Part shown: positions 1 to 64,000 of the stretch, piece by piece | Numbering within the stretch: the stretch's first letter is position 1 | Layout of the letters: each line of letters begins with the position of its first letter | Origin: an uncultured Sphingomonadaceae bacterium | Lineage (GTDB): Bacteria; Pseudomonadota; Alphaproteobacteria; Sphingomonadales; Sphingomonadaceae | Direction: 5' to 3' | Length of the DNA stretch: 64,000 nucleotides | NCBI GenBank assembly: GCA_938050045.1 | Contig: CALLJS010000004.1 | Span: 7,434 to 71,433, forward strand | Made by a program: the position numbers and the translations under genes | Notes under the pieces: generated by a model | What the model was told of the DNA's origin: nothing | The model's database searches: none | What the model saw: the letters and a program-made list of their open reading frames with translations, nothing else

Positions 1-1107
1 AATCCGCATTTAGCCTTTGCCATTAAGGCCAATCCGAATTTGGCCGTGCTCAAAATTATGGCGAACGAGGGATATGGCGCCGATGTTGTTTCGGGTGGCG
101 AGATGGAACGCGCATTAGCAGCGGGGATGCCAGCCAAAGATATTATCTTTTCTGGCGTTGGAAAAACCCAAGCCGAAATGCGCAAAGGACTCGACAAAGC
201 GATTGGTCAATTTAACATTGAATCGGAACCCGAAGGTATAGAATTAGCATCTGTGGCGCGCGCTATGGGCCTAGAAGCGTCAGCGGCTTTGCGCATTAAC
301 CCCGATGTCGATGCTGGAACGCATGCCAAAATATCGACGGGCAAGGCCGAAAATAAATTTGGCGTCGCCATTGATGAAGCACCAGCGATTTTTGATCGTT
401 TGGCGGGCTTAGATGGCATGAATTTGCGCGGTGTTGCTGTGCATATCGGCAGCCAGCTTGGGATGCTAGAGCCATTGGAGTCCGCGTTCATAAAAATAGG
501 GGCTTTGGTGGCTGATTTGCGCAGAGCAGGGCATAAAGTCAGCCATGTTGATCTGGGCGGTGGCTTGGGTGTACCGCATAGAGAAGGCGAACAATATCCT
601 AGTCCTGCGGAATATGGCGCGATGATAGCCCGCGTCACGAAAGATTGGGATGTGCAGCTCATGTTTGAACCTGGCAGGCTGATACCTGCCAATGCCGGTG
701 TGCTTTTAACCAAAGTCATTCGGGTCAAGCCAGCTAAGATTAACCCTTATGTGATTGTCGATGCCGCGATGAACGATCTGGCGCGCCCCGCGCTTTATGA
801 TGCTTATCATGCTTTTGCAGCGGTTAAGCCTAACGGGAAAAAAATGACCGCGAATATCGCAGGGCCTGTATGTGAAACGGGCGATACATTTGCGCTTGGC
901 CGCGAGATTGACAGCGTATCGGCGGGTGATTTAGCACTATTTCGCACAGCAGGGGCTTATGGTGCTACGATGGCCAGCACCTATAATAGCAGGCCGTTAG
1001 TGGCCGAGGTTTTGGTCGATGGAGATCGTTTCGCAATTGTCGCAGAGCGTATTAATCCAGAAACAATTTTAGCCGCCGAACATGTTCCCGATTGGCTCGT
1101 ATCATAA
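1..1107 (+). CDS. lysA: Diaminopimelate decarboxylase (PLP-dependent), 5' end cut by window edge
   Basis: The frame is open from base 1 (NPHLAFAIKANPNLAVLK...), so listed ORF 40..1107 is only the part after an internal TTG. Orn/DAP/Arg decarboxylase motifs are present: HIGSQ, DLGGGLG, EPGR, CETGD. Confidence 0.9.
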   Translation, partial: NPHLAFAIKANPNLAVLKIMANEGYGADVVSGGEMERALAAGMPAKDIIFSGVGKTQAEMRKGLDKAIGQFNIESEPEGIELASVARAMGLEASAALRINPDVDAGTHAKISTGKAENKFGVAIDEAPAIFDRLAGLDGMNLRGVAVHIGSQLGMLEPLESAFIKIGALVADLRRAGHKVSHVDLGGGLGVPHREGEQYPSPAEYGAMIARVTKDWDVQLMFEPGRLIPANAGVLLTKVIRVKPAKINPYVIVDAAMNDLARPALYDAYHAFAAVKPNGKKMTANIAGPVCETGDTFALGREIDSVSAGDLALFRTAGAYGATMASTYNSRPLVAEVLVDGDRFAIVAERINPETILAAEHVPDWLVS

Positions 1108-1149
1108 GAGAAAATTGCGCATCATCAGAGAGAATATAGTGATTATAGC

Positions 1150-1983
1150 ATGAACCAATTACCCATTTTTGTGAATATGAAGGGCCGCAAAATCCTGTTG
1201 GTGGGTGAGGGGGAGGCCTGTGACTCCAAACGACGTTTCATTGAACGTAGCGGCGCAATTTGTACCGATAATGCTGATGAGGCAAAAATTGCATTTGTGG
1301 CGATAGAAGATGAAGATAAGGCCATAGCCAAGGCCGATCAATTGAAAGCCCAGGGCTTGTTAGTCAATCTGGTTGATCGTCCAGCGCATTGCGAATTTAC
1401 CACGCCTGCTGTGATTGACCGTGACCCGATAGTGATAGCGATAGGAACGGGCGGAGCATCGGCAGGGCTAGCAAAAGCCATTCGCCAGCGGCTAGAGCAA
1501 TTATTACCGCAAAATTTGGGTGCCTTAGCCAAAGGCTTATTTGCAGCCCGTAGCGCGATAAAAAAACGTTGGAATGATACCGCGCAGCGCAGGCGCGCGA
1601 TCGATGCTGCATTGCAAAGCGGCGCGATGCTCGATCCATTTGCAGCAGATAGCGCCAATAATGTCGACATTTGGATTGAGGGCGGCGATGATGATTATAA
1701 AAATCGTGTCGAAATGATGTGTTTAACCTCATCCGAACCCGATGATATGACGCTGAACATGGCTCGGCTCTTAGGTGAGGCGGATATAATCTATCATGAT
1801 GATGATATACCAGATGCTGTTTTGAACCGCGCGCGGGCTGATGCGCAGCGGATGAGGGGGGTATTAAACCATCACCCAAATGGCTTGGTTATTAATTTGC
1901 GCTATTGCAAATCATGGCGCGAGGGCGCGGCATGTAATCCCGATAAATGCCGCATAAAAGATGATATGAAAGCAGCACGATGA
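1150..1983 (+). CDS. Siroheme-synthase-like protein: precorrin-2 dehydrogenase/ferrochelatase N-domain plus a short degenerate methyltransferase remnant
   Basis: N-terminal KILLVGEGEA Rossmann-like motif and IAIGTGGASAGLAKAIRQRLEQLLP match the CysG N-domain. The C-terminal ~95 aa (LTSSEPDDMTLNMARLLGEADIIYHDD) resemble only the start of a tetrapyrrole methylase. Confidence 0.7.
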   Translation: MNQLPIFVNMKGRKILLVGEGEACDSKRRFIERSGAICTDNADEAKIAFVAIEDEDKAIAKADQLKAQGLLVNLVDRPAHCEFTTPAVIDRDPIVIAIGTGGASAGLAKAIRQRLEQLLPQNLGALAKGLFAARSAIKKRWNDTAQRRRAIDAALQSGAMLDPFAADSANNVDIWIEGGDDDYKNRVEMMCLTSSEPDDMTLNMARLLGEADIIYHDDDIPDAVLNRARADAQRMRGVLNHHPNGLVINLRYCKSWREGAACNPDKCRIKDDMKAAR

Positions 1984-2786
1984 AGCAATTTCCTGATAAT
2001 ATTTTATTTTTTGGGTGCGGTAATATGGGCGGTGCTATTGTGCGCGGCTGGCTCAATGCGGGGGCGGCATCGCAGAAATTTCATGGGATTAGCCCTAGCA
2101 AACGATCGATGCCAACTGGGGTTAGCATCTATGCCAATGCTGCTGAATATAAAGGGAAAATGCCGCCCCCTGATATTATCATTCTAGCTATAAAACCGCA
2201 AATGCTTGATGGTTGTAGCGATGATATTGCATCGCTCTTAGCTAAAGATACGATTATCATTTCGCTCTTGGCGGGTATCGATTATGCGCAATTAAAGGCT
2301 TTATTTCCCAATAATAGCCTTGTGCGTATGATGCCCAATTTGGCGGTTGAAATCGGTAAATCGCCCATAGGCCTCTATAGCGACGATGCAGATATTCGTC
2401 CGATGATGCATGATATTTGCAGCCCGCTTGGCACATCATTGTGGGTTCAAAAAGATGAATATATGCATATTGTAACTGCACTAGCGGGTTCTGGCCCTGC
2501 TTATGTGTTTCGCTTTATCGATGCGTTGGCAGAGGCTGGTGCATCGCTTGGCCTCGACAAAGCGACATCCTTATTGCTGGCGAAAATGATGGTTGATGGG
2601 GCCTCTGATTTGGCCAATGCATCCCCCAATACGCCCAATGAATTAGCAGTAAAAGTGACGAGTAAAGCAGGGACAACCGCAGCCGGATTAGCACAATTAG
2701 ACCATCAAGATGCGCTGCGGAAATTGATGGATAAAACGCTCAAAGCAGCGCATGATCGCGCTGTAGCATTATCAAAATTGAGCTAG
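1980..2786 (+). CDS. proC: Pyrroline-5-carboxylate reductase
   Basis: FFGCGNMGGAI dinucleotide motif. The C-terminal SKAGTTAAGL motif is typical of ProC. ATGA overlap with the upstream gene. Confidence 0.9.
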   Translation: MKQFPDNILFFGCGNMGGAIVRGWLNAGAASQKFHGISPSKRSMPTGVSIYANAAEYKGKMPPPDIIILAIKPQMLDGCSDDIASLLAKDTIIISLLAGIDYAQLKALFPNNSLVRMMPNLAVEIGKSPIGLYSDDADIRPMMHDICSPLGTSLWVQKDEYMHIVTALAGSGPAYVFRFIDALAEAGASLGLDKATSLLLAKMMVDGASDLANASPNTPNELAVKVTSKAGTTAAGLAQLDHQDALRKLMDKTLKAAHDRAVALSKLS

Positions 2787-2800
2787 AAAGGATCAGGCCA

Positions 2801-4432
2801 ATGAACGCGATAAATTTATGGGGTAAAAGCGCATTATGGTGCGGGCTCATGCTAGTTTCAACGCAGGCCTATTCGATGAATCAACCAGATAGTGCAGCCT
2901 CTGATGCAGCAGCGAATATAATCGATGTAGAAGAAATGGCGTTGAGCCAAATAGCGGCTGATATTCGCAGCGGCAAAGTCACGAGCGTGGCGATTACGCA
3001 AGCGTATTTAGACCGTATCACCGCAATCGATGATAGCGGCCCTATGCTGAATGCAGTGATTGCCACGATGCCCGATGCGCTGGCACAAGCCGCGCAAGCC
3101 GATGCCGATTTGGCTGCGGGTAATGTGCGCGGGCCGCTGCACGGTGTGCCAATTTTGCTCAAGGATAATATAGAAGCTAAGGGCTCTGTTCCGACGACGG
3201 CTGGTTCGCTTGCGCTTATTAATAATATTACCAATCGCGACGCGCCTTTGGTCGCTGGGCTGCGCAAAGCAGGGGCGGTGATTTTGGGCAAAGCCAATTT
3301 ATCGCAATGGGCCAATATTCGTTCCAACAATTCCACCAGCGGATGGAGCAGCATCGGTGGTTTGGTTAAAAACCCTTATGCGCTAGATCGCAACGCATGC
3401 GGCTCATCAAGCGGCAGCGGCGCGGCGGCAGCGGCAAGCCTTGCGGCTGGAACGGTCGGTACTGAAACCGATGGTTCGGTGATTTGCCCTGCGGCTATTA
3501 ATGGTGTTGTGGGTATTAAACCAACGGTTGGTTTAATATCTCGCCGCTCTATCGTTCCGATTAGCCATAGCCAAGATACAGCAGGGCCAATGGCGCGCAG
3601 CGTGCGCGATGCGGCAATCATGCTGAGCGCAATGGCGGGCAGCGATGCAGGCGATCCTGCCACCAAAGACGCCGATAAATGGAAAGGCGATTTTAGCGCA
3701 GGATTAGATGGCACAGCATTGCAAGGCTTGCGTATCCTGGTGCCAAGAGATCGCCTTGGCAGCAATGAAGAGCATATCGCAATGTTCAATGCGATGCTGG
3801 ATAAAATGCGAGCGGCTGGAGCAATGATTATCGATGCAAAGGATACAATCAGCGGATATGAAGGTCTCGGAGAGGCTGAATATTTTGTTCTTCTGAGCGA
3901 GCTGAAAAGCGATATGGCCGCTTATTTGAAAGCTTTGCCAGAAGGATTAGTAGAGCATAAAACATTGGCTGATTTAATCGCTTTTAACAAAGCCAATGCT
4001 GCAAAAGAATTGCAATATTTTGGCCAAGAGATATTTGAACAAGCGCAAGCAACGGGCGGCACAGACGATCCTGGCTATGCAGCCGCCCGGCAAAAATCGC
4101 TCGATCTGGCTGGCCGTAAAGGCATTGATGGCTTATTATCGCTCTATAATGCCGATATAATAGTGCAGCTATCTAATGGCCCAGCATGGCGTTCGACCTT
4201 GGGTGAGGGCGATAATTTTGTCGGGCCAAGCGCGAGTAATTGGGCCGCCGTTGCGGGGTATCCGCATGTTACGGTGCCAATGGGCTATATCAATGAACTG
4301 CCCGTTGGGATGAGCTTTATTGGCCGCAAATGGCACGATCATTATGTGATTAAAGCAGCCTATGCTTATGAGAAATTGACCAAAGCCCGCAAAGCTCCTA
4401 CCTATAAGGCATCCGTGACTATATCTGAATAG
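2801..4432 (+). CDS. Secreted amidase-signature family amidase
   Basis: N-terminal signal-like hydrophobic segment. Amidase signature region LKDNIE...GSSSGSGAAAAASL...TETDGSV. Confidence 0.85.
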   Translation: MNAINLWGKSALWCGLMLVSTQAYSMNQPDSAASDAAANIIDVEEMALSQIAADIRSGKVTSVAITQAYLDRITAIDDSGPMLNAVIATMPDALAQAAQADADLAAGNVRGPLHGVPILLKDNIEAKGSVPTTAGSLALINNITNRDAPLVAGLRKAGAVILGKANLSQWANIRSNNSTSGWSSIGGLVKNPYALDRNACGSSSGSGAAAAASLAAGTVGTETDGSVICPAAINGVVGIKPTVGLISRRSIVPISHSQDTAGPMARSVRDAAIMLSAMAGSDAGDPATKDADKWKGDFSAGLDGTALQGLRILVPRDRLGSNEEHIAMFNAMLDKMRAAGAMIIDAKDTISGYEGLGEAEYFVLLSELKSDMAAYLKALPEGLVEHKTLADLIAFNKANAAKELQYFGQEIFEQAQATGGTDDPGYAAARQKSLDLAGRKGIDGLLSLYNADIIVQLSNGPAWRSTLGEGDNFVGPSASNWAAVAGYPHVTVPMGYINELPVGMSFIGRKWHDHYVIKAAYAYEKLTKARKAPTYKASVTISE

Positions 4433-4439
4433 TGGCTGC

Positions 4440-4940
4440 TCACTTATGCTTTGGTCTTTTGAGATTGATTAATCTTTTCTTTGGGGCGGTATCTTTCGGG
4501 AGCTCCAAAAATTCCTCTCCAATGCGCAAATTGATAATGGCATAATTAACCTCGCGCAGAAACATGATGAGCGATGAGGCCATGAATATCATGGCGATAA
4601 TGAAGGCCGCGCTGACATAAATCGACAGATCAACATGGCGCAGACCCATGATGAACAATAGGCTGATGAGAATGCAAACTGTGATGGCGCTCAAAACGCC
4701 AATGCCAATAGACATGTTGACGATGCTGATGCGTTTTTCCAAATTGCGCAATTCATTGACCACTAAATCATGTTCGCGCCCCATTGTCTTGGCATAGCGT
4801 TTTTGTAAAACCCTAGAACGATCAACAATACGGGCCATTCGTCCTGTGAAAAGATTGAGTAAACTGCCCAGCGCGACCAGCAAAAAAGCGGGGGTCAAAG
4901 CGGTTTGTAACAAGGCGATGATTGTATCCGATGATTCCAT
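4440..4940 (-). CDS. DUF2721-like small membrane protein
   Basis: 166 aa with an N-terminal TM segment, a basic/coiled middle and two C-terminal TM segments. Convergent with the amidase gene. Confidence 0.6.
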   Translation of the reverse strand: MESSDTIIALLQTALTPAFLLVALGSLLNLFTGRMARIVDRSRVLQKRYAKTMGREHDLVVNELRNLEKRISIVNMSIGIGVLSAITVCILISLLFIMGLRHVDLSIYVSAAFIIAMIFMASSLIMFLREVNYAIINLRIGEEFLELPKDTAPKKRLINLKRPKHK

Positions 4941-4984
4941 AGAAGATATTTAACAAAGCGCCATTAAAATGCAATTACTGCCTA

Positions 4985-5890
4985 TCATGAGTTTTTATTT
5001 GGATTAGATATTTTTAATAAATTAAGCGCTTCATGGCGTAAAAATGCGCTATTGCTATGCACAGTTTTTGACATCATTTCCGCAGCTTCTTCGCTTGGTA
5101 GGGCGGACAATAATGCTTGAAATGCACTGTTACGCATACGGTCACACGGATGGTTTTGCATATATTCATGCGCCAATGCTTGGCCTTGTTCGGGCAAGAG
5201 ATGAACTGCCATTTGCAGCAATATCTCACCAGAAACATGGTTTAATATTGTGATGATTTTTTGCGATAATAGGTCAAAATGATATTGATCGTACCAGGGC
5301 TGTAGCATATTTTGGTGCATGATATTGATCGATACGGATAAAGAATCAGCAGCTAATTGATGGTGCACATCTTTGTGCGCGCGATAGTGCAATATTTTAC
5401 CCTCTTCTAAACAAGAGGTTTCAATATATTTCAGATCAACAGCCTCGCCTTCATACCCAATGACTTTTTCATAATCATATTCATAATATTCAGAGCGATA
5501 ACCAGGCCCCATATAGCCTATGGTTAAAAAATCAAAATTATGGTCATGCGGTGTGTCAAAATAAAAAGCAGCTTCTCCATTTCTGCGCATCAAATAATCT
5601 TCTTTGCCTGGCCAAATATTGGCGCGTATCATGATGGCTTTGTGATTATATAATATGATAGACTGCCCGCCATAGGCATTGCTTGCGTTTTGCCTCTGGC
5701 ATCTATCTTCTAATTCTCTAATCAGGATATGAGACAGAAATTTTCTGTCATTATAGAGTCCTTTTAACTGATAAGCGGCATTGGCGACGCTATTTTCGTC
5801 TGTAGGGTCAAATCCATATTCCTCTAAATAGGCTATGGCTTCCTCTAGACTGATGATTTTATCATGATCTGATATAATTTCTTGGGGCAT
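4985..5890 (-). CDS. Hypothetical cupin-like (CDO-type HxH metal motif) protein with HEAT-like C-terminal helices
   Basis: IWPG...TPHDHNFDF and HYRAHKDVHH look like double-stranded beta-helix metal ligands. The C-terminus has HEAT/PBS-lyase-like helices. An AAGGAGG RBS sits 6 nt before the ATG at 5890, so MPQEII is a better start than the ORF-track ATG at 5905. Confidence 0.6.
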   Translation of the reverse strand: MPQEIISDHDKIISLEEAIAYLEEYGFDPTDENSVANAAYQLKGLYNDRKFLSHILIRELEDRCQRQNASNAYGGQSIILYNHKAIMIRANIWPGKEDYLMRRNGEAAFYFDTPHDHNFDFLTIGYMGPGYRSEYYEYDYEKVIGYEGEAVDLKYIETSCLEEGKILHYRAHKDVHHQLAADSLSVSINIMHQNMLQPWYDQYHFDLLSQKIITILNHVSGEILLQMAVHLLPEQGQALAHEYMQNHPCDRMRNSAFQALLSALPSEEAAEMMSKTVHSNSAFLRHEALNLLKISNPNKNS

Positions 5891-5919
5891 TATAGCCTCC
5901 TTCATTTGCCTAAGAAGGC

Positions 5920-6870
5920 TTAGAGAATATCGGGATATTGCGCTCTTACTATCTGCAATGTGTCCAATGCTGCTTTGCGCACGCAGCGGCTATCATCATA
6001 TTCGGACATGAATAAAAGATGCGGCAGAGCAGCCTTAACATCCAGCGCCAGAAATTCACGCATCACATACCAACGCATATCGGGCGCATCATTGCGCACC
6101 CATTCTTCAAACAGAGGGATTGCTTGTTCATTATGTTGATGCCGTAAAATAGACAATATTAATTGCACGCGCGATAATGTTGCATCGGCAAGCTGTTTTT
6201 GCGGTTTATTATCGCCATTAAACTGCAAATAATGATGCGATATATTTTCTATACTATCGTCAAATGCGCCAGTTTTAATGGTAGCGCGTAGAAATATTAT
6301 ATCGCGCTGTTGCGCTATGAAGTGCATGGATTGTCGGCGATTATTATAAATATATAATGCTCTATCATGACAAGATACTCTCTCATGACTGTGTAACCTG
6401 TCGTTTTCATCCAATTGCGCTTTGATAATTTGCGCAGCACCAATAGGGGCAAGCATCATCATATCTGGGCCAAAAATAAAGCTGTTTTGCGATGCTTTTT
6501 GTTGCCGCTCTCTTGATTTCGCCAAACAAAGGCTGATCGAAAATTTGCGCTCTTGGTGCAATATCATGCTGCTATATTCTTCATTTTTGTTGCTACGCAA
6601 TTCTATATTGGCAAAGGGATTTTTGCTTTGAATTTGGCATATTTGCGCTATCATTTCATAAATCCATGAAAGATTATCAAACAGAGGTTTGAGATGTTTG
6701 ATACAGTTTTGTGCCGTAGCTGCGCCCCCAGCTTTCAAAATATGCGCGCGCTGTGCTTTGCCAATTTCACTATCTTTCCATTGCTGCATCGCATGGCGCA
6801 CATCAGATAATGCTGATCGTTGATGGGCAATATTATCGGTAAAATTTTGAAGCTGAGGGCGGATATTCAT
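5920..6870 (-). CDS. Hypothetical protein with the same predicted architecture as the downstream cupin/HEAT protein but lacking the HxH ligands
   Basis: 316-aa ORF starting 2 nt after the stop of the small upstream ORF. The C-terminal DDSRCVRKAALDTLQ is HEAT-like. The central region aligns loosely by eye with the cupin core of 4985..5890. Confidence 0.55.
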   Translation of the reverse strand: MNIRPQLQNFTDNIAHQRSALSDVRHAMQQWKDSEIGKAQRAHILKAGGAATAQNCIKHLKPLFDNLSWIYEMIAQICQIQSKNPFANIELRSNKNEEYSSMILHQERKFSISLCLAKSRERQQKASQNSFIFGPDMMMLAPIGAAQIIKAQLDENDRLHSHERVSCHDRALYIYNNRRQSMHFIAQQRDIIFLRATIKTGAFDDSIENISHHYLQFNGDNKPQKQLADATLSRVQLILSILRHQHNEQAIPLFEEWVRNDAPDMRWYVMREFLALDVKAALPHLLFMSEYDDSRCVRKAALDTLQIVRAQYPDIL

Positions 6871-6872
6871 GA

Positions 6873-7019
6873 TTAGAACATCATGCTATTAATAGCACCC
6901 TTTTCCCAAAAATAGGTGGCGATTACAACCAAAATATCTTCGGAATTACCATTTATTAAGGGCCCTGTCATAGCCTCTAAATCGGGGAGTGAATTTATAT
7001 CAATGGATGGATATTTCAT
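6873..7019 (-). CDS. 48-aa small protein/peptide (MKYPSIDINSLPDLEAMTGPLINGNSEDILVVIATYFWEKGAINSMMF)
   Basis: An AGGAAA RBS lies 8 nt upstream of the ATG at 7019. Its stop is 2 nt from the next start codon, so it is the first gene of a tightly packed three-gene unit. Confidence 0.45.
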   Translation of the reverse strand: MKYPSIDINSLPDLEAMTGPLINGNSEDILVVIATYFWEKGAINSMMF

Positions 7020-7163
7020 ACTTATTTCCTTTTTGTTTTGTGACACCGCACGCCATTTCAAAAATAGCTTTCATCGTGCGGCATTGCAAAATTAGGAAAT
7101 TTTTTGCATGAGATGAAATTAACATTTTGTAATCTACGCCATATAGAATAATGTTAATTTAAT

Positions 7164-7682
7164 ATGAGCAATGAACAGCAACCTCCCAGAGCCTCTCCCA
7201 GAGCGTCTCCCAGACCGTCATGGTTTCCCAAAGATGGGAAATTTAACGTTGAAATCATTCAAAAGGGATTTAACAGCTATGGCCATACGAAATTTTTGGG
7301 CATGGATTATGTCGATAGCGGTGATGATTGGTTAGAGCTGTGCCTTGATTGGCGCGAAGATTTGGTGGCTGATGAACAAAGCGGAGTAATGGCTTCTGCT
7401 GCTATTATCAGCCTATTAGACAATGCGACTAGCCTCGCTATTTTCAAAAAGATGGAAATGTTTAAGCCGCAGGCTACTATGGATATGCGGGTTGATTATT
7501 TACGGGCCTCTCCCAAAGGGGCGCGGGTATTTGGGCGCGGTGAATGTTATAAATTGACCAGCAAAATCGCATTCATGCGCGGTATCGCCCATAATGGAGA
7601 TAGGGATGACCCCATAGCCCATGTGACAGGTACATTCATTCAAACCAGCCTATCACAATTTATGGCGGCAGGGGAAAAATGA
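7164..7682 (+). CDS. PaaI-family hotdog-fold thioesterase
   Basis: Hotdog/PaaI-like core (GMDYV...SLLDNATSLA...MDMRVDYLR). The N-terminus carries an in-frame PRAS repeat. Confidence 0.75.
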   Translation: MSNEQQPPRASPRASPRPSWFPKDGKFNVEIIQKGFNSYGHTKFLGMDYVDSGDDWLELCLDWREDLVADEQSGVMASAAIISLLDNATSLAIFKKMEMFKPQATMDMRVDYLRASPKGARVFGRGECYKLTSKIAFMRGIAHNGDRDDPIAHVTGTFIQTSLSQFMAAGEK

Positions 7683-8104
7683 GCATGCTAAATGATTATA
7701 AATCACCGCATGATTATAAATTACCGCCCTATGCACGGGCTTTGGGGATGAATATTGAGGGTGCCGAAGATGGTGTTCCTATTATCACTATGCCATTTTC
7801 TGATACTGTCATTGGCCGTCCGGGGTTTTTGCATGGCGGGGCTATGGCGGGTCTATTGGAGATTGCAGCTATGGCCAGCCTTTATATTGCGCTCGACAAA
7901 AGAGGTCAAAAATATAGCGTCAAACAAGTCAATGTAACGGTTGATTTTATGCGCGGTGGGGCCAATCATATGAGCTATGCTATCGGCAAGGTAAATAGAT
8001 TGGGACGGCGATTGGCCAATGTTGAAGCAGAGATTTGGCAAGAGGATCGAAAGCGGATTATCTGCGCTGCTCAAATGCATTATATGGTGAAATTAGAGGA
8101 TTGA
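7679..8104 (+). CDS. PaaI-family hotdog-fold thioesterase (second copy)
   Basis: GFLHGGAMAGLLE...VTVDFMRGG motifs. ATGA overlap with the preceding paralogue. Confidence 0.8.
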   Translation: MSMLNDYKSPHDYKLPPYARALGMNIEGAEDGVPIITMPFSDTVIGRPGFLHGGAMAGLLEIAAMASLYIALDKRGQKYSVKQVNVTVDFMRGGANHMSYAIGKVNRLGRRLANVEAEIWQEDRKRIICAAQMHYMVKLED

Positions 8105-8130
8105 TAGAGCCGATTAGGCGTTTATAGGCG

Positions 8131-8643
8131 TTATGCTTCGCCTTGCGTATCAATCAAGGCGCTGGCAATGGCTTCTTCGGGAGATTTACCGCCCCAGATA
8201 ATGAATTGGAATACAGGGTAAAAACGCTCGCATTCATCAATGGCAACATCAATCAATGTCTGCGCTTGGTCGATACCGAGCATGCCATTGGATGACATAA
8301 TAAGCGCATGGCGGAATAATAATAACCCGTTTGAGGCCCATAAATCAAAATGCCCAATCCATAATTGTTCATTGATTAGCCCAATCGCTTTATAGATAGT
8401 ATCGCGCTTGTCCGCATCAACTATGACTTCTGGTAGTGCCAAAATTTGCAGGGCATTATCTTCTTCGCGCCAAATGGCTTTAATTTTATACTGCGTCCAA
8501 CTGCCTTTCACTTCGGCTGATATTTCATCATCGGTATCGCGTTCAAACGACCAGCCGCGCGCCTCAAACAAGGCCGCTAACATATCAACTGGCAGCGACT
8601 CATCCCTATCAAAGATTGATAAATCATCATCATGTTCGCGCAT
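8131..8643 (-). CDS. YbjN-domain protein
   Basis: 170-aa acidic protein with the alphaproteobacterial YbjN-family pattern (recognised by eye only). Confidence 0.6.
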   Translation of the reverse strand: MREHDDDLSIFDRDESLPVDMLAALFEARGWSFERDTDDEISAEVKGSWTQYKIKAIWREEDNALQILALPEVIVDADKRDTIYKAIGLINEQLWIGHFDLWASNGLLLFRHALIMSSNGMLGIDQAQTLIDVAIDECERFYPVFQFIIWGGKSPEEAIASALIDTQGEA

Positions 8644-8799
8644 TGTACAAATTTCCTATCACAATCTTGCTTGTGCTAGGCAAATTGATACGGCGCAACA
8701 CTAATGAAGCGGCCATTTTACAAAGTCTGTGGGCCAGATGTGGAAAACTAGAGCCAATGCAGATTATATTGCTTATTTCTTCGCGCTTATTTTCGCAGC

Positions 8800-9087
8800 C
8801 TATGCTTTCTTGGCGGGTGCTTTTTTTGCTGGTGCCTTTTTGGGCGCGGCTTTGCCTTCCAAGGCTTCGATACGTTTGAGCAAGCTATCATTTTCGGCCC
8901 GCGCTTTTGCGGCCATTTTTTTAACGGCATCAAATTCTTCGCGGCTAATTAAGTCCAAGCCGCCAATCCATTCGCGCATCCTCTCGCGCATGGTTGCTTC
9001 TGCTTCACGCCCAGCACCCGCCATAGTGCCTGCAACGCCATTAATCATTTTGGCCAAATCATCAAAAATATGTTTTTCACTTTGCAT
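8800..9087 (-). CDS. ubiK: UbiK/BMFP-family accessory factor
   Basis: The N-terminal FDDLAKMINGVAG...REEFDAVKKMAAKAR coiled-coil is typical of UbiK/BMFP. Lys/Ala/Pro repeat tail. Confidence 0.75.
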   Translation of the reverse strand: MQSEKHIFDDLAKMINGVAGTMAGAGREAEATMRERMREWIGGLDLISREEFDAVKKMAAKARAENDSLLKRIEALEGKAAPKKAPAKKAPAKKA

Positions 9088-9147
9088 TATATTGTCCTTT
9101 GGGCATTATATTTTCCTTTGGGCCTTATATTCACCATTATAGCAGTT

Positions 9148-9705
9148 TCATCGTTCATTTATATTGGCTCTTGCGGCTGGCGCATAGAGGCTCTCTGCAT
9201 TAGGGTTTAAGGAATTAATCTCATAATTTAGTGCCGTTGCGAAGGTTAGCCATAATAAATAAGGTATCATCAACCAAGCCGCTAATGCTCTGATTTTTGA
9301 AAATATATAGGTTGTAGCGACTACGCATATCCAAATCAATATGATGATGTATAGCGCCGTTGTGACTTGGTGCTGTCCAAAGAATATCGGCGACCATAGC
9401 AAGTTGAGAATAAATTGCACGATGAACAGGATGATAGCCAATATTTGCAGCCTAGCGCCGCGCGCGCTGACAATCATCGCAAAGGCAAATCCGATCATAC
9501 AATATAATATCGTCCAAACGATACCGAAAATATAACCAGGGGGTTGAAAGGATGGTTTTTCGAGCATCTGATACCAGCTATTTTCCTCGCCAGAGCCAGA
9601 GACGACACCCGATAAAAACCCCAACAGCATGACGATTGGTACGATGAACAACGCCCAACGCATGAACGAGAGTCGTAATTGCGCGCGTGATGCTATTTGG
9701 CTCAT
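9148..9705 (-). CDS. tspO: TspO/MBR tryptophan-rich sensory protein
   Basis: Five TM segments. WY..L.KPSFQPPG and Trp-rich loops are characteristic of TspO. Confidence 0.85.
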   Translation of the reverse strand: MSQIASRAQLRLSFMRWALFIVPIVMLLGFLSGVVSGSGEENSWYQMLEKPSFQPPGYIFGIVWTILYCMIGFAFAMIVSARGARLQILAIILFIVQFILNLLWSPIFFGQHQVTTALYIIILIWICVVATTYIFSKIRALAAWLMIPYLLWLTFATALNYEINSLNPNAESLYAPAARANINER

Positions 9706-9927
9706 AAATTCATCTTTCGGATTTCATAATGTTCGTAAATCAACCTATCTAGCACTACATAACCATTTATCGGTTAGAATCAAATATGATTAGAGATAAA
9801 TATGATTGCAATGGGATGGTAATATTCTAGCGTCAAACGACACTCATAGCTTTTTCGCGCTTGCCCGAATTTATACTAAAGACGCATATTCTAAAGTGCA
9901 TATTCCATAGCACTATATTAATCGGAT

Positions 9928-9961
9928 ATAAAAAACCGCCCATCATGCGAAGGGCGGTTTC
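9928..9961 (-). terminator. Rho-independent terminator after the small protein/M16 peptidase operon
   Basis: Minus-strand RNA reads AAACCGCCC-loop-GGGCGGUUU followed by a U-run: a 9-bp GC-rich stem at 9933-9941 / 9952-9960. Confidence 0.75.
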
Positions 9962-9981
9962 AACAATGCTTATAATATCGA

Positions 9982-10284
9982 CTAAGCTTTGCGCGTGCCG
10001 CTTAATGCCATTGAACCAAAAGCACCTGCCTGAACTTCGCCAGAGATGGCATCGCCATCGACGCTTGCGCTGGCTTCTAATTTCATCGGCATAGGAACGG
10101 TCATATCCATGGTCCATGAGAGGCTATCGCCATCAACTTTACCATCGTTAATTTCCATTGTGCCAAGGCCGCCAGCCATTTGGCCCGTAAAGCTATCGCC
10201 GTCGCTTTGAACGGTCAAAACACCGCTTTGATCGCCCATCGGGCTTTTGATTGTTACATCATAAGAACCATCAACATTTGCCAT
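9982..10284 (-). CDS. Hypothetical 100-aa Gly/Asp/Ser-rich protein
   Basis: ORF 31 nt downstream of the peptidase gene on the same strand and followed by a terminator. No family recognised. Confidence 0.5.
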   Translation of the reverse strand: MANVDGSYDVTIKSPMGDQSGVLTVQSDGDSFTGQMAGGLGTMEINDGKVDGDSLSWTMDMTVPMPMKLEASASVDGDAISGEVQAGAFGSMALSGTRKA

Positions 10285-10315
10285 TATATTTCTCCTAAAC
10301 TGGTTTTAACTTAGC

Positions 10316-13246
10316 TTATTCACTAGCATCTTCGCCGATGATTTCAATTGGCAATCCAATTTTTTCAAGCTGAGGTTTGATTTTCGCTACGTCACCCACA
10401 ATCAACCATGTGAATTTTTCTGCATCGATATGCTTGCGAACGGCATCATTCATCTGTTGACCCGTTAATTTCTTATAACGCTCAGCCACAGTTTCGGCAT
10501 AATCAAAGGCACGGCCATTGAGTCGGTCGGTTTGCATTTGACCCAAGACGGCACCCGATGTTTCATAACGTCCTGGCAAGCTTAGCGTGTTGTTTTTTAT
10601 AACGCGGTCTAATTCCTCGGCTGTAACAGGCTTGTCGCTATTATAGGCTGCTAATTGATCTAATATAACTTGAACCGATGGGCCCGTTTGGTTGGTTTGA
10701 ACGGGTGCTGATATCATGAAAGGCGCGATATTTTCTGTTCCAACTATAAATGAACGCACGCCGTATGACCAACCTTTGGTCTCACGGAGGTCAAAATTGA
10801 TGCGCGATAAAAAGCTTCCGCCATATATTTCATTACCAGCGCGCAGATTGAATTGATCATCCTTGCCTGTTAAGCTCAATATTTGACCTGATATAATCAC
10901 AGATTGCGGTGAATTGGGTTTGTCTATGAGTAAAATTCTTGCTTTTTGCTCTGGCGATGGAACATCAAAATTTTTCGCAGGAGCTGCTTTTGTATCGGGT
11001 GCCCATGCCCCAAAACGAACGTTTAATTCTTGCTTAATTTTTTCTAAACTTGTGTCACCAACAACAAAAATTTCTGCTTTGTCGGGGTGTATCCAGCTTT
11101 TGTGGAAATTCACAATATCATCGCGGCTAATTTTGGTGACAGTCTCGCTATAACCGCTGCCCGTCAACGGTGTGCCATACGGATGCGATTTACCATAGAT
11201 AAGCGGTGGCAATGTTCGAAATGCTATTGCTTGCGGTTGACCTTCTTCGGATTTTATGCGGTTTAATGTTTGCGCGCGAACGCGCTCTAAATCTCTCTCG
11301 TTAAAGCTTGGATTTTTAATAATATCAGCCAATAAATCAAGCGAACCACCAAGGTTCACATTGACCGTTGTTAAAGATGCTGTGGTACGGTCTAAATTTG
11401 CACCAACATTGAGGTTGGCACCAAATCGCTCCATGGCTTCGGCTAATTGATTGGCGTTTAACGATGTTGTGCCTTCGTCCATCAAATTGGTCATCATGTT
11501 GGTCAGCCCTGCTTGCTCTTTTGGATCGGAAGCATAACCTGAATCAAAGCTCATAGTGACACGCACGGTTGGTACGGCATCGCGCTTTGCGAAAAATACT
11601 GTGATACCATTATCTAATGTTGTTTCTTCCACAGTCGGCAAATCGAGCGCAATTGCTTCGCCAGCATCAGGGAATTTACGGCGATCCGCTTGGAATTGCG
11701 TTGGCGCAAACACGCTAACATCGCTCTCGCTAATCGGTCTATAATTGGCGGGTTTGAGCGCGGGTGTGTCGATGGAATAAACATCGCTTTCTGATGCGAT
11801 GCGTGCTGTGATTTGTGCTGGATTTTGCGCAGATGAAATATCTTCGATTTTGCCTGCACCCACTTCTTCATAGGCTTCACGCTCGCCCGGTTCGACCCAA
11901 ATTTCCGCGACAGGGCGCGTTATCCATTTTTCCATCGCCGATTGAACGCTAGCAGGCTTCATCGCTGCTAAACGCTCTAATTCTTTTTTATAATAGTTGG
12001 AATCGCCGGCGAATAATTTGCCTCGTGCCAATGTTACGGCTTTACCGCTAAACCCTCCAATTTGCTCTAAACCGCCAATACGATTTGAAGCAGCACTTGT
12101 CGCGACGCGCTGTACTTCCTCTATGCTAGGCCCTTCGGCGATGTAATCGGCTAGGATTTCATCCAAACGCTTGGCCAATAAATCGGCATCTGCGCCTGGT
12201 TTTAAGTCCGCAATAATTTGAAATATACTGCCATGCACATAGCCTTGAACATATGCTGCTACACCGACCGCTAGACCTTCTTCGCGGACCAATATTTTGT
12301 CGAGACGCGAACTGTTAAGGCCGCCCAATGCGCGTGCCCCAACGTCGAGAGCCGTATAATCATCTTGCGCCAAACCGGGGATAATCCAACTGCGCAAAAT
12401 TCTGGTGGTTGGAACTTTATCTTTCAAAACGCTTTTTACGGGTTTATCCAATGTAGGAATAGGCAGATCAAATTTCTTTGCAGCCTTGCCCTGTTTGATA
12501 TGGCCAAACCATTTTTCTACCAATGGCTTTGCTTCTGTAGCGTTAATATCTCCCGCCAGCACCAAAATGGCATTATTGGGGCCATAATTGTCAATGAACC
12601 ATTGTTTCATATCATCCAACGATGCAGCTTCTAAATCGGCCAAAGATCCAATTGTGCTGTGCGCATAGGGATGGCCCTGTGGGTATAGCAATTTGATTTG
12701 CTCATAACTGACGAGGCCATAAGGTTGGTTGTCCCGTTGCCGTTTTTCATTCGATACTACGCCAATTTGATTGTCTAATTTCTCTTGGTTTATTGCGCCA
12801 AGCAAGTGGCCCATGCGATCGCTTTCAAGGAATAAAGCAGATTCAAGTGCGCTGGTGGGAACATTTTGGAAATAATTGGTACGGTCTAGCGATGTCGTGC
12901 CGTTCAGGCCCGTTGCACCAATTTCTGATGTATATTTGAAATAATCGCCTGGCGCGTTTTCGCTGCCGTTAAACATCAAATGTTCGAACAAATGGGCATA
13001 TCCTGTTTTGCCTTTGGGTTCATGCTTTGAACCCACATCATACCAGATAGATACAGCTACTATAGGTGCTTTGCGATCTTCATGCACGATAATGGTAAGG
13101 CCATTGTCGAGTGTAAATTCTTCGTGCGGAATATCAACTTGGGATACTAATTCAGACACTGGGGCAGGGATGCTCTGTGCGCTTGCTGGGACGGATAGCA
13201 GAGCCGCTGCTGAGACAAAAAGTAAGCTTTTGATACTGTTTCTCAT
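10316..13246 (-). CDS. Secreted two-module M16 (pitrilysin-family) zinc peptidase
   Basis: HLFEHLMF (HxxEH) zinc motif. Duplicated M16 active/inactive modules. Signal peptide MRNSIKSLLFVSAAALLSVPASA. The ATG at 13246 has a GAAGGAAA RBS, so the listed upstream extension to 13321 is unlikely. Confidence 0.9.
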   Translation of the reverse strand: MRNSIKSLLFVSAAALLSVPASAQSIPAPVSELVSQVDIPHEEFTLDNGLTIIVHEDRKAPIVAVSIWYDVGSKHEPKGKTGYAHLFEHLMFNGSENAPGDYFKYTSEIGATGLNGTTSLDRTNYFQNVPTSALESALFLESDRMGHLLGAINQEKLDNQIGVVSNEKRQRDNQPYGLVSYEQIKLLYPQGHPYAHSTIGSLADLEAASLDDMKQWFIDNYGPNNAILVLAGDINATEAKPLVEKWFGHIKQGKAAKKFDLPIPTLDKPVKSVLKDKVPTTRILRSWIIPGLAQDDYTALDVGARALGGLNSSRLDKILVREEGLAVGVAAYVQGYVHGSIFQIIADLKPGADADLLAKRLDEILADYIAEGPSIEEVQRVATSAASNRIGGLEQIGGFSGKAVTLARGKLFAGDSNYYKKELERLAAMKPASVQSAMEKWITRPVAEIWVEPGEREAYEEVGAGKIEDISSAQNPAQITARIASESDVYSIDTPALKPANYRPISESDVSVFAPTQFQADRRKFPDAGEAIALDLPTVEETTLDNGITVFFAKRDAVPTVRVTMSFDSGYASDPKEQAGLTNMMTNLMDEGTTSLNANQLAEAMERFGANLNVGANLDRTTASLTTVNVNLGGSLDLLADIIKNPSFNERDLERVRAQTLNRIKSEEGQPQAIAFRTLPPLIYGKSHPYGTPLTGSGYSETVTKISRDDIVNFHKSWIHPDKAEIFVVGDTSLEKIKQELNVRFGAWAPDTKAAPAKNFDVPSPEQKARILLIDKPNSPQSVIISGQILSLTGKDDQFNLRAGNEIYGGSFLSRINFDLRETKGWSYGVRSFIVGTENIAPFMISAPVQTNQTGPSVQVILDQLAAYNSDKPVTAEELDRVIKNNTLSLPGRYETSGAVLGQMQTDRLNGRAFDYAETVAERYKKLTGQQMNDAVRKHIDAEKFTWLIVGDVAKIKPQLEKIGLPIEIIGEDASE

Positions 13247-13557
13247 CTTTATTTCCTTCTCGTTGATTTCAAATAATACTAAAATTACGCAAATCCTATA
13301 GTCTAAACGCATTTTGTACAAGTTATTAATCTGTTCTTATATATAAGTTCATCCTCTGGTTCGACGAACGACATCTTATCAAAGACAGCCGCCAAGCATA
13401 AATTTATGCAGCATTTTTTCTCTTAATTACGATGGGTCTTTTGACCGTTTCGTTTTGCTATAAAATTTTGGTCAAGCCCTTGCGATGTATTTTTACAACA
13501 TTATCTTGGAGATAAGATATTGCATCAAAATAGACGAGCATAAAAGGAATTATCGCA

Positions 13558-16137
13558 ATGAATTTGGAAAAATTTACCGATCGGGCAAAGGGTTTTTTAC
13601 AGTCCGCACAGACCGTTGCAATCCGCATGAACCATCAGCGTATATCACCCGAACATATGTTAAAGGCCCTTCTTGAAGATGACCAAGGAATGGCCGCTGG
13701 ATTGATTCAAAAAGCAAGGGGGGATGCTAAATTAGCCCTTCAATCCGTTGATGCAGCTTTGGCCAAAATAGCCCAAGTATCGGGCAGCGGTGCGCAGCAA
13801 ACTCCCAGTTTGGACAATGATTTGGTGCGTATATTGGATACGGCGGAGCAAATAGCCGAAAAAGCAGGCGATGCCTTTGTGACGGTCGAGCGATTATTGT
13901 TGGCCATTACCCTATCGAAAACCACCCAAGCTGGCATTGCTTTGTCTGATGCCCGGCTTAGCGTCGATGCTCTCAACAGGGCGATTAATGATCTGCGCGG
14001 TGGCCGCACAGCCGATAGCGCGAGCGCAGAAGATCGCTATGATGCGCTGAAACGCTTTGCGCGCGATTTAACCAAAGTGGCCCGCGAGGGCAAGCTTGAT
14101 CCTGTGATTGGCCGTGACGAAGAAATTCGCCGTACCGTGCAAATATTGGCGCGGCGCACCAAAAATAATCCCGTGCTCATTGGCGAGCCTGGCGTTGGTA
14201 AAACCGCTATTGCAGAGGGGTTTGCCTTGCGTATTGCCAATGGCGATGTCCCAGACAGCTTGAAGGGGCGCACATTAATGTCGCTCGACATGGGGTCGCT
14301 TATCGCAGGTGCAAAATATCGCGGTGAATTTGAAGAACGATTAAAGGGCGTGCTAGATGAAGTGAAGCAAGCCGATGGCGATATTATAATGTTCATCGAT
14401 GAAATGCACACATTGGTGGGGGCTGGCAAAGGCGAGGGAGCTATGGATGCCTCGAACCTATTAAAGCCTGCATTGGCGCGCGGTGATTTGCATTGTATTG
14501 GCGCAACGACGTTGGATGAATATCAAAAACATGTTGAAAAAGACCCCGCTTTGCAGCGCCGTTTTCAACCCGTTGTGGTGGGCGAACCCACGGTCGAGGA
14601 TACAATTTCTATTTTGCGCGGCATAAAAGAAAAATATGAATTGCACCATGGCGTGCGCATCACCGATGGCGCACTGGTTTCGGCCGCGACCTTATCGCAC
14701 CGCTATATTTCGGATCGTTTTTTGCCCGACAAAGCCATTGATTTGATGGATGAAGCGGCCAGCCGTATTCGGATGGAAGTGGAATCCAAACCCGAAGAGA
14801 TTGAATCGCTTGATCGGCGGATTATTCAGCTCAAAATCGAACGCGAAGCTCTGTCCAAAGAGAGCGATGCTGCATCAAAAGACCGGTTGGAGACATTGGT
14901 GGGTGAACTTGCTAATTTGGAGCAAGAATCTTTGGAAATTACCCAACGTTGGCAGGCGGAAAAAGAGAAAATATCGGCTGAAGCAAGGGTGAAAGAAGCC
15001 CTCGACACCGCGCGTATTGCGTTAGAGCAAGCGCAGCGTAGCGGTGATTTAGCCAAGGCAGGCGAGCTGCAATATGGTACGATTCCTGATCTTGAAAAAG
15101 AGTTAGAGCAAGCCTGTGAAGCCAATGAAAATGCTATGCTGCGCGAGGAAGTTACCGACGAAGATATTGCATCGGTCGTGTCTAAATGGACGGGTATCCC
15201 TGTTGATAAAATGTTGCAAGGCGAGCGAGAGAAACTCTTGAAAATGGAAGAATGGCTCGGCAAACACGTTATCGGCCAAAGCGATGCGGTAGTAGCGGTA
15301 TCCAAAGCGGTGCGCCGCAGCCGCGCTGGTTTACAAGACCCAGGGCGGCCGCTTGGCTCTTTCCTCTTTCTCGGGCCAACAGGCGTGGGCAAGACAGAGC
15401 TTGCCAAATCGCTGGCAGCATTTTTATTTGATGATGAAAGCGCGATGCTGCGCATTGATATGTCCGAATTTATGGAAAAGCACAGCGTTGCGCGTTTGAT
15501 TGGCGCGCCTCCAGGATATGTAGGCTATGAAGAGGGCGGCACATTGACCGAGGCCGTCCGCAGGCGTCCTTATCAAGTGATATTATTTGATGAGGTTGAA
15601 AAGGCACATGGCGATATATTCAATATATTGCTGCAACTATTAGACGATGGCCGATTGACCGATGGGCAGGGGCGGGTCGTTGATTTTTCCAATACATTGA
15701 TTATTTTGACGTCCAATTTGGGCAGTCAATTTTTGGCAGAATTAGAAGATGACCAAAAAGTGAGCGATGCGCAAAGCGCAGTGATGGAAGTTGTGCGCGG
15801 ACATTTTAGACCTGAATTTCTTAACCGTTTGGATGAAATCACATTATTTCACCGTTTGGCAGCGCATCATATGGCCCCCATCGTTGAAATACAGGTCAGC
15901 CATGTTCAAAAGCTGCTTGTATCGCGTAAGATTGTCATAGACTTATCCGAAGCTGCAAAGGCATGGATAGGCCGCGTGGGCTATGACCCAGTCTATGGAG
16001 CGCGGCCATTAAAACGCGCAGTGCAGCGGCATTTGCAAGATCCGCTCGCCGATATGATATTGCGCGGAGATGTTCCCGATGGCAGTGTAGTGAGCATCGA
16101 GGAAGGCGAAGGCGAATTGAAATTTAAGGTTGATTAA
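13558..16137 (+). CDS. clpB: ClpB disaggregase (Hsp100)
   Basis: Two AAA+ modules ([16 protein letters not shown]), a middle coiled-coil, 859 aa. Confidence 0.97.
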
Positions 16138-16274
16138 GAAATAAAAAGCGCGCTGAATTTACCGTCTTATATCGGATGCGCGTGAGGTTTATTATGCTCC
16201 TAAAAAACCTGCCTTTCGGTGCGCTTGAGCTTTCTATGCTCTCGTGTGCATGCTATTATCCAGCACCCTGTTCA

Positions 16275-16348
16275 GGCCAGCTTTCGATGGCCCAGTTTCA
16301 GATGGCCCAGTTCCAGATGACCCAGCCCTAAATGATTCAGCTTCTGCT
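16275..16348. repeat. About five degenerate tandem copies of a 15-bp unit (GGCCCAGTTTCAGAT-like)
   Basis: Read directly: ggccagctttcgat / ggcccagtttcagat / ggcccagttccagat / gacccagccctaaat / gattcagcttctgct, within the 439-bp clpB-nlpD spacer. Confidence 0.85.
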
Positions 16349-16576
16349 GCCATTTGATACTGCCTCGCTATCAATATTATAAACGTCAGCTTTCCAGCGT
16401 TGGTTGGTTATAAATCTGATTGACTATATATATTATAAATCAACTATTTGTAAAATGATGCTTAATATTTCACAAATAGTTTCGATATAATGCAAGGTTG
16501 CTTATGCTGCCAATTTACGGGACTAGCTAAATGGATAAAAGCCATTTATGGTCCTATGTAATAGGAAGCAGATGCT

Positions 16577-17629
16577 ATGGATAATAAGGGCTTGTTGTTG
16601 AGTTTGACGAATAAAAACAAAAATATCGTGGCTTTACTTATGGGGATAAGTTGCGTTTCTGCGTGCATCCCAAAAGGTGCACAAGATAGCAGGATTGATG
16701 GCTCTGCACCGAGGCCTCAGTTAGAAAATGATAATATTGTCACCCAAGAACCCGATTGGAATCCATCCTCGGTCAACCGCAATGCCAATGAAGTGATTGC
16801 TGGCGAATATACCGTAAAATCAGGCGATACCTTATCAGGTATTGCCGCCAAAACAGGATCGCCGCAAAGTGAAATTGCGAGGGCCAATGGCCTTGAAGAG
16901 CCTTATCCGCTGCGTATTGGGCAGATATTGCAAATTCCTTCGGGCAAATATCATAGCGTGAATAGCGGAGAAACAGGCATTGCAATTGCGCGGGCCTATA
17001 GCGTGCCATGGAGCGAGATAGTAGCGCTCAATGATTTGCAAGCACCCTATATCTTGCGGGTTGGGCAAAGATTGCAAATACCCAATGATGGCACTGTCGA
17101 TGCGATAAAGCGCGATAAATCACCCGAAGAATGGGCCGCGAATTTTGATTTGGATATTGATGATATTGTCACCGGCGGCTCTCCTGCGATTGCCTCTAAA
17201 CCGGCTCAGGCTTCGCTGGCAGAAGCCGTCACAAGTCCTGGTAATTTTAATAGCCAATTTATCTATCCTTTGCGCGGACGGACATTATCGCGTTTTGGCA
17301 GTAAGGGCGGCGGTATCGTCAATGATGGCATTAATATTGCGGGAGCAGAAGGTGCGCCTATTGGGGCAGCGGCTGATGGCGTTGTTGTCTATAGCGGGAA
17401 TGAAATAGAAGTATTTGGCGGCCTTATATTGGTTGACCATGGCGAAGGTTGGGTGACGGCCTATGGTCATGTTGGGCAAATCAACGTGAAACGTGGTCAA
17501 AAGGTTAAAGCAGGACAAAATATTGGCCAAGTCGGACAAACAGGCTATGTGGATCGTCCGCAATTACATTTTGAGATTCGAAAAGACCGTAAACCTATTG
17601 ATCCGATAACGAAATTGCCCAACAATTGA
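16577..17629 (+). CDS. LysM-domain M23 peptidase lipoprotein (NlpD-like)
   Basis: Lipobox VSAC. Two LysM repeats (YTVKSGDTLSGIA, HSVNSGETGIAIA). M23 motifs HGEGWVTAYGH and LHFEIR. Confidence 0.9.
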   Translation: MDNKGLLLSLTNKNKNIVALLMGISCVSACIPKGAQDSRIDGSAPRPQLENDNIVTQEPDWNPSSVNRNANEVIAGEYTVKSGDTLSGIAAKTGSPQSEIARANGLEEPYPLRIGQILQIPSGKYHSVNSGETGIAIARAYSVPWSEIVALNDLQAPYILRVGQRLQIPNDGTVDAIKRDKSPEEWAANFDLDIDDIVTGGSPAIASKPAQASLAEAVTSPGNFNSQFIYPLRGRTLSRFGSKGGGIVNDGINIAGAEGAPIGAAADGVVVYSGNEIEVFGGLILVDHGEGWVTAYGHVGQINVKRGQKVKAGQNIGQVGQTGYVDRPQLHFEIRKDRKPIDPITKLPNN

Positions 17630-17639
17630 GTCGCAACTT

Positions 17640-18674
17640 ATGAGTGCACAATATAAACGGATTGGCGAATTTGCCACTTTGAGACGTAAGTCAAACGTAC
17701 CTATCTGGGTTGATATACTGGTGCGGGTGGGGTTTGTGCTGGCGCTTATCACCATGGCAATCATGGTACATTGGCTCGACAGGACGGGCCTTCAAGATAG
17801 TTATGACGGCGAAGTAAGCTTTTTAGACGTTGTTTATTTCACTATGATATCTATCACAACAACAGGATATGGCGATATTGCGCCCGTTACCGAGCGCGCG
17901 CGAATGTTTGATGCGCTGGTGGTGACACCAATTCGTGTTTTTGTGGTTCTAATTTTCCTTGGAACGGCTTATAATTTTGTGCTGAAACGCACTTGGGACA
18001 GGTGGCAGATGAAATTAAATCAGAGAAATTTACGCGATCATATCATTGTTTTTGGCTTTGGGGTCAGCGGTTCAGAAGCGGTGAAAGAGCTTATCGCGCG
18101 CGGCGAAAACACCAAAGATATTGTGGTTGTGGATACCAATGATACCGAACTAAAAGGCGCCGAAGCATTGGGATGTTATGTTTATTGCGCCGATGGTACG
18201 CGCGATGAAACGCTCAAAAATCTGAAAATTGATAAAGCATCATCGGTGATCGTTTCGGCGGGACGCGATGATACGTCAATTTTGATTGTTCTTACCGTGC
18301 GCCATTTGGCCCCGAAATTACCGATAAGCGTCGTTGTGCGCGCATCGGATAATGAATTTTTGGCGCGTCAAGCGGGGGCGGATAATGTCATTAATCCTGT
18401 GAATTTTGCTGGATTATTGCTGGCGGGTTCATGCCATGGTGAACATGTTTCTGATTATATTTCGGACCTTGCCTCGGTCAATGGCCGTGTCATGCTGCAC
18501 GAACGCTTGGTGCAAGAATCCGAAGTTGGGCATCCGCTTAGAGGTCTATCATCAGGCGTAGGCGTGCGCCTTTATCGCAATGGCAAGCCTTATGGCTATT
18601 GGGAAGCCCCCGCACAGGCTATGAAAGCGGGCGACATGATTGTCGAGATTGTCCCTGGCAATGGCAATGGATGA
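17640..18674 (+). CDS. Two-TM potassium channel with cytoplasmic RCK/TrkA-N domain
   Basis: Selectivity filter TTTGYGD. RCK Rossmann motif IIVFGFGVSG. Confidence 0.9.
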   Translation: MSAQYKRIGEFATLRRKSNVPIWVDILVRVGFVLALITMAIMVHWLDRTGLQDSYDGEVSFLDVVYFTMISITTTGYGDIAPVTERARMFDALVVTPIRVFVVLIFLGTAYNFVLKRTWDRWQMKLNQRNLRDHIIVFGFGVSGSEAVKELIARGENTKDIVVVDTNDTELKGAEALGCYVYCADGTRDETLKNLKIDKASSVIVSAGRDDTSILIVLTVRHLAPKLPISVVVRASDNEFLARQAGADNVINPVNFAGLLLAGSCHGEHVSDYISDLASVNGRVMLHERLVQESEVGHPLRGLSSGVGVRLYRNGKPYGYWEAPAQAMKAGDMIVEIVPGNGNG

Positions 18675-18727
18675 AGTCTCAGGAATCATAGATTTTGCTC
18701 TGCCTTATTGGGCTGTTAGCAACGATA

Positions 18728-19132
18728 CTATAAATAAGCATGCACAGCACCCATAGCGATATAGAATAATATCCAATATCCAGCGTCGATAAAGAATAGG
18801 GTTTTGCTCTTTTGCGAAAATAGATAATTGGTGCCAATCGCTGGAACGATAAAGCCAATGGCCACGCCCAATGCTGTTAATATTTTGACGGCTGCGCTTA
18901 AATCATCATAGGTCGCAAATGTGTGGGCCATCGTCCATGACGCGAGCAAGCTGAATGCGAATGCTCCGCCATAAATTGCAAGCATATTAGCTTCTTTGAT
19001 TTGCGCTTCGCTAAGGCCCACTGCGCCCATCCATTTTTTGCCCATTATCGGGCCATACCAAATACCGCCAACCATGAAGCCAGCCAATGCACCCACGATT
19101 ACCGCGACCCAATTTACGTCAAATATATTCAT
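18728..19132 (-). CDS. DUF1761-like membrane protein
   Basis: Four TM segments. The ATG at 19132 is preceded by AAGGGGAGAGAG. The listed start at 19153 is a GTG with no RBS. Confidence 0.6.
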   Translation of the reverse strand: MNIFDVNWVAVIVGALAGFMVGGIWYGPIMGKKWMGAVGLSEAQIKEANMLAIYGGAFAFSLLASWTMAHTFATYDDLSAAVKILTALGVAIGFIVPAIGTNYLFSQKSKTLFFIDAGYWILFYIAMGAVHAYL

Positions 19133-19265
19133 AATCTCTCTCCCCTTAATCACTATCTAGTCGCTATGCTTTAATATCAAAGATGAAGAATCGTCAATAA
19201 AGCAGAACAATACGGTATAATTGATTGGTGACTTAAACGATTTTTGCCGATAAAGGGCTATGCTT

Positions 19266-20660
19266 ATGGACAATCAAGCACCCAAGCAGATCGCAGCATC
19301 ACCCAAAGTTGGCATGGTATCATTAGGATGCCCAAAGGCCTTAGTGGATAGCGAGCGTATTTTAACATCATTGCGCAGCGATGGTTATGAAATGTCCGCC
19401 GATTATGCTGGGGCTGATGTTGTGCTGGTGAATACGTGCGGCTTTTTGGATAGCGCAAAAGAGGAGAGCCTCGATGCTATTGGCGAGGCTATGGCCGAAA
19501 ATGGCAAAGTTATCGTGACGGGCTGTATGGGCAATGAGGCTGATGCCATTCGCGCTCGGTTCCCCGATGTTTTGGCGGTAACGGGGGCGCATCAATATGA
19601 AGATGTCGTAAACGCGGTACACGCCGCCGCCCCGCCAGCGCGCGGGGACTATATCGACCTGATCCCGCAAGCAAATATCGGCTCTGGCATAAAATTGACG
19701 CCGCGCCATTATAGCTATTTGAAAATATCCGAAGGCTGTAATCACCGCTGTTCTTTTTGCATTATCCCGTCTTTGCGCGGTGATTTGGTATCGCGCCGCC
19801 CCGATGCTATTTTGCGCGAAGCCGAAAAATTGGTTGCCGCTGGTACCAAAGAATTATTGATAATCAGCCAAGATACATCGGCTTATGGCGTGGACATAAA
19901 GCATCAGCCGCGCGCTTGGAATGGCCCGATTGGCGGCGGGCGTGAGGTGCGCGCGCATATGACCGATTTAGCGGCCGCATTGGGTGAATTGGGCGTGTGG
20001 ACGCGGCTTCACTATGTTTATCCCTATCCGCATGTGGATAAGGTTATCCCGCTGATGGCAGAGGGCAAAATCACGCCTTATTTGGATATTCCGTTTCAGC
20101 ATGCCGCCCCATCGGTTTTGCAACGCATGAAACGCCCCGCCAACGAAGCTAAAGTATTGCAGCGCGTGAAAAATTGGCGCGAGATTTGCCCTGATTTGAC
20201 CATAAGATCAACCTTTGTGGTTGGGTTTCCTGGCGAGAGCGAAGAGGATTTCCAATATTTGCTCGACTGGCTCGAAGACGCGCAATTGGACCGTGTTGGC
20301 GCGTTTCGGTTTGAACCCGTTGAGGGGGCTGCTGCCAATGATCTGGATGGCGGGGTTCCCGAAGAGGTTAAAGAAGATCGTTATCAAAGATTGATGGAAA
20401 AAACCGCCGCAATTAGCGCAGCGCGATTGCAGTCTAAAGTTGGCCGAACCTTACCCGTTATCATTGATGAAATGGGCGAGGCTGATGAAGATGGTGATAT
20501 TGGCGCAACGGCGCGATCGCAGGCCGATGCTCCCGAAATTGACGGCGCTGTATTTTTACGCAATGTTGATGCGGCCGTTCAAGTGGGCGATATTATCGAT
20601 GTCACTATTGAAGAGGCTGACGAACATGATCTCTATGGTGCGCCAATTTTATCGGTTTGA
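19266..20660 (+). CDS. rimO: Ribosomal protein S12 methylthiotransferase (radical SAM)
   Basis: N-terminal MTTase domain ([12 protein letters not shown]), radical-SAM CxxxCxxC (CNHRCSFC) and a TRAM domain. The start could be 19260 or 19266, and RBS spacing favours 19266. Confidence 0.9.
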
Positions 20661-20679
20661 TAATCTCTAATCGGATTAA

Positions 20680-21558
20680 TTAACCACCGCTGGCTGCGGT
20701 GATTGCATCATGCATGGCGATCAATCTTTTAGCCTCGGCTAGGTGCAGCAATTCAACCATTTTGCCCCCTAATTTAATCACACCATTATTGCGGTTTTCG
20801 GGCAGTTCAAAAGCCGCAATAATGGCGCGCGCTTTTTCAATATCATCGATGGTTGGTGAAAAAATGGCGTTGGTAATATCTATCTGATTGGGGTGGATTA
20901 ATGTTTTGCCATCATACCCCATTATCTGGCCTTGGCGGCATTCATCTTCTAAACCAGCGGCGTTTTGAATGTCATTATAAACGCCATCGATAGCGATTAA
21001 ACCATAAGCCCGCGCCGCGATAAGGGTGACGCTAAGCGCGTGATGAAATGCAGCGCGCTCGGGGGTGGGGGTTGCTCTAAATTCCTTGGCTAGATCATTG
21101 GTGCCGATAATGAAGCCAGCCAATTTGGTGGATTGTGATGCAGCGGCAATCTGTTGGATATTAAGGATGGCGAGCGGCATTTCAATCATCACCCATAATG
21201 CAATGCCATCTTCTAACTGTGCATCAATATTGACTATATCTTGCGCCGTTTGCACCTTTGGAACGAGCGCACCATCGGGCCTTAGTTGATTTATCATGGT
21301 CACATCATCTTTGGCCCATAGCGAAGACAATTCGTTCATACGAATGATGACCTCGCGCTTGCCATAAGGGTTGGTTCGAACCATATCAGCCACCAAATCG
21401 CGCGCTGTACTTTTTAGATCGGGAGCTATGGCATCTTCTAAATCGAGAATGATATTATCAACAGGCAAGGATTTACTTTTTGCCATTGCTTTGGCATTAA
21501 TCCCAGGCGTGTAGAGGCAAGAGCGTCGCGGGCGGTGGTTAAAATTATTATTTTCCAT
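20680..21558 (-). CDS. HpcH/HpaI aldolase / citrate lyase beta (CitE)-like acyl-CoA lyase
   Basis: CitE-family pattern RRSCLYTPG...LDLEDA...IRMN...DGKTLIHPNQI. Confidence 0.8.
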   Translation of the reverse strand: MENNNFNHRPRRSCLYTPGINAKAMAKSKSLPVDNIILDLEDAIAPDLKSTARDLVADMVRTNPYGKREVIIRMNELSSLWAKDDVTMINQLRPDGALVPKVQTAQDIVNIDAQLEDGIALWVMIEMPLAILNIQQIAAASQSTKLAGFIIGTNDLAKEFRATPTPERAAFHHALSVTLIAARAYGLIAIDGVYNDIQNAAGLEDECRQGQIMGYDGKTLIHPNQIDITNAIFSPTIDDIEKARAIIAAFELPENRNNGVIKLGGKMVELLHLAEAKRLIAMHDAITAASGG

Positions 21559-21712
21559 TATAAATGACTCAATAGATATTTTAAGATAATCTCAATATCA
21601 ATCCTAAGCTGGGTTGGCTATGTTTCTCATCAGCAATACACTATATTTTCATCGAAAATATTACTATCTTTGTTAAGAATATGCATATGCTATAGTCTAT
21701 AAGGAGTGGGTA

Positions 21713-22666
21713 ATGAAGATATTTGTGAGCGGGGGTTCAGGCTTTGTCGGCGGTGCGGCTATAGAGGCTTTAAGCGCAAAGCATGACATCATAGCCATGT
21801 CGCGCAGTGAAAATAGCGATGCCAAGATTATAGCCAAAGGCGGTATCCCCATTCGCTGCGATCTCGGCAATGTCACCCAAGAGCATATAAAAGGGTGCGA
21901 TGCCGTCATACATGCCGCAGCCTATGTAAAAGAATGGGGCCGATGGGAAACATATGAAGAAATTAACGTTCAAGGCACGCATTTTATTTTAGCTGCTGCA
22001 AAGGATGCTGGGGTAAAACGTTTCATTCATATTGGCACTGAATCGGCTTTGTTTCTGGGGCAAGATTTAATCGATGTAGACGAACAATATCCGATCGCCC
22101 CGTATAGCGAATATCCCTACAGCAGCACCAAAGCCAAAGCAGAGCAATCTGTTATGGCCGCGAATGAAGATGGTTTTCTCGCATTGTCATTGCGGCCAAG
22201 GATGGTCTGGGGCAAAGGCGATGAAACCATCCTGAAAACCGTCACCAATATGGCAAAATCGGGTAAATTCGTATGGATTGACGAAGGGAAATATATTACA
22301 TCCACGACCCATATTGACAATTTGGTTCATGCGATAACCCTCTCGCTAACCAAGGGAGAGGCTGGAGAGGCTTATTTTATAGTCGATGATGATACGATCA
22401 GCATCAGAGAGTTTTTAACGCAATATTTGGCATCGCACAATATAGATTTAGGGGAGAAATCTTTGCCTTCTTGGATGGTGCGAGGCATTGCCAATAGCGT
22501 AGAGCCGATATGGCGATTTTCGGCGATAAAATCACCACCGCCCATCACAAAATTTACGGCTTATATCATGAGCACGCATTGCATATTGGTGGGCGATAAA
22601 GCCCGCAAGGCACTAGGATATAAGCCCATTATATCGCGCGCCAACGGTTTTGCAAAATTGGGTTAA
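21713..22666 (+). CDS. NAD-dependent epimerase/dehydratase (3-beta-HSD-like SDR)
   Basis: MKIFVSGGSGFVGG Rossmann motif and the YxxxK element (YSSTKAKAE). Confidence 0.8.
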   Translation: MKIFVSGGSGFVGGAAIEALSAKHDIIAMSRSENSDAKIIAKGGIPIRCDLGNVTQEHIKGCDAVIHAAAYVKEWGRWETYEEINVQGTHFILAAAKDAGVKRFIHIGTESALFLGQDLIDVDEQYPIAPYSEYPYSSTKAKAEQSVMAANEDGFLALSLRPRMVWGKGDETILKTVTNMAKSGKFVWIDEGKYITSTTHIDNLVHAITLSLTKGEAGEAYFIVDDDTISIREFLTQYLASHNIDLGEKSLPSWMVRGIANSVEPIWRFSAIKSPPPITKFTAYIMSTHCILVGDKARKALGYKPIISRANGFAKLG

Positions 22667-22737
22667 TAAAGCCTAGCGATTATTGATATTCTTCTATAAT
22701 ATACGCTCTATGATTAAATTTTTGAAAAACTTAAATT

Positions 22738-23256
22738 ATGGCTGCTGATACGCCCCAAACCCTAAAATCGGAGATGATAGTGGCTTTGCGGCGTTTCGCG
22801 CGGACGGTAATGGTTATATCTTGTGCGCATCAAGGACAGAGATTTGCTATGTCTGCGACAGCGGTGAGCGAGGTAAGCGTCGAGCCTCCTTCTATGCTTA
22901 TATGCGTTAATCGCGGGACAAAGATTTTTCCAGCCCTATCAGCAGGCAGCAAGTTTTGCATTAATATGCTGCATTCAGGACAATCGGAAATTGCCCGAAA
23001 TTGCGGTGGAATGTTGAACGGTGAAGATCGGTTTTCGGCTGGAGATTGGGACTTAAATTCGCATCAAATTCCCTATTTGCGCGATGCACAGGCCAATTTT
23101 TTCTGCGAAAATAAAGGCGGCAATAGCATTGGGACGCATGATATATTCATCGGTGAGATTAATGCATTGAATATGATGGATCGGGTTGATCCGCTCCTCT
23201 ATGTTGATGGGCTGTATCAACCAATATGGTATCATAGCGATAGGGGATTATCATGA
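22738..23256 (+). CDS. Flavin reductase-like FMN-binding domain protein
   Basis: Size and the pattern AMSATAVSEVSVEPPSMLICVNR are typical of the flavin reductase domain. Confidence 0.7.
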   Translation: MAADTPQTLKSEMIVALRRFARTVMVISCAHQGQRFAMSATAVSEVSVEPPSMLICVNRGTKIFPALSAGSKFCINMLHSGQSEIARNCGGMLNGEDRFSAGDWDLNSHQIPYLRDAQANFFCENKGGNSIGTHDIFIGEINALNMMDRVDPLLYVDGLYQPIWYHSDRGLS

Positions 23257-24479
23257 GCAAATATGACGTTCTTATTGTTGGTGGCGGGCATGGTGGGGCG
23301 CAAGCCGCTATTGCTCTGCGTCAGGCAAAGTTTGACGGCAGTATTGCCATATTCTCCAATGAAGAATTTTTGCCCTATGAACGTCCACCGCTTTCAAAAG
23401 AATATTTTGCTGGCGAAAAAAGCTTTGAACGAATTTTGATAAGACCAGAAAATTTCTGGCAAGAGCGTGATATTGAAATCTATCTAAATAACCGCGTTAC
23501 AAAGGTTGATTCGCAGTTACGCACAATCGAAACTGCAAATGGAGAGCATTTTGGCTTTGGTCAATTAATTTGGGCAACGGGCGGGGCTGCGCGCTGGCTT
23601 TCATGCCCAGGGGCACAATTGCCGGGCATCCATGTGGTGCGCAGTCGCGATGATGTTGATGCCATTATGGCGCAGCTCGACACTGCGCGCGATATAACCA
23701 TTATTGGCGGCGGTTATATCGGATTGGAATCGGCTGCTGTTTTGCGCAAATTAGATAAAAATGTGACGCTTATTGAAGCGCAAGATCGATTGCTATCGCG
23801 CGTTGCAGGGGAAGAAATATCTGAATTTTATTTGCAGCACCATCGGGCGCATGGCGTGGATGTGCGCTTGGCTGCGCAGGTCGAATCGATCGAAGGTGAA
23901 GACGCTGTAACGGGCGTTAAATTATCGAACGGCGATGTTATTAAAGCTGATTTAGTCCTCATCGGGATTGGCATCGTGCCTTGCATCAATGCCTTGCGCG
24001 ACGCGGGGGCTATTTGTGCGAATGGCGTCGATGTGGATGAGCTATGCCGGACATCATTGCCCGATATATTTGCTATTGGTGATTGCGCATCGCATGCCAA
24101 TAAATATGCAGCAGGCGCTGTCATGCGCGTTGAATCGGTGCAAAATGCGAATGACATGGCCAGCGCCGTTGCCAAAACGATAGCGGGCAACGACACGCCT
24201 TATAATGCCGTGCCATGGTTTTGGTCTAATCAATATGATCTGCGTTTGCAAACGGTTGGGATTTCTTCTGATTATGATGCGACTGTTTTGCGGGGTAATC
24301 CAGCCGATAATAGTTTTTCATTAATCTATTTACGCCACGGTAAAATTATCGCTCTCGATTGTGTCAATGCAACCAAAGATTATGTTCAAGGCCGCAAATT
24401 GGTGCTTAACGGAGACAAGATTGTTCCTGCTTTGCTAGCGGATAGCACTATTCAGCTCAAAGAAATGCAGCTTGGGTAA
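23253..24479 (+). CDS. FAD-dependent pyridine nucleotide-disulfide oxidoreductase (ferredoxin/rubredoxin reductase-like)
   Basis: GGGHGG and IIGGGYIGLE dinucleotide motifs and IFAIGDCA. ATGA overlap with the flavin reductase gene. Confidence 0.85.
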   Translation: MSKYDVLIVGGGHGGAQAAIALRQAKFDGSIAIFSNEEFLPYERPPLSKEYFAGEKSFERILIRPENFWQERDIEIYLNNRVTKVDSQLRTIETANGEHFGFGQLIWATGGAARWLSCPGAQLPGIHVVRSRDDVDAIMAQLDTARDITIIGGGYIGLESAAVLRKLDKNVTLIEAQDRLLSRVAGEEISEFYLQHHRAHGVDVRLAAQVESIEGEDAVTGVKLSNGDVIKADLVLIGIGIVPCINALRDAGAICANGVDVDELCRTSLPDIFAIGDCASHANKYAAGAVMRVESVQNANDMASAVAKTIAGNDTPYNAVPWFWSNQYDLRLQTVGISSDYDATVLRGNPADNSFSLIYLRHGKIIALDCVNATKDYVQGRKLVLNGDKIVPALLADSTIQLKEMQLG

Positions 24480-24498
24480 TTTCATTAAGGCTAGTATT

Positions 24499-27357
24499 AT
24501 GGAACATGCTGCTATCACGGTTGTGCTAGGCCCTACCAATACGGGCAAAACTCATTTGGCAGTGGAAAGAATGTGCGCCCATAGCAGCGGCATGATGGGG
24601 TTTCCGCTGCGTTTGCTAGCGCGTGAAATTTATGACCGTATTGTGGCGATTAAAGGCGTATCGCAAGTCGCTTTGATAACGGGCGAAGAGCGTATAGAGC
24701 CTGCGCATGCCCAATATTATTGTTGCACAATAGAATCCATGCCCATTGGACAAATGGGCGCAAATATCGTTCGCGATTTTGCATTTGTCGCTATTGATGA
24801 AGCGCAAAATGCCATCGATCCCGAACGCGGTCATATCTTTACCGATAGATTGCTTAATGCACGTGGCCGCGAAGAAACCATGATCTTGGGTAGCGAGAGC
24901 CTGCGCCCGATCGTTAAAAAATTATTGCCCGAGGCCCAGATTATTAACCGCCCGCGATTTTCAACGCTCAGCTATGGCGGCGTTAAAAAAATATCGCGCC
25001 TGCCAAAACGTTCGGCGATAGTCGCATTTTCGGTCGAACAAGTGTATGAGATAGCCGAAATGTTGCGCCGTTTTCGCGGCGGATCTGCGGTGGTCATGGG
25101 AAATTTAAGCCCGCGCACGCGCAATGCTCAGGTAGAGATGTATCAATCGGGAGAGGTTGATTATTTGGTGGCGACCGATGCCATTGGCATGGGGTTGAAT
25201 TTGGATGTAAAGCATGTTGCCTTTGCCAAGCTTCGTAAATTTGATGGCAAACGCCGCCGCCGATTGAATATATCGGAAATGGCGCAAATCGCAGGCCGTG
25301 CAGGCCGTCACCATAGCGATGGTAGCTTTGGCACAATAGCGGGAGATGAATTTTCGCCCGAGGAAATTACCGCTATCGAAGCGCATGATTTTCCTGCATT
25401 GCCCTATTTATATTGGCGCAACCGCGATGTGCGCATGGACAATCTTGATATATTATTGACCGATTTATCATGCAAATCCCCCGATAAATTATTGCGCCCA
25501 GCCCCCGAATCGCCCGATCTTGCCGTGTTGAAACGGCTATGCGAGATGAACGAAATCCGCGACAATATCACTCGGCCCTATTTGGTGTCGCGGCTCTGGT
25601 CGGTCGCTTGTTTGCCCGATTTTCAAAATATGGGCGCAGAGCATCATGCGCGTTATATAGCATCGTTATGGCAATATTTGGGCCATGGCAATGGCACTAT
25701 CCGTCACAGCCATGCAGCATCACAGATTGCGCGGTTGGACAATATCCAAGGCGATATTGATACATTATCGGCGCGTATTTCTGCGGTTCGAAGCTGGTCT
25801 TATATCGCTCAACGCTCAGATTGGCTCGAAAACTCGATTGACATTAGCGAGCGGGCTAAAGCCTTAGAAGAAAAATTGTCCGATGCTATGCATGTTAATT
25901 TGCGCATGCGATTTGTCGATAGAAGGGCATCAATATTAATGAAAGCTGCGGGAAGGGATGCGGTGCTATTGCCCGTCGAAATCGATGAAAATAATGTTGT
26001 TTTGGTTGACGGCGAGACATTAGGACGCTTGAAAGGATTTCAATTTGAGGTTAGCAGCGCTGCACGCCATCAAGATAAAAAGATATTATTAGCAGCGGCC
26101 GAGCGTCATTTGAGCATGATATTGAGCAATAAAGCAAAGGAAGTAGCCATGTCTGGCGACGATAAATTTACATTAGGTCAAAATAGCGAAGGCAAAGCCG
26201 CTCTCTTATGGAATGATAATCTGCTGGGGCTCATTGTAGCTGGCCGCGATTTGCTCAACCCAATGTTTAAGCCCAGTGCGGCCGTTGCTGGATTAGAGGG
26301 GGATGCTCTGCGCGATGTCACCGATAGAGCTTTGCAATGGATGAATGACCAAATTGCGAGACATTTGGGCGGGGTCAAAGCTTTGATCGAATTATCGCAA
26401 AATCCGCATGTCGATGGCTCTGTGCGTGCGCTGGCCGTGCAATTAGCTGATGATGGCGGTGTAGCCAGCCGCGTGCGTTTATCCTCGGCGCTGAAAAATC
26501 TTGCTAAGGAATCGCGCGGCGCGGCGCGTAATGGAGGCATTATTTTCGGAGCGTTGGATATTTTCCATCATGCGGCGCTGAAACCAGGAGCGGCGAAATG
26601 GCGTGCAGCCCTAATGGCGGTGCGCCAGGATAAAGCTATATTACCATTGCCGCCCGAGAGCGCGGTGCATTTGAAGGATTGGAAATTCTTAAATATTATG
26701 CATTGTTATGCAGCGGGCTACCGCCGAATTGGCAAAGAATATTTGCGTATTGATTTGGTCGAGAGAATCATCAAAAAAGCGCATGAAGCGCGCGGCAAGG
26801 AATTGAGCTTTGCCTTTGATATGGCCTTTGTTACCTCTTTGGGCGTTGGCGATGATGCATTTAAGGCTTTGATGATGGATGCAGGCTTTAAAAAGGTGCA
26901 AGACCCCTCGCTCATTAAAGAGCAAGAAAAAGATAAAATCCCTGCCGCTCCTCCATCGGTGGATAAGGCTGAGGATAAAATAGTGGATAAACCTGCCGAT
27001 ATATCCGATGCTGATGCGCATATTGCACAAAATAACCCGCAGCAAGCCACAGAAGCGTCGGCCACGGCTCCTATAACGGCTTCAGCGGAGCCTCCAACAC
27101 AAGATATGAGGCTAGAGTCAGCGTCTAATGCAACAGAATCGAGCATAGCAAAACCAACTACAGACTCAAAACCAACCCCAGACTCAAAACCAACCCCAGA
27201 TAATGCGCCTAAAGATTCGGCTAAAGAAGGACATCAGCACGCTATGGTCTATAGTTATTGGAAATGGAAAGGCATAAGACGGCCTAAGAAAAAGGAAGAA
27301 AATATTCCTCAAACTGCCCTTGGGGCGCAACTGGCGGCCCTAACGCGGCAACAATAG
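24499..27357 (+). CDS. Suv3-like superfamily-2 helicase with low-complexity C-terminal tail
   Basis: Walker A GPTNTGKTH, DEAQ box (AIDEAQ), helicase-C motifs (ATDAIGMGLN, QIAGRAGR). The start at 24499 has an AAGG RBS. The listed 24472 is a TTG overlapping the previous stop. Confidence 0.85.
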   Translation: MEHAAITVVLGPTNTGKTHLAVERMCAHSSGMMGFPLRLLAREIYDRIVAIKGVSQVALITGEERIEPAHAQYYCCTIESMPIGQMGANIVRDFAFVAIDEAQNAIDPERGHIFTDRLLNARGREETMILGSESLRPIVKKLLPEAQIINRPRFSTLSYGGVKKISRLPKRSAIVAFSVEQVYEIAEMLRRFRGGSAVVMGNLSPRTRNAQVEMYQSGEVDYLVATDAIGMGLNLDVKHVAFAKLRKFDGKRRRRLNISEMAQIAGRAGRHHSDGSFGTIAGDEFSPEEITAIEAHDFPALPYLYWRNRDVRMDNLDILLTDLSCKSPDKLLRPAPESPDLAVLKRLCEMNEIRDNITRPYLVSRLWSVACLPDFQNMGAEHHARYIASLWQYLGHGNGTIRHSHAASQIARLDNIQGDIDTLSARISAVRSWSYIAQRSDWLENSIDISERAKALEEKLSDAMHVNLRMRFVDRRASILMKAAGRDAVLLPVEIDENNVVLVDGETLGRLKGFQFEVSSAARHQDKKILLAAAERHLSMILSNKAKEVAMSGDDKFTLGQNSEGKAALLWNDNLLGLIVAGRDLLNPMFKPSAAVAGLEGDALRDVTDRALQWMNDQIARHLGGVKALIELSQNPHVDGSVRALAVQLADDGGVASRVRLSSALKNLAKESRGAARNGGIIFGALDIFHHAALKPGAAKWRAALMAVRQDKAILPLPPESAVHLKDWKFLNIMHCYAAGYRRIGKEYLRIDLVERIIKKAHEARGKELSFAFDMAFVTSLGVGDDAFKALMMDAGFKKVQDPSLIKEQEKDKIPAAPPSVDKAEDKIVDKPADISDADAHIAQNNPQQATEASATAPITASAEPPTQDMRLESASNATESSIAKPTTDSKPTPDSKPTPDNAPKDSAKEGHQHAMVYSYWKWKGIRRPKKKEENIPQTALGAQLAALTRQQ

Positions 27358-27366
27358 CAAATCATT

Positions 27367-27642
27367 ATGGCGGGCTTGCAAGAAACCGAATATATCAGAA
27401 TTGATAAATTATTTTATTATTTGCGATTGGCTAAGAGCCGCTCAACCTCCCAAGAAATTTGTGAAACGGGTCATGTCCGAAGGGATGGCAAGCGCATAGT
27501 TTCAGGCCATGAAAAGGCGCAAATAGGATCGGTCATCACTATGCCGCGCGGCGATGCTATATTGATATTCAAATTGGATGATATTCCCAAAAGGCGGGGC
27601 AGTGCAAAGGAAGCACAATCCCATTATCAGATCATAAATTAA
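27367..27642 (+). CDS. RNA-binding S4-domain protein (Hsp15-like)
   Basis: IRIDKLFYYLRLAKSRS is an S4 motif. Sits in a helicase-S4-fdxA arrangement. Confidence 0.75.
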   Translation: MAGLQETEYIRIDKLFYYLRLAKSRSTSQEICETGHVRRDGKRIVSGHEKAQIGSVITMPRGDAILIFKLDDIPKRRGSAKEAQSHYQIIN

Positions 27643-27842
27643 GAAGCATTTCGCAGGCTTTTAAGCAGCTTTGCCGCCATGGCGCAGCTTGTCGCTATTG
27701 CGGGTCATTCGCGTTAGTATAAATCATAGCTTTTTGGGCTTTTTTTTGATTAAAAATAGCTCAAAATATGCATCAAAATGGTTGACTTATAACCCCATAA
27801 AACAATAGGAATTTCTTATAAAGAAAATGGAGACCGCCAACA

Positions 27843-28178
27843 ATGACCTATGTTGTGACAGACGCTTGTATCAAATGTAAATATATGGACTGCGTTGAAG
27901 TATGCCCCGTGGATTGTTTTTACGAAGGCGAAAATATGTTGGTTATCAACCCAAGCGAATGTATTGATTGCGGCGTGTGCGAACCCGAATGTCCCGCAGA
28001 AGCAATTTTACCCGATACCGAAGATGGTTTGGAAAAATGGCTAGAAGTCAACGCTCAATATAGCGAAACATGGCCCAATATTACGGTTGCCAAAGACCCG
28101 CCTGCTGATGCCGATGATTTCAAAGGCAAAGAGGGTAAGGAAGAATTATTCTCTGAAGCACCAGGCGAGGGCGACTAA
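27843..28178 (+). CDS. fdxA: 7Fe ferredoxin (3Fe-4S, 4Fe-4S)
   Basis: [26 protein letters not shown] and [12 protein letters not shown] cluster motifs. Confidence 0.95.
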
Positions 28179-28218
28179 CAAGGCCAATTACCACCCTATT
28201 GCAGAACCGATAAAGACG

Positions 28219-28278
28219 CCCAATAACGGGTGTCCCAATAACGGGTGTCCCAATAACGGGAGTCCCAATAACGGGAGT
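28219..28278. repeat. Four tandem copies of a 15-bp unit (CCCAATAACGGGTGT x2, CCCAATAACGGGAGT x2)
   Basis: Read directly, between the convergent stops of fdxA (28178) and the HD-domain gene (28305). Confidence 0.95.
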
Positions 28279-28304
28279 CTTTGTCATTATATCGATGATG
28301 AATA

Positions 28305-28922
28305 TCAAGCCGCAGCCGGGGCATCATCAATAGCAGCAGCATAGAGGCTTTGCAGTGGACGGGCCATCACGCGGCGCACCATAGGCTCAAAAAATTCCAA
28401 TGGCTCGCTCTCATAGTCTGCATCAAAGGCCGCTTGGTCATATTTTTCGCAAAATTCAGCGCAAGCATCATAATATTTATGGTCTTTGAATTGGTCGCGG
28501 ACATTGCGATCCATGCCCAGATAATGAAAATAATAATAGCCTTGGAAAACGCCATGGTTTTGGCAAATCCAGTGATTTTCTTCTGATACAAAGGGCTTGA
28601 TGATAGCAGCGGCTACATCAGGGTGATTAAAGCTGCCCAATGTATCACCAATGTCGTGCAACAATGCCATCACGACATATTGCTCGTCTCGGCCGTCCCT
28701 ATGCGCACGGGTCGCGGTTTGCAGGCAATGCGATAGACGATCGATTGGGAAGCCGCCAAAATCTCCATCGAGTAATTTCAAATGCTCTAAAACGCGATCC
28801 GCCACTTTAGATGCATAAGGCAGAAATTCCCCTGCAATGGCTTGCCAATCTTCGGCAGTGCCTTCGGTCATTTCAGAAAATTGTGCTCTATTGTGATCGG
28901 ATGATTCATTGTGATGATCCAT
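28305..28922 (-). CDS. HD-domain metalloprotein (PhnZ/MIOX-like subgroup possible)
   Basis: HCLQTATRAH...ALLHDIGD HD motif and a His-rich C-terminal half (NHWICQNHGVFQGYYYFHY). Confidence 0.65.
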   Translation of the reverse strand: MDHHNESSDHNRAQFSEMTEGTAEDWQAIAGEFLPYASKVADRVLEHLKLLDGDFGGFPIDRLSHCLQTATRAHRDGRDEQYVVMALLHDIGDTLGSFNHPDVAAAIIKPFVSEENHWICQNHGVFQGYYYFHYLGMDRNVRDQFKDHKYYDACAEFCEKYDQAAFDADYESEPLEFFEPMVRRVMARPLQSLYAAAIDDAPAAA

Positions 28923-29018
28923 AATATTCTCCTTAATCGCCTGATTAACCTAGCTGGCATAAAAAATAACTGTTCGCAAGGGGTTCAAGGAAAGGAAAAA
29001 TAACGTTAGAGAGGTTAT

Positions 29019-30161
29019 ATGGCTGTTACTGACCTCAATACAGAACCTTTTTTCTCGAATAAAAATCGAGCATTTTGGAATTTGCAAACGGCGGGTTGGA
29101 TTGGTTTTATAATCTGGCGTGGGGCTACTGCTCTGGCAAATGATACAGATAATCTGTTTCAATTTTTTATTTATTTATTAATATCGGCAGCGACTGGATA
29201 TTCGCTGACATTAATATTATCGATAATATATGGTTTGGTCATCGATCGCAGGCCCATCATCACTTGGGGGACTTCGGCCATAGTGTTTTTATTAGCTTCA
29301 ATTATTTATTCTTACATGAATGTCTTAACCTTTGAAACATTGCGTCCTGAATTTGCATCGACAAGTTTTACGCAGCGGATTTTGGGGTCTTTATATCTGG
29401 ATACGACATTGTTAGCCGGCTGGTCGGCCCTCTATTATGCTATTAATTTCTTCGTTCGTTCAGAAGAACAATCGGGTCAATTGCTGAAATTAGAAGCGCA
29501 TGCTACATCGGCGCAGCTCAAAATGTTGCGCTATCAGCTCAACCCGCATTTTTTGTTTAACACACTCAATAGTATTTCCACCTTAGTCTTATTAAAACAG
29601 ACCGAACAGGCCAATGCCATGCTATCGCGCCTTTCATCCTTTTTGCGGTTTACATTGATTAATGAGGCCGAGGCAAAAGTATTATTGTCGCAAGAGGTAG
29701 ATACTTTAAAACTTTATTTGGATATTGAAAAGATGCGCTTCGAAGAGAGGTTGCGCGTTGATTTTCGTATATCACCGAGCGCAGAAGAAGCACTTGTGCC
29801 CTCATTGCTTTTGCAACCTTTGGTGGAAAATGCCATTAAATATGCTGTTACCCCCAAAGAAGAAGGAGCAGATATTATCGTAAGCGCAAATATTGCCGAC
29901 GATATATTAATATTGAAGGTTTCCGATACTGGCCCTGGTATTGCCCCCAAAATGCAAAATCAACTATTATCAACGGGTGTTGGCATGGCCAATACAAAAG
30001 AACGTCTCTCTCAAGCTTATGGTGAGGATCATAGCTTTACATCTTATGTCAGACCACAAGGTGGGTTTGAGGTTGTGATAGAAATGCCGCTGCAAAGCCG
30101 AGCCGATGAGATAGAATTTGAACGCAAGCAATTAGAGCAATTCAAAATGGTGAAATCATGA
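29019..30161 (+). CDS. LytS/YehU-type sensor histidine kinase
   Basis: Multi-TM N-terminus, His_kinase motif LNPHFLFNTLNSI, HATPase motifs (VENAIKYA, VSDTGPGI). Confidence 0.9.
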   Translation: MAVTDLNTEPFFSNKNRAFWNLQTAGWIGFIIWRGATALANDTDNLFQFFIYLLISAATGYSLTLILSIIYGLVIDRRPIITWGTSAIVFLLASIIYSYMNVLTFETLRPEFASTSFTQRILGSLYLDTTLLAGWSALYYAINFFVRSEEQSGQLLKLEAHATSAQLKMLRYQLNPHFLFNTLNSISTLVLLKQTEQANAMLSRLSSFLRFTLINEAEAKVLLSQEVDTLKLYLDIEKMRFEERLRVDFRISPSAEEALVPSLLLQPLVENAIKYAVTPKEEGADIIVSANIADDILILKVSDTGPGIAPKMQNQLLSTGVGMANTKERLSQAYGEDHSFTSYVRPQGGFEVVIEMPLQSRADEIEFERKQLEQFKMVKS

Positions 30162-30955
30162 CAATTAGAACGATCCTAGTAGACGATGAAAAATTAGCGA
30201 TTCAAGGATTGCAACATAGGTTGGAAAAGTTTGATGATATAGAGATTATCGCAACCTGTTATAATGGCCGCGATGCCATTAGGCGGATTAAGACGCTCAA
30301 GCCTGATTTGGTGTTTTTGGATATTCAAATGCCCGGCTTTGATGGCTTTTCGGTCGTCGAAGGGGTGATGGATATAGAGCCGCCCTTATTTGTTTTTGCG
30401 ACCGCCTATTCAGAACATGCTATTCGTGCTTTTGAAGCGCAGGCTGTTGATTATCTTATGAAACCTATCGAAGAAGAACGGCTTGCCGATACTTTAGAAC
30501 GGGTGCGTTCTCGCATGGAAGATAAAAAAGTGAGCGAAGAAGTAGAGAAATTGCGCAACGTGCTTATCAGCATGGACCCCAATGTTGCGGATAGAATGAA
30601 TGAAAAAACCGATGAGCAAAGCAATTCGCGTTATGAAAAGCTCATCAATGTCAAGGACCGAGGCCAGATATTCAGAGTTGATGTCGATACTATCGAGCGG
30701 ATCGATGCAGCGGGTGATTATATGTGCATCTATACGGCCGATAACAGCCTTATATTGCGCGAGACGATGAAGGATTTGGAAAAACGCCTTGATCCGCGCA
30801 TATTTAAGCGCGTGCATCGCAGTGCGATTGTTAATTTAGATCAAGTAAGAGAGATTAAACCGCACACCAATGGCGAATGTTTTCTGATTTTGGAATCGGG
30901 TGCGCAAGTAAAAGTGAGCCGATCTTATCGCGATGTTGTGGCCCGCTTTATATGA
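30158..30955 (+). CDS. LytR/AlgR-family response regulator (REC + LytTR)
   Basis: REC domain (DLVFLDIQMPGFDG), C-terminal LytTR (HRSAIVNLDQV). ATGA overlap with the kinase gene. Confidence 0.9.
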   Translation: MTIRTILVDDEKLAIQGLQHRLEKFDDIEIIATCYNGRDAIRRIKTLKPDLVFLDIQMPGFDGFSVVEGVMDIEPPLFVFATAYSEHAIRAFEAQAVDYLMKPIEEERLADTLERVRSRMEDKKVSEEVEKLRNVLISMDPNVADRMNEKTDEQSNSRYEKLINVKDRGQIFRVDVDTIERIDAAGDYMCIYTADNSLILRETMKDLEKRLDPRIFKRVHRSAIVNLDQVREIKPHTNGECFLILESGAQVKVSRSYRDVVARFI

Positions 30956-30973
30956 CATCAGAATAATTTAAGT

Positions 30974-31429
30974 TCATCGCTGTTTTTGAAAAAATTTTCT
31001 AAGCAGCAATGCCGATTCTTCGGCGCGAAAACCGCTATATATCTCTGGCTTATGATGGATGGTGTTATGCGAAAATAGCAATGGGCCATGCTCTATCGCG
31101 CCGCCTTTGGGATCATCAGTGCCATAATATAATCTATCCAGCCGTGCATGCGCTATGGCCCCAGCGCACATGGCGCAAGGCTCTAATGTCACCCATAAAT
31201 CGCAACCATTCAGCCTCTCGCTGCCTAATTGTTTGGCGGCATCGCGGATAGCCAATATTTCGGCATGCGCGCATGGGTCGCTATCAATCAAAGTGCGATT
31301 ATGCGCTTGGCTGATTATCACATCCTCTTTCACTATGATTGCACCGACAGGAACTTCGCCCATTGCGCATGCTTGATTCGCAAGCGATAAGGCAGCATCC
31401 ATCCATTGTAAGGCTGTATCGATAGGCAT
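30974..31429 (-). CDS. tadA: tRNA adenosine(34) deaminase
   Basis: CMP/dCMP deaminase zinc motifs HAE and PCAMCAGA. Confidence 0.9.
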   Translation of the reverse strand: MPIDTALQWMDAALSLANQACAMGEVPVGAIIVKEDVIISQAHNRTLIDSDPCAHAEILAIRDAAKQLGSERLNGCDLWVTLEPCAMCAGAIAHARLDRLYYGTDDPKGGAIEHGPLLFSHNTIHHKPEIYSGFRAEESALLLRKFFQKQR

Positions 31430-31628
31430 ATCATTGCTATAGTTTACTTATCAGCCGCGCGCCATCCCTTTACGATAATATCATTTCTGGCCAATATTAT
31501 CATTTTTTAGGCAATAAAATTTCAAAATAGAAGATGAGGTTCTTGACCTTTTGATGAATCAAGGTTAGGTGCACGCATCATTGGGCATTTAATGCTTATT
31601 CACTCGTTTGAATATAGGAATTTATATC

Positions 31629-31913
31629 ATGTCGCGGATTTGCGAACTGACCGGTAAAGGTCGTTTAGTTGGAAATAATGTCAGCCATGCTAAGAATAGA
31701 ACACGTCGGACTTTTTTGCCAAATCTACAAAAAGTAACTTTAATGTCTGAAGCCTTAGAGCAAAGCTTCAAATTTCGTGTGTCTACCCAAGGTTTGCGCT
31801 CTGTTGAACATGTAGGCGGCCTTGATAATTGGCTTATCAAAACGTCAGACAGCAAATTAAGCGATCATGCCCGCAAAGTGAAAAAAGAGCTTGTTAAAAA
31901 AGTAGCAGCTTAA
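31629..31913 (+). CDS. rpmB: 50S ribosomal protein L28
   Basis: [34 protein letters not shown] is canonical L28. The ATG at 31629 has an AGGA RBS. The listed 31608 is an upstream TTG. Confidence 0.95.
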
Positions 31914-31928
31914 AATATTTTTCTAAGC

Positions 31929-32975
31929 CTATAAAGATTTGAAACCAGGTGAAATATCTTCATCTGGTTTTTTCTTATGGTTATTATATGTTTCGATCAG
32001 AGAAAATTTCATCAATATTGTGCGTTGGAATATATTGAAATTATTGTCTGAAATCATCCAGATAATAGTTTTTCCATTCTCTTGGGATAGGGTGATACCC
32101 TCAAAATTATCGACCAGCAGCGGCGGCTCTAATGTTGCAATCATTTGTCCCTTTATACTCTCACCAGCGATAATTTTTTCTGGATCTAATATGGTTAATT
32201 TCACGGTAAAGCCATTGGGAAAAGAGATACGGCGGTGTAATATGAGCAAATTGCCATCGGGTAATTGCACCGCATCTGTGACTTTATAGCCATCGGGTGG
32301 ATAATAGCCAAAGCTTGCGCTCGCGCTACCATCCACAGTAGGATCACCCGAAAATAAAATCGCTCCATAGCTGTCATCGGGCAGGTCATAGCCTTCGGAG
32401 AAGATAATGAAACGGCCATCTTTTAATCGTACAATGGCTTCTGCACCGCTGTTCGCTGACCAATTTTTCATCAGCGGTGGTTTAACAAAACGTTCGGTGC
32501 GCGCAAAAGATCGGCTAAAGCGGCGCACGGCGTTGCGAAATTCATAGGCGACCCAAAATCGACCGCTATCCGCATCATAAGCTATAGCCTCTGAATCTTT
32601 ATCGCGAAATGTTAATTTTTCGCCATTAGCTCCTGGTAAGGGGGCTAGAAATGGGCGATCCGCCGTATCATCACCGTTCAGCCCAAATCCTATCAATGTG
32701 CCTGCATCGCTGACGCCGATAAAACGCCCATCTTCGAGCCTGTTGAGGGCAGAAATACCGCCAAAATTAGGGTTTACGCTAGTCAATTCCCACGCATTTT
32801 CGAAAAATAAATGCCCTACTTTTTTTTGATTTGGATTTTCAGGGTTAAGCTCTAGCGGGATTAATGTGATGGTTGGATCAAAATTGGGCCGCGTGATGCG
32901 CGTGCCTACGACAGTGATAATCGCAATCACTGCAATCAAAATTAAAGTTTTTCCAACCTTAATTAAGCGGGGCAT
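31929..32975 (-). CDS. Esterase-like activity of phytase family protein (membrane-anchored or secreted)
   Basis: N-terminal TM anchor and beta-propeller-like repeats (GISAL, DSEAIAY, GFEGITL). The ATG at 32975 lies 1 nt after the upstream stop. Confidence 0.65.
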   Translation of the reverse strand: MPRLIKVGKTLILIAVIAIITVVGTRITRPNFDPTITLIPLELNPENPNQKKVGHLFFENAWELTSVNPNFGGISALNRLEDGRFIGVSDAGTLIGFGLNGDDTADRPFLAPLPGANGEKLTFRDKDSEAIAYDADSGRFWVAYEFRNAVRRFSRSFARTERFVKPPLMKNWSANSGAEAIVRLKDGRFIIFSEGYDLPDDSYGAILFSGDPTVDGSASASFGYYPPDGYKVTDAVQLPDGNLLILHRRISFPNGFTVKLTILDPEKIIAGESIKGQMIATLEPPLLVDNFEGITLSQENGKTIIWMISDNNFNIFQRTILMKFSLIETYNNHKKKPDEDISPGFKSL

Positions 32976-32976
32976 A

Positions 32977-33924
32977 TTAATATCCAAGGTCGAGATTAAC
33001 CTGAGGTTCGAGCGGCACGCCTTCACGGTAGCGATCCAAATTTTCCAAAAAACGATTGGCTGAACGGATGAACATTAAATTTTGCGCACGCCCAGATAAA
33101 TGCATGGAAATATGGGCATTATCGAGCGTCCATAATATATGATTGTCGGGCAGCGGCTCGGGCGATGTGACGTCCAAATGGGCCGCATGGATGGTGCGGT
33201 TTTGCAAAGCTTTCACCAGCGCATCTTGGTCTATCACGCTGCCGCGCGCGATGTTGACCAAAGACGCGCTATTTTTCATCGCATCAAGCTCAACCTTGCC
33301 GATCATAGCATTGGTCTCATCGGTAGCGGGAACCGCCAATATCACCCAATCATAATCGCCCAATTTTGCGCGCCATGCATCGGGGCCGATTTCATGCGCT
33401 GCCACTGGCGTGCGGCGGACAATATCCACCTCCATGCCAAAAGCTCTTAGGCGCGGCTCGATTAATTGCCCAATCGCACCATAGCCGAGCAGCAAGACTT
33501 TACCGCCCAGCAATTCCATTTTCCCTGGCGAATCTTGCAGCCATTGATGCTTTTGCGCGGCTTCAATCACCTTGCGATATTCTTTGGCGATATTGAGCAT
33601 CGCCATCACCACATATTCGGCAATTGTAATCGCATTAATACCCGCACCATTGGTCACTATAGTCCCGCGTTCTTTTAGCGCAGCCAGCGGCATACCATCA
33701 ACGCCCGCATAGATGCTATTGAGCCATTTGATGTTGCTCGCATGCGAAATAACGTCAAACATTTCCTGCTTATCATAGAGATCAACCCAAGCAATCTCTG
33801 CTTGCGGGGCAAATTCTATTGCTTCGTCTTTGGTCATAAACCAATGCGGCTCGACCCAATCGGGCAGGCGGTTTTCGAGCAATGGTTTGATGAGGTTCGA
33901 TAATAGAGCTGGGGTTTTGGTCAT
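32977..33924 (-). CDS. D-isomer-specific 2-hydroxyacid dehydrogenase family protein
   Basis: NAD motif LLLGYGAIGQ and catalytic region NIARG...D...H. The start at 33924 forms an ATGA overlap with the cysS stop. Confidence 0.85.
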   Translation of the reverse strand: MTKTPALLSNLIKPLLENRLPDWVEPHWFMTKDEAIEFAPQAEIAWVDLYDKQEMFDVISHASNIKWLNSIYAGVDGMPLAALKERGTIVTNGAGINAITIAEYVVMAMLNIAKEYRKVIEAAQKHQWLQDSPGKMELLGGKVLLLGYGAIGQLIEPRLRAFGMEVDIVRRTPVAAHEIGPDAWRAKLGDYDWVILAVPATDETNAMIGKVELDAMKNSASLVNIARGSVIDQDALVKALQNRTIHAAHLDVTSPEPLPDNHILWTLDNAHISMHLSGRAQNLMFIRSANRFLENLDRYREGVPLEPQVNLDLGY

Positions 33925-35363
33925 ATTTTCCAGTCCCAACCGAGCGGATCGCCATCCATCAGCTCTATACCTTGCGCATTTAGTTCATCGCGCAATGCAT
34001 CGGATACGGCAAAATCTTTATTGGCTTTGGCTTCTTTGCGCTGCGATAATTTTGTCTTGACCGCATTCGCTGTGATGCGCGCATCTTTGGGGCGGATGCG
34101 CAAATCGGTGCGCGAAAGCGCCATAAGGTTGAGGCCCAATACATTATCGATGATTTGGATCGCACCGAGCTTTTGCGCACTGTCTATTTTCTTCATGGAG
34201 ACCACATCATCCAATGCCGTGAGGGCGATGGATGTATTGAGATCATCGCAGATAGCAGCATCAAATTTCTGCATTGGCGCAGCTAGTTTTTGATGGACAG
34301 GTTCAGCAGGAATAATAGTCCTATCGATACGTTCCATCATCATCACAAGGCGTTTAAGGCGGGTGAAAGCGGCTGATAAATTATCCCAACTAAATTCAAG
34401 TTCGCTGCGGTAATGCGCCTGTAAACACATCATGCGGTACGCCAGCGGGTGAAAGCCTCTATCAATAAGCAATTGTAGGCGTAAAAATTCACCCGATGAT
34501 TTGGACATTTTACCGCCGCGTTCAACCAGAAAATTATTGTGCATCCACATTTGCGCACCGCTATGTTCGCAATTTCCATGCGCTTGGTTTTGAGCAATCT
34601 CATTGGGATGATGAATTTCGCGATGGTCAATCCCGCCGGTGTGAATATCAAACGGATGGCCCAGCAATTCCTTGCTCATCACGCTGCATTCTAAATGCCA
34701 ACCCGGTGCGCCTTTGCCCCATGGGCTGTCCCATTCCATCTGCCGTTTTTCGCCAGCAGGCGTCTTGCGCCAAATTGCGAAATCGGCGACATTACGTTTT
34801 TCGGCTACGTTTTCTATCCGGCCTTCGGCATCTTCTTCATCGCTTATTGCGCGTGCTAATGATCCATATTCTGGCACAGTAGTTGTATCAAAATAAAGCC
34901 CAGTTTCGCATTCATAACAATGTTTTTCGGCTATATCTTTACCCCATTCGATCATTGCTTCGACATAATCGGTGGCTTTAGGATGCTCTAATTTGCGAAT
35001 ATTTAATCGCTCTAAATCATTCTCAAAATCGGCCTGATAATAGGCGGCAATATCCCATGCCGATTTACCACTTTTTGTGGCCATTTTTTCCATCTTATCT
35101 TCGCCTTCATCAGCATCAGATGTCAAATGCCCGACATCGGTAATGTTAATGATATGCTTTAATTTATAGCCTTTATAGGATAAGGTGCGTCCCAAAGTAT
35201 CAGCAAAGACATAAGCCCGCATATTGCCAATATGTTGGTAATTATACACGGTCGGCCCGCACGTATAAACCCGCGCTTCACCATCGTGAATTGGAGCAAA
35301 TATCTCTGGCTGGCGACTTTGGCTATTGAATAGTATAAGCGGTTTTTTATCTTGAGAAGTCAT
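33921..35363 (-). CDS. cysS: Cysteine--tRNA ligase
   Basis: HIGNMR (HIGH) and KMSKS motifs, zinc-site residues. MTSQDKKPLILFNSQSRQ is a typical CysS N-terminus. Confidence 0.95.
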   Translation of the reverse strand: MTSQDKKPLILFNSQSRQPEIFAPIHDGEARVYTCGPTVYNYQHIGNMRAYVFADTLGRTLSYKGYKLKHIINITDVGHLTSDADEGEDKMEKMATKSGKSAWDIAAYYQADFENDLERLNIRKLEHPKATDYVEAMIEWGKDIAEKHCYECETGLYFDTTTVPEYGSLARAISDEEDAEGRIENVAEKRNVADFAIWRKTPAGEKRQMEWDSPWGKGAPGWHLECSVMSKELLGHPFDIHTGGIDHREIHHPNEIAQNQAHGNCEHSGAQMWMHNNFLVERGGKMSKSSGEFLRLQLLIDRGFHPLAYRMMCLQAHYRSELEFSWDNLSAAFTRLKRLVMMMERIDRTIIPAEPVHQKLAAPMQKFDAAICDDLNTSIALTALDDVVSMKKIDSAQKLGAIQIIDNVLGLNLMALSRTDLRIRPKDARITANAVKTKLSQRKEAKANKDFAVSDALRDELNAQGIELMDGDPLGWDWKI

Positions 35364-35408
35364 AGGTGATGCGATGCTGTAAAAAACACCATTGGTCAAG
35401 TTTAGATG

Positions 35409-36080
35409 CTAAAATCCGCGCCATTCTATCGCATCATCGATACCCACGCGCGCTACGGTGAAATTGTTAATCACCGCATCCGCATCGCGATATCCAATCG
35501 CCATACCGCAAAAGAAAATATGATCATCATCAATGCCGAGCAGCGTGCGCATATAAGTGCCATACATCGCCCATATTTCTTGCGCGCAGCTATCAAGCCC
35601 TTCTTCGCGCAGCATCAGCATGACCGTTTGCAGCCACATGCCCATATCGCTCCATTGGGGCGGCCCCATATATTTGGGGCAATAGGTGAACATTTGCACG
35701 GGCGCATCAAAGCTATCCCAATTTTTCATCATCTGCGCCATGCGGCCCATTTGATCGTCGCGTTTCAAATCAAGCGCATCAAACATGGCCTTGCCAACGC
35801 CGCGCCGTTGATCTTCGTAACGGCCTTCTAATCCCTTGGGGTAGATGGCATATTCATGGCCTTCGCCCATGGGAGCGGTTTTGGCTTTTTCTTTGATTTT
35901 TGCGGTCAGCTCGGCCAGCGGCTCGCCCGTTAATATAATCGCATTCCAGGGCTGGGTATTGCCGCCCGATGGGCTGCGCTGCGCGATTTCTAGCACGCGG
36001 CGCAATTTATCTGCCTCAACAGGTTTATCGATAAATTGGCGGATAGAACGGCGCGATGTTATGGCTTCACTTGTTTTCAT
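35409..36080 (-). CDS. Nitroreductase-family FMN oxidoreductase
   Basis: RRSIRQF...PSGGNTQPW motifs. Confidence 0.85.
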   Translation of the reverse strand: MKTSEAITSRRSIRQFIDKPVEADKLRRVLEIAQRSPSGGNTQPWNAIILTGEPLAELTAKIKEKAKTAPMGEGHEYAIYPKGLEGRYEDQRRGVGKAMFDALDLKRDDQMGRMAQMMKNWDSFDAPVQMFTYCPKYMGPPQWSDMGMWLQTVMLMLREEGLDSCAQEIWAMYGTYMRTLLGIDDDHIFFCGMAIGYRDADAVINNFTVARVGIDDAIEWRGF

Positions 36081-36586
36081 GCTTCTGGTTCAAATTCAAT
36101 TGCAATCACACTAGCTTCAACTGACCCAGCTTCCCATTCAGAAGGAACAGATTTAGCTGAATAAAAACTTCCTCTTTCATTCTGCCATATATATCCTGGA
36201 CGTAGAGGCTTATTATTTGATAGAGCAATACTACTGTCCTCAATGTATAATACAGGGCTGTACTCGACTTCATCTATGGCGTTACCGTCTTTGTCTTTAA
36301 AAATAATGCGGACCTCAACAGTATGAAGTGTTCTATCTCCATTATTTTTTATTTTGAAAGTAACTCCTGGAACGCGACCGTCCAATAAGCTATCCATATA
36401 CCTTGCATTAACATCATATATCTCAATATTTTTGATATATTTCATCTCATCGCTATCAATTGATGATATGTCGCTAGCATCTGCTTGAATATCTTGATTT
36501 AGACTAGTTTCTTCAGAGACACCATCAGACTTCTTGCAACCTGATAATACTAATGCGCTTATCAAAATAATATATTTGTATTTCAT
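36077..36586 (-). CDS. Lipoprotein of unknown function, compositionally AT-rich
   Basis: Lipobox LSGC after a hydrophobic signal. The gene is visibly more AT-rich than both flanks. ATGA overlap with the nitroreductase start. Confidence 0.6.
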   Translation of the reverse strand: MKYKYIILISALVLSGCKKSDGVSEETSLNQDIQADASDISSIDSDEMKYIKNIEIYDVNARYMDSLLDGRVPGVTFKIKNNGDRTLHTVEVRIIFKDKDGNAIDEVEYSPVLYIEDSSIALSNNKPLRPGYIWQNERGSFYSAKSVPSEWEAGSVEASVIAIEFEPEA

Positions 36587-36716
36587 ATTAAACCCCTTCT
36601 TTTATAACCCTGAAACAAGTATGGAATTACGATATTGTTACAGGCTGCTTTATTGTGAAGCAAGTATAGGATGACGTTAATATTATCCTAAAGACTTCAA
36701 AAATATCCTAGATCCT

Positions 36717-38537
36717 CTATTCCTCATCAAATAATCCAGCCAATTGCTCCATCATCGTACCGCCCAATTGTTCCGCATCCATAATCGTAACCGCGCGTTT
36801 ATAATAGCGCGTCACATCATGGCCGATACCAATGGCGATTAATTGCACGGGCGATCGCTTTTCGATCCAATCAATCGTCTCGCGCAAATGCTGCTCCAAA
36901 TAAGCCCCATTATTGATCGATAAAGTGCTGTCATCGACGGGCGCACCATCGGATATGACCATCATGATACGCCGTTCTTCGGGGCGGGCAACAATGCGGT
37001 TATGCGCCCATAACAGGGCCTCACCATCGATATTTTCTTTGAGCAATCCCTCGCGCATCATCAGGCCCAAATTGCGCCGAGCTCTCCGCCAAGGTTCATC
37101 GGCTTTTTTATAGATAATATGGCGCAAATCATTAAGCCGCCCAGGGTTTGGTGGCCGCCCAGCCTCTAGCCAGCTATCGCGCGATTGACCGCCTTTCCAT
37201 GCCCGGGTGGTAAAGCCCAGAATCTCGGTTTTAACGCCGCAACGTTCCAATGTACGCGCCATAATTTCCGCGCTAATCGCCGCGATAGAAATCGGCCGTC
37301 CGCGCATAGAGCCGCTATTATCGATTAGCAATGTCACCACCGTATCGCGAAAATCGGTATCGCGCTCGACCTTATAGGACAGCGATTGCCCCGGTGCGGT
37401 GACGATGCGCGATAGGCGCGCCGCATCAAGAATGCCTTCTTCTTGGTCAAAATCCCAACTGCGGTTTTGCTGCGCCATCAATCGGCGCTGCAGACGATTG
37501 GCGAGCTTTGTTACCGTGCCTTGCAAGCTTTCGATTTGGGTGTCGAGATATTTGCGCAACCGTTCTAATTCATCGGCATCGGCCAATTCCGCAGCTTCGA
37601 TAATCTCATCATGGTCATTGGTCCAAAATTTATAATCGCTCGGCGGCAAACCATCCCAATTACGGCGCTTGGGGGAAACGGGTTGCATGCCTTCGTCGCC
37701 CATATCGCCCTCTGACGCATCGCCATCGTCCATATCGCCTTCTTCGATGTCGCCTTGGCTTTCCTCGCCTTCGCCTTCTTGCTGCTCGGCCCGCGCATCG
37801 CTGTCCGATGCATCGCCCGATGCGTCTTGATCGCTCTCGCTCTCATCTTCATCTTGCGCATCGCTGCTGTCATCTTGCGCATCGCTATCGCTCTCATCGG
37901 GATGCGCATCGCCTTCGGTAAGCTCAAGATGCTCGAGCATGACCTGCGCTAATTGCGCAAAACCCTCTTGATCGTCCATCACATCGCCAAGCGCATCAAG
38001 GTCATCGCCCGCTTTTTCTTCTATCCAATCGCGCAACATATCAACGCCATCGGCTGCTTTATCGGGGACAGGCGCACCCGTAAGCCGCTCGCGGGCTATT
38101 AATTGCAATGCTGTGGATAATGGCACATCATCGCGGTTAATGGCGCGCGTGATGGGATCGGCGAGGAGTTTATTTTTGAGCGCATTTGTTAAATTATCGG
38201 ATACGCCCGCCATATCATTGCTGCCCAAGGCCTCAATACGGGCAGTTTCCAAGGCATCAAATACGGCCGCTGCCACAGCTTCGCTAGGGCGCGTGGAAAA
38301 ATGCACGGCTTCATCATGATGTTTGAGGCGTAATGAAAAACTATCGGCATAACCGCGCGCCAATGCGACTTGATCGGCGGGAAGATCGCGCTGCGGCATC
38401 GGTATTTTGAAATGATTGCCAGCCTGCATCGGTGTGTCGGCACTATAGGCCAATTCAACCTCTGCATCGTCGGATAATGCGCGCGATGCGCCCGTGAGAA
38501 CGGATTTGAAATCATCTAAAGTGGAACGATCTACCAT
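36717..38537 (-). CDS. cobT: CobT-like cobaltochelatase subunit (acidic linker plus vWA domain)
   Basis: Long Asp/Glu-rich central tract. C-terminal vWA MIDAS (LLIDNSGSM) and ISDGAP. Alphaproteobacterial CobT architecture. Confidence 0.85.
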
Positions 38538-38630
38538 AATATATTGCAATAGCGGGGCAAGGGATCATAAATCAATGAATAATGTGAATTAATGCGACGC
38601 TGGAGCGTGAGTGACTGTTGGTGATTTTTT

Positions 38631-39752
38631 CTAAAGAGTATCAATTTTTTGAATATGATCGGCAACGCCATTTTCGATGGAATAACGCTGCGCTGTATCG
38701 CGCATAGATTGTGATGGTTGGGATGGTTTTTGCAATGCATCATGCATCATTTGCGCGATCGAGCCTGGGTCTTCATTTTCCAGTAGTGCACATCCAGCTA
38801 TGGGGCTGAGAATTTCGCGCGCTGCCAAAAAACAATCGGTTGAGAGAATAGGGCAATTACTAGCTAAGGCCTCTAAAATGACGGCGGGCAATCCTTCGTA
38901 GCGCGATGTCATGACATACAGGTCAGCCGCTTTCAGATAATCGCTCACATGCGGAGCAAAGCCTGGCATAGTTACCCGATCTTCGATGCCCAATATATGA
39001 ACCAATTTTTCGCAATCCCCTTTTAACGCGCCATCGCCCAATATGATTAAATGGCAGTTTTCAACCGTTAATTTTGCAAAGGATTGGATTAGCAATTCCA
39101 TATTTTTCTGCGGCTCAAAACGGCCTATGCTTACTATGATTTTATGGCCCTTTGGAATATTGGCGATGTTGGGTTTATGCTTTGATATTGCGAGCATTTG
39201 ATCGGTCACATAGGGGTTTATAACGCTTTGAAATTTATGCGCCGCGTTTGGAAAAATTTGTTTTAATTCCTTATTTTCTGCTTCGCTGAGCGTTAGCGTC
39301 AAATCGGCTTTTTCAAATGCTATTTTATACCCCCATTTGCGCAGCATGGCATAGAGGCCGCTATCGTCTTTTCGGACAATCGGATTGGTGGTTTTGAAGA
39401 TGACTTTGGCGTTGCTCTGGGATAATTTTGCAGCAAGCAAGCTGATCCAATTCATATTATTGCATGTCGAGAGCAAGAGGTCGGTGGGATTAGCTTTGAT
39501 CCATCTCACCGCTGTAGGAAGCAGGCGAAATATGTCTTTGGTGCGCGAAGATTGGCTATCCCCCAGATGGATAAATTTGACATTTTCATCCATCTGTTGG
39601 CGGTAGATATTTTCTGCGCTGCCATCGCGGCAAAAAAGCAAGAGCGTCACATCATAACCCGCCTTGGCCAAACCGCTAGCCAATAATGTAGCAACGCGAT
39701 CAATACCGCCATTATCAAGCCGATAATGCAAGAGCGCGATATGTTTCATCAC
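38631..39752 (-). CDS. GT4-family glycosyltransferase
   Basis: C-terminal E-x7-E region (SRYEGLPAVILEALASNCPILSTD). Confidence 0.85.
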   Translation of the reverse strand: MMKHIALLHYRLDNGGIDRVATLLASGLAKAGYDVTLLLFCRDGSAENIYRQQMDENVKFIHLGDSQSSRTKDIFRLLPTAVRWIKANPTDLLLSTCNNMNWISLLAAKLSQSNAKVIFKTTNPIVRKDDSGLYAMLRKWGYKIAFEKADLTLTLSEAENKELKQIFPNAAHKFQSVINPYVTDQMLAISKHKPNIANIPKGHKIIVSIGRFEPQKNMELLIQSFAKLTVENCHLIILGDGALKGDCEKLVHILGIEDRVTMPGFAPHVSDYLKAADLYVMTSRYEGLPAVILEALASNCPILSTDCFLAAREILSPIAGCALLENEDPGSIAQMMHDALQKPSQPSQSMRDTAQRYSIENGVADHIQKIDTL

Positions 39753-39767
39753 ACTATCATGCGCTTA

Positions 39768-40391
39768 TTATGGGTAAATAGGAAGATGGATAGCATAAAC
39801 GGTGAGCAATATTATCAAACCAGCGATAAGGCCTGCGGCGACATCGGATGGCCAATGCACGGCAAGATAGAGGCGGCTATAGGCAATGGATATGATCAGG
39901 GTGACGCATAATATTTGCAAAATAATATTGGGGGTCATGCCCATAAATTGCGGCATTAAAAAACCAAGCCATCCCAAGATGGTCATAGCCATCATACTGT
40001 GCACGCTTGGAAAGCTAGAGGTAAACATTTGCGGGGCATCGCTGCGCACCGTTGGGCGTTTTCTTTTGGCAGTTCTCTTGAGGATATGGCCAAGCAAACG
40101 GGCTGATAGCGCGGTGATTAAATAGCTGTGTAGAAATAATCTATCGCCTATTAATTCAGAAACCCCGATCATCAACAAGGTCATAATCACTAAAAATGTA
40201 TCCCCGCCCAATGCTGTGGTGTCGATCATTAAACGGCGCATTTTTGGGATTTGTGTCTTGGTTGAACCATCTTCATCGTGCATGAATTGCAAGATACGCA
40301 GGTCGTAATCATCGCATTTACCGCGACTCACTAATTGCATGATGATGATATAGAGTATGACCAATATGGCTAGAGAAAATAGCATGGTCAT
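39768..40391 (-). CDS. PAP2-family membrane phosphatase
   Basis: PAP2 motifs KRKRP, PSVHS and SRLYLAVHWPSDV, with multiple TM segments. Confidence 0.85.
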   Translation of the reverse strand: MTMLFSLAILVILYIIIMQLVSRGKCDDYDLRILQFMHDEDGSTKTQIPKMRRLMIDTTALGGDTFLVIMTLLMIGVSELIGDRLFLHSYLITALSARLLGHILKRTAKRKRPTVRSDAPQMFTSSFPSVHSMMAMTILGWLGFLMPQFMGMTPNIILQILCVTLIISIAYSRLYLAVHWPSDVAAGLIAGLIILLTVYAIHLPIYP

Positions 40392-40401
40392 AATTTATAA
40401 T

Positions 40402-41703
40402 TTATGCTTTCTTACGGTGAAAATCCAGTGGGATAACATTCCCATAAGCAGGTCGATCATAATGTTCTTCCTCAACCTGCCTCATATCAGCTTTCATAAA
40501 TTCTGCAATAGCCAATGCTGCGCGGTGCGAAGAGGAGCGTTTGGGATCGAAGTCAAAACTGTCTAAAAATGTTTCATTTTGTATTTTGGCATATTGGGGA
40601 TCTAATGTTTCGGATCGCAATAAAGCCTGTTCCAAACTATCAAGTTTATCAATGACTTCACCAAAGTTCCAAAATTTATAATAATCATTATCTTGCCATT
40701 CAGCATCGTGCGAATTGATGAAAATGGCAGAGCGCGGACGCTCGATAAATTCGTAAATCTGGCTGCTAACATCCCCCATATAAATATCGGCGGCGCGGGT
40801 ATAGGACATATCCACCGAATTTATGCTGCCCGTATCAATATGGATGTGAGGAAGGCCCTTAAAGCGTTGCGGCAAGGTACGGCGTATCTTCACCTTGCGA
40901 TGTTCAACCGATGCCAAAAATGTGCGTTGGAACAGCATGACATGCGGTGCAAAGATTAAATTATAGCGGTCTTGATTGGCAAAATAATCGAGGATTTTCT
41001 CGCCATAATCGAACCATGACGATAATTTAGGATCGAAATGCGGATTGTATAATATAATGGGTTTATCATTGTCGAAGAATTTTTTGCGCGTTCCTAATGT
41101 GGGCGAATCAAATTTGGGATAACCGACAATTTTATTAGCATCGGGGCGAATGACATCTGCTTTTAGCATCTGGGTTTGTGTTTTTTTACCCGGTAGCAAG
41201 ACCAAATCAAAATGCCGATTGCTGGATGAGAATGAAATCTGACGATCGCCCGCGCCGTGCGGCATCAATATCAATTTCACCTGATCCACCTTAAGATGCG
41301 TGCGCAGCACCGTGCTGGTGGTCTCGGGAACCACCAAAGCATCATATTGCGCGAGTAATTTTCTGTTGCTGAGCAAATCGCTGATGCGGCGAATGGGTAT
41401 GATGCCGCCCAATATTTTTTCAACGATGTGCCAAAATTTATTTTGCTGCAAGGCATGGAAAGGAGGGCGTTTCAGGCTTGGATCCAAATGCGAGGACACC
41501 GCCTCTGTTTGCGCTTGGCTAGAGGTTAATATCTCAATCTGTGCGTTGGGGGCAACGCGCTGCAACCACGGGATAATAGGCGCGCTGTGGGCGATTTGGT
41601 GCAAACCATCATGATTGAACAAAAACCCAATGCGCAAAGCTTTATCAGTAGGCAAAGCATGCAAATTATTTGATTTTTCTTGTTCCATGACAATATTATC
41701 CAT
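40402..41703 (-). CDS. TagF-like CDP-glycerol/alditol-phosphate transferase family protein (tentative)
   Basis: By-eye resemblance to the TagF catalytic half: LMPHGAGD, YNPHFD, AADIYMGDVSSQIYEF. Not verified by an HMM search. Confidence 0.4.
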   Translation of the reverse strand: MDNIVMEQEKSNNLHALPTDKALRIGFLFNHDGLHQIAHSAPIIPWLQRVAPNAQIEILTSSQAQTEAVSSHLDPSLKRPPFHALQQNKFWHIVEKILGGIIPIRRISDLLSNRKLLAQYDALVVPETTSTVLRTHLKVDQVKLILMPHGAGDRQISFSSSNRHFDLVLLPGKKTQTQMLKADVIRPDANKIVGYPKFDSPTLGTRKKFFDNDKPIILYNPHFDPKLSSWFDYGEKILDYFANQDRYNLIFAPHVMLFQRTFLASVEHRKVKIRRTLPQRFKGLPHIHIDTGSINSVDMSYTRAADIYMGDVSSQIYEFIERPRSAIFINSHDAEWQDNDYYKFWNFGEVIDKLDSLEQALLRSETLDPQYAKIQNETFLDSFDFDPKRSSSHRAALAIAEFMKADMRQVEEEHYDRPAYGNVIPLDFHRKKA

Positions 41704-41797
41704 AAACGTACAAACTAGAGTATTGAGACCAATTAGGGCTGAAATGTGTCAAGAGTATGGTTGAAATATTGAATTATTAATTGGCGAACCAAATATT

Positions 41798-43282
41798 ATG
41801 AGCGAAAAAGATAATATCTCGAGAGAGGGTAGCAATAGCGCGCGCGATTTTATAGACCTACGCCGCGCCGTTATGGCTACTTTTTCCAGCTCTTTGGCAC
41901 GCTCTATTGCGCGTGTCTTGCTGATAATATTTGTTGTCGATTTATATGGTATTGGCAGCTTTGGCTATTTAGGCGAAGTCGCCGCAACCGTTGAGCTATT
42001 GGCGGCTCTGGCTTGCCTTGGTTTACCCAAAACAATTATGGCCTATTTTGACCGCGATAGAGAAAGCCCAGAAAATAGCGCAAATTTGGTGGCCAATGCC
42101 TTGGGCCTGACGATGCTAATGGGGGCGGGGTTGAGCCTATTAATGCTCATAATATGGCCTTTATTATTTCCAATTGATGCGCATATTCCGGCCTATGCTG
42201 CGCTTGCCATTTTCTTCATTTGCACCACCGAAATGATGCTGACCTTAACGCGCTCTCGCCGTATCATTAAATGGGAATCTATCGTTAAAGGATTAGTGAA
42301 ACCTTGGGGTTTTTTCATCCTTGCAATGGTGGGATATTTTCTCATCCAGCGTTATGATTATGAATCGATGATGGTCTTGATTGCGGCTTATTTTCTATCG
42401 CTGATAATATCGGCATTATTTGCTTTTGTTGGGATGGTTCAAATTTTAAAAGATGGCCAAATAGCGATTGGGAAAATCACCATAAAGGCGATGGCAGGGT
42501 TGGCCAAAGAGAGCGCCCCTATCGCTATGGTTGATGCAGCCAGTTTTGCGTTTCGACGGTTGGATATTATAATTTTGGGCGCGATGACAGGATCAAACGT
42601 CACTGGCGTTTATTATTTGGGGCAACAATTAGCCACAGTGGTTGAAAAAATGCGCCATTTATTCGAACCGATGGCAGCCCCTATATTGGCACAAACGCGC
42701 TCCACGCAAATTATCGCAGACTATCTGCAAAAAACCTGTCGATGGGTGTTCGCAGCTAGCCTTGGCAGCGCAATATGTTTTGCATTATATGCACAGCCTT
42801 TGATGGCATTATTCGATGTATATTTTGCCGCTGCTCTATTATTTATGAGCCTATTATTATGGGGCGAAATAGCCGATGGGTCGAGCGGATTGATCGAATT
42901 ACCAATTATTTTTAGAGACCCTCTAATAGCATCGCGCAATGTCATGATTGCTCTGTGTATAGAGGCGGTGAGCGTCGCAATAGGGGCTTTTCATTTCGGT
43001 ATATTGGGCGCTGCTTCGGGCTTTGCTGTGGGCATGATGGCGCTGTGTGGTTTGCGGCTTTATAGCGCGAAAAAACTCTATGATATGCGCATCATTGATA
43101 GCAGCTATTTCAAACCTATAGCAGCCGCTTTATTGAGCATAATGATTACAGTAATGGTGCGCGATTATCTGTTATCCTATCCCTATATTGGTCTAATATT
43201 TGGGGTGTTATTGTGCGGCGGGATATTCCTATTTGCGCTCAAACTTATGGGTATTTCTATGAAAATTTCTGACAATAGTTAA
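41798..43282 (+). CDS. Wzx-like MOP-superfamily polysaccharide flippase (copy 1)
   Basis: 494 aa, about 12-14 TM segments, located in a polysaccharide locus. Confidence 0.65.
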   Translation: MSEKDNISREGSNSARDFIDLRRAVMATFSSSLARSIARVLLIIFVVDLYGIGSFGYLGEVAATVELLAALACLGLPKTIMAYFDRDRESPENSANLVANALGLTMLMGAGLSLLMLIIWPLLFPIDAHIPAYAALAIFFICTTEMMLTLTRSRRIIKWESIVKGLVKPWGFFILAMVGYFLIQRYDYESMMVLIAAYFLSLIISALFAFVGMVQILKDGQIAIGKITIKAMAGLAKESAPIAMVDAASFAFRRLDIIILGAMTGSNVTGVYYLGQQLATVVEKMRHLFEPMAAPILAQTRSTQIIADYLQKTCRWVFAASLGSAICFALYAQPLMALFDVYFAAALLFMSLLLWGEIADGSSGLIELPIIFRDPLIASRNVMIALCIEAVSVAIGAFHFGILGAASGFAVGMMALCGLRLYSAKKLYDMRIIDSSYFKPIAAALLSIMITVMVRDYLLSYPYIGLIFGVLLCGGIFLFALKLMGISMKISDNS

Positions 43283-43375
43283 ACGCTAATTTGGGGCAAT
43301 ATACTTAAGATTTAGACGCTACTAAAATGCTTCTTTTATTTACGCGATAGTAACCAAAAAGGGTTACACCATGCT

Positions 43376-45679
43376 ATGGACCGAAGTTTCACTCTGAATG
43401 ATGCGACAGAAAGCACTGCTCAGGATATTGATCTTGATGCCGAAAATGCTATTGATAATGCGCAAGAAATTGCTTTGCTAAAACGCCGCTTGAAGCGCAG
43501 TGAAATGGCAAGGGAAGAAGCCGAATCCCTATTAGAGAGTAAAAGCAGACGTCTAAGCAAATTGGACGATCAATTACGGCAAAAAGAAGAAGAGTTGATC
43601 CGTAAAGTAGATCAGACGCAACAATATTTGGTAAATGCCCAACGCTTGGCTAATGTCGCCACCTTTCATATTGACGAAGATGTGCGCTTTGTGGGTTCGC
43701 TCAATTTCTCTAAAATTGTTGGCTCGAAATCTGAAGTCAATAATATCAGACAATTACGTGCCATGGTTCATAGGCGCGATATTGATGATATTGATGCGAT
43801 TATCAAAAATGCCATGTTGGGCGGGTTAATTGGTAATGCTCTAGAGCATGATGTGCGCGTGCTGGATGATTATGGACGTATCCGCTGGTTGCGATGGTCG
43901 GCGCAACAGATTGTTAATGCCGATAATGGCAAGGTTGATTGCTATGGAGCGGTTCGCGATATTACCGTTGAACGGCGCGCGGAACGCCATGAAAAAACGC
44001 TGTTGGCCCTGAGCGAGCGACGCTATAAACAGTTGCAAAAAATGTCCGCTCAATTATCCGATCGCGTTAAGGCTATGGAAATGATGAGCAATGCCTTGCG
44101 CGATGCGCGCGAAGTAGCGATTCGGGCTAATAAATCTAAGTCCCGTTTCTTGGCGATGATGAGCCATGATATTCGCACACCAATGAATGCTATTTTGGCA
44201 ACATTAGAATTATTGAGCCTATCTAAATTGGATGAAGTGCAGAAACGGCAATTAAAATTGGTGCAAAATAGCGGCGATCAATTGCTATTCCTGCTAGCTG
44301 ATATTATTGAATATGCCCGATCGGATGGTTGGTTGATTGAAATAGAAGCCCAACCCATTGCCGTCGATACTGTTATCAGCAATACAGCCGATACGTGGCG
44401 GCAATTGGCGCATAAAAAAGATTTGGACATTCAAACCGATATAAAAATGGATGGTGGTAATTATATCAAAACCGATCCAACACGGGTGCGTCAGTTGCTG
44501 GATAATTTGATAAGCAATGCCATTAAATATACCGATAATGGTATCATTACGATTAGCGCGACTATTAAGTCTGATAAGGATGATAATATATTAAGGGTTA
44601 GCGTTTCTGATACTGGTGATGGGATTAGCGAATCGGTGCAACAAATGTTGTTTGAAGATTTAGAGCGCGGCGAACATCAAGATGATTTGAATATCCAAGG
44701 CAGCGGATTAGGTTTGTCCATTTGTCGCCGCATTGTATATGCTATGAATGGCGATATTGGCGTAGAAAGTAAATTGAATCAGGGCAGCATGTTCTGGTTT
44801 GAAATTCCAGTTAAAACCACGAACGAAGAAGATTATCTCTATAATCAAGTCAGCGAGAAAACTATTCAAACATTGCTGGCAAATGGGCGACGCCCAAAAT
44901 TATTAATAGCCGAAGATGTGGCTGCTAACCGCATGGTTTTAACCTCTATGTTGGAAAAATTAGGGTGCGATTATGAAATTGCTATCGATGGCCGTCAAGC
45001 GGTTGAAATAACGCAATTGCATAAATTTGATGCCATTTTGATGGATGTCTCTATGCCGCGCATGAACGGGATGGAGGCCACTAAAGAAATACGCTCACAA
45101 GGTAAGGAAACCCCTATTATCGCCGTTACTGCCTTTGCTGCCGATGACGAAAAAGAAGCGATTATGGCCTCGGGTATGGATGGTTTAATTTCTAAACCTA
45201 TTAGCATCTCATCGCTATATCAATCGCTCGAAACCATCTTTTGTGGTGCGGATAATAATGATTTGCACCGATATTTGGGCAATGGTGAAAATGATAATCA
45301 TAACCGTGCCTCGGTCCCCGATTTTGATGTTATAGATTATATTGATACCGAAAAATTACACCATCAGCTAATATCTGTCCCGCCCGAAATGCGGGTTAAA
45401 TTACAAGAAGCAATTGTCGATGATTTGGGCAGTTGGTTCAGGCGTTTTCAAAGCGCTTGGCAAGCATCGGATGACCAGGAAATATCGGCAGCTAACCATG
45501 CCTTAAAAGGGATTTGTAATGGCTTTGGGGCGCATAAATTAATATCATCAATCGAGAGTTTGCGCGCCAAATCATCGATAGGGGATGCAAAAGCTTTGAC
45601 GCAAGTGATTGAAATTTATGACCATACGGCCTCTTCGTTTAAGAATGCAGCCGCGATAATAGACGAACGCAACGGCTAA
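43376..45679 (+). CDS. Soluble hybrid sensor histidine kinase: coiled-coil, PAS, HisKA, HATPase, REC, HPt
   Basis: H-box SRFLAMMSHDIRTPMNAI. N box DNLISNAIKYT, G boxes DTGDGI and GSGLGLSI. Receiver ILMDVSMPRMNG. C-terminal HPt motif NHALKGICNGFGA. No hydrophobic TM stretch. Confidence 0.9.
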   Translation: MDRSFTLNDATESTAQDIDLDAENAIDNAQEIALLKRRLKRSEMAREEAESLLESKSRRLSKLDDQLRQKEEELIRKVDQTQQYLVNAQRLANVATFHIDEDVRFVGSLNFSKIVGSKSEVNNIRQLRAMVHRRDIDDIDAIIKNAMLGGLIGNALEHDVRVLDDYGRIRWLRWSAQQIVNADNGKVDCYGAVRDITVERRAERHEKTLLALSERRYKQLQKMSAQLSDRVKAMEMMSNALRDAREVAIRANKSKSRFLAMMSHDIRTPMNAILATLELLSLSKLDEVQKRQLKLVQNSGDQLLFLLADIIEYARSDGWLIEIEAQPIAVDTVISNTADTWRQLAHKKDLDIQTDIKMDGGNYIKTDPTRVRQLLDNLISNAIKYTDNGIITISATIKSDKDDNILRVSVSDTGDGISESVQQMLFEDLERGEHQDDLNIQGSGLGLSICRRIVYAMNGDIGVESKLNQGSMFWFEIPVKTTNEEDYLYNQVSEKTIQTLLANGRRPKLLIAEDVAANRMVLTSMLEKLGCDYEIAIDGRQAVEITQLHKFDAILMDVSMPRMNGMEATKEIRSQGKETPIIAVTAFAADDEKEAIMASGMDGLISKPISISSLYQSLETIFCGADNNDLHRYLGNGENDNHNRASVPDFDVIDYIDTEKLHHQLISVPPEMRVKLQEAIVDDLGSWFRRFQSAWQASDDQEISAANHALKGICNGFGAHKLISSIESLRAKSSIGDAKALTQVIEIYDHTASSFKNAAAIIDERNG

Positions 45680-45687
45680 GACTCAAA

Positions 45688-45732
45688 TCATTATTCGGCC
45701 AATCACTATTCGGCCAATCACTATTAGGATCA
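45688..45732. repeat. About 2.5 tandem copies of a 15-bp unit (TCA[T/C]TATTCGGCCAA)
   Basis: Read directly, starting 9 nt after the kinase stop codon. Confidence 0.85.
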
Positions 45733-45743
45733 GGGCTCTGGGC

Positions 45744-45784
45744 AAAAAAAATGCTAAAATAGCAGAGCTATTCTAGCATTTTTT
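45744..45784. terminator. Bidirectional rho-independent terminator between convergent genes
   Basis: A-run, 12-bp stem with one mismatch (ATGCTAAAATAG / CTATTCTAGCAT), 5-nt loop, T-run. Confidence 0.7.
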
Positions 45785-45826
45785 GGGTGGGTGTTTGTCA
45801 CTAATTAAATTAGCTATATGTTATTT

Positions 45827-47299
45827 TTAATAGGCGCCTTTGCCCGTTATGACGGCTGGGATGGTGCGGAATATTAATTTAATATCCTTCCACAAAGATT
45901 TTTTCTCAAGATATTCGACATCCAAATCGACTTGCTGTTCAAAGGGAATATCAGCGCGACCAGAAACTTGCCATGTGCAGGTGATGCCAGGTTTTCCGTC
46001 CAACCTTTTGCGTTCTTTATCGCCATAAGCAATAACCTCATTGGGCAAGGCAGGTCTTGGCCCAACTATGGACATTTCGCCTGTTAGCACATTCACAATT
46101 TGCGGTAATTCATCAATAGAGGCACGGCGAATAAATTTGCCAACGCGCGTTACTCTTGGGTCTTTCTTCATTTTGAAACATACAGAATCGCGTTCATTCA
46201 TATCGCTTAATTCTGCTTTTCGGGCTTCTGCATCGCTATACATAGACCGAAATTTCCAAATCTTAAATGGCTTACCATCTTTGCCGATACGGGTTTGTTT
46301 GAATAAGGGTGAGCCTTTATCTTCTAAGGCTATGAGCAAGCAAAGCGCAGCAGCTATCGGCCCCAATAAAATTAATGCAACCAATGCGATCGTCATATCC
46401 AAACCGCGTTTCATGATATTTTTATATCGTTCTTTATAGCCTCTGCTCTCGAGCGCATAAATTACGGCGCGCGATAAAAACTCAATATTACCCGCAAGAT
46501 AGCGTCCCGCCAACCTTTTGGGTTCGCACATAAACCGCCAGACCCATTCCATATGCATTGTGCGCATTAATTTTGGGGCTCTTGGGATTCTACCAGAATA
46601 ATAATCAAACAAACCGCCGACGCCCATCACCACAGCCGCAGTTAATTTATCACGATTTTTATTGATCCAAACCTCTTGATGCGGAACACCCATGCCGACC
46701 AAAACTATAGAAGCTCCAGATGCATTGATGGCGGCGATAATTTCGTCTTCCTCTTTTTCTTTATCATAATATCCATGCTGCGTACCAGCGAACTTTAGCC
46801 CAGGATAGCTGTTGCGCATATTCTTACTAGCCGCCGCCGCGACGCCCTGTGCGCCCCCCAATAAAAATAAGGATTGACCAGCGATATTTGCTTTTTCGCA
46901 CAGAAGCGGAAATAAATCGGTACCATTTAGGTTGTTGATATAGTCTGTACCAGCCATTTTCCCAGCTAATTTTACGCCAGCACCATCGGGCAAAATCGCA
47001 TCAGCATTTTTGAGGGCTTCTTTATAGTCTGCATTTTTGCGAGAGATGTTGACGCAATGCGCGTTGATAAAATGCAATGTGTTCTTTTCGCCCAAAGCTG
47101 CAGCCTTTACGATTGCACTAGCTGTATCTTCTAAGGAAGAATTAACCAGCGGTATTTGAAAGAGAGGAATCGATTTTTTGCGATTGAGGTGCAAACCCAA
47201 ATTGGTGGTATCGGCATCGATATTAGAAATGGTGGACTGACCGTTCATTGCTTCTAATTTAAGCCGTGCAAATTGATTGTTGATGTCAATATAACTCAT
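45827..47299 (-). CDS. Fusion protein: WecG/TagA/CpsF (GT26) glycosyltransferase N-domain plus bacterial sugar transferase (polyprenyl-phosphate phosphoglycosyltransferase) C-domain
   Basis: The N-half has GT26 motifs (INAHCVN, LPDGAGV, GVPHQEVW, RAPKLMRTMHMEWVWR). The C-half has PGT motifs (PLFKQTRIG, KFRSM, DPRVTRVG, DELPQ, SIVGPRP). Confidence 0.85.
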   Translation of the reverse strand: MSYIDINNQFARLKLEAMNGQSTISNIDADTTNLGLHLNRKKSIPLFQIPLVNSSLEDTASAIVKAAALGEKNTLHFINAHCVNISRKNADYKEALKNADAILPDGAGVKLAGKMAGTDYINNLNGTDLFPLLCEKANIAGQSLFLLGGAQGVAAAASKNMRNSYPGLKFAGTQHGYYDKEKEEDEIIAAINASGASIVLVGMGVPHQEVWINKNRDKLTAAVVMGVGGLFDYYSGRIPRAPKLMRTMHMEWVWRFMCEPKRLAGRYLAGNIEFLSRAVIYALESRGYKERYKNIMKRGLDMTIALVALILLGPIAAALCLLIALEDKGSPLFKQTRIGKDGKPFKIWKFRSMYSDAEARKAELSDMNERDSVCFKMKKDPRVTRVGKFIRRASIDELPQIVNVLTGEMSIVGPRPALPNEVIAYGDKERKRLDGKPGITCTWQVSGRADIPFEQQVDLDVEYLEKKSLWKDIKLIFRTIPAVITGKGAY

Positions 47300-47331
47300 A
47301 TCGCGTCTCCATATAATTATGGTGATATAAG

Positions 47332-47347
47332 AGCATAATTTGTGCCA
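47332..47347 (-). promoter_or_regulatory. Sigma-54 type -24/-12 promoter motif for the GT26-PGT gene
   Basis: The minus strand reads TGGCACAAATTATGCT. GG and GC are at consensus spacing, about 35 nt upstream of the ATG at 47299, with a GGAGA RBS in between. Confidence 0.55.
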
Positions 47348-47453
47348 AATAGGGTAATGTTCTCAAATTCAAACCTTTATATGGTTAATGCTATATAAGG
47401 GATTACTGCATTGAAAAATAGAGATAAATTTATTCTCAATTTACGAATATGAT

Positions 47454-47496
47454 ATTGCAAAATGCAAATTATTCTGCCCCATATTTGCATATTGCT
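47454..47496. promoter_or_regulatory. Candidate enhancer (UAS): TTGCA-AAA-TGCAA palindrome plus TTGCA-TAT-TGCTA near-copy
   Basis: Perfect inverted repeat at 47454-47466. A one-mismatch copy lies at 47484-47496, 30 bp centre to centre. Both lie between the two divergent -24/-12 motifs. Confidence 0.45.
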
Positions 47497-47549
47497 AAAT
47501 CAAATAATATTAATTTATTTAAGACATTGTAATATTTGATTTTATTTTT

Positions 47550-47565
47550 TGGCACGGCTTTTGAA
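47550..47565 (+). promoter_or_regulatory. Weaker sigma-54-like -24/-12 motif for the wzx-GT2-GT2-GT4 operon
   Basis: TGGCACGGCTTTTGAA: the -24 half is perfect, but the -12 half has GA instead of the conserved GC. It lies 31 nt upstream of the ATG at 47596. Confidence 0.35.
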
Positions 47566-47595
47566 TAATAGTCTGACTAAAGATTAGGACAGAAT

Positions 47596-48882
47596 ATGAA
47601 AACAATGGCGATGAAATTGAAAAATAGCTTTGCAGAAGGCGGAAGCTTGCCAATCATCAATGCATTGATGGCTTATGGTTCAGCGCAATTGGCCATTCGT
47701 TTGGTGCGTTTGGTTGTGGTTATCATCATTGCGCGGCAATTGGTGCCAGAATTGGTCGGCGTTGCGGCTCTAACATTGACGATATTCGAACTTACCCGCG
47801 TCCTAGCCAATATAGGCGTTGGTCAAAAAATTATATCCTCGACCAATGCTGACTTTGAAAAAACATGCAATAGCGCGCATAGAATATTTTGGATTTGGTG
47901 CCCTGCGGTTGCCGCTGTGCAATTGCTCATGGCGCTGGGACTATATACTATATTTGATCAATATTTATCCGCAATGATGCTCGCTTCGCTCTGCTTGGTA
48001 TATTTCTTTATGCCGGGTGGTTTGGTGCAATGTTTTCGTCTTATGCGGGCAAAGAAACTATCAACCTGCGCCAAAATTGACGCTATTCAAACGATCAGCG
48101 ATCATATCTTAACCTGCGCGATGTTGATGGTATGGATTAGCCCTTGGTCGATCGTGCTGCCCAAATTGCTTACGGCACCCATTTGGCTCATCATGATGCG
48201 CCGCAGTGAAAGCTGGAAACCCGATGCATCGCTGGGCTTTATTGAATATCGCTCTATGGTGCGATTTGGATTGTCGGTATTAATCACCGATAGTTTAATC
48301 GCTATCCGCAGCCAAGCCGATAAATTGATAATCGGTGCGATGTTGGGCGTCAGCGCATTGGGCACTTATTATTTCGCCTTTAATGCGGGCATTGGCATAG
48401 TATCTGCTCTGATAACCGCGTTTGGCACAGTGATATATCCACATTTGTGCAACAATGAATTAGCCGCACAACAGCGCGATAAAATGAAATTAGCGATAAT
48501 GGCTGGCCTTGCCATTTTTGGAACTGCCGCCGCCGCGCAATATATTTTAGCTCCTTATTATGTGCCGATCATTTTCGGTGAAAAATGGAACCATGCGACG
48601 CAGCTAATCCAGATATTGGCATTGGCATCTATTCCCATGATTTGCCTAGCTTTGACCACCGGTTGGCTTCGCGCCAATGACCGCGCCAATATTGATGCAT
48701 GGGCAGGGTTATTGGCCAGTGTGTGCGCATTGGGCGCGATGGCAATAGGCGCTCAATATGGCTTAGTTTCGGCGGCGATGGCCTGGGTTGTGGGAACAAC
48801 GCTAATCGCCATTCCATTTGCATTGACAATTTTTATCCCATTATTTCGACTTAATATCCCCAAATTTCAACCAGGAGTATGA
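47596..48882 (+). CDS. Wzx-like polysaccharide flippase (copy 2)
   Basis: 428 aa, multi-TM, first gene of a glycosyltransferase operon. Confidence 0.65.
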   Translation: MKTMAMKLKNSFAEGGSLPIINALMAYGSAQLAIRLVRLVVVIIIARQLVPELVGVAALTLTIFELTRVLANIGVGQKIISSTNADFEKTCNSAHRIFWIWCPAVAAVQLLMALGLYTIFDQYLSAMMLASLCLVYFFMPGGLVQCFRLMRAKKLSTCAKIDAIQTISDHILTCAMLMVWISPWSIVLPKLLTAPIWLIMMRRSESWKPDASLGFIEYRSMVRFGLSVLITDSLIAIRSQADKLIIGAMLGVSALGTYYFAFNAGIGIVSALITAFGTVIYPHLCNNELAAQQRDKMKLAIMAGLAIFGTAAAAQYILAPYYVPIIFGEKWNHATQLIQILALASIPMICLALTTGWLRANDRANIDAWAGLLASVCALGAMAIGAQYGLVSAAMAWVVGTTLIAIPFALTIFIPLFRLNIPKFQPGV

Positions 48883-49808
48883 TTATGCCATCCCCTTATT
48901 TTTCCGTTATAATACCCGTCTATAATGCGCAAAACCATCTAAGAGAAACTGTGCAATCTGTAATCGATCAAAGCTTCACAGATTTTGAAATTATCATGAT
49001 TGATGATGGGTCAAGCGACGATAGCCTGGCTATCATGCTTGAACTTGCAAATCATGATGATCGATTGAAAGTCATATCGCAAAATAATCAAGGCGTTTCT
49101 GTAACCCGTAATATGGGGGCAGAGATTGCCAGAGGTAAGTTTTTGGCTTTCTTGGATGCTGATGATATTTGGTTGCCTGAAAAATTAGCAACGCATTACG
49201 CGCTGCATCATCGCAACACGTCTATCAGCGTAAGCTATGGGCAAATCGCATTTGTCGAAACCGATAATTTACTGAGCCTGCGCACATATTCCACCGTTAT
49301 GGAGCATCCGCTTACGATCAATGAAATCGTTGCTGAGAACCCAGTGTGCACCACATCAAATTTGGTGGTTTCGCGCATCTTATTTTTATCAACTGGTGGT
49401 TTTGATGAAACGATGACCCACGCCGAAGACCAAGAATGGCTGGCTAGAATAGTCCAGGATGGCCACATCATTTGCGGTATTGATAGATATTTGGTGGATT
49501 ATCGGCTTAGCGCCGATGGTTTATCGGTTAATTTACCCGCCATGTATGATGGTTGGAAGCTGATGGCACAACAATATAGCGCATCAGAAGATTTCAAATA
49601 TGCAGAAGCCATTTATTTGCGCTATTTATCGCGCCGCGCATTGCGCTCGGGTGCGCCTTCTAAAGTCGCGCTGCACTATGCGATAAAAGGTTTATCCTCC
49701 AATAGCCAAGGCTTTTTTAACGATAAAAAACGCGGCTGGCTGACATTGATTAGCGCAGGCGTTGGAATGATCCTGCCGCGCTCTACGCGCCTGCATATTT
49801 TTGCTTAA
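48879..49808 (+). CDS. GT2-family glycosyltransferase
   Basis: FSVIIPVYN...MIDDGSSDDS...FLDADD motifs. The start could be 48879 or 48885, and the AGGAG RBS favours 48885. Confidence 0.9.
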   Translation: MIMPSPYFSVIIPVYNAQNHLRETVQSVIDQSFTDFEIIMIDDGSSDDSLAIMLELANHDDRLKVISQNNQGVSVTRNMGAEIARGKFLAFLDADDIWLPEKLATHYALHHRNTSISVSYGQIAFVETDNLLSLRTYSTVMEHPLTINEIVAENPVCTTSNLVVSRILFLSTGGFDETMTHAEDQEWLARIVQDGHIICGIDRYLVDYRLSADGLSVNLPAMYDGWKLMAQQYSASEDFKYAEAIYLRYLSRRALRSGAPSKVALHYAIKGLSSNSQGFFNDKKRGWLTLISAGVGMILPRSTRLHIFA

Positions 49809-49841
49809 TGACTCTATCAAAATAATAGGAAAGATTTGAAA

Positions 49842-50834
49842 ATGAATGATGTTTTAATTTCGGTTGTAATGCCCGTCTATAATGTAGAAAAATATGTAGC
49901 AGAATCGATCCAATCGGTTTTGAATCAAAGCTATGAAAATTTTGAACTGATCATTGTGGATGATGGAGGTCAGGATAAAAGTATTGATATTTGTCACCAA
50001 TTTGACGACCCGCGAATTAGAATAATTTCGCAAAATAACAGAGGATTGGCTGGCGCGCGTAATAGTGGAATTAATGCCGCTAAAGGACGCTATATCGCAT
50101 TTTTAGATAGCGATGATTTGTGGCATAAAGATAAATTATCGCTGCATAAAATCCATTTGGATAGCAATGGACGCATCGGCGTAAGCTATAGTAGTTCGCG
50201 CTTCATTGACGAAAATAGCAAACCATTAAAACAAGCCCAAAAACCAAAATTATTAGATATTACGGCAGAGCATATTTTTAAGCGCAATCCGATTGGTAAT
50301 GGCTCAGCCCCCGTTATTCGGCGTGATGCACTAAATTTAATCGCCTTTAGGCATCCGAAAGAAAATGATAGAATATGTTATTTTGATGAGAGTTTTCGTC
50401 AATCCGAAGACATTGAACTATGGGTTCGCATTGCATTGACCAGCCCCTTTATTTTTGAAGGGATAGGCGGGCTGCTGACACGATACCGCATCATCAGCGG
50501 CGGATTATCGGCCAATATTGTTGCGCAATATCAAAGCTGGGATAGAATGCATGATAAGGTTAAAGAGCGTTTCCCCGAATTTATTAGCGATCATGGAGCA
50601 GAAGCGAGAGCGTATCAATTGCGCTATTTATCGCGCCGTGCCGTCCAATTAGGCGATGGCGCATTTGCGCTAATCTTGATAAAAGAAGCACTACAAATTA
50701 GCCGCACGCCGCTTTGCAAAGAGCCGATTAAAACGCTCTCAACCATGGCGGCGGCCTATATTTCGCGCTATCTGCCATCGTCATTCGTATCGTCTTTGAT
50801 GGCGGGTTGGACTGGCAGAAAGTCGATCATATGA
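49842..50834 (+). CDS. GT2-family glycosyltransferase (tandem paralogue)
   Basis: ISVVMPVYN...IVDDGGQDKS...FLDSDD. It shares the YLSRRA C-terminal region with the preceding gene. The ATG at 49842 has an AGGAAAG RBS. Confidence 0.9.
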   Translation: MNDVLISVVMPVYNVEKYVAESIQSVLNQSYENFELIIVDDGGQDKSIDICHQFDDPRIRIISQNNRGLAGARNSGINAAKGRYIAFLDSDDLWHKDKLSLHKIHLDSNGRIGVSYSSSRFIDENSKPLKQAQKPKLLDITAEHIFKRNPIGNGSAPVIRRDALNLIAFRHPKENDRICYFDESFRQSEDIELWVRIALTSPFIFEGIGGLLTRYRIISGGLSANIVAQYQSWDRMHDKVKERFPEFISDHGAEARAYQLRYLSRRAVQLGDGAFALILIKEALQISRTPLCKEPIKTLSTMAAAYISRYLPSSFVSSLMAGWTGRKSII

Positions 50835-51859
50835 CATATTTACCAAAAATTGTTCATTTGATTTCTGATTTATCGGTGGGCGGTGTGACCAATAATTTGA
50901 AATTATTTGATGAAGATATATTACAATCAAAATTTGCATCCACTATTGTGCCCATTACAACGCAATGGACGATAGCCCCGCAATATGATGCTGATATTAT
51001 CATCACCCATTTTTCACCAAGTTGGGCAAATTTGCCCTTTCTATTTTCGTTGCGCAAACGCAATATCGGGGCGAAGATTATTCATGTCGAGCATAGCTAT
51101 TCTCCTGAATGGGAAAAATATAGCGTCCCCGAGCCGCATCGTTTTCGGGCTATGCTTAAATTTAGCTATGCTCTTTTTGATAGGGTGGTTTGTGTGTCCA
51201 AAACACAATCAAAATGGATCGAGACTATCAAGGCGGCCCATCCATCTAAGCTACAGGTAATAAACCCATGGTCCAATATTGAACCATTACTCTCTATCGC
51301 TGCGCCTAAATTAGAGGATGATAGGCCGTTGGTCATTGGCAGCTTTGGCAGATTAGTAAAAGAAAAAGGATTTGAAGATTTAATCCACTCTTTTCTAAAA
51401 ATAGCTGACGGCGATGATATGACCCTCTTGATCGGTGGATATGGCCCCGCCGAGGCGCATCTGAAAAAAATAGCAGCGGATGACCCTCGGATAAAATTTT
51501 ATGGCATGGTGCATAATCCAGCCGAATTTATGATGCATTGCGATATTTTTGCTGTGCCGTCTTATTTTGAAACCTTTGGCTTAGTAGCCACCGAGGCTAA
51601 AGCCGCCGCCAGACCCGTGCTGGTCAGCCCTGTGGGGGCATTGGTCGAGCAAATCGGCAATTCAGGACTGGTGATCGACTTTACCAAACATAGTCAAGCC
51701 GGCCGCAGCTTAGCATCCTTAAAATCATGGCCATTACAAATGATGTCCGATGAAGGACGGCAGTCTTGCATCTCTATGACCGCGCGCAAAGCCGCGCAAT
51801 GGGAGCAATTTTTGAACGCGCAAATTATGGATGATTTTATCGCATCAAAGGCGGCATAA
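50831..51859 (+). CDS. GT4/GT1-family glycosyltransferase
   Basis: E-x7-E region (SYFETFGLVATEAKAAARPVLVS). The ATG at 50831 forms an ATGA overlap with the upstream stop. Confidence 0.85.
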   Translation: MTYLPKIVHLISDLSVGGVTNNLKLFDEDILQSKFASTIVPITTQWTIAPQYDADIIITHFSPSWANLPFLFSLRKRNIGAKIIHVEHSYSPEWEKYSVPEPHRFRAMLKFSYALFDRVVCVSKTQSKWIETIKAAHPSKLQVINPWSNIEPLLSIAAPKLEDDRPLVIGSFGRLVKEKGFEDLIHSFLKIADGDDMTLLIGGYGPAEAHLKKIAADDPRIKFYGMVHNPAEFMMHCDIFAVPSYFETFGLVATEAKAAARPVLVSPVGALVEQIGNSGLVIDFTKHSQAGRSLASLKSWPLQMMSDEGRQSCISMTARKAAQWEQFLNAQIMDDFIASKAA

Positions 51860-52156
51860 TTATGCACCTATTATATGCTCTATTGCATTGAGTTTTAATC
51901 ACGCGATAGGCGGTGCGCTCAGGATGGTAATGCCCGCACCGCACGGTCTCAAACAGGCAATATTATCTGCTGACAAGCTCCCTATGCTTATCGTCTTTTG
52001 CGGCTGTTTTCTGGCGGGGATTACAGCCCTTTTGGCGTTAGCACTCTATGCTCAAATTGACCCTATGGCGCGTCTGACAAGCTTATAATTGCATTGCCAT
52101 GCAGAGGCTTGCTTGGCCTATTGGCACTACGCTGCCAATCCTGCGCCGTGCATGGG

Positions 52157-52198
52157 CTAGCCTCTGTCTAAATTAAACTAGCCTCTGTCTAAATTAAA
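52157..52198. repeat. Perfect tandem duplication, 2 x 21 bp (CTAGCCTCTGTCTAAATTAAA)
   Basis: Read directly in the 480-bp convergent spacer. Confidence 0.95.
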
Positions 52199-52268
52199 TT
52201 TTTGCTGAAAGTCATATTCAAATTAGCGGGCGATTAACCCCCATAATCACTATCGCTTAATTCAAATG

Positions 52269-52300
52269 AGGCCCTATGCAAATAAGGCCCTATGCAAATA
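52269..52300. repeat. Perfect tandem duplication, 2 x 16 bp (AGGCCCTATGCAAATA)
   Basis: Read directly, 70 bp from the previous duplication. Confidence 0.95.
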
Positions 52301-52340
52301 GAGCTTGCGGATTAAGTCCAGCGATTATCATCTTGCTACT

Positions 52341-53621
52341 TTACGCATCACCCTTTTCATGGCTCTCGGGCATCAGCCCTTGACCGATGAGGATGAGGGC
52401 GGGCCAATAGAGATAGGCTAATATCTCTAAATTTTCACCAAAGCTGTATAATATGAGCAATGTCACCATCGATAAGGCGAGGCGCGATGCATGATATTTA
52501 TGCGCATTATAGAGCAAGAATAGAAATGAAACAGCCAGCGGTATGGCAAGAGCAAAAAAGCCGCTGAGCCCCTTTACAAATAATAATCCATACCAGCTAT
52601 GGTGGCTGCCTATGGGCATATATTCAACCAAATGTGGGCCGCGCTCTACGACGGCATGGCCAAACCAATAGGCTTCATTCTGCCACCGCTCAACCGCGAT
52701 ACGGCCCAGCGCTGCGCGCACGCGCGATGAATCAGCTCGCGCTCCTGAAAAGCTCTGAATCGCGCTATCAATCAAATTGATAATATCGACCGCAAACCAA
52801 CCCAAGAGCAATAATATCGGCATGGCCATAAACCATAGATAGGGTCTATTGATTTGTGATGCCGCAAAAGCAAAAGGCCAAATGATAATGAGCGCAACCA
52901 GTGCCAGGCGCGATTGTGATAAGAGCATGATTGCGAGCGATGCTATCAAACCGATGGCCTTCCATTTCGCGTCTTTTTCTTCGAGCGCGCATAAAAAATG
53001 TACCAAGGCTATCATCCCAGCAGCAGGCGACCATGGGGCAAAAAATTGCCACCGCGCTGTGCCGACACCAGGTTCGATTGTATATAAAGTTGCCGCAAAA
53101 TATTCGCTGCCAGAGCCGCCCAAAACTTTGAGGGGGGATACCCATAATGTTTGCGGCAGTCCGATATAAGGCGCGATCAAAAAGAGCGGTAAAATAAGCA
53201 GGCTATATTTGCCCAAACGGCATATGGCGCGGTGGATGACCTCGCTGCGTATCGGCAGCACAGCACCGGCCAGAATGAACATGGCTAATAAAGCCCATCC
53301 TTTTGCCCAACCGATAGAGGATTTAATCGTTGCGCCCGTGCCGAGGCGATAATCGACATGACCGATCCATAAAATGACCAAGAGCGCGAACATGCCCACA
53401 ATCCATAGCCATATGAATATGTTGGGGGCTTTGATACGTTTTTCTTCGGCTAAGCCTGGTGCTATAAAATAAGTCGATAGGACGATGGCGGTTAGCGCGA
53501 CCCCAAGAACGGGGCCGGCTATATATAATCCGCCGACCAACCATAAACCCCAAGTGCTTATTATGGCATAGACAATTATTTTTTCTTGAATATTTTGCGG
53601 ATGATCCGCTGACGTAACCAT
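52341..53621 (-). CDS. O-antigen ligase/polymerase (Wzy-like) family membrane protein
   Basis: About 10-12 TM segments and a Wzy_C-like LLSQSRLALVALIIIWP segment. Confidence 0.7.
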   Translation of the reverse strand: MVTSADHPQNIQEKIIVYAIISTWGLWLVGGLYIAGPVLGVALTAIVLSTYFIAPGLAEEKRIKAPNIFIWLWIVGMFALLVILWIGHVDYRLGTGATIKSSIGWAKGWALLAMFILAGAVLPIRSEVIHRAICRLGKYSLLILPLFLIAPYIGLPQTLWVSPLKVLGGSGSEYFAATLYTIEPGVGTARWQFFAPWSPAAGMIALVHFLCALEEKDAKWKAIGLIASLAIMLLSQSRLALVALIIIWPFAFAASQINRPYLWFMAMPILLLLGWFAVDIINLIDSAIQSFSGARADSSRVRAALGRIAVERWQNEAYWFGHAVVERGPHLVEYMPIGSHHSWYGLLFVKGLSGFFALAIPLAVSFLFLLYNAHKYHASRLALSMVTLLILYSFGENLEILAYLYWPALILIGQGLMPESHEKGDA

Positions 53622-55003
53622 AATAATGTCAATCCAATGATAAGAAAGAGTGTTGCTGCTATTGCGCCAGCGATTGCTAGCATTTTTGATGGGCTAGAAG
53701 GGCCGTTGGGTAGAGAAGGGGCTTCTAATAGCTGAACCAAGGGATAAGAAGCAAATGGATCTTGTTTATTGGTATCTAGGCGCGCCAAGGCCGATGAAAA
53801 CACCGCCTCGGCCACGCGGTGATCGCGAATAAGATCCGCGAGCTGCGATGCGCTGGTTACAAGCTCGCTGCGATTAGCCGATAATCTGCTAATGTCGCGG
53901 CGAATTTCGGATAGGCTAGCATTGATACCAGAGCGTTGTGATTCTGCCAAAGCCATGCCTTGCATCAAATTGGAACGACCAGCCGATACCGTAATATCAA
54001 CGCTATTTAGGATGGAATCATTGTCCAAGCCTGTAACGTCGCGTCCACGGCGCAGCAGGGCATCACGCAGGCTATCGCGTTCATCTTTGCTGACTATCAG
54101 AGCAGTATGATTATCGCCCAAAGTCGCCGATTTTTCCTCTGCGATGACAGAGGCTTTGGCATATTTATCGGCCAGCCCCTGAAATATTGGATCAGAGCGC
54201 AATTTGAGAGCTTTATTGGCATCGCCAATGCCCGTTCCTAAGATAGCGGCGAATTTTTGCGTTTCGGCCGCTTTGCTGCGTAATTTTGTGCGCTCATCGC
54301 GCTCTTTTTCCTGCAAAGCATCCAAATTGGCAATGCGGTTATTAAATTGATCTAATGAAACCAAGCCATTATTGGCTTGAAAAGCGAGCAATTTCTTTTG
54401 GGTAGATTGCACCTTTTTTTCCAATTCCACCAAATATTTGCTATCCACTATCTCGCGCTGCTTCGCTTCATCTTTGCGCAAAGATTGAAGCTGCAATAAA
54501 AATTGGTCTTTAAGAGCCGCTGCCCTTTTTTCGGCTTGCTCTGCGCTGCCGCCCGATATTTTCACAATAATCAAATTGGTTTGATCGATAAGTTCAATTT
54601 TTGGTGTGGGAAAATTATCCGCCTCTTCGCCTAAGCTGATGGCGGCACTGCGCAATGTGCGGTTGGTGCTGAGCAGCCTTTTGTAATTTTCCGTAGGACT
54701 CAAAGTCGCGCTAGCAAAAGCCGATGATGAGGAAGATTGGGCCTGCCCAATACTCTCAACATTGAGCGAACCGCCAGCACCACTTCCAGGTAATATCAAC
54801 GAAAATTCACTTTGATATTTAGCTGGTGTAAAGAGCAAATAGGCAGTGGTTAGCGACCAAATAGCAGCGAAAATCAATAATGAAGTGATAAGATAACGCC
54901 GCTCGCGCCAGTGCAAATTTCGCCATGATAATTTGCGCTGTTTGATAATATCTCTAATGAATATGACAGCATGGTCATAATCTAATTGTTCTATAATCGA
55001 CAT
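53576..55003 (-). CDS. Polysaccharide co-polymerase / chain-length determinant (Wzz/GumC-like), no kinase domain
   Basis: An N-terminal and a C-terminal TM segment flank a long coiled-coil periplasmic region. There are no Walker motifs. Confidence 0.75.
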   Translation of the reverse strand: MSIIEQLDYDHAVIFIRDIIKQRKLSWRNLHWRERRYLITSLLIFAAIWSLTTAYLLFTPAKYQSEFSLILPGSGAGGSLNVESIGQAQSSSSSAFASATLSPTENYKRLLSTNRTLRSAAISLGEEADNFPTPKIELIDQTNLIIVKISGGSAEQAEKRAAALKDQFLLQLQSLRKDEAKQREIVDSKYLVELEKKVQSTQKKLLAFQANNGLVSLDQFNNRIANLDALQEKERDERTKLRSKAAETQKFAAILGTGIGDANKALKLRSDPIFQGLADKYAKASVIAEEKSATLGDNHTALIVSKDERDSLRDALLRRGRDVTGLDNDSILNSVDITVSAGRSNLMQGMALAESQRSGINASLSEIRRDISRLSANRSELVTSASQLADLIRDHRVAEAVFSSALARLDTNKQDPFASYPLVQLLEAPSLPNGPSSPSKMLAIAGAIAATLFLIIGLTLLWLRQRIIRKIFKKK

Positions 55004-55005
55004 GA

Positions 55006-56187
55006 TTAATCCAAACTCTTGACTAAGATTAATGGAGAAATAGTCTCACCTACGACGCTCACCACATCGCGCAAATTCATCGCCAAACTGTCATAACATG
55101 CGATGCTGTCACCGGGCATAAGATAGGGATCACGGCTATCGCGGTCGGCATTACGAACTAATTTTTCGACAGCACGCGATATTACAATTGATTGACCCGT
55201 GATTGGATTGCGCGACATAAGCACAATCTGACGCGCTGCATTCATCGATGAACCACCCACGCAATTGGCTCCAACCATCGCTTGAGAGAGGCGCGTACCA
55301 TAAGGCAGCTTGCCGCTATCGGTGGTTATCCCCGATGAGGCGCTGCTAAGTGCTGGCCGCGATAGGTTCGACATATAAACGCGAACACCAGGTTGGGTGA
55401 TAATGGTTGGGCGAACCAAGGAAGCTTGTAAACATCCGATTGATGGGACAATGATCTTATCGCCCATTCGCACAGGTATGTCTTGCACAGCCTCTCCTGT
55501 AATGGCCCCGCTCATATTGACTTGTGTCCATTGATTACCGCGTAATAGATATATGGTTTTGATTTCGGCATCGGGTCGAACACCGCCTGCGGCGCGCAAA
55601 GTGGTGGACATATTCTGGCTAGCATTGGCATCGCCATATTGAATATTATTGAAATTCACATCACGAGTTTCGGCATTTTTATCCCCAATTCTAATTAAAC
55701 CTGGGTCAAATACTGCGCCATTAACCGCAACATTCACGCCGCTTAATTCTGCAATAGTAAGCCTAACCCCAGCATGGGCTCTGCGAATTAAACCTTGGTC
55801 ATATAATGTTTTAGCAACGATATTTTGTGCGCTAATTGTCGATTGTCCTGCAATTTTTATGCGATATTTGCCCAATAATGTTATTTCGCCATTATCGCCT
55901 ATTGTATATGTACCCGTTAATTGGTCTTTATCGCCCGCGACATTTAATTTAATGCTATCGCCGCTATTTAACGCATCCATACTCTCTATGAATTGTTCGG
56001 GCTTTACAAAAGTAAGGCCATCGATTGCCTGCGGGATGGGTGCGCTATGACAAGAGGTTTGATGTATATCGCCCGACATATATTGTGCGGCATAATAATT
56101 TTCAATATCATTATCTGGCGTGCGCATCGTGGCGCACCCCGATAATAGGGACAGCAATGTTAATGAGGTGATAAGTTTTTTCGTCAT
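55006..56187 (-). CDS. wza: Outer-membrane polysaccharide export lipoprotein (Wza-like)
   Basis: Lipobox LLSGC. Poly_export/SLBB-like repeats (GDSIKLNV, GDKIIVP, GDSIACY). Confidence 0.8.
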   Translation of the reverse strand: MTKKLITSLTLLSLLSGCATMRTPDNDIENYYAAQYMSGDIHQTSCHSAPIPQAIDGLTFVKPEQFIESMDALNSGDSIKLNVAGDKDQLTGTYTIGDNGEITLLGKYRIKIAGQSTISAQNIVAKTLYDQGLIRRAHAGVRLTIAELSGVNVAVNGAVFDPGLIRIGDKNAETRDVNFNNIQYGDANASQNMSTTLRAAGGVRPDAEIKTIYLLRGNQWTQVNMSGAITGEAVQDIPVRMGDKIIVPSIGCLQASLVRPTIITQPGVRVYMSNLSRPALSSASSGITTDSGKLPYGTRLSQAMVGANCVGGSSMNAARQIVLMSRNPITGQSIVISRAVEKLVRNADRDSRDPYLMPGDSIACYDSLAMNLRDVVSVVGETISPLILVKSLD

Positions 56188-56275
56188 TTATTATTCCTCT
56201 GGGTGAACCCTATACAAATAGTATAATGGTCTGAGATGCGGTAATTATGCTATTTGCATTTTCGGAATTTTAATT

Positions 56276-56291
56276 TGCAACGGTCGTGCCA
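56276..56291 (-). promoter_or_regulatory. Sigma-54 -24/-12 promoter for the wza-wzz-wzy operon
   Basis: The minus strand reads TGGCACGACCGTTGCA, an exact match to TGGCACG-N4-TTGCW, about 90 nt upstream of the wza ATG (56187). Confidence 0.7.
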
Positions 56292-56353
56292 ATTGCATTT
56301 TTGGTTCAAAATGGTCGAAAATAAGAGGCTTTATCAAATTTATTTTGAAATCT

Positions 56354-56410
56354 TTGCAATTTGCAAACCTTTTTCTTGCATATTGCAATCAAGATTATTG
56401 CATATTGCAA
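56354..56410. promoter_or_regulatory. Candidate enhancer (UAS): three TTGCA-W3-TGCAA palindromes phased 22 bp apart
   Basis: TTGCAATTTGCAA at 56354-56366, TTGCATATTGCAA at 56376-56388, TTGCATATTGCAA at 56398-56410. All three lie between two divergent -24/-12 motifs. Confidence 0.55.
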
Positions 56411-56463
56411 TGCGCTAAGCCCAGAAACTCTATGTTTGACACTATAGTATAGCATTTTGATAT

Positions 56464-56479
56464 TGGCATGAGCATTGCT
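56464..56479 (+). promoter_or_regulatory. Sigma-54 -24/-12 promoter for the hnoX / sigma-54 activator operon
   Basis: TGGCATGAGCATTGCT: GG and GC at consensus spacing, with a TTGCT -12 element. It lies 45 nt upstream of the ATG at 56524, which has an AAGGAAA RBS. Confidence 0.65.
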
Positions 56480-56523
56480 TTACCACCGCGAATAAGAATT
56501 AAATTTTTAAGTAAGGAAATGGT

Positions 56524-57066
56524 ATGAAGGGTATAATATTTACAGAACTTGTGCGCTTTATGGAGCAAGTTAAATCGGCAAAATTTGTTGATGAAGTGAT
56601 TATCGCTGCGCAATTACCCAATGACGGTGCCTTCACTTCTGTGGGTAATTATCCATCGGAATATGCCCTCTCTATGGTGACGCAAGCCTCTGCTGTATCT
56701 GGCATTGATGCCGCCGAATTATGCCGTCTTTTTGGCCATTATCTCTACAATAGATTTTTGGTGCTTTATCCCGATATTATCAGCGCTTATACGAATGCCG
56801 AAGATTTGCTTGCCCATGTTGGCAGCCACATTCATAGCGAAGTGCGCACCTTATACCCTGATGCGCGGCCGCCCCATATAGAGAGCAAGAATAGCGATGA
56901 AGGTTTTGAATTAAATTATCAATCGCACCGCCCTATGGCCGCCATCGCTTGTGGTTTGGTTCAAGGGTGTATGGAGCATTTTAAGGATGAACGCGAGCTG
57001 AAATGGAGTTTTTCAGAGGATGGAAAAAGTGCAAGCTTTACCATTAAGGATCGATTAAATGCCTAA
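56524..57066 (+). CDS. hnoX: H-NOX (haem nitric oxide/oxygen-binding) sensor protein
   Basis: MKGIIF N-terminus. Proximal His104 in HIHSEVRTLYPDARPP. Haem-propionate triad Y132-Q-S134-H-R136 (YxSxR). 180 aa stand-alone domain. Confidence 0.9.
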   Translation: MKGIIFTELVRFMEQVKSAKFVDEVIIAAQLPNDGAFTSVGNYPSEYALSMVTQASAVSGIDAAELCRLFGHYLYNRFLVLYPDIISAYTNAEDLLAHVGSHIHSEVRTLYPDARPPHIESKNSDEGFELNYQSHRPMAAIACGLVQGCMEHFKDERELKWSFSEDGKSASFTIKDRLNA

Positions 57067-58567
57067 ACCGACCATCTTGATAATTGAAGATATTGCTTCG
57101 CTATCTTTGGCATATGCAGGGGATTTAGAAAGTGCTGGTTTTCAATCGATCATCGTTGATAGTCTTGCGCAGGCTAATGAACAAATAAAAAGCAATGCAA
57201 ATGGCTTTGATGCCATCTTGCTTGATCTGCAACTGCCCGATGGCAATGGTTTAGATTGGCTGAGAGAAAATGAAGCGTTTGTTGCCAATAATGCTATCAT
57301 TGTAGCGACAGCCGATGGTTCAATAAACCGTGCGATTGATGCGATGCGTCTTGGTGCTTATGATTTTATGGTCAAGCCACTGGCGCCTGCTCGTTTGGTC
57401 GCAGCGGTCGAAAGCGCTCTAAAAAATAACAGTAAAGCCGATAATATCCCGCAAGAATTGGCGTCACCCGTTCATAAAAATGGTTTCGCGGGCTTTGTTG
57501 GTAACAGCCCCCCCATGCGTAATATTTACAAGCAAATAGAGAATATTAGCCGATCAAAAGCGACAATTTTCATAACAGGTGAGAGCGGCACAGGCAAAGA
57601 AGTTTGCGCCGATGCTATTCATAGCAGCGGCCCGCGCGGCAAAAAGCCTTTTGTTGCTATTAACTGTGGTGCGATTCCCGAAGATTTGATGGAATCTGAA
57701 CTTTTTGGTCATTTGAAAGGATCTTTCACGGGTGCCATTTCTGATCGTGTCGGGGCTGTTCAGGCCGCGCATGGCGGGACATTATTTTTGGATGAAATTT
57801 GTGAAATGGAATTGAAGCTCCAAGTGAAATTATTACGCTTCATTCAAACGGGAACAGTACAGCGCGTTGGTGCGACCAAAACAGAGAATGTCGATGTCCG
57901 TATTATCTGTGCGACCAACCGCGATCCGCAATCCGAAGTAACAGCAGGACGTTTTAGAGAAGATCTATATTATCGTTTGGCCGTTGTCCCGATTGAATTG
58001 CCCGCATTGCGCTCGCGCGGCGATGATATTATATTGCTCGCCAATGAATTTTTGACGCGATATGCCGAAGAAGAAGGCAAGAAATTTTCAACTATGGAAC
58101 CATCCTTAGTGCAAGCATTGCAAATGCACCAATGGCCCGGCAATGTTCGTGAGTTGCAAAATTTGATGCGCCGCGCGGCGGTTATGTATGCGGGGCCAAC
58201 GTTAGGAACAGAAATATTACCCGAATTTATTCCGCCCAAAGAAATTGACCGTATTCAATCCGAACCATTACAGATTAATCCAGCAAATCTAGAAGCAGCG
58301 GCGATGCAAGCCATTGAGTCCGCCAATCAAATGGCGACGCTCACCAATATGGATTGGATGGATGGCCGCACTTTGGATCAGATAGAGCAAATGGTTGTCG
58401 AACAAGCGATAGAAAAATGCGGTGGGAGCGTTACTAAAGCTGCGAAAATTTTGGATGTCAGCCCATCAACCCTCTATCGCAAGCGCGAAAAATGGATGGT
58501 GGATGGAGAAGCTATGGTTGATTTAGAGCAGGTTGATGTGCGCCATTTATCAAAATTACGTTCATAA
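57059..58567 (+). CDS. Sigma-54-dependent response regulator, LuxO/NtrC-like (REC, AAA+, Fis-type HTH)
   Basis: REC domain (IIEDIASLSLAY..., LLDLQLPDGNG). Walker A GESGTGKE. GSFTGA (GAFTGA variant), LFLDEI, and C-terminal HTH (KAAKILDVSPSTLYRK). 8-nt overlap with hnoX. Confidence 0.9.
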   Translation: MPKPTILIIEDIASLSLAYAGDLESAGFQSIIVDSLAQANEQIKSNANGFDAILLDLQLPDGNGLDWLRENEAFVANNAIIVATADGSINRAIDAMRLGAYDFMVKPLAPARLVAAVESALKNNSKADNIPQELASPVHKNGFAGFVGNSPPMRNIYKQIENISRSKATIFITGESGTGKEVCADAIHSSGPRGKKPFVAINCGAIPEDLMESELFGHLKGSFTGAISDRVGAVQAAHGGTLFLDEICEMELKLQVKLLRFIQTGTVQRVGATKTENVDVRIICATNRDPQSEVTAGRFREDLYYRLAVVPIELPALRSRGDDIILLANEFLTRYAEEEGKKFSTMEPSLVQALQMHQWPGNVRELQNLMRRAAVMYAGPTLGTEILPEFIPPKEIDRIQSEPLQINPANLEAAAMQAIESANQMATLTNMDWMDGRTLDQIEQMVVEQAIEKCGGSVTKAAKILDVSPSTLYRKREKWMVDGEAMVDLEQVDVRHLSKLRS

Positions 58568-58574
58568 AATTGAT

Positions 58575-60539
58575 TTAGTCAGCCGCAATCACAGCGATTT
58601 GTGCACTGGCTAAATTTTCTTGCCCAAGGATATAATTGCCGCCGTTCCAAGGATTATATATATCACCAAGATTAATCATTTTACAGCCATAGTTAAAGAT
58701 ATAATAATATCCGTCTTTGCGGCGAATGCGCAAGTCTTCGGGTAATATTATCGGCTCTGCATCGGTTAGCTTTAACAGATCGATGAAGATATTGTGCAGT
58801 AAAGCATCGTCGGGCCAAGCGCTGCAATAATAGATATTATCTTGGCGGCATAATATCGCATTGCCATTATGACATTGTTCCACCACTTCGGCGCTGCCAA
58901 TGATATGCTCTATCCAATGATCGATACGAAAATCATCCCCATGGCGCGAGGTGCCAAAATGATGCAACCCATCTCGCATGCTCTCGACATGTGTGACTTT
59001 AATATCGATTAATTGTTGCAATGGGCCAGGTGCTAAATTTTCAGGGATAGAAAAATCTTTGGTTTTGCTGCCGCTCCTAGGGCCAAACATCACGGGTATA
59101 TCGAGGTTTTTTACTTTTGCGATAAAGCCATCGTCAATAATCGGCATAGAGGGGATGATGAGCATCGCATAACCGTCTAAATCCGCGTCTTGCGCTATAA
59201 TATCAACATTAAGCCCTAATCGGCGCAAAGCGCAATAATGTTCAAATATCAGCCATAAATATTGAAAGCTTTGGCCCTGTGGTTGGTTTTCAAACAGCCA
59301 TTGCGCTTCATATGAAAAATGCAGCGCGACGGTTTGAGATTCTTGAACCATATTTTCGCGCGCATTAGTGAGGATGCTGATCTCCTCTGCCGCTTGGCGC
59401 GCTTCTATGGCACCTTGGGCTTCTTCGCCATCGGGGCGCAGCAATCCTGCATGCATTTGTTCTTGCGCAAAGGGCAGTTGCCGCCATCTGAAATAGGAAC
59501 AAAAATCAGCTCCATGCGCCATAGCCTCTATTGTCCATAATCGCACCATACCATCGAGGGGGGCTGGGTTATGATGCGCCCAATTAACGGGGCCCGCTTG
59601 TTGTTCCATCACGCCCCATTTTGCAGAGCAGCCGCGATAGAGATCATGATGAAAAGCCGCAATGTCAGGATGGCCTTGCCGCGCAAATTTATTTTTATCT
59701 TCTTCGCTAAATGGGAACATATCTAAAAAACCAAGCGGGTAGCTATCCCATGTTGCAATGTCTAAATCATCGCCCACTTTATGGTGATCAAAATCTGTAT
59801 AGAAACCCATGAAATTATGGATGATGTTACGATCGGGTGAATATTTATTGATAATCTGGGTTTGAATTTTATTGAAGGACACGACTTCATCGGAGGCAAA
59901 TCTTCGATAATCCAACAGATGGGCAGGATTGGCTTCTGTGACAATATGGTCGGGTAAATCAATCGAATCAAAGCTTTGATACTCCATGCTCCAAAACACA
60001 TTACCCCAAGCGGTGTTTAAGCTATCAATAGTATCATATTTATTCGACAACCATTCACGAAAACGCGACAAAGCGGCGACAGAATAGCTGAGCACCGTAT
60101 CATGGCAGCCATATTCATTATCGGTCTGCCAGCCCATAATCGCATCATGCTGACCATAGCGTTCCGCCATAGCTTGGGTGATGCGCGCGCATTCTTTGCG
60201 ATAGGGCAAGTGCGAAAAACAATAATGACGCCGCGATCCAAATTTGCGCGGGTTGCCATTTTCATCGATCGCGATCATATCGGGCATAGTATCAACCAGC
60301 CATTTTGGCGGGGTTGCGGTAGGGGTGCCTAATATGATTTTCAGCCCAGTTTTGGCCAAGCTCTCAATAGCGCGATCTAGCCAATCCCAATCATATTGAC
60401 GATGCTTTGGTTCCATGCGGCTCCATGCAAATTCGCCGATACGCACCAATTCCAAGCCCATTTCGCGCATGTGGAGCGCATTATTATCCCATTCATTTTC
60501 GGGCCAATGTTCGGGATAATAACAACATCCTAATTTCAT
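58575..60539 (-). CDS. GH42-family beta-galactosidase
   Basis: MKLGCCYYPEHWPE N-terminus, WQTDNEYG catalytic acid/base region, about 650 aa three-domain size. Confidence 0.9.
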   Translation of the reverse strand: MKLGCCYYPEHWPENEWDNNALHMREMGLELVRIGEFAWSRMEPKHRQYDWDWLDRAIESLAKTGLKIILGTPTATPPKWLVDTMPDMIAIDENGNPRKFGSRRHYCFSHLPYRKECARITQAMAERYGQHDAIMGWQTDNEYGCHDTVLSYSVAALSRFREWLSNKYDTIDSLNTAWGNVFWSMEYQSFDSIDLPDHIVTEANPAHLLDYRRFASDEVVSFNKIQTQIINKYSPDRNIIHNFMGFYTDFDHHKVGDDLDIATWDSYPLGFLDMFPFSEEDKNKFARQGHPDIAAFHHDLYRGCSAKWGVMEQQAGPVNWAHHNPAPLDGMVRLWTIEAMAHGADFCSYFRWRQLPFAQEQMHAGLLRPDGEEAQGAIEARQAAEEISILTNARENMVQESQTVALHFSYEAQWLFENQPQGQSFQYLWLIFEHYCALRRLGLNVDIIAQDADLDGYAMLIIPSMPIIDDGFIAKVKNLDIPVMFGPRSGSKTKDFSIPENLAPGPLQQLIDIKVTHVESMRDGLHHFGTSRHGDDFRIDHWIEHIIGSAEVVEQCHNGNAILCRQDNIYYCSAWPDDALLHNIFIDLLKLTDAEPIILPEDLRIRRKDGYYYIFNYGCKMINLGDIYNPWNGGNYILGQENLASAQIAVIAAD

Positions 60540-60586
60540 ATGATAAGAAACTTTCTATGATTTAAGATGGTGATATATTGCTGATG

Positions 60587-62104
60587 CTAAATGTCAAATG
60601 ATACCCCTTGCGCTAGGGGTAAGTCAGCGGAATAGTTGATGGTATTGGTGGCGCGGCGCATATAGGCTTTCCAAGCATCGCTGCCAGATTCGCGGCCTCC
60701 GCCCGTTTCTTTTTCACCGCCAAAAGCACCGCCAATTTCCGCGCCCGAAGTGCCGATATTGACATTGGCAATACCGCAATCACTGCCCATTGCGCTTAAA
60801 AATGTCTCCGCCTCACGCAGATTAAGCGTGAAAATAGCAGAGGATAAACCAGCGCCGACAGCATTTTGCGATGCTATTGCATCGTTCAAATCGGTATAAC
60901 GCATAATGTATAAAATAGGCGCAAAAGTTTCCTGCATTACAACGCCTTTTTGTGCCTTTATTTCGGCCAAAGCAGGACGCACATAATAAGCAGTATCATG
61001 CGGCGTTTCAAAGCGATTACCGCCGACGATTTGCGCGCCTTCTTCTCTTGCCTTATCAAGAGATTTTTGCATATTATCAAAGGCTTCTTTATCAATAAGC
61101 GGGCCAACCAATGCATCGCTAGCCAGCGGATCGCCGATACTTATGCTTTGATATGCGCTTTTGAGGCGCGGCACAATTTCATCATAAACATCGTCATGCA
61201 CAAATAGTCTGCGCGTCGAAGTACAGCGCTGCCCTGCTGTTCCCATTGCACCAAAAGCGGCTGCATTTGTCGCCATTTCCAGATCAGCAGAGGGCGCGAT
61301 TATCATTGCATTATTGCCACCGAGTTCGAGGATGGTTTTGCCGAAACGTGCAGCGACTTTTGGCCCAACTTCGCGGCCCATTCGGGTCGAGCCTGTGGCC
61401 GAAATAAGCGCGACATCATGATGTTCGACCATCGCATTACCAATATCGCCAGCACCGATAATAAGCTGTGATAACCCTTGCGGTGCAGCCTCTCCTGATT
61501 GGGCGAATTTTTCTAGGGCGCGGTCTAATATAGCATGGCATGCCATTGCGGTGAGCGGTGTTTTTTCCGATGGTTTCCAGATGATGCTATTGCCGGTAAC
61601 CAATGCCAATGCGCTGTTCCATGACCAAACGGCGACGGGGAAATTAAAGGCTGATATGATACCAACCACGCCAAGCGGATGCCAATTTTCCATCATGCGA
61701 TGGCCAGGGCGTTCGGATACGATGGTGAGACCATATAATTGGCGCGATAAGCCGACAGCAAAATCGCAAATATCGATCATCTCTTGGACTTCGCCAAGTC
61801 CTTCGGAGGGAATTTTGCCTGCTTCTATGCTGACTAATCGGCCCAATGCATCTTTATGGCTGCGCAATTCTTCGCCCAATAAACGCAGCAATTCTCCGCG
61901 TCTTGGCGCAGGAATATTGCGCCAAATATGCGCTGCATTTTTGGCATTTGCTATCAGTGCATTCATCTCCTCCAACCGCGTTTGTTGGACTTGCGCGATT
62001 GTCTCTCCGGTTAGCGGCGAAGAAACGATTAGATCGCCTTTTTGCAGATCATTATCTGCGCCAATAGTTTTGAAAATATTGGCAACCTCTTGGGCGTATT
62101 TCAT
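60587..62104 (-). CDS. ALDH7-type aldehyde dehydrogenase (piperideine-6-carboxylate / aminoadipate semialdehyde dehydrogenase-like)
   Basis: ELGGNNA and GTAGQRCTSTRRLFVH closely resemble the ALDH7 active-site region. Confidence 0.8.
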   Translation of the reverse strand: MKYAQEVANIFKTIGADNDLQKGDLIVSSPLTGETIAQVQQTRLEEMNALIANAKNAAHIWRNIPAPRRGELLRLLGEELRSHKDALGRLVSIEAGKIPSEGLGEVQEMIDICDFAVGLSRQLYGLTIVSERPGHRMMENWHPLGVVGIISAFNFPVAVWSWNSALALVTGNSIIWKPSEKTPLTAMACHAILDRALEKFAQSGEAAPQGLSQLIIGAGDIGNAMVEHHDVALISATGSTRMGREVGPKVAARFGKTILELGGNNAMIIAPSADLEMATNAAAFGAMGTAGQRCTSTRRLFVHDDVYDEIVPRLKSAYQSISIGDPLASDALVGPLIDKEAFDNMQKSLDKAREEGAQIVGGNRFETPHDTAYYVRPALAEIKAQKGVVMQETFAPILYIMRYTDLNDAIASQNAVGAGLSSAIFTLNLREAETFLSAMGSDCGIANVNIGTSGAEIGGAFGGEKETGGGRESGSDAWKAYMRRATNTINYSADLPLAQGVSFDI

Positions 62105-62115
62105 AAATTATCTCC

Positions 62116-63180
62116 TTATGCTTCGCTCGCATATAATGATCCTGTCGGCGTTGCGATAAAATCATCAAAGCTTATATCTTCTTGTTTCAAAAAACCATGA
62201 TCGGGTAATTTCCCATCGCGCACCATTTCAATTATGGCGACAACCGATGATGCCGTTGTCCATGCGATGGCTGTGCGCATTGTACCTGCGATTAATTTTG
62301 GGCGATAGCCGCGAACAAATTCTTCGCGCGCTGGGCGACCATCTTGCTCGCCTTCTGCGCTGATATGGACATAAACAATATCATCTCTGACGGGGGGTTT
62401 TGCATGCACCAAAATTTCGCCTGCTTCTTCGCGGCGTTGACGCATGAGTAATTCGTGGAAAAAGAAATTCATCAATTTCATATGCCCTGGATAACGCATA
62501 GTTTTATAATCTAAATTGGCAACTTTGCCATGGAACGTCTCGCACATAGTACCCAACCCGCCAGAGGTGGTGAAAGCTTCTAACTCTACCCCGTCAATAT
62601 AAATAGTCTCTAGCCATTCCATCGATGATACGGTCTTACGCTCTCCGCTCTCAATCACTTCGCAATCGTTGAGATATTCATTGACCACGCCAGCAGGCGA
62701 CCAATTAAATGCATAGCCCATCAGACCAGTCGGATTTTGTGGGAGCGCGCCAACGCGCATCCGGCAATTACGAGCAATATCCAATTTGCCGATTAAATTG
62801 CTGCCCACTATGCCAACAAAACCCGGCGCTAACCCGCATTGCGGGGCCATAAGGCCTTTGGATTGCTGGGATAGTTTAATGATAGATTGAGTGGTGGGAA
62901 CATCTTCTGTCAGGTCAAAATAATGGATCGCTGCCGCGCAGGCTTGAACGGCAAGTTTAGCGTTAAGATCATATGGCAAACAAGATAGGATGGCATCGAC
63001 ATCGCCCAATAAATTTTCTACTAAAACATCATCATTCAAATCTATTGCGCGCGTTTCAAATTCATAGTCTTGCAGGGCCGTATGTTGATCCACGCCGATT
63101 ACTTGAAACCCTGAATCATGTAGCATTACGGCTGCTAATGACCCAACATTGCCCAATCCTAAGACTGCTATTTTTTTCAT
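62116..63180 (-). CDS. Saccharopine dehydrogenase-family NAD(P) oxidoreductase (possible L-lysine 6-dehydrogenase)
   Basis: MKKIAVLGLGNVGS Rossmann motif. Family assignment is by eye. 11-nt gap to the ALDH7-type gene. Confidence 0.65.
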   Translation of the reverse strand: MKKIAVLGLGNVGSLAAVMLHDSGFQVIGVDQHTALQDYEFETRAIDLNDDVLVENLLGDVDAILSCLPYDLNAKLAVQACAAAIHYFDLTEDVPTTQSIIKLSQQSKGLMAPQCGLAPGFVGIVGSNLIGKLDIARNCRMRVGALPQNPTGLMGYAFNWSPAGVVNEYLNDCEVIESGERKTVSSMEWLETIYIDGVELEAFTTSGGLGTMCETFHGKVANLDYKTMRYPGHMKLMNFFFHELLMRQRREEAGEILVHAKPPVRDDIVYVHISAEGEQDGRPAREEFVRGYRPKLIAGTMRTAIAWTTASSVVAIIEMVRDGKLPDHGFLKQEDISFDDFIATPTGSLYASEA

Positions 63181-63315
63181 AATCCGTCCCCCTTTATAAT
63201 CGGATAAGATGCTATTTATCTGTGCATTATTCCAAAAGAGTTTTAATTACAAATGATACTTTTCTAGATGATTATAGGGTCTCATCATTTTACTTATTGA
63301 GTTGCCTTACTCAAT

Positions 63316-64000
63316 TTATTTATTCAGGCGTCCCGTGATTAATCCATCGACCAATGATGGGTCGGCAAGCGTAGAAGTATCGCCCAATGAACCATAATCA
63401 TTTTCAGCAATTTTGCGCAAAATTCTGCGCATGATTTTACCAGAGCGTGTTTTGGGCAGAGCAGGGGTGAAATGCAGATGATCTGGAGTGGCTATCGGGC
63501 CAATGTCTTGGCGAACATGATTGCACAAAATAGCGGATAATTCATCATCGCTCTCTACACCTGCGTTCAGCGTTACATAGCAATAAATGCCTTGCCCCTT
63601 GATGTCATGCGGATAACCAACCACTGCTGCTTCGGCGACCAACGGGTGCGACACCAATGCGCTTTCAATCTCGGCGGTGCCCATACGATGCCCTGATACG
63701 TTGATGACATCATCGATACGGCCTGTAATCCAATAATAATCATCGTCATCGCGGCGGCATCCATCGCCTGTAAAATATTTGCCTTTATAGGTTGCAAAAT
63801 AAGTCTGCACAAACCGTTCATGATCGCCATAAACCGTGCGCGCTTGGCCAGGCCAGCTTGCGGTAATACACAGATTACCATCGGTGGCCCCTTCAAGCAC
63901 ATTACCCTCATTATCAACCAGTTGCGGCTGGATACCAAAAAATGGTTTGCCCGCGCTGCCCGGTTTCATAGCGTGCGCGTTGGGCAGGGTGGTTATCATC
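63316..64000 (-). CDS. acs: Acetyl-CoA synthetase, C-terminal part only (gene runs off the window end)
   Basis: [48 protein letters not shown] and [18 protein letters not shown] are canonical Acs C-terminal motifs. The frame is open to base 64000. Confidence 0.95.

Follow-up and report, generated by a model that had tools for sequence, protein, structure and literature searches.

A LuxO-like activator encoded 9 kb from the junction between the initiating-transferase and flippase genes probably drives a four-operon, ten-gene polysaccharide cluster as one sigma-54 regulon. Judged from the sequence, we put the probability of this reading at roughly 0.8. The operons predicted to belong to the regulon are the PGT gene, wzx-GT2-GT2-GT4, the wza-like/chain-length/wzy operon and the hnoX-activator operon. 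A single-activator regulon is the best reading because both junctions share the same architecture, both are conserved, and one of the operons encodes a LuxO-type activator; the same lines of evidence support the proposal of the initial annotation that repeating-unit initiation, flipping and glycosyl transfer would belong to the activator regulon of export. Within the window, by which we mean the whole 64-kb stretch of DNA that was analysed, the genes concerned are as follows.

43376-45679, plus strand: soluble hybrid histidine kinase with PAS, HisKA, HATPase and REC domains (Pfam) and a C-terminal Hpt-like motif.
45827-47299, minus strand: initiating transferase (PGT) gene, a single-gene operon; WecG/TagA (GT26) fused to a Bac_transf phosphoglycosyl transferase.
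47596-51859, plus strand: wzx (flippase)-GT2-GT2-GT4 operon (Pfam).
52341-56187, minus strand: operon of a Wza-like exporter (55006-56187), a chain-length-determinant-like protein (53576-55003) and a Wzy-like polymerase (52341-53621) (Pfam/NCBIfam).
56524-57066, plus strand: hnoX, gene of an H-NOX haem NO/O2-binding protein (Pfam HNOB PF07700, E = 8e-30).
57059-58567, plus strand: LuxO-like sigma-54 activator with REC, AAA+ and Fis-type HTH (HTH_8) domains (Pfam).

The two halves of the PGT protein correspond to PF03808 (residues 99-267) and PF02397 (residues 297-484) of Pfam, and its score of 281 bits against the NCBIfam model EPS_sugtrans lies under the cut-off of that family. For the export operon the Pfam and NCBIfam matches are weak and consistent, and synteny is conserved.

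The divergent PGT gene and wzx operon are separated by an AT-rich spacer (47300-47595; 296 bp, 27% G+C) that contains two promoter-like sites, an IHF-like site and two palindromes.

47332-47347, minus strand (reads 47347-47332): sigma-54-type promoter of the PGT gene, TGGCACAAATTATGCT, with GG at -24 and GC at -12.
47367-47379, plus strand: IHF-like site ATTCAAACCTTTA, which departs from WATCAANNNNTTR at one position and precedes the PGT start by about 52 bp.
47455-47467, no strand assigned: enhancer site 1, perfect palindrome TTGCAAAATGCAA, at about -140 (PGT start) and about -115 (wzx start).
47485-47497, no strand assigned: enhancer site 2, TTGCATATTGCTA, with one mismatch, 30 bp from site 1; at about -85 from the wzx start and about -170 from the PGT start.
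47550-47565, plus strand: sigma-54-type promoter of the wzx operon, TGGCACGGCTTTTGAA, with GA in place of GC at -12.

On the PGT side, TGGCACAAATTATGCT presents the GG and GC of a sigma-54 (-24/-12) promoter 10 nt apart in a TGGCAC-N5-TTGCW-like context, and TGGCACGGCTTTTGAA on the wzx side matches the consensus at every position apart from the GA at -12. If the C of GC is taken as -12, transcription of the PGT gene is predicted to start at about 47321, with a leader of 22 nt and a GGAGA ribosome-binding site, and that of the wzx operon at about 47576, with a leader of 20 nt and an AGGA ribosome-binding site. The IHF-like site is placed between the PGT promoter and the enhancer. In six of seven orthologs it recurs at the same position of the spacer (68-69), with a perfect match in L006 (see below), and is a candidate for a functional IHF site.

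The junction between the export operon and the regulatory genes, at 56.3 kb, is built in the same manner.

56276-56291, minus strand: sigma-54 promoter of the export operon, TGGCACGACCGTTGCA, with zero mismatches to the consensus.
56354-56410, no strand assigned: three perfect TTGCA-W3-TGCAA sites (56354, 56376, 56398), 22 bp apart.
56464-56479, plus strand: sigma-54 promoter of the hnoX-activator operon, TGGCATGAGCATTGCT, facing hnoX.

The three palindromes are common to both divergent promoters of the spacer 56188-56523, and the presence of TGGCATGAGCATTGCT predicts positive autoregulation of the activator. The two junctions are alike in that an outward-facing GG-N10-G(C/A) pair surrounds a central TTGCA-W3-TGCAA, and they differ in that the 56.3-kb junction has three firm sites versus one at the PGT/wzx junction. 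The recurrence of the divergent sigma-54/palindrome architecture, which the initial annotation had pointed out, thus holds at both junctions and extends to orthologous loci. Its description of the 296-bp spacer was also accurate: the length is as it had given, and both sigma-54-type sites are found at the positions and on the strands reported, facing the GT26-PGT gene and wzx, with GA at -12 on the latter side. A perfect and a one-mismatch palindrome are likewise present between them, but the coordinates had to be corrected, as both lie one base further to the right. The impression, gained by eye, that every perfect TTGCA-N3-TGCAA falls into these two spacers was borne out by a window-wide search. 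It returned four matches (47455, 56354, 56376 and 56398) versus 0.38 expected, a number reached in none of 100 shuffles, and all four are confined to the 47.4-kb and 56.3-kb spacers and have only A or T at the centre.

The window derives from an uncultured marine relative of Sphingorhabdus/Parasphingorhabdus (Sphingomonadales), and the conservation of both junctions can be followed in a set of orthologous loci. Activator identity was measured for four of them (55-89%), and the remaining three (L004, L006 and L007) were found via the PGT protein.

L001 (on one contig with L005), uncultured Sphingorhabdus: activator 89% identity.
L002, marine metagenome: activator 79% identity.
L004, uncultured Sphingorhabdus: PGT 89% identity.
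L006, Parasphingorhabdus: PGT 60% identity.
L007, Parasphingorhabdus: PGT 62% identity.
L018, Sphingomonas lacunae: activator 61% identity; of the cluster, only the export/regulator half is present.
L019, Citromicrobium bathyomarinum: activator 55% identity; 64% G+C.

The PGT/wzx-type junction is kept in six loci (L001, L002, L004, L006, L007 and L019; G+C 0.40-0.64), and the 56-kb-type junction, together with both its promoters, in seven, namely these six and L018. The order wzx-GT2-GT2-GT4 is identical in L001, L002, L006, L007 and L019. More generally, the orthologs retain gene order and T(T/C)GCA-W3-TGC(A/G)A sites, and the promoters of a pair stand 187-203 bp apart at the PGT/wzx junction and 151-174 bp apart at the 56-kb junction. 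On the PGT side GG-N10-GC is kept in the same six loci; the sequence between the two dinucleotides varies. The palindrome core TGCAAAATGC is identical in L001, L002, L004, L006 and L007, and Citromicrobium (L019) has TTGCAGAATGCGA. Site 2 is poorly conserved, being degraded in L001 and L004 and retained as TAGCATAATGCAA in L002, and the PGT/wzx junction therefore amounts to one firm site plus degenerate half-sites. At the 56-kb junction the orthologs, including the GC-rich L018 and L019, contain two or three sites with a phasing of about 22 bp.

GA for GC at -12 is a rare departure among sigma-54 promoters, and nothing on GA variants was found in a paper on the -12 element. Since the wzx-side site has GA where the -12 GC belongs, one could argue that only the PGT-side site works, that its wzx-side counterpart is non-functional or vestigial and that the wzx operon uses another promoter. 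We regard this as unlikely. The plus-strand motif TGGCAYRGYWWTTGAA of the wzx promoter is present in all seven orthologous spacers despite diverging flanks, that of Citromicrobium with its 64% G+C included; the GA itself is invariant (7/7), and the Citromicrobium export promoter likewise reads TTGAA. By this pattern of invariance, the GA has been maintained and does not reflect decay. A good ribosome-binding site and ATG also follow the site at a distance of 20 nt, and a sigma-70 and terminator scan revealed no enrichment of sigma-70-like matches and none within the spacer on the plus strand facing wzx. Two sigma-70 candidates were considered and rejected: the conserved TTGAAT of the wzx site does not qualify as a -35 box, as there is no plausible -10 and the start would fall on the ATG, and the match TTGACA-17-GATATT upstream of hnoX is not kept in the orthologs. 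An rpoN gene was found neither among the window ORFs scanned nor in a Sphingopyxis genome paper. Two working promoters at the PGT/wzx junction remain the preferred reading.

The palindromes connect both junctions to a known family of regulators. At qrr promoters, LuxO acts through an enhancer published as TTGCAW3TGCAA (PMC10162802; PMC11443567), which site 1 (47455-47467) and the three sites at 56.35-56.41 kb match perfectly and site 2 (47485-47497) with one mismatch. Relative to the predicted starts, the palindromes at -85/-115 (wzx) and -140/-170 (PGT) agree with the roughly 80-150 bp upstream of a start at which such enhancers are expected. In V. fluvialis, two LuxO sites lie at -119 and -89 of the qrr1 promoter, a separation of 30 bp (PMC11443567); the same separation is seen upstream of wzx, where the two sites are at about -115 and -85. 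Membership of a common family does not guarantee a common specificity, as the LuxO paralog SypG, which belongs to the syp locus of V. fischeri, uses a different site and has been assigned the enhancer TTCTCANNNTGMDWN (PMC10162802).

The gene at 57059-58567 encodes a putative cognate AAA+ enhancer-binding activator of the kind that such an arrangement calls for. The protein matches Sigma54_activat (PF00158, E = 4e-70) and contains a Walker A motif, a GAFTGA-type loop (GSFTGA) and the receiver Asp (in LLDLQLPD). Its best NCBIfam family is LuxO, with 535 bits versus 375 for NtrC, although the LuxO score does not reach the curated cut-off of 800 of that equivalog model (NF041946). The closest solved structure is that of LuxO (PDB 5EP0, 398 bits), and an alignment of the activator with bona fide LuxO of Vibrio and Photobacterium gives 45-47% identity; the closest named homologs all belong to Sphingomonadales. 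The full-length LuxO proteins for the helix comparison were found by a query with the LuxO sequence of PDB 5EP0, and a search with the 57-residue DNA-binding domain only had returned two short proteins and no LuxO. The recognition helix reads LDVSPSTLYRK in the activator versus L(D/E)VSPSTIYRK in LuxO, and LNIDRASLYRK in an unrelated activator of the same alignment. Six residues of this helix are critical in V. cholerae LuxO (PMC11407668); at these positions the activator has S, L, Y, R, K and R, and LuxO has S, I, Y, R, K and L. This near-identity, as read from the alignment, is the most direct available link between the activator and the palindromes.

Further features of the protein were set against those of LuxO. 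Two glycines, Gly141 of the linker and Gly329, are LuxO-specific autoinhibition residues (PMC4878744), and the activator keeps the equivalent of the former (FAGFVG) and has Thr in place of the latter. An Rfam scan detected neither Qrr nor other RNA families in the window, and no luxU lies beside the activator gene, which is flanked by hnoX upstream and a convergent GH42 gene downstream. Given the score under the ortholog cut-off and the lack of qrr and luxU nearby, the activator, as classified by these comparisons, is a LuxO-like relative and not LuxO itself.

As a control for the specificity of the enhancer, metagenome contigs were scanned for two sites 22 bp apart, which yielded 86 stretches. 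One of them (L049) combines tandem sites and a sigma-54 site at the expected distance with a bona fide Qrr RNA (104 bits), whose start lies at most one base from that given by the -12 rule, and another (L048) is a further hnoX-activator locus. These two are among only a few that are linked to sigma-54. Most of the remaining stretches represent an unrelated long palindrome of GC-rich soil contigs and are accompanied neither by a sigma-54 site nor by related genes. On its own, therefore, the 13-mer is not diagnostic, and it is the context that carries the argument. The many unrelated soil contigs in which the tandem 13-mer occurs without sigma-54 sites or homologs indicate that it can serve other proteins or elements, and the palindromes of the two junctions might accordingly be operators of another DNA-binding protein, such as a repressor or second regulator, instead of sites for the adjacent LuxO-like activator. 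This is very unlikely in our view: the palindromes occupy the middle of the space separating the divergent sigma-54 promoters, at distances of -85 to -140 that are typical of enhancers, they are present wherever the hnoX-activator pair is, in every orthologous locus, and the recognition helix of the activator matches that of LuxO, the owner of the TTGCAW3TGCAA site. The LuxO-like activator itself remains the preferred occupant of the palindromes.

The loose sigma-54 pattern produces 23 matches across the window versus 21 expected and is thus not enriched; its weight consequently lies in placement and conservation, and it was not used as stand-alone evidence. When the 296-bp spacer itself was dinucleotide-shuffled, a single perfect palindrome arose with P = 0.0009 and a sigma-54-like site on each strand with P = 5e-5, and the palindrome together with both of these sites was recovered in 0 of 20,000 shuffles. 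The notion that an AT-rich spacer produced the matches by chance can point to the 27% G+C and to the missing window-wide enrichment, but we count it as already refuted by these local shuffles, in which each element has P <= 1e-3, and by the retention of the elements in GC-rich orthologs.

The regulon model that we favour, with its binding events, sigma-54 dependence and start sites deduced from sequence features, can be outlined as follows. Sigma-54 RNA polymerase would wait in closed complexes at the outward-facing PGT and wzx promoters, and dimers of the LuxO-like activator would occupy the central TTGCA-W3-TGCAA site or sites of the 47.3-47.6-kb spacer. Phosphorylation of the receiver Asp would let the activator form an ATPase ring, which would loop to either promoter and open it; an IHF-like bend may assist on the PGT side. 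The three stronger sites at 56.35-56.41 kb would serve the export/polymerase operon and the activator's own hnoX-activator operon. Upstream of these events, H-NOX would act on the hybrid kinase-Hpt protein (43376-45679), and this in turn on activator phosphorylation. A common activator and common enhancer clusters would cause the ten Wzx/Wzy-pathway genes to fire together, with positive feedback. The PGT/wzx junction may need more of the active activator than the export/regulator junction, as it offers one firm site and a non-canonical -12 element on one side.

The hnoX product carries the YxSxR motif as YQSHR and a candidate proximal His in SHIHSEV, as expected of an H-NOX protein. Its gene overlaps that of the activator by 8 nt, and translational coupling of the two, through an overlap of between 1 and 8 nt, recurs in all orthologous loci inspected. 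The hnoX-activator operon itself is without a kinase gene. The hybrid kinase encoded at 43376-45679, which has the Hpt-like motif HALKGICNGFGA near its C-terminus and whose gene also neighbours the PGT gene in L006 and L007, is a candidate phosphodonor for the activator. Two Vibrio pathways display a comparable input: in V. harveyi the signal runs through H-NOX, the cytosolic hybrid kinase HqsK, LuxU and LuxO (PMC6769237), and in V. fischeri it is reported to run through HnoX, the hybrid kinase HahK and SypG (PMC12369376). The co-transcribed H-NOX and the nearby hybrid kinase probably feed into the regulon, and by analogy H-NOX probably modulates the kinase-Hpt protein. We can only guess that NO lowers polysaccharide gene expression, if a Vibrio-type effect applies.

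It is also conceivable, though rather unlikely, that H-NOX acts directly on the LuxO-like activator without any kinase, in the manner of a NifL/NifA-style pair of sensor and anti-activator. The coupling of hnoX to the activator gene and the lack of a kinase gene in their operon speak for this reading. If this were true, direct contact between H-NOX and the activator would constitute a new class of H-NOX output, and NO or O2 would directly gate the sigma-54-dependent synthesis of polysaccharide in Sphingomonadales. As a milder corollary, the DNA-binding specificity of LuxO would be common to Alpha- and Gammaproteobacteria, here acting on structural genes without Qrr RNAs. We retain the route via the kinase as the preferred input to the regulon.

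Several known systems resemble individual parts of this arrangement. At the zraP/zraSR locus of E. coli, the activator also binds centrally between two outward-facing -24/-12 promoters, and its gene lies in one of the two operons; activator family, signal and regulated function differ from those of the present system. The syp locus of V. fischeri likewise combines a Wzx/Wzy-type polysaccharide cluster with the gene of a LuxO-related sigma-54 activator, SypG, and its several sigma-54 promoters each have a conserved upstream enhancer (PMC10162802), four promoters in two divergent pairs being found here. The input by H-NOX (HnoX) and a hybrid kinase (HahK), reported for that pathway (PMC12369376), is proposed here. 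In contrast to syp, where the enhancer is TTCTCANNNTGMDWN, the sites of the present cluster are of the LuxO type, TTGCAW3TGCAA; they are common to the promoters of two divergent pairs, hnoX shares its operon with the activator gene, and the cluster resides in an alphaproteobacterium. A Pfam search detected no SypA/SypE-type STAS partner-switch genes in the cluster. As far as such comparisons allow, the different enhancer and the lack of partner-switch genes mean that the cluster is not a syp locus. In its predicted workings the system nevertheless resembles syp/SypG, with the LuxO site in place of that of SypG.

The likeness to the Vibrio LuxO/qrr system comprises the 13-bp enhancer, its distances and the 22- or 30-bp spacing of sites, an activator of 45-47% identity with a near-identical recognition helix and the linker Gly, as well as an H-NOX and cytosolic hybrid-kinase input of the kind known in V. 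harveyi. The differences concern the targets, which are protein-coding biosynthesis operons here and small RNAs there, and the phosphorelay, which has no adjacent luxU here, the Hpt function appearing to be fused to the kinase. They further extend to the activator, which falls below the ortholog cut-off and has Thr in place of LuxO Gly329. We found no description of the system in Sphingomonadales in the literature. The 'promonan' cluster of Sphingomonas (PMC11340318) is a different cluster, and the paper mentions neither sigma-54, NtrC, an enhancer nor H-NOX.

Altogether, the predicted regulon is well supported and of a fairly ordinary kind. It reveals no new regulatory principle: exopolysaccharide clusters under sigma-54 control, with the activator encoded alongside, are already well known (PMC3162934; syp locus). 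Modestly unusual are the co-transcription of hnoX with the activator and the conserved GA at -12. The polysaccharide cluster is uncharacterised and conserved across marine and freshwater Sphingomonadales, and confirmation of the model would supply it with a complete and testable wiring diagram, from sensor to kinase, activator and four promoters. The wzx promoter would then also provide a natural sigma-54 promoter with GA at -12 in which to study how the -12 element tunes activator dependence. Finally, the pairing of the LuxO helix with its 13-bp site would reach beyond the quorum sensing of Vibrionaceae and act directly on biosynthetic operons.

Throughout the wzx promoters examined, that of the window (47550-47565, plus strand) and those of its orthologs, the -12 element reads TTGAA instead of TTGCW, and the export promoter of the Citromicrobium bathyomarinum locus (L019, 9235-9250) likewise carries TTGAA at this position. 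Judged from these sequences, TTGAA is a conserved, non-canonical predicted sigma-54 -12 element. The export promoter of the window lies between two additional conserved blocks with TTGCA half-sites:
56244-56275, block on one side of the promoter, TTTGCATTTTCGGAATTTTAAT
56292-56315, block on the other side, AATTGCATTTTTGGTTCAAAATGG
Both are kept in close orthologs only, and could represent extra activator half-sites or a leader element.

Tandem LuxO-type sites were also scanned for in metagenome contigs. Two loci in which such sites stand beside a promoter-like element are:
L049, 1818-2080, LuxO-type site in tandem, followed by TGGCACGTAATCTGCA and, after that, a small RNA of the Qrr family
L098, 9860-11400, activator gene, with two TTGCAW3TGCAA sites in tandem directly after it and also a site reading TGGCACCTAAATTGCT
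The small RNA of L049 matches Rfam RF00378 with 104 bits; this region is a genuine qrr promoter, and it served as a positive control. The activator of L098 appears unrelated (33% identity), and the locus may be a further system with the same enhancer type. The scan also recovered one long palindrome with the structure TTGCAAAATGCAAATT-n5-AATTTGCATTTTGCAA, which occurs in dozens of GC-rich soil contigs (L022, L023, L030, L041-L045 and L061-L074, among others). In these contigs no sigma-54-like site was found within 250 bp of the palindrome, nor did they contain homologs of the window genes. The soil palindrome is an element distinct from the LuxO-type enhancer of the window.

Two further features adjoin the kinase gene and the activator gene, respectively:
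38631-43282, second glycan module (GT4, PAP2 phosphatase, 433-aa protein, second flippase-like protein)
58575-60539, GH42 beta-galactosidase gene, convergent with the activator gene
The module adjoins the hybrid kinase gene; its 433-aa protein gave no Pfam match, and its 95-bp divergent spacer holds no LuxO-type or sigma-54 site. The position of the GH42 gene is kept in three comparison loci (L001, L002 and L003), and its product could be linked to polysaccharide turnover. Further away, at 29019-30955, a LytTR response regulator is paired with a histidine kinase of the LytS type, which has His_kinase and HATPase_c domains; this pair is unrelated to the cluster.

In Citromicrobium, genes for an integrase, Toprim/primase-like proteins, large helicase proteins, ParB and ArdC (L019, 11787-21419) follow the activator gene within 370 bp, which places an integrative mobile element next to the cluster in this organism. 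The initiating phosphoglycosyl transferase of the window (45827-47299) carries a fused WecG/TagA (GT26) domain, a fusion kept in all orthologs; a single polypeptide therefore unites the initial two steps in the synthesis of the repeat unit.

Follow-up and report, generated by a model that had tools for sequence, protein, structure and literature searches.

The 336-bp spacer between a wza-like gene and hnoX raises the question of what three LuxO-type palindromes, lying between two outward-facing −24/−12 elements, are doing in the polysaccharide locus of a sphingomonad, and which protein would read them. The window, i.e., the whole 64-kb stretch of DNA analyzed here, comes from a Sphingorhabdus-like alphaproteobacterium, a marine sphingomonad, and not from a Vibrio. 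Both −24/−12 elements are exact and were found to be placed and oriented as the original prediction had claimed; on re-reading, every coordinate in that prediction proved correct. Our results indicate that the spacer is probably a bidirectional sigma-54 control region, in which a LuxO-like activator bound to the three palindromes would serve both promoters (Table 1). Comparative sequence evidence supports this overall interpretation; what was established directly are the sequence elements with their statistics and conservation, and the families to which the proteins belong. The layout of the module is kept in about 70 related genomes and appears to have no earlier description; literature searches for LuxO or H-NOX together with sphingomonad genera, and for H-NOX together with sigma-54, returned nothing relevant within an incomplete coverage.

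Table 1. Features of the polysaccharide module and of its two divergent promoter regions (positions in the window).
Feature	Position	Strand	Sequence or basis
Cytoplasmic tripartite hybrid histidine kinase	43376–45679	+	PAS, HisKA, HATPase, REC (Pfam), HPt
Fused WecG/TagA-type + Bac_transf priming glycosyltransferase	45827–47299	-	PF03808, PF02397; syntenic in related loci
Sigma-54-like promoter, priming transferase gene	47332–47347	-	TGGCACAAATTATGCT
Second enhancer	47455–47497		TTGCAAAATGCAA at 47455–47467, exact; TTGCATATTGCTA at 47485–47497, one mismatch
Sigma-54-like promoter, flippase/GT2/GT2/GT4 operon	47550–47565	+	TGGCACGGCTTTTGAA; non-canonical −12, TTGAA
MOP-family flippase, two GT2 and one GT4 glycosyltransferases	47596–51859	+	syntenic in related loci
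Target operon 1, export/polymerization	52341–56187	-	wza-like, chain-length, Wzy_C-like; genes overlap or abut
Wzy_C-like polymerase or ligase	52341–53621	-	weak Pfam/NCBIfam matches
Chain-length-determinant-like protein	53576–55003	-	weak Pfam/NCBIfam matches
Wza-like exporter	55006–56187	-	weak Poly_export match
Direct repeat TGCYAWTTGCATTTTYGG	56248–56265 and 56287–56304 (span 56248–56304)		brackets the wza-side promoter
Sigma-54 promoter, wza-like operon	56276–56291	-	TGGCACGACCGTTGCA; exact TGGCAY-N5-TTGCW match
Enhancer box 1	56354–56366		TTGCAATTTGCAA; exact LuxO-type palindrome, centre 56360, ~70 bp from wza-side GG
Enhancer box 2	56376–56388		TTGCATATTGCAA; centre 56382, 22 bp from box 1
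Enhancer box 3	56398–56410		TTGCATATTGCAA; centre 56404, 22 bp from box 2, ~61 bp from hnoX-side GG
Sigma-54 promoter, hnoX + activator operon	56464–56479	+	TGGCATGAGCATTGCT; exact TGGCAY-N5-TTGCW match
hnoX, haem NO/O2-binding sensor protein	56524–57066	+	HNOB PF07700, E = 8e-30
LuxO-like sigma-54 enhancer-binding response regulator	57059–58567	+	REC, Sigma54_activat (AAA+), HTH_8

The exact TGGCAY-N5-TTGCW pattern occurs twice in the 64-kb window against 0.37 expected, and the two matches are those of this spacer, each aimed outward at a gene start. Judging from the positions of the elements, transcription is predicted to start near 56265 on the wza side and near 56490 on the hnoX side, with predicted 5′ UTRs of ~78 nt and ~34 nt, respectively. 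The GG and GC dinucleotides are invariant in the spacer alignment of 16 close genomes, and the wza-side TGGCAC-N5-TTGC shows zero mismatches in Sphingorhabdus, Parasphingorhabdus, Novosphingobium and Sandarakinorhabdus loci. Conservation reaches further on the hnoX side: of 75 related spacers, nearly all retain GG-N10-GC there, and those of Erythrobacteraceae, which are among them, read CGGCACG-N4-TTGCA. On the wza side, a canonical −24/−12 is missing from 38 of 39 Erythrobacteraceae loci even with the search extended into the gene, so direct sigma-54 control of the wza-like operon is not universal. A scan for sigma-70-like sites yielded 3 against 2.0 expected, i.e., no enrichment, and the TTGACA hexamer of the best one is unconserved in the alignment of related spacers; sigma-70 promoters were rejected here on these grounds.

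Some smaller elements were also recorded in the spacer. Each copy of the direct repeat around the wza-side promoter includes a box half-site, and the repeat is kept only among close Sphingorhabdus loci. A further half-site, (T/A)GCATTTT, directly precedes the hnoX-side −24 element. Inspection of the spacer revealed no convincing IHF consensus between the promoters and the boxes; GGTTAA is found there and is moderately conserved. The nearest box is only ~50–70 bp from each −24 element, which is a short span for DNA to loop across unless a bending protein assists.

For LuxO, the upstream activating sequence has been published as TTGCAW3TGCAA (PMC11443567; PMC10162802), in agreement with the LuxO box given in the original prediction. 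As predicted, three such palindromes lie in the spacer with their centres exactly 22 bp apart, and the outer boxes are separated from the −24 elements by 63 bp and 54 bp, which matches the 54–63 bp given before. In the window, four exact copies were counted against 0.10 expected, and none of 100 dinucleotide-preserving shuffles reached four, so chance does not explain the palindromes. Three of the four are located in this spacer and the fourth in the sole other divergent promoter region of the gene cluster. Palindromes with one mismatch, counted in the window alone, numbered 6 against 3.0 expected, which is not significant; the weight therefore rests on the exact matches and their clustering only.

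The enrichment that the original prediction proposed to look for extends beyond the window. Across 80 related loci, box density in the two divergent promoter regions of the module is 33–70 times that found elsewhere (spacers of this type carry 4.5 boxes per kb and those of the second type 2.2, compared with 0.065 per kb over 1.48 Mb of DNA flanking them). Boxes with at most two mismatches numbered 228 in 69 spacers against 8 in shuffles, and the spacing between neighbouring boxes peaks at 21–23 bp (82 cases). Aligned over 16 genomes of Sphingorhabdus and Parasphingorhabdus, the spacer shows conserved islands only at the two −24/−12 elements and the three boxes. Taken together, the conserved islands and the box density in orthologous loci support a function. 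In the same 16 genomes, box 1 is the best conserved, being kept with its flanks as TTTGCAATTTGCAAA, box 2 has the conserved form TTGCATATTGC(A/G)A, and box 3 follows a looser consensus, TGCA-N3/4-TGC(A/G)A.

The adjacent activator had been predicted to be LuxO-like, and its best family, best structure and DNA-binding domain all point to LuxO. The best NCBIfam match was LuxO, at 534.9 bits compared with 375 for NtrC; the best solved structure was LuxO 5EP0 (398 bits, against 286 for NtrC1), and the last 78 residues alone scored 42.9 bits with the LuxO model and 24.1 with the next family. Since 534.9 bits falls below the 800-bit cut-off of the LuxO equivalog NF041946, the DNA specificity of the activator is predicted from its similarity and co-location; by its sequence, the protein is a LuxO-like paralogue or clade, not a LuxO orthologue. 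The four exact copies of the cognate site, TTGCAWWWTGCAA, accompany a LuxO-type DNA-binding domain, and binding to them is predicted. The protein retains D56, Walker A (GESGTGKE) and Walker B (LFLDE) motifs and the arginine-finger region (Sigma54_activat PF00158, E = 3.6e-70). Its sigma-54 contact loop, GSFTGA, is intact, and so is the G(S/A)FTGA loop of 118 of 120 homologues. The REC–AAA+ linker FAGFVGNS aligns with YQGFIGNS of LuxO 5EP0 and may serve the same function. The importance of the linker glycine has been described for the LuxO/SypG-type linker, and among the other enhancer-binding proteins SypG alone is predicted to carry a linker of the LuxO type (PMC10162802).

The gene names given originally held for hnoX (HNOB) and for the activator (REC/Sigma54_activat/HTH_8) and not for wza: the Poly_export match reached only 27.2 bits against a cut-off of 28, so that ‘wza-like’ is the safe name. 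The weak Pfam and NCBIfam matches of the operon comprise Poly_export, EpsE, EpsF, pepcterm_ChnLen and Wzy_C, and the wza-like/chain-length/Wzy-like trio is syntenic in 80 loci. Altogether, four −24/−12-type elements are found in two divergent spacers of the polysaccharide module. The two boxes of the second enhancer have a centre-to-centre distance of 30 bp, and most loci retain a TTGCAAAATGC(A/G)A box at this position. The promoter of the priming transferase gene, TGGCAC-N5-ATGC, is kept in Sphingorhabdus and Parasphingorhabdus loci. The flippase-side element carries GA at −12, where GC is expected, and this TGGCAC-N5-TTGA(A/T) form is kept in nearly all of ~60 loci, those of Erythrobacteraceae included. 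The second enhancer and its two promoters at 47.3–47.6 kb thus extend the putative regulon to the whole polysaccharide module. Neither this enhancer nor the hybrid kinase figured in the original prediction, and both are parts of the same proposed circuit.

It had also been predicted that control would not run through Qrr sRNAs. An Rfam search (E ≤ 1 on 45.5–58.8 kb, and gathering thresholds on the whole window) detected no Qrr or other Rfam RNA, which fits direct control. A Qrr-like RNA at the locus was rejected, given the empty Rfam result over the window and boxes that front protein-coding operons.

We propose that three dimers of the LuxO-like protein would occupy the three palindromes. As these are two helical turns apart, the dimers would be placed on one face of the DNA and could assemble into an active hexamer, which, via DNA looping, would remodel sigma-54 RNA polymerase at either outward −24/−12 element. 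The wza-side promoter would drive the wza-like/chain-length/Wzy-like export and polymerization operon, and the hnoX-side promoter would drive hnoX and the activator gene itself, amounting to positive autoregulation. The same activator would work at the second enhancer, between the promoters of the priming transferase and of the flippase/glycosyltransferase operon, so that the regulon would consist of the polysaccharide module and no Qrr sRNA would intervene. Binding, activation and autoregulation, including its sign, are what we infer for this locus, as is the response to NO considered below.

An enhancer that serves one promoter only, e.g., that of the polysaccharide operon, with hnoX and the activator gene being constitutive or autorepressed, appears unlikely. 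Sharing is deduced from geometry alone, Vibrio LuxO represses its own gene, and the (T/A)GCATTTT half-site directly abuts the hnoX-side −24 element; against this, that element is the better conserved of the two, it has no further cluster of boxes nearby, and a sigma-54 promoter depends on an enhancer-binding protein to fire at all. A precedent for sharing is ZraR, which drives the divergent sigma-54 promoters zraP and zraSR of E. coli and Salmonella (PMC4987338), i.e., one enhancer-binding protein acting on two promoters, one of them its own operon’s, as is proposed here. ZraR belongs to another family, responds to zinc and envelope stress, and has a different binding site and different targets; its match to the DNA-binding domain of the activator is weak (12.6 bits).

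The identity of the boxes with the LuxO site and the specifically LuxO-like DNA-binding domain make it very unlikely that the palindromes are operators of another DNA-binding protein, be it a repressor or some other regulator, with the activator working from other sites or from solution. The boxes follow the module promoters in 80 genomes, travel with hnoX where it has been relocated, and stand 50–115 bp upstream of the −24 elements, which is an enhancer distance and leaves the promoters clear. In favour of such a protein are the extra half-site repeats flanking the wza-side promoter, which hint at a more complex occupancy.

The least probable alternative, one to which we give very little credence, is that the −24/−12 matches are unused and transcription depends on sigma-70, with the LuxO-like protein acting at the palindromes as a VpsR-type sigma-70 regulator or a repressor. 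In its favour, tblastn with E. coli RpoN (NC_000913.3) gave 0 matches in the window and in the 86 related loci searched, a sigma-70-like TTGACA-17-GATATT overlaps the hnoX-side −24 element, and the Erythrobacteraceae wza side is non-canonical. Against it, the sigma-54 contact loop is intact in nearly all homologues, three or four promoters keep an invariant GG and GC between distantly related lineages while their flanks diverge, and the sigma-70-like sites are neither enriched nor, in the case of TTGACA, conserved. The literature searched for rpoN or sigma-54 in sphingomonads offered nothing usable.

For a bidirectional sigma-54 control region read by the LuxO-like activator, hnoX suggests an input. 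In the H-NOX protein, YQSHR represents the YxSxR motif and the His of IHSEV is a candidate for the proximal haem ligand; the residues were assigned by eye. The usual place of hnoX is beside a kinase or diguanylate cyclase/phosphodiesterase gene (PMC8738867); here it has neither as a neighbour, and the link between H-NOX and a kinase is therefore indirect. A hybrid kinase gene lies ~11 kb from hnoX, inside the module, and is present in most of the fuller related loci. No transmembrane segment was found in this kinase, its HPt domain is indicated by a weak Hpt match and a HALKG motif, and its alignment to TorS and ArcB extends through their HPt domains. In seven Novosphingobium-type loci, hnoX is located just upstream of the kinase gene, and boxes were found upstream of hnoX there too. 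The kinase is likely the partner of H-NOX and the phosphodonor for the activator. H-NOX would sense NO and modulate the kinase, which would pass phosphate to D56 of the activator via its own HPt domain; we infer that the kinase, by virtue of this domain, completes a relay of H-NOX, kinase and activator. By analogy with known H-NOX systems, NO may lower kinase output and hence polysaccharide expression.

The LuxO/qrr system of Vibrionaceae shares with this locus the same 13-bp site upstream of sigma-54 promoters and an activator with the same REC/AAA+/HTH architecture, a glycine-containing REC–AAA+ linker and the same type of DNA-binding domain. LuxO of V. harveyi likewise receives input from a kinase under H-NOX control (PMC8738867). 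The differences are considerable. The host here is alphaproteobacterial and the activator does not reach the cut-off of the LuxO equivalog model; the putative targets are polysaccharide operons and the activator’s own operon, in place of the Qrr sRNA genes controlled by LuxO. Three sites with a fixed phasing of 21–23 bp are found here, whereas qrr promoters of V. fluvialis have one or two LuxO sites with varying spacing (PMC11443567). HPt is part of the kinase, in contrast to the separate LuxU of Vibrio, and hnoX shares an operon with the activator gene.

The closest functional analogue is SypG and the syp polysaccharide locus of V. fischeri, which is controlled by HnoX, HahK, SypF and SypG (PMC8738867). 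There, too, a LuxO paralogue is encoded inside a polysaccharide locus and activates several sigma-54 promoters in it, and control by NO and H-NOX via a hybrid kinase and an HPt domain, as proposed here, is a further likeness. Gene content and order differ, SypA and SypE homologues are lacking here, and V. fischeri hnoX and hahK are located outside syp, whereas the sensor, kinase and activator genes of the present module all lie inside it. The SypG site, TTCTCANNNTGMDWN, is missing from the locus as well; its single match in the window, at 9397, lies outside the locus and is at chance level, and a SypG-type enhancer was rejected for lack of the motif.

Two other systems share single aspects. 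NorR of E. coli requires three dyad sites for its hexamer (PMC2831303), and the norR–norVW spacer resembles ours in having three dyad-symmetric enhancer sites between divergent genes, read as three dimers that form one hexamer, in an NO-responsive system, as ours is proposed to be. In contrast, NO is detected by NorR directly, at the iron center of its GAF domain, where we propose a separate H-NOX and a phosphorelay, and norR is not sigma-54 dependent. The PrsK/PrsR pair of PEP-CTERM/XrtA loci likewise ties a sigma-54 response regulator to a polysaccharide locus, and the wza-like and chain-length proteins weakly match the EpsE, EpsF and pepcterm models. However, the activator falls short of the PrsR cut-off (373 bits, with 503 required) and scores higher, at 535, on the LuxO model; exosortase and PEP-CTERM genes were not seen in the module.

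It is possible, if on balance doubtful, that LuxO-type activators and the TTGCA-W3-TGCAA enhancer, far from being peculiar to Vibrio quorum sensing, lie at the heart of a polysaccharide module complete in itself, that direct control of surface polysaccharide is the broader and possibly ancestral role of the family, and that Qrr regulation is a specialization of Vibrionaceae; in the boldest form of this reading, H-NOX would act on the activator directly, for which the 8-bp overlap of hnoX with the activator gene and their adjacency in 61 of 75 related loci argue. The module is widespread in Sphingomonadales and present in some gammaproteobacteria. On this reading, three or four sigma-54 promoters would belong to it together with the LuxO-like activator, the tripartite kinase and the H-NOX sensor, and it would apparently also have been transferred between lineages. 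In the boldest form, the activator would represent a new class of H-NOX partner.

Together, these observations would extend the range of the LuxO/SypG family, with its regulatory linker and DNA site, well outside Vibrionaceae. One enhancer between two divergent sigma-54 promoters would make a compact natural case, its strictly phased three-dimer layout would be suited to studying hexamer assembly on DNA, and the conserved TTGAA −12 variant presents a case for non-canonical sigma-54 promoters. The literature searched contained no study of H-NOX or LuxO-type regulators in Sphingomonadales. For this abundant marine, freshwater and plant-associated order, the proposed circuit offers a complete and testable wiring by which nitric oxide may be connected to exopolysaccharide and biofilm genes.

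Direct reading of the 336-bp spacer between the wza-like gene and hnoX confirmed the layout of the original prediction, with exact -24/-12 elements directed at the wza-like gene and at hnoX and, between them, three TTGCA-W3-TGCAA palindromes (boxes 1–3) whose centres lie exactly 22 bp apart. The gap from the outer box to the -24 element, predicted at 54–63 bp, is 63 bp on the wza side and 54 bp on the hnoX side; the nearest box stands at a short distance (50–70 bp) from each promoter, and no clear bending site was found between boxes and promoters in the spacer. Enrichment of the exact motifs, for which the original prediction proposed genome-wide scans, was found across the 64-kb window: the palindrome occurs four times against 0.10 expected (four were reached in 0 of 100 shuffles), and TGGCAY-N5-TTGCW twice against 0.37 expected, both copies falling inside this one spacer, each directed at a gene start. 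Allowing one mismatch left no enrichment of either motif within the window; the signal therefore consists of exactness and clustering.

Features of the control regions and their neighbouring genes (window coordinates)
Feature	Position	Strand	Sequence or evidence
Hybrid histidine kinase, 767 residues	43376-45679	plus	PAS, HisKA, HATPase, REC domains; adjoins WecG/Bac_transf and flippase genes
Second divergent control region	47300-47595		
-24/-12-like element, directed at fused WecG/Bac_transf priming transferase gene	47347-47332	minus	TGGCACAAATTATGCT
Exact palindrome, fourth in window	47455		TTGCAAAATGCAA
One-mismatch palindrome	47485		TTGCATATTGCTA
-24/-12-like element, directed at flippase, GT2, GT2, GT4 operon	47550-47565	plus	TGGCACGGCTTTTGAA
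Wzy_C-like protein	52341-53621	minus	
Chain-length-determinant-like protein	53576-55003	minus	
wza-like exporter	55006-56187	minus	Poly_export 27.2 bits, just below cut-off; weak EpsE matches
Direct repeat, 18 nt	56248-56265, 56287-56304		TGCYAWTTGCATTTTYGG
wza-side -24/-12 element	56291-56276	minus	TGGCACGACCGTTGCA, direct reading
Box 1	56354-56366	palindrome	TTGCAATTTGCAA, direct reading
Box 2	56376-56388	palindrome	TTGCATATTGCAA, direct reading
Box 3	56398-56410	palindrome	TTGCATATTGCAA, direct reading
Half-site	~56452-56460		
hnoX-side -24/-12 element	56464-56479	plus	TGGCATGAGCATTGCT, direct reading
hnoX	56524-57066	plus	HNOB, E = 8e-30; YQSHR motif

The three minus-strand genes overlap or abut as an operon, and hnoX overlaps the activator gene by 8 bp. 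The direct repeat flanks the wza-side promoter on both sides, each copy containing a box half-site, and a similar half-site lies just 5' of the hnoX-side -24 element, so that half-sites stand beside both -24 elements, where they may have an auxiliary or autorepressive role. A one-mismatch box at 29075 (TTGGAATTTGCAA), within the kinase gene of a LytS-type histidine kinase and LytTR response regulator pair (29019-30955), looks like a chance occurrence. The opposite-strand genes 3' of the activator gene (58575-60539, 60587-63999) encode a GH42 beta-galactosidase, an aldehyde dehydrogenase, a saccharopine-dehydrogenase-like protein and an AMP-binding enzyme; in three close relatives (L001, L002, L004) the beta-galactosidase gene is found at this same place.

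The activator (502 residues) comprises REC, Sigma54_activat, AAA_lid and HTH_8 domains, with D56 within DLQLPD, Walker A and B motifs and the sigma-54 contact loop GSFTGA, which reads GSFTGA in 97 and GAFTGA in 21 of 120 homologues. Its top NCBIfam family is LuxO (534.9 bits vs 374.6 for NtrC), the best-matching solved structure is that of Photobacterium angustum LuxO (5EP0, 398 bits vs 286 for NtrC1), and the activator's FAGFVGNS aligns with the LuxO linker motif YQGFIGNS of 5EP0. The C-terminal 78 residues alone score 42.9 bits with the LuxO model, against 24.1 for the next family. The full-length score falls short of the 800 bits set as cut-off for the LuxO equivalog, and identification as LuxO itself was rejected. 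Together, these matches identify the protein, by sequence, as a paralogue resembling LuxO, also in its DNA-binding domain, in agreement with the original prediction, whose LuxO box was also correct: TTGCAW3TGCAA is the published upstream activating sequence of LuxO at qrr promoters (PMC11443567; PMC10162802), the same site as the spacer boxes. Close homologues (75–89% identity) are metagenome proteins, and the nearest from named genera (67%) belong to Parasphingorhabdus and Sphingorhabdus.

A survey of one genome per species, queried with an alignment of the Pfam-less chain-length protein, yielded 80 loci, the closest (93%) from an uncultured Sphingorhabdus sp. (Sphingomonadales, Alphaproteobacteria) and others from Parasphingorhabdus, Novosphingobium, Sandarakinorhabdus, Erythrobacter, Qipengyuania, Citromicrobium and further genera. 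The module is syntenic in full across loci: the activator gene and hnoX diverge from the wza-like, chain-length and Wzy-like genes, and the GT4, GT2, GT2 and flippase genes diverge from WecG/Bac_transf, followed by the kinase. A few loci are gammaproteobacterial; in Salinisphaera and Salinicola (L048, L069, L070, L072) the module is present with boxes and the regulator-side promoter, which suggests that the unit as a whole was horizontally transferred. In 14 Novosphingobium/Sandarakinorhabdus-type loci the activator gene faces the wza-like gene directly, and in seven of these, of Novosphingobium type, hnoX lies immediately 5' of the kinase, the classical hnoX–kinase pairing, which ties H-NOX, kinase and activator together functionally. 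The relocated hnoX of L029, L035, L037, L038 and L050 keeps exact or near-exact LuxO-type boxes upstream, 19–22 bp apart where two are present.

Across four close loci, and likewise across 16 Sphingorhabdus and Parasphingorhabdus genomes, almost nothing of the spacer is conserved outside five islands: the wza-side -12/-24 element (CAA....GTGCCA), box 1 (TTTGCAATTTGCAAA), box 2, box 3 and the hnoX-side -24/-12 element (TTGGCA.......TGCTT). Direct reading gave an identical layout in Parasphingorhabdus sp. NYA22 and Sphingomonas lacunae. In 69 non-redundant spacers, 228 boxes with ≤2 mismatches were found versus 8.0 in shuffles, neighbour spacing peaked sharply at 21–23 bp (82 cases), and the family motif was T-T/c-G-C-A-W3-T-G-C-A/g-A. 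Boxes with ≤1 mismatch reached 4.5 per kb in spacers of the wza-like/hnoX type, 2.2 per kb in the wecG–flippase spacer and 0.065 per kb in the other 1.48 Mb of these loci, where many exact boxes still sit 5' of module genes, including relocated hnoX. Loci of the Sphingorhabdus, Parasphingorhabdus, Novosphingobium and Sandarakinorhabdus groups carry the canonical wza-side promoter. Those of Erythrobacteraceae type (among L032–L086) retain the boxes and have -24/-12 elements on the regulator and flippase sides but no canonical one on the wza side, so export-operon control may have been rewired there.

The cluster's only other divergent spacer holds a second enhancer, with two palindromes (centres 30 bp apart) flanked by two -24/-12-like elements. 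Its flippase-side promoter reads TGGCAC-N5-TTGA(A/T), i.e., GA instead of GC at -12, and this TTGAA/TTGAT variant is kept in nearly all of ~60 loci across Sphingomonadales. In the nearby hybrid kinase no membrane segment was found; a C-terminal HPt domain is indicated by a HALKG motif, a weak Pfam Hpt match and alignment through the HPt of TorS and ArcB, and would remove the need for a separate LuxU-type protein.

Among other modes of control, sigma-70-like sites were unenriched, the best one lacking conservation, and the enhancer motif of the SypG system is absent at the module. No Rfam RNA was found in the window, and a Qrr-type intermediate there was therefore rejected, as predicted. The sigma-54 model presumes, above all, that the genome has rpoN, which was not found in the window or the fetched related loci; conservation of the G(S/A)FTGA loop and of the GG/GC elements argues for it indirectly.

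We consider it probable that the activator, bound to the shared enhancer, drives both divergent sigma-54 promoters. Three dimers would bind the three dyads, on the same DNA face because these are two helical turns apart, and assemble into a hexamer that, by looping, could activate sigma-54 polymerase at either outward-facing promoter. As a result, hnoX and the activator gene would be under positive autoregulation and the export/polymerisation operon would be activated directly; the second enhancer would work by the same mechanism. ZraR offers a precedent in serving two divergent sigma-54 promoters, one of its own operon (PMC4987338), and NorR in having three dyad sites, interpreted as binding three dimers that together make up a hexamer (PMC2831303). 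A further precedent, for direct activation of a polysaccharide locus by a LuxO paralogue, is SypG, with HnoX, HahK and SypF as its controlling proteins (PMC8738867; PMC10162802). The input may run from H-NOX through the cytoplasmic tripartite kinase to D56 of the activator, and by analogy NO would lower kinase output and hence polysaccharide expression.

Sigma-54 promoters, the LuxO box, enhancer sharing and the regulation of polysaccharide genes through H-NOX are each already known; their combination appears undescribed in the literature searched. This combination comprises a LuxO-type activator with a LuxO-type enhancer in Alphaproteobacteria, one operon joining the activator gene and hnoX, a strictly phased three-site enhancer predicted to be common to two divergent promoters, and a polysaccharide module, instead of sRNAs, as the predicted direct target.

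Follow-up and report, generated by a model that had tools for sequence, protein, structure and literature searches.

How can a haem-based gas sensor pass on its signal when its gene is joined to that of a transcription factor and no kinase gene stands beside it? This question is raised by a stretch of 64,000 nucleotides from an uncultured Sphingomonadaceae bacterium (the whole stretch is referred to here as the window), in which hnoX is followed by a sigma-54 activator gene and preceded by a divergent export gene. The feature of canonical operons, a kinase or c-di-GMP enzyme gene adjoining hnoX, is absent. The initial annotation of this locus interpreted the pair as a sensor co-translated with a terminal transcription factor, and suggested either a rewired NO-sensing pathway or, possibly, direct control of the activator by H-NOX.

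The hnoX gene (56524..57066, plus strand) encodes a stand-alone H-NOX haem sensor of 180 aa, which matches the Pfam HNOB profile PF07700 (E 8.4e-30, 104.3 bits against a cut-off of 25.5), with residues 2-158 spanning profile positions 1-160 of 163. Among solved structures, bacterial H-NOX proteins come closest (6ocv, E 4.6e-28; 6bde; 4u99), and the PDB H-NOX matches range from E 5e-28 to 1e-11. The hallmark residues named in the initial annotation, the proximal His H104 and the haem-propionate motif Y132-x-S134-x-R136, were found at the same positions, and together with P117 they are invariant across 16 H-NOX homologues with identity down to 37%. The positions that we take to be those of the O2-stabilising residues W9, N74 and Y140 of Tt H-NOX are filled in our alignment by the non-polar L9, L74 and I141. 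A non-polar distal pocket is characteristic of H-NOX proteins that select NO, and the pocket of the window protein fits this type. We infer from these residues that the protein binds haem and NO. A zinc/cysteine redox switch was also considered and rejected: the family alignment shows no conservation of the three cysteines C67, C143 and C149, which makes a zinc/thiol switch unlikely.

The downstream gene (57059..58567, plus strand) encodes a LuxO-like sigma-54 enhancer-binding response regulator of 502 aa with the Pfam domains Response_reg, Sigma54_activat (PF00158, E 3.6e-70), AAA_lid_14 and HTH_8 (E 2.6e-14, residues 438-479). The REC-AAA+(GSFTGA)-HTH layout described initially is borne out by these domains and by a GSFTGA loop at residues 221-226, and all profile searches proposed at that stage (PF07700 for the sensor; REC, Sigma54_activat and HTH_8 for the activator) gave matches. 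Among homologues of the activator the loop reads GSFTGA in 97 of 120 and GAFTGA in 21 of 120, the Ser variant being the majority form. With an AAA+ domain carrying Walker A (GESGTGKE at 174), a GAFTGA-type loop and an HTH, the protein is by its domain content a bacterial enhancer-binding protein of the NtrC class. Its receiver has the full phospho-acceptor set (E10, D11, D56, T84 and K106), and these residues align with the LuxO receiver of 5ep0. The likeness to LuxO noted earlier extends to the best NCBIfam model and the best solved structure. The top model, Vibrio LuxO NF041946, scores 534.9 bits without reaching its equivalog cut-off of 800, and leads by 160 bits (NtrC 375, the third-best PEP_resp_reg 373, NorR 327 bits); the best structure is LuxO 5ep0 (398 bits over residues 4-393; NtrC1 286 bits). 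As the score stays below the equivalog cut-off, a LuxO-like DNA specificity is suggested by the boxes described below and not by orthology.

The hnoX stop and the activator start lie within an overlap of 8 nt (ATGCCTAA, 57059..57066, plus strand), taken from the ORF coordinates and already noted in the initial annotation, which implies translational coupling of the two genes. In relatives the two genes overlap by up to 8 nt or are separated by up to 4 nt, so the tight coupling of sensor and terminal activator recurs. The operon is bounded by a convergent gene downstream (58575-60539) and a divergent gene upstream (55006-56187), and thus contains no kinase gene, as had been claimed.

A neighbourhood survey of H-NOX homologues, which the initial annotation had proposed, placed the sigma-54 activator gene directly 3' of hnoX in all 25 assessable species-level loci. 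These loci, with H-NOX at least 42% identical to that of the window, belong to Sphingomonadales and three Halomonadaceae; a 26th locus was left out because its contig ends at hnoX. The pair is kept where flanking genes differ, and most of the 25 loci also keep the exopolysaccharide (EPS) cluster with the divergent EPS operon, boxes and promoters. This comparison confirms that the pairing of hnoX with the activator gene is not due to chance. A kinase gene between the two, which would have pointed to a recent deletion in the window, was looked for and found in none of the relatives. The arrangement is neither a one-off rewiring nor a recent loss; contrary to the earlier idea of a rewired pathway, it is what most members of a conserved clade have. 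A kinase gene lies directly 3' of hnoX in about 40 loci that are more distant.

The initial annotation held that the kinase is encoded elsewhere, and a gene for a hybrid histidine kinase (43376..45679, plus strand) was indeed found at the other end of the EPS cluster. Its 767-aa product is composed of an N-terminal region with a weak PAS match, HisKA (H264), HATPase, REC (D557) and Hpt domains; the Hpt histidine H708 lies within NHALKG, and a TorS-type alignment extends through this domain. The start of the kinase, read by eye, resembles a coiled coil. The gene is located 13 kb from hnoX in the window, is not co-transcribed with it, and a scan of the window detected no sigma-54 site or box in front of it.

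The association of this kinase with H-NOX is suggested by gene linkage in relatives, whose loci were viewed with 10-kb flanks (those of the Halomonadaceae end before the expected kinase position). In a Parasphingorhabdus genome, the orthologue occupies the corresponding end of the EPS cluster. Parasphingopyxis algicola and the metagenome scaffold_530 have hnoX overlapping the kinase gene instead, with the activator gene on its own ~10 kb off. The kinase-coupled H-NOX proteins of these two loci are 67% identical to the window H-NOX and 69-74% identical to the activator-linked H-NOX of Parasphingorhabdus, and are therefore nested within the activator-linked group. Kinase, hnoX and activator genes are contiguous in three relatives, the kinase gene is directly upstream of hnoX in five loci (L086, L091, L090, L026 and L030), and at least 11 contigs, matched by their length, are apparently common to the match lists of H-NOX, activator and kinase. 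The N-terminal 200 aa of the kinase align end to end with hnoX-adjacent kinases of Saprospiraceae, with E-values that refer to a small local database. Among the annotated ORFs of the window, which cover most of it up to ~24.5 kb and from ~31.4 kb on, there are no other kinases and no stand-alone Hpt/LuxU, GGDEF, EAL or HD-GYP proteins, and within the same coverage only housekeeping genes lie outside the cluster. The kinase at 43376-45679 is thus, by domains and gene linkage, the best candidate for the partner of H-NOX and the predicted phosphodonor of the activator.

Three transcription units of the EPS cluster are predicted targets of the activator. The export, chain-length and polymerase operon (52341..56187, minus strand) encodes a Wza-like export protein (55006-56187), a chain-length-determinant-like protein (53576-55003) and a Wzy/O-antigen-ligase-like protein (52341-53621); these assignments are based on weak Pfam and NCBIfam matches and on synteny, and the synteny of the operon with hnoX is strongly conserved in relatives. 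The second operon (47596..51859, plus strand) encodes, by Pfam matches, a flippase (Polysacc_synt_3), two GT2 and one GT4 glycosyltransferases, and is conserved in relatives. The third unit (45827..47299, minus strand) is a fusion of a WecG/TagA-type glycosyltransferase with a polyprenyl glycosylphosphotransferase, assigned by Pfam as the priming enzyme; its match to NCBIfam TIGR03025 (E 2e-83) is below the model cut-off.

The DNA between the divergent wza-like and hnoX genes contains two predicted sigma-54 promoters around a set of palindromic boxes. The promoter TGGCATgagcaTTGCT (56464..56479, plus strand) faces hnoX, with a predicted transcription start at ~56490, ~34 nt 5' of the ATG, and the promoter TGGCACgaccgTTGCA (56276..56291, minus strand), a perfect consensus, faces the export/chain-length/polymerase operon; the two promoters are ~34 and ~78 nt from the protein start codons. 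Three perfect TTGCAW3TGCAA palindromes (56354-66, 56376-88 and 56398-410), spaced 22 bp apart, are located ~86-139 bp from either predicted transcription start, and we predict them to be upstream activator sites. Their sequence is identical to the experimentally defined consensus of the LuxO UAS, TTGCAW3TGCAA (PMC11443567, PMC10162802). The sigma-54 consensus without mismatches occurs twice in the 64 kb, and both matches are this divergent pair; perfect boxes occur four times against 0.10 expected, three of them between the pair. A sigma-70 promoter match (TTGACA-17-GATATT) overlaps a sigma-54 site and is a possible basal promoter; the counts of sigma-70 promoters and terminators around the operon are not above those in shuffled sequence.

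A similar but weaker arrangement is found 9 kb away inside the EPS cluster (47332..47565), where the sigma-54-like promoters TGGCACaaattATGCT (47332-47347, minus strand) and TGGCACggcttTTGAA (47550-47565, plus strand), both deviating from the consensus in the -12 element, diverge around one perfect box (47455-47467) and one with a single mismatch (47485-47497). When up to one mismatch is allowed, four of five sigma-54-like sites and five of six boxes in the window fall into these two EPS intergenic regions, which make up ~1% of its length.

The sites are also conserved. In an alignment of eight taxa, invariant columns concentrate in the boxes and in the -24/-12 elements. The -24/-12 elements of the hnoX-facing promoter are invariant in this alignment, and a plus-strand site is present in 19 of 26 related loci; the export-operon promoter is likewise invariant and recurs ~240 nt upstream of hnoX in relatives. 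A box is found within 350 bp upstream of hnoX in 21 of the 26 species-level loci (background 0.005 per 350 bp), and a box and/or sigma-54 site recurs in relatives where the second control region would be expected, at about -8.5 to -8.9 kb from hnoX. The TTGCAW3TGCAA boxes are probably occupied by the activator, and together with the sigma-54 promoters before the EPS operons and hnoX they constitute the predicted output of the pathway, which was absent from the initial annotation.

Taken together, these data make it probable, in our judgement, that NO acts through H-NOX, the hybrid kinase and the LuxO-like activator on sigma-54-dependent transcription of the EPS genes and of the activator's own operon. 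The hnoX-activator operon would then supply the sensor and the output of a signalling module contained entirely within the EPS cluster. NO bound at the H-NOX haem would allow the sensor to modulate the hybrid kinase, which has no recognised sensor domain beyond the weak PAS match. The kinase's own Hpt domain would transfer phosphate to D56 of the activator, making a separate LuxU unnecessary, and the phosphorylated activator would bind the boxes and, with sigma-54 RNA polymerase, fire as many as four promoters in two divergent pairs. The targets would be the priming transferase, the flippase/glycosyltransferase operon, the export/chain-length/polymerase operon and the hnoX-activator operon itself, the last implying positive autoregulation. 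By analogy with Vibrio systems, NO-bound H-NOX most likely lowers the kinase output, so that NO would turn EPS synthesis down. The protein families, the catalytic residues, the cis-elements with their conservation and the three-way gene linkage are established by sequence comparison. From these we infer the H-NOX-kinase contact and the phosphotransfer route. Some observations fit this circuit less well. The kinase gene is 13 kb off on a separate transcript and has neither a sigma-54 site nor a box in front of it, its weak PAS-like region could sense something else, and both promoters at 47.3-47.6 kb are off consensus in the -12 element. Finally, hnoX is translationally coupled to the activator gene, which alone would suggest a stoichiometric H-NOX-activator pair.

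The last observation leads to an alternative in which H-NOX docks on the receiver or linker of the activator as an NO-dependent anti- or co-activator, with the hybrid kinase feeding in separately or not at all. As the genes overlap by 8 nt, the two proteins should be co-translated in similar amounts; the pairing is the majority state in the 25 assessable close loci, where no kinase gene is adjacent, and the pair outlasts changes in the flanking genes. This gene coupling is the one piece of positive evidence for the direct control that had been considered initially, and the kinase-coupled hnoX of Parasphingopyxis and scaffold_530, with the activator gene alone ~10 kb away, argues against it. 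Moreover, the direct H-NOX partners in reviewed systems are kinases or c-di-GMP enzymes (PMC8738867), and the activator's receiver, which has every phospho-acceptor residue, is built for phosphorylation; we regard direct docking as unlikely. A related and slightly more doubtful reading is that H-NOX is a dedicated accessory subunit of the enhancer-binding protein, positioned on its receiver or linker alone or as a bridge to the hybrid kinase, and gates AAA+ activator assembly directly. If true, this would be a previously undescribed mode of H-NOX output and of enhancer-binding protein control, and would suggest that LuxO/SypG-type regulators began in EPS clusters and were later recruited by Vibrios to quorum sensing.

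Other alternatives concern the signal, the partner or the target. The same module could respond to O2, to CO or, through a haem-free or thiol form of H-NOX, to oxidants, given that H-NOX ligands vary and that haem-free V. cholerae H-NOX is reported to sense redox via a zinc/cysteine site (PMC8738867); the hosts are also aerobic marine heterotrophs. The invariant proximal His and YxSxR motif, the replacement of the O2-stabilising residues by L9/L74/I141 and the lack of conservation of the three cysteines make such a signal improbable. It is still more improbable that the adjacency reflects co-regulation only and that the partner of H-NOX, for example a diguanylate cyclase, is encoded elsewhere in the genome. 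The position of hnoX behind a sigma-54 promoter and LuxO-type boxes makes it a predicted activator target, and our view is confined to 64 kb of the genome; against this, hnoX always adjoins an activator or kinase gene and never a biosynthetic gene, and the annotated window ORFs (up to ~24.5 kb and from ~31.4 kb on) include no GGDEF, EAL or HD-GYP gene. That the activator is a true quorum-sensing LuxO driving a Qrr small RNA, as in Vibrio, seems hardly credible, even though LuxO is its best family match, the boxes are perfect LuxO sites and many homologues are labelled 'repressor protein LuxO' by JGI. Its score is under the LuxO equivalog cut-off, no stand-alone LuxU gene is present among the same annotated ORFs, and the sigma-54 promoters are so close to protein start codons that there is no room for an sRNA gene. 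Rfam at gathering thresholds matched no family in the whole window, and between wza and hnoX no Qrr match appeared even when E-values up to 1 were allowed. A Qrr-type sRNA after the sigma-54 promoters was rejected, as a permissive scan of 56100-56600 returned only a chance miRNA match on the palindromes.

The closest analogue of the proposed NO-H-NOX-kinase-activator module is found in V. fischeri, where HnoX inhibits HahK, which acts through the Hpt domain of SypF on the sigma-54 activator SypG and thereby on the syp EPS locus; SypG is ~48% identical to LuxO and activates several sigma-54 promoters of this locus (PMC12369376, PMC10162802, PMC8738867). In both cases, as proposed here, H-NOX would act via the Hpt of an EPS-locus hybrid kinase on a locus-encoded LuxO-related sigma-54 regulator. 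The match is one of architecture only: each EPS locus encodes a sigma-54 response regulator and an Hpt-bearing hybrid kinase of its own and has several sigma-54 promoters. In contrast to V. fischeri, which has a separate hnoX-hahK operon, hnoX lies here inside the EPS cluster with the activator gene (or with the kinase gene in relatives), no dedicated HahK-type kinase stands between H-NOX and the Hpt-bearing kinase, and the hosts are Alphaproteobacteria. The window boxes match the LuxO consensus and not the published SypG enhancer TTCTCANNNTGMDWN, from which they differ by inspection at positions 3-5 (TTGCA vs TTCTC). No STAS (SypA-like) or SypE-like domain proteins were found among the cluster ORFs scanned.

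The H-NOX-HqsK-LuxU-LuxO pathway of V. harveyi and V. parahaemolyticus shares with the proposed order an H-NOX, a hybrid kinase and a LuxO-type REC-AAA+-HTH activator, as well as TTGCAW3TGCAA sites upstream of sigma-54 promoters. This quorum-sensing input differs from the window system in having a separate LuxU instead of an Hpt fused to the kinase, and Qrr sRNAs as LuxO targets instead of protein-coding EPS operons and the activator's own operon. In the window, moreover, hnoX is joined to the regulator gene and not to that of the kinase, and the activator stays below the LuxO equivalog score. The H-NOX fold, the haem-pocket residues and the likely control of a kinase without a recognised sensor domain of its own are shared with Shewanella HnoX/HnoK and Pseudoalteromonas H-NOX/HahK, whose H-NOX proteins are the ones that the structure matches place nearest. 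In such canonical systems the kinase gene is directly 3' of hnoX and the outputs are mostly c-di-GMP enzymes, whereas in the window a transcription factor gene takes this position and the kinase gene lies 13 kb off.

NorR senses NO via an N-terminal regulatory GAF domain with a non-haem iron centre. As in NorR, NO would finally control a sigma-54 AAA+ activator in the module proposed here; unlike NorR, which serves NO detoxification, sensing would proceed via a separate haem protein and a phosphorelay, with EPS genes as the target. The PrsK-PrsR system of PEP-CTERM/EpsH loci likewise combines an EPS locus with a sigma-54 response regulator that is encoded there and presumably controls it, and the chain-length and export proteins of the window have weak matches to PEP-CTERM-system models. 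The scores are far below the cut-offs, and H-NOX has no role in PrsK-PrsR.

Sigma-54 activators are not listed among H-NOX gene neighbours in the reviews and literature searched, and literature searches for an H-NOX/sigma-54 activator pairing or for this sphingomonad cluster returned no description. The combination of hnoX with a sigma-54 activator gene represents a new class of H-NOX gene neighbourhood. Known H-NOX signalling has c-di-GMP enzymes as its end point or, for Vibrios, quorum-sensing or syp relays scattered over the genome, whereas here the predicted sensor, the kinase with its Hpt, the transcription factor, its sites, promoters and target operons fit into 15 kb. This layout has been kept across Sphingomonadales and is present in three Halomonadaceae genomes as well. 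LuxO-type activators with their exact DNA site are thus found outside Vibrionaceae, where they are predicted to control polysaccharide genes directly and not through small RNAs, and their occurrence beyond Vibrio is relevant to how the LuxO/SypG pair arose. Overall, the locus looks like a compact, previously undescribed switch from NO to biofilm matrix that is conserved in marine sphingomonads. Nitric oxide is released by algae, animal hosts and denitrifiers, and the module predicts that abundant marine sphingomonads would tune their matrix production to this gas.

Both ORFs described in the initial annotation, the H-NOX gene hnoX (56524-57066) and an activator gene (57059-58567), were recovered at these positions. 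The 180-aa product of hnoX, which had been proposed to be a stand-alone H-NOX, covers the whole Pfam domain HNOB (PF07700) with an E-value of 8.4e-30, and among solved structures it comes closest to H-NOX sensors of bacteria (6ocv, 6bde, 4u99). The hallmark residues listed earlier (His104 and Y132-x-S134-x-R136) are all found; H104, P117, Y132, S134 and R136 do not vary across 16 aligned homologues, whose identity ranges down to 37%. Residues L9, L74 and I141 align with what we take to be the hydrogen-bonding W9, N74 and Y140 of the O2-binding Thermoanaerobacter H-NOX. NO-selective H-NOX proteins typically have a non-polar pocket of this kind, and the window protein would be expected to bind haem and NO.

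The 502-aa activator, previously read as a REC-AAA+(GSFTGA)-HTH protein resembling LuxO, has REC, Sigma54_activat, AAA-lid and HTH_8 domains, an intact receiver (E10, D11, D56, T84, K106), a Walker A motif at 174 and GSFTGA at 221. The resemblance is upheld by Vibrio LuxO being both the top NCBIfam model (535 bits vs. 375 for NtrC) and the top solved structure (5ep0, 398 bits vs. 286 for NtrC1, with an alignment spanning the receiver, linker and AAA+ domain). An assignment as LuxO proper was rejected, because the 800-bit equivalog cut-off is not reached and Qrr targets are lacking; no Rfam family, and no Qrr in particular, matches the window. The activator is a LuxO-like bEBP. In one ENA metagenome contig (L002, 1259-2752) its orthologue is broken up into two ORFs of 312 and 184 aa, through a frameshift or a misassembly.

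The hnoX and activator ORFs do overlap by 8 nt (ATGCCTAA), and the operon was correctly described as having no kinase: since the 5' neighbor of hnoX is divergent and the 3' neighbor of the activator is convergent, it consists of these two genes only. The convergent gene (58575-60539, 654 aa), which ends just 7 nt past the activator stop codon, is of GH42 type as named via the Glyco_hydro_42 domains of its homologue in L001. It is retained in this closest relative and is replaced by unrelated genes in other loci (L003, L004, L088, L089), and we therefore place it outside the module.

The 336-bp intergenic region that separates hnoX from its divergent neighbor contains the only two matches to the sigma-54 consensus TGGCAY-N5-TTGCW in the whole 64-kb window, a perfect TGGCAC-N5-TTGCA on the minus strand (56276-56291) and a consensus match on the plus strand (56464-56479), facing apart. 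Between them are three perfect copies, spaced by 22 bp, of the palindrome TTGCAW3TGCAA, a 13-mer experimentally defined as the LuxO upstream activator site (PMC11443567, PMC10162802). Four perfect copies of this box were observed in the window vs. 0.10 expected. By our own arithmetic, the box centers are ~86-130 bp from the predicted plus-strand promoter start and ~95-139 bp from the minus-strand one, distances that are normal for enhancers. A sigma-70-like match (TTGACA-17-GATATT, 56436-56464) abuts the hnoX sigma-54 promoter on its upstream side and could provide basal expression of an operon that would otherwise be self-activated; the count of sigma-70-like matches in this region is not above that in shuffled sequence. 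The sole permissive Rfam match in the control region (microRNA family mir-7940, E 0.23, 56356-56410) was dismissed as an artefact, falling exactly on the three boxes and arising from their repeated inverted symmetry.

The fourth perfect box (47455) is located 9 kb away in a second divergent intergenic region, beside a one-mismatch box (47485). Both are flanked by a divergent pair of sigma-54-like sites on the minus (47332-47347) and plus (47550-47565) strands, which deviate from the consensus by one mismatch apiece. When up to one mismatch is allowed, four of the five sigma-54-like sites and five of the six boxes in the window fall into the two control regions, which represent ~1% of the sequence. 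The genes behind the four sigma-54 or sigma-54-like promoters constitute an exopolysaccharide (EPS) cluster, with a WecG/priming-transferase fusion gene (45827-47299, minus strand), genes for a flippase, two GT2 and a GT4 glycosyltransferase (47596-51859, plus strand), and Wzy-like, chain-length-determinant-like and Wza-like genes (52341-56187, minus strand).

Homologues of this H-NOX belong nearly all to the Sphingomonadales, and the closest genome locus is from an uncultured Sphingorhabdus (89% H-NOX identity). Culturable carriers include Parasphingorhabdus sp. DH2-15, Citromicrobium bathyomarinum and Parasphingopyxis algicola. We fetched 80 species-level loci and classed the neighboring genes by phmmer with window-derived probes; the 26 loci with an H-NOX at least 42% identical come from Sphingomonadales and from Halomonas sp. 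EAR18, Halomonas litopenaei and Kushneria phyllosphaerae. A LuxO-like activator lies directly 3' of hnoX in 25 of them, the contig of the 26th stopping at hnoX, and the divergent Wza/chain-length/Wzy operon and the flippase operon are kept in the same order in 21 loci. More distant hnoX genes (H-NOX identity ≤41%) show the textbook order, with a histidine kinase gene after hnoX. Conservation extends to the cis-elements: in relatives, exact boxes recur at approximately -160, -138 and -116 from the hnoX ATG, sigma-54 sites at approximately -240 (minus strand) and -55 (plus strand), and a further box and/or promoter at approximately -8.5 to -8.9 kb. Within 350 bp upstream of hnoX, 21/26 loci have a box that is perfect or deviates at one position (background 0.005 per 350 bp), and 19/26 have a plus-strand sigma-54 site. 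The invariant columns of an 8-taxon intergenic alignment cluster at the boxes and at the -24 and -12 promoter elements.

The three gammaproteobacterial genomes (L027, L028, L029) carry the hnoX-activator pair, with H-NOX proteins 42-44% identical and sigma-54 sites upstream of hnoX, together with the Wza/chain-length/Wzy and flippase operons, whose proteins match at E ~1e-95 to 1e-160. The shared pair and EPS operons suggest that the module moved horizontally between Alpha- and Gammaproteobacteria. Two Crocinitomicaceae/Bacteroidia MAGs (L055, 7881-12153; L059, 8634-13161) show an independent arrangement of three genes on one strand, for a sigma-54 activator, H-NOX and a hybrid kinase; the linkage of H-NOX with sigma-54 activators may thus be wider than the sphingomonad clade.

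The kinase had been expected to be encoded outside the hnoX operon, and three types of gene arrangement tie the hybrid kinase at the other end of the EPS cluster (43376-45679), which the initial annotation had already mentioned, to hnoX and the activator. This gene adjoins the priming transferase on the left and encodes HisKA (H264), HATPase, REC (D557) and Hpt (H708) domains. Its Hpt is C-terminal, with H708 in NHALKG and a TorS alignment extending through it, and the N-terminal region gives only a weak PAS match. Type A, the arrangement of the window, is also found in a Parasphingorhabdus genome, where hnoX and the kinase again occupy opposite cluster ends, 12.7 kb apart; the hnoX-activator end of type A is present in Sphingorhabdus sp. 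109 and Citromicrobium too. In type B (Parasphingopyxis algicola and one ENA scaffold), hnoX directly follows and overlaps the kinase gene, and the activator gene is found by itself on the other side of the export operon. Because the type-B H-NOX proteins are 69-74% identical to those of type-A Parasphingorhabdus, we regard them as nested among type A and type B as a relocation within the cluster. In type C (three relatives) the genes for the kinase, H-NOX and the activator lie side by side and are directly preceded by a second large PAS-HisKA-HATPase-REC-Hpt kinase of ~1200 aa (L012, 3574-7143; L026, 2130-5801; L030, 2953-6588), which hints at multi-kinase input as in the Vibrio LuxO/SypG circuits; no orthologue of it was seen in the window. 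The kinase link is further supported by at least 11 contigs common to the match lists of the three proteins (contigs matched by their length alone) and by the N-terminal 200 residues of the kinase, which align over their full length with the N-terminal parts of hnoX-adjacent Saprospiraceae kinases (E-values from a small local database). To the left of the kinase, additional polysaccharide genes (38631-43282; a GT4, a PAP2 phosphatase, a second Polysacc_synt flippase and an unassigned ORF of membrane type with 433 aa) contain no sigma-54 site or LuxO-type box; the Parasphingorhabdus relative lacks them and has the kinase gene immediately after era.

The best-supported reading of these data is a three-protein NO-responsive phosphorelay, in which H-NOX would act on the hybrid kinase, the Hpt domain of the kinase would phosphorylate D56 of the activator, and the activator would then bind the boxes and, with sigma-54 polymerase, switch on the EPS operons and the hnoX-activator operon. 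The H-NOX partners known so far are kinases or c-di-GMP enzymes (PMC8738867). The main rival explanation, in which H-NOX would act directly on the activator, is favored by the translational coupling of the two genes and the prevalence of type A; it is weakened by the coupling of hnoX to the kinase gene in type B and by a receiver that is fully phosphorylatable. Since NO-bound H-NOX inhibits the partner kinase in Vibrio systems, NO is predicted by analogy to lower EPS-gene expression. The protein families, residues and cis-elements, with their conservation and linkage, can be read at the sequence level; we infer from them the binding of haem and NO, which proteins touch, how the phosphate travels, that the activator occupies the boxes, the need for rpoN and the direction of the response.

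The closest known system is the V. fischeri HnoX-HahK-SypF(Hpt)-SypG-syp pathway (PMC12369376, PMC10162802), which likewise combines an NO sensor, an Hpt hybrid kinase encoded in the EPS locus, and an in-locus LuxO-related sigma-54 activator driving several sigma-54 promoters. Unlike in V. fischeri, hnoX of the window is inside the EPS cluster and coupled to the activator, a HahK-type intermediary is lacking, the boxes match the consensus of LuxO and not that of SypG, and the hosts are Alphaproteobacteria. In contrast to the V. harveyi H-NOX-HqsK-LuxU-LuxO pathway, the window system has its Hpt as a domain of the kinase, and its predicted targets are EPS genes instead of Qrr sRNAs. Our literature search found no description of an H-NOX/sigma-54 activator gene pair or of this sphingomonad cluster, and the families named in the figure legend of an hnoX neighborhood analysis in a review (PMC8738867) include no sigma-54 activators. 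The arrangement is real and conserved, and it represents an H-NOX signaling variant that is apparently undescribed, not a new kind of system. We consider it of moderate interest for two reasons: the predicted circuit is compact and testable as a whole, and regulators of the LuxO type, with their DNA site, are seen here outside the Vibrionaceae, as predicted direct regulators of EPS.
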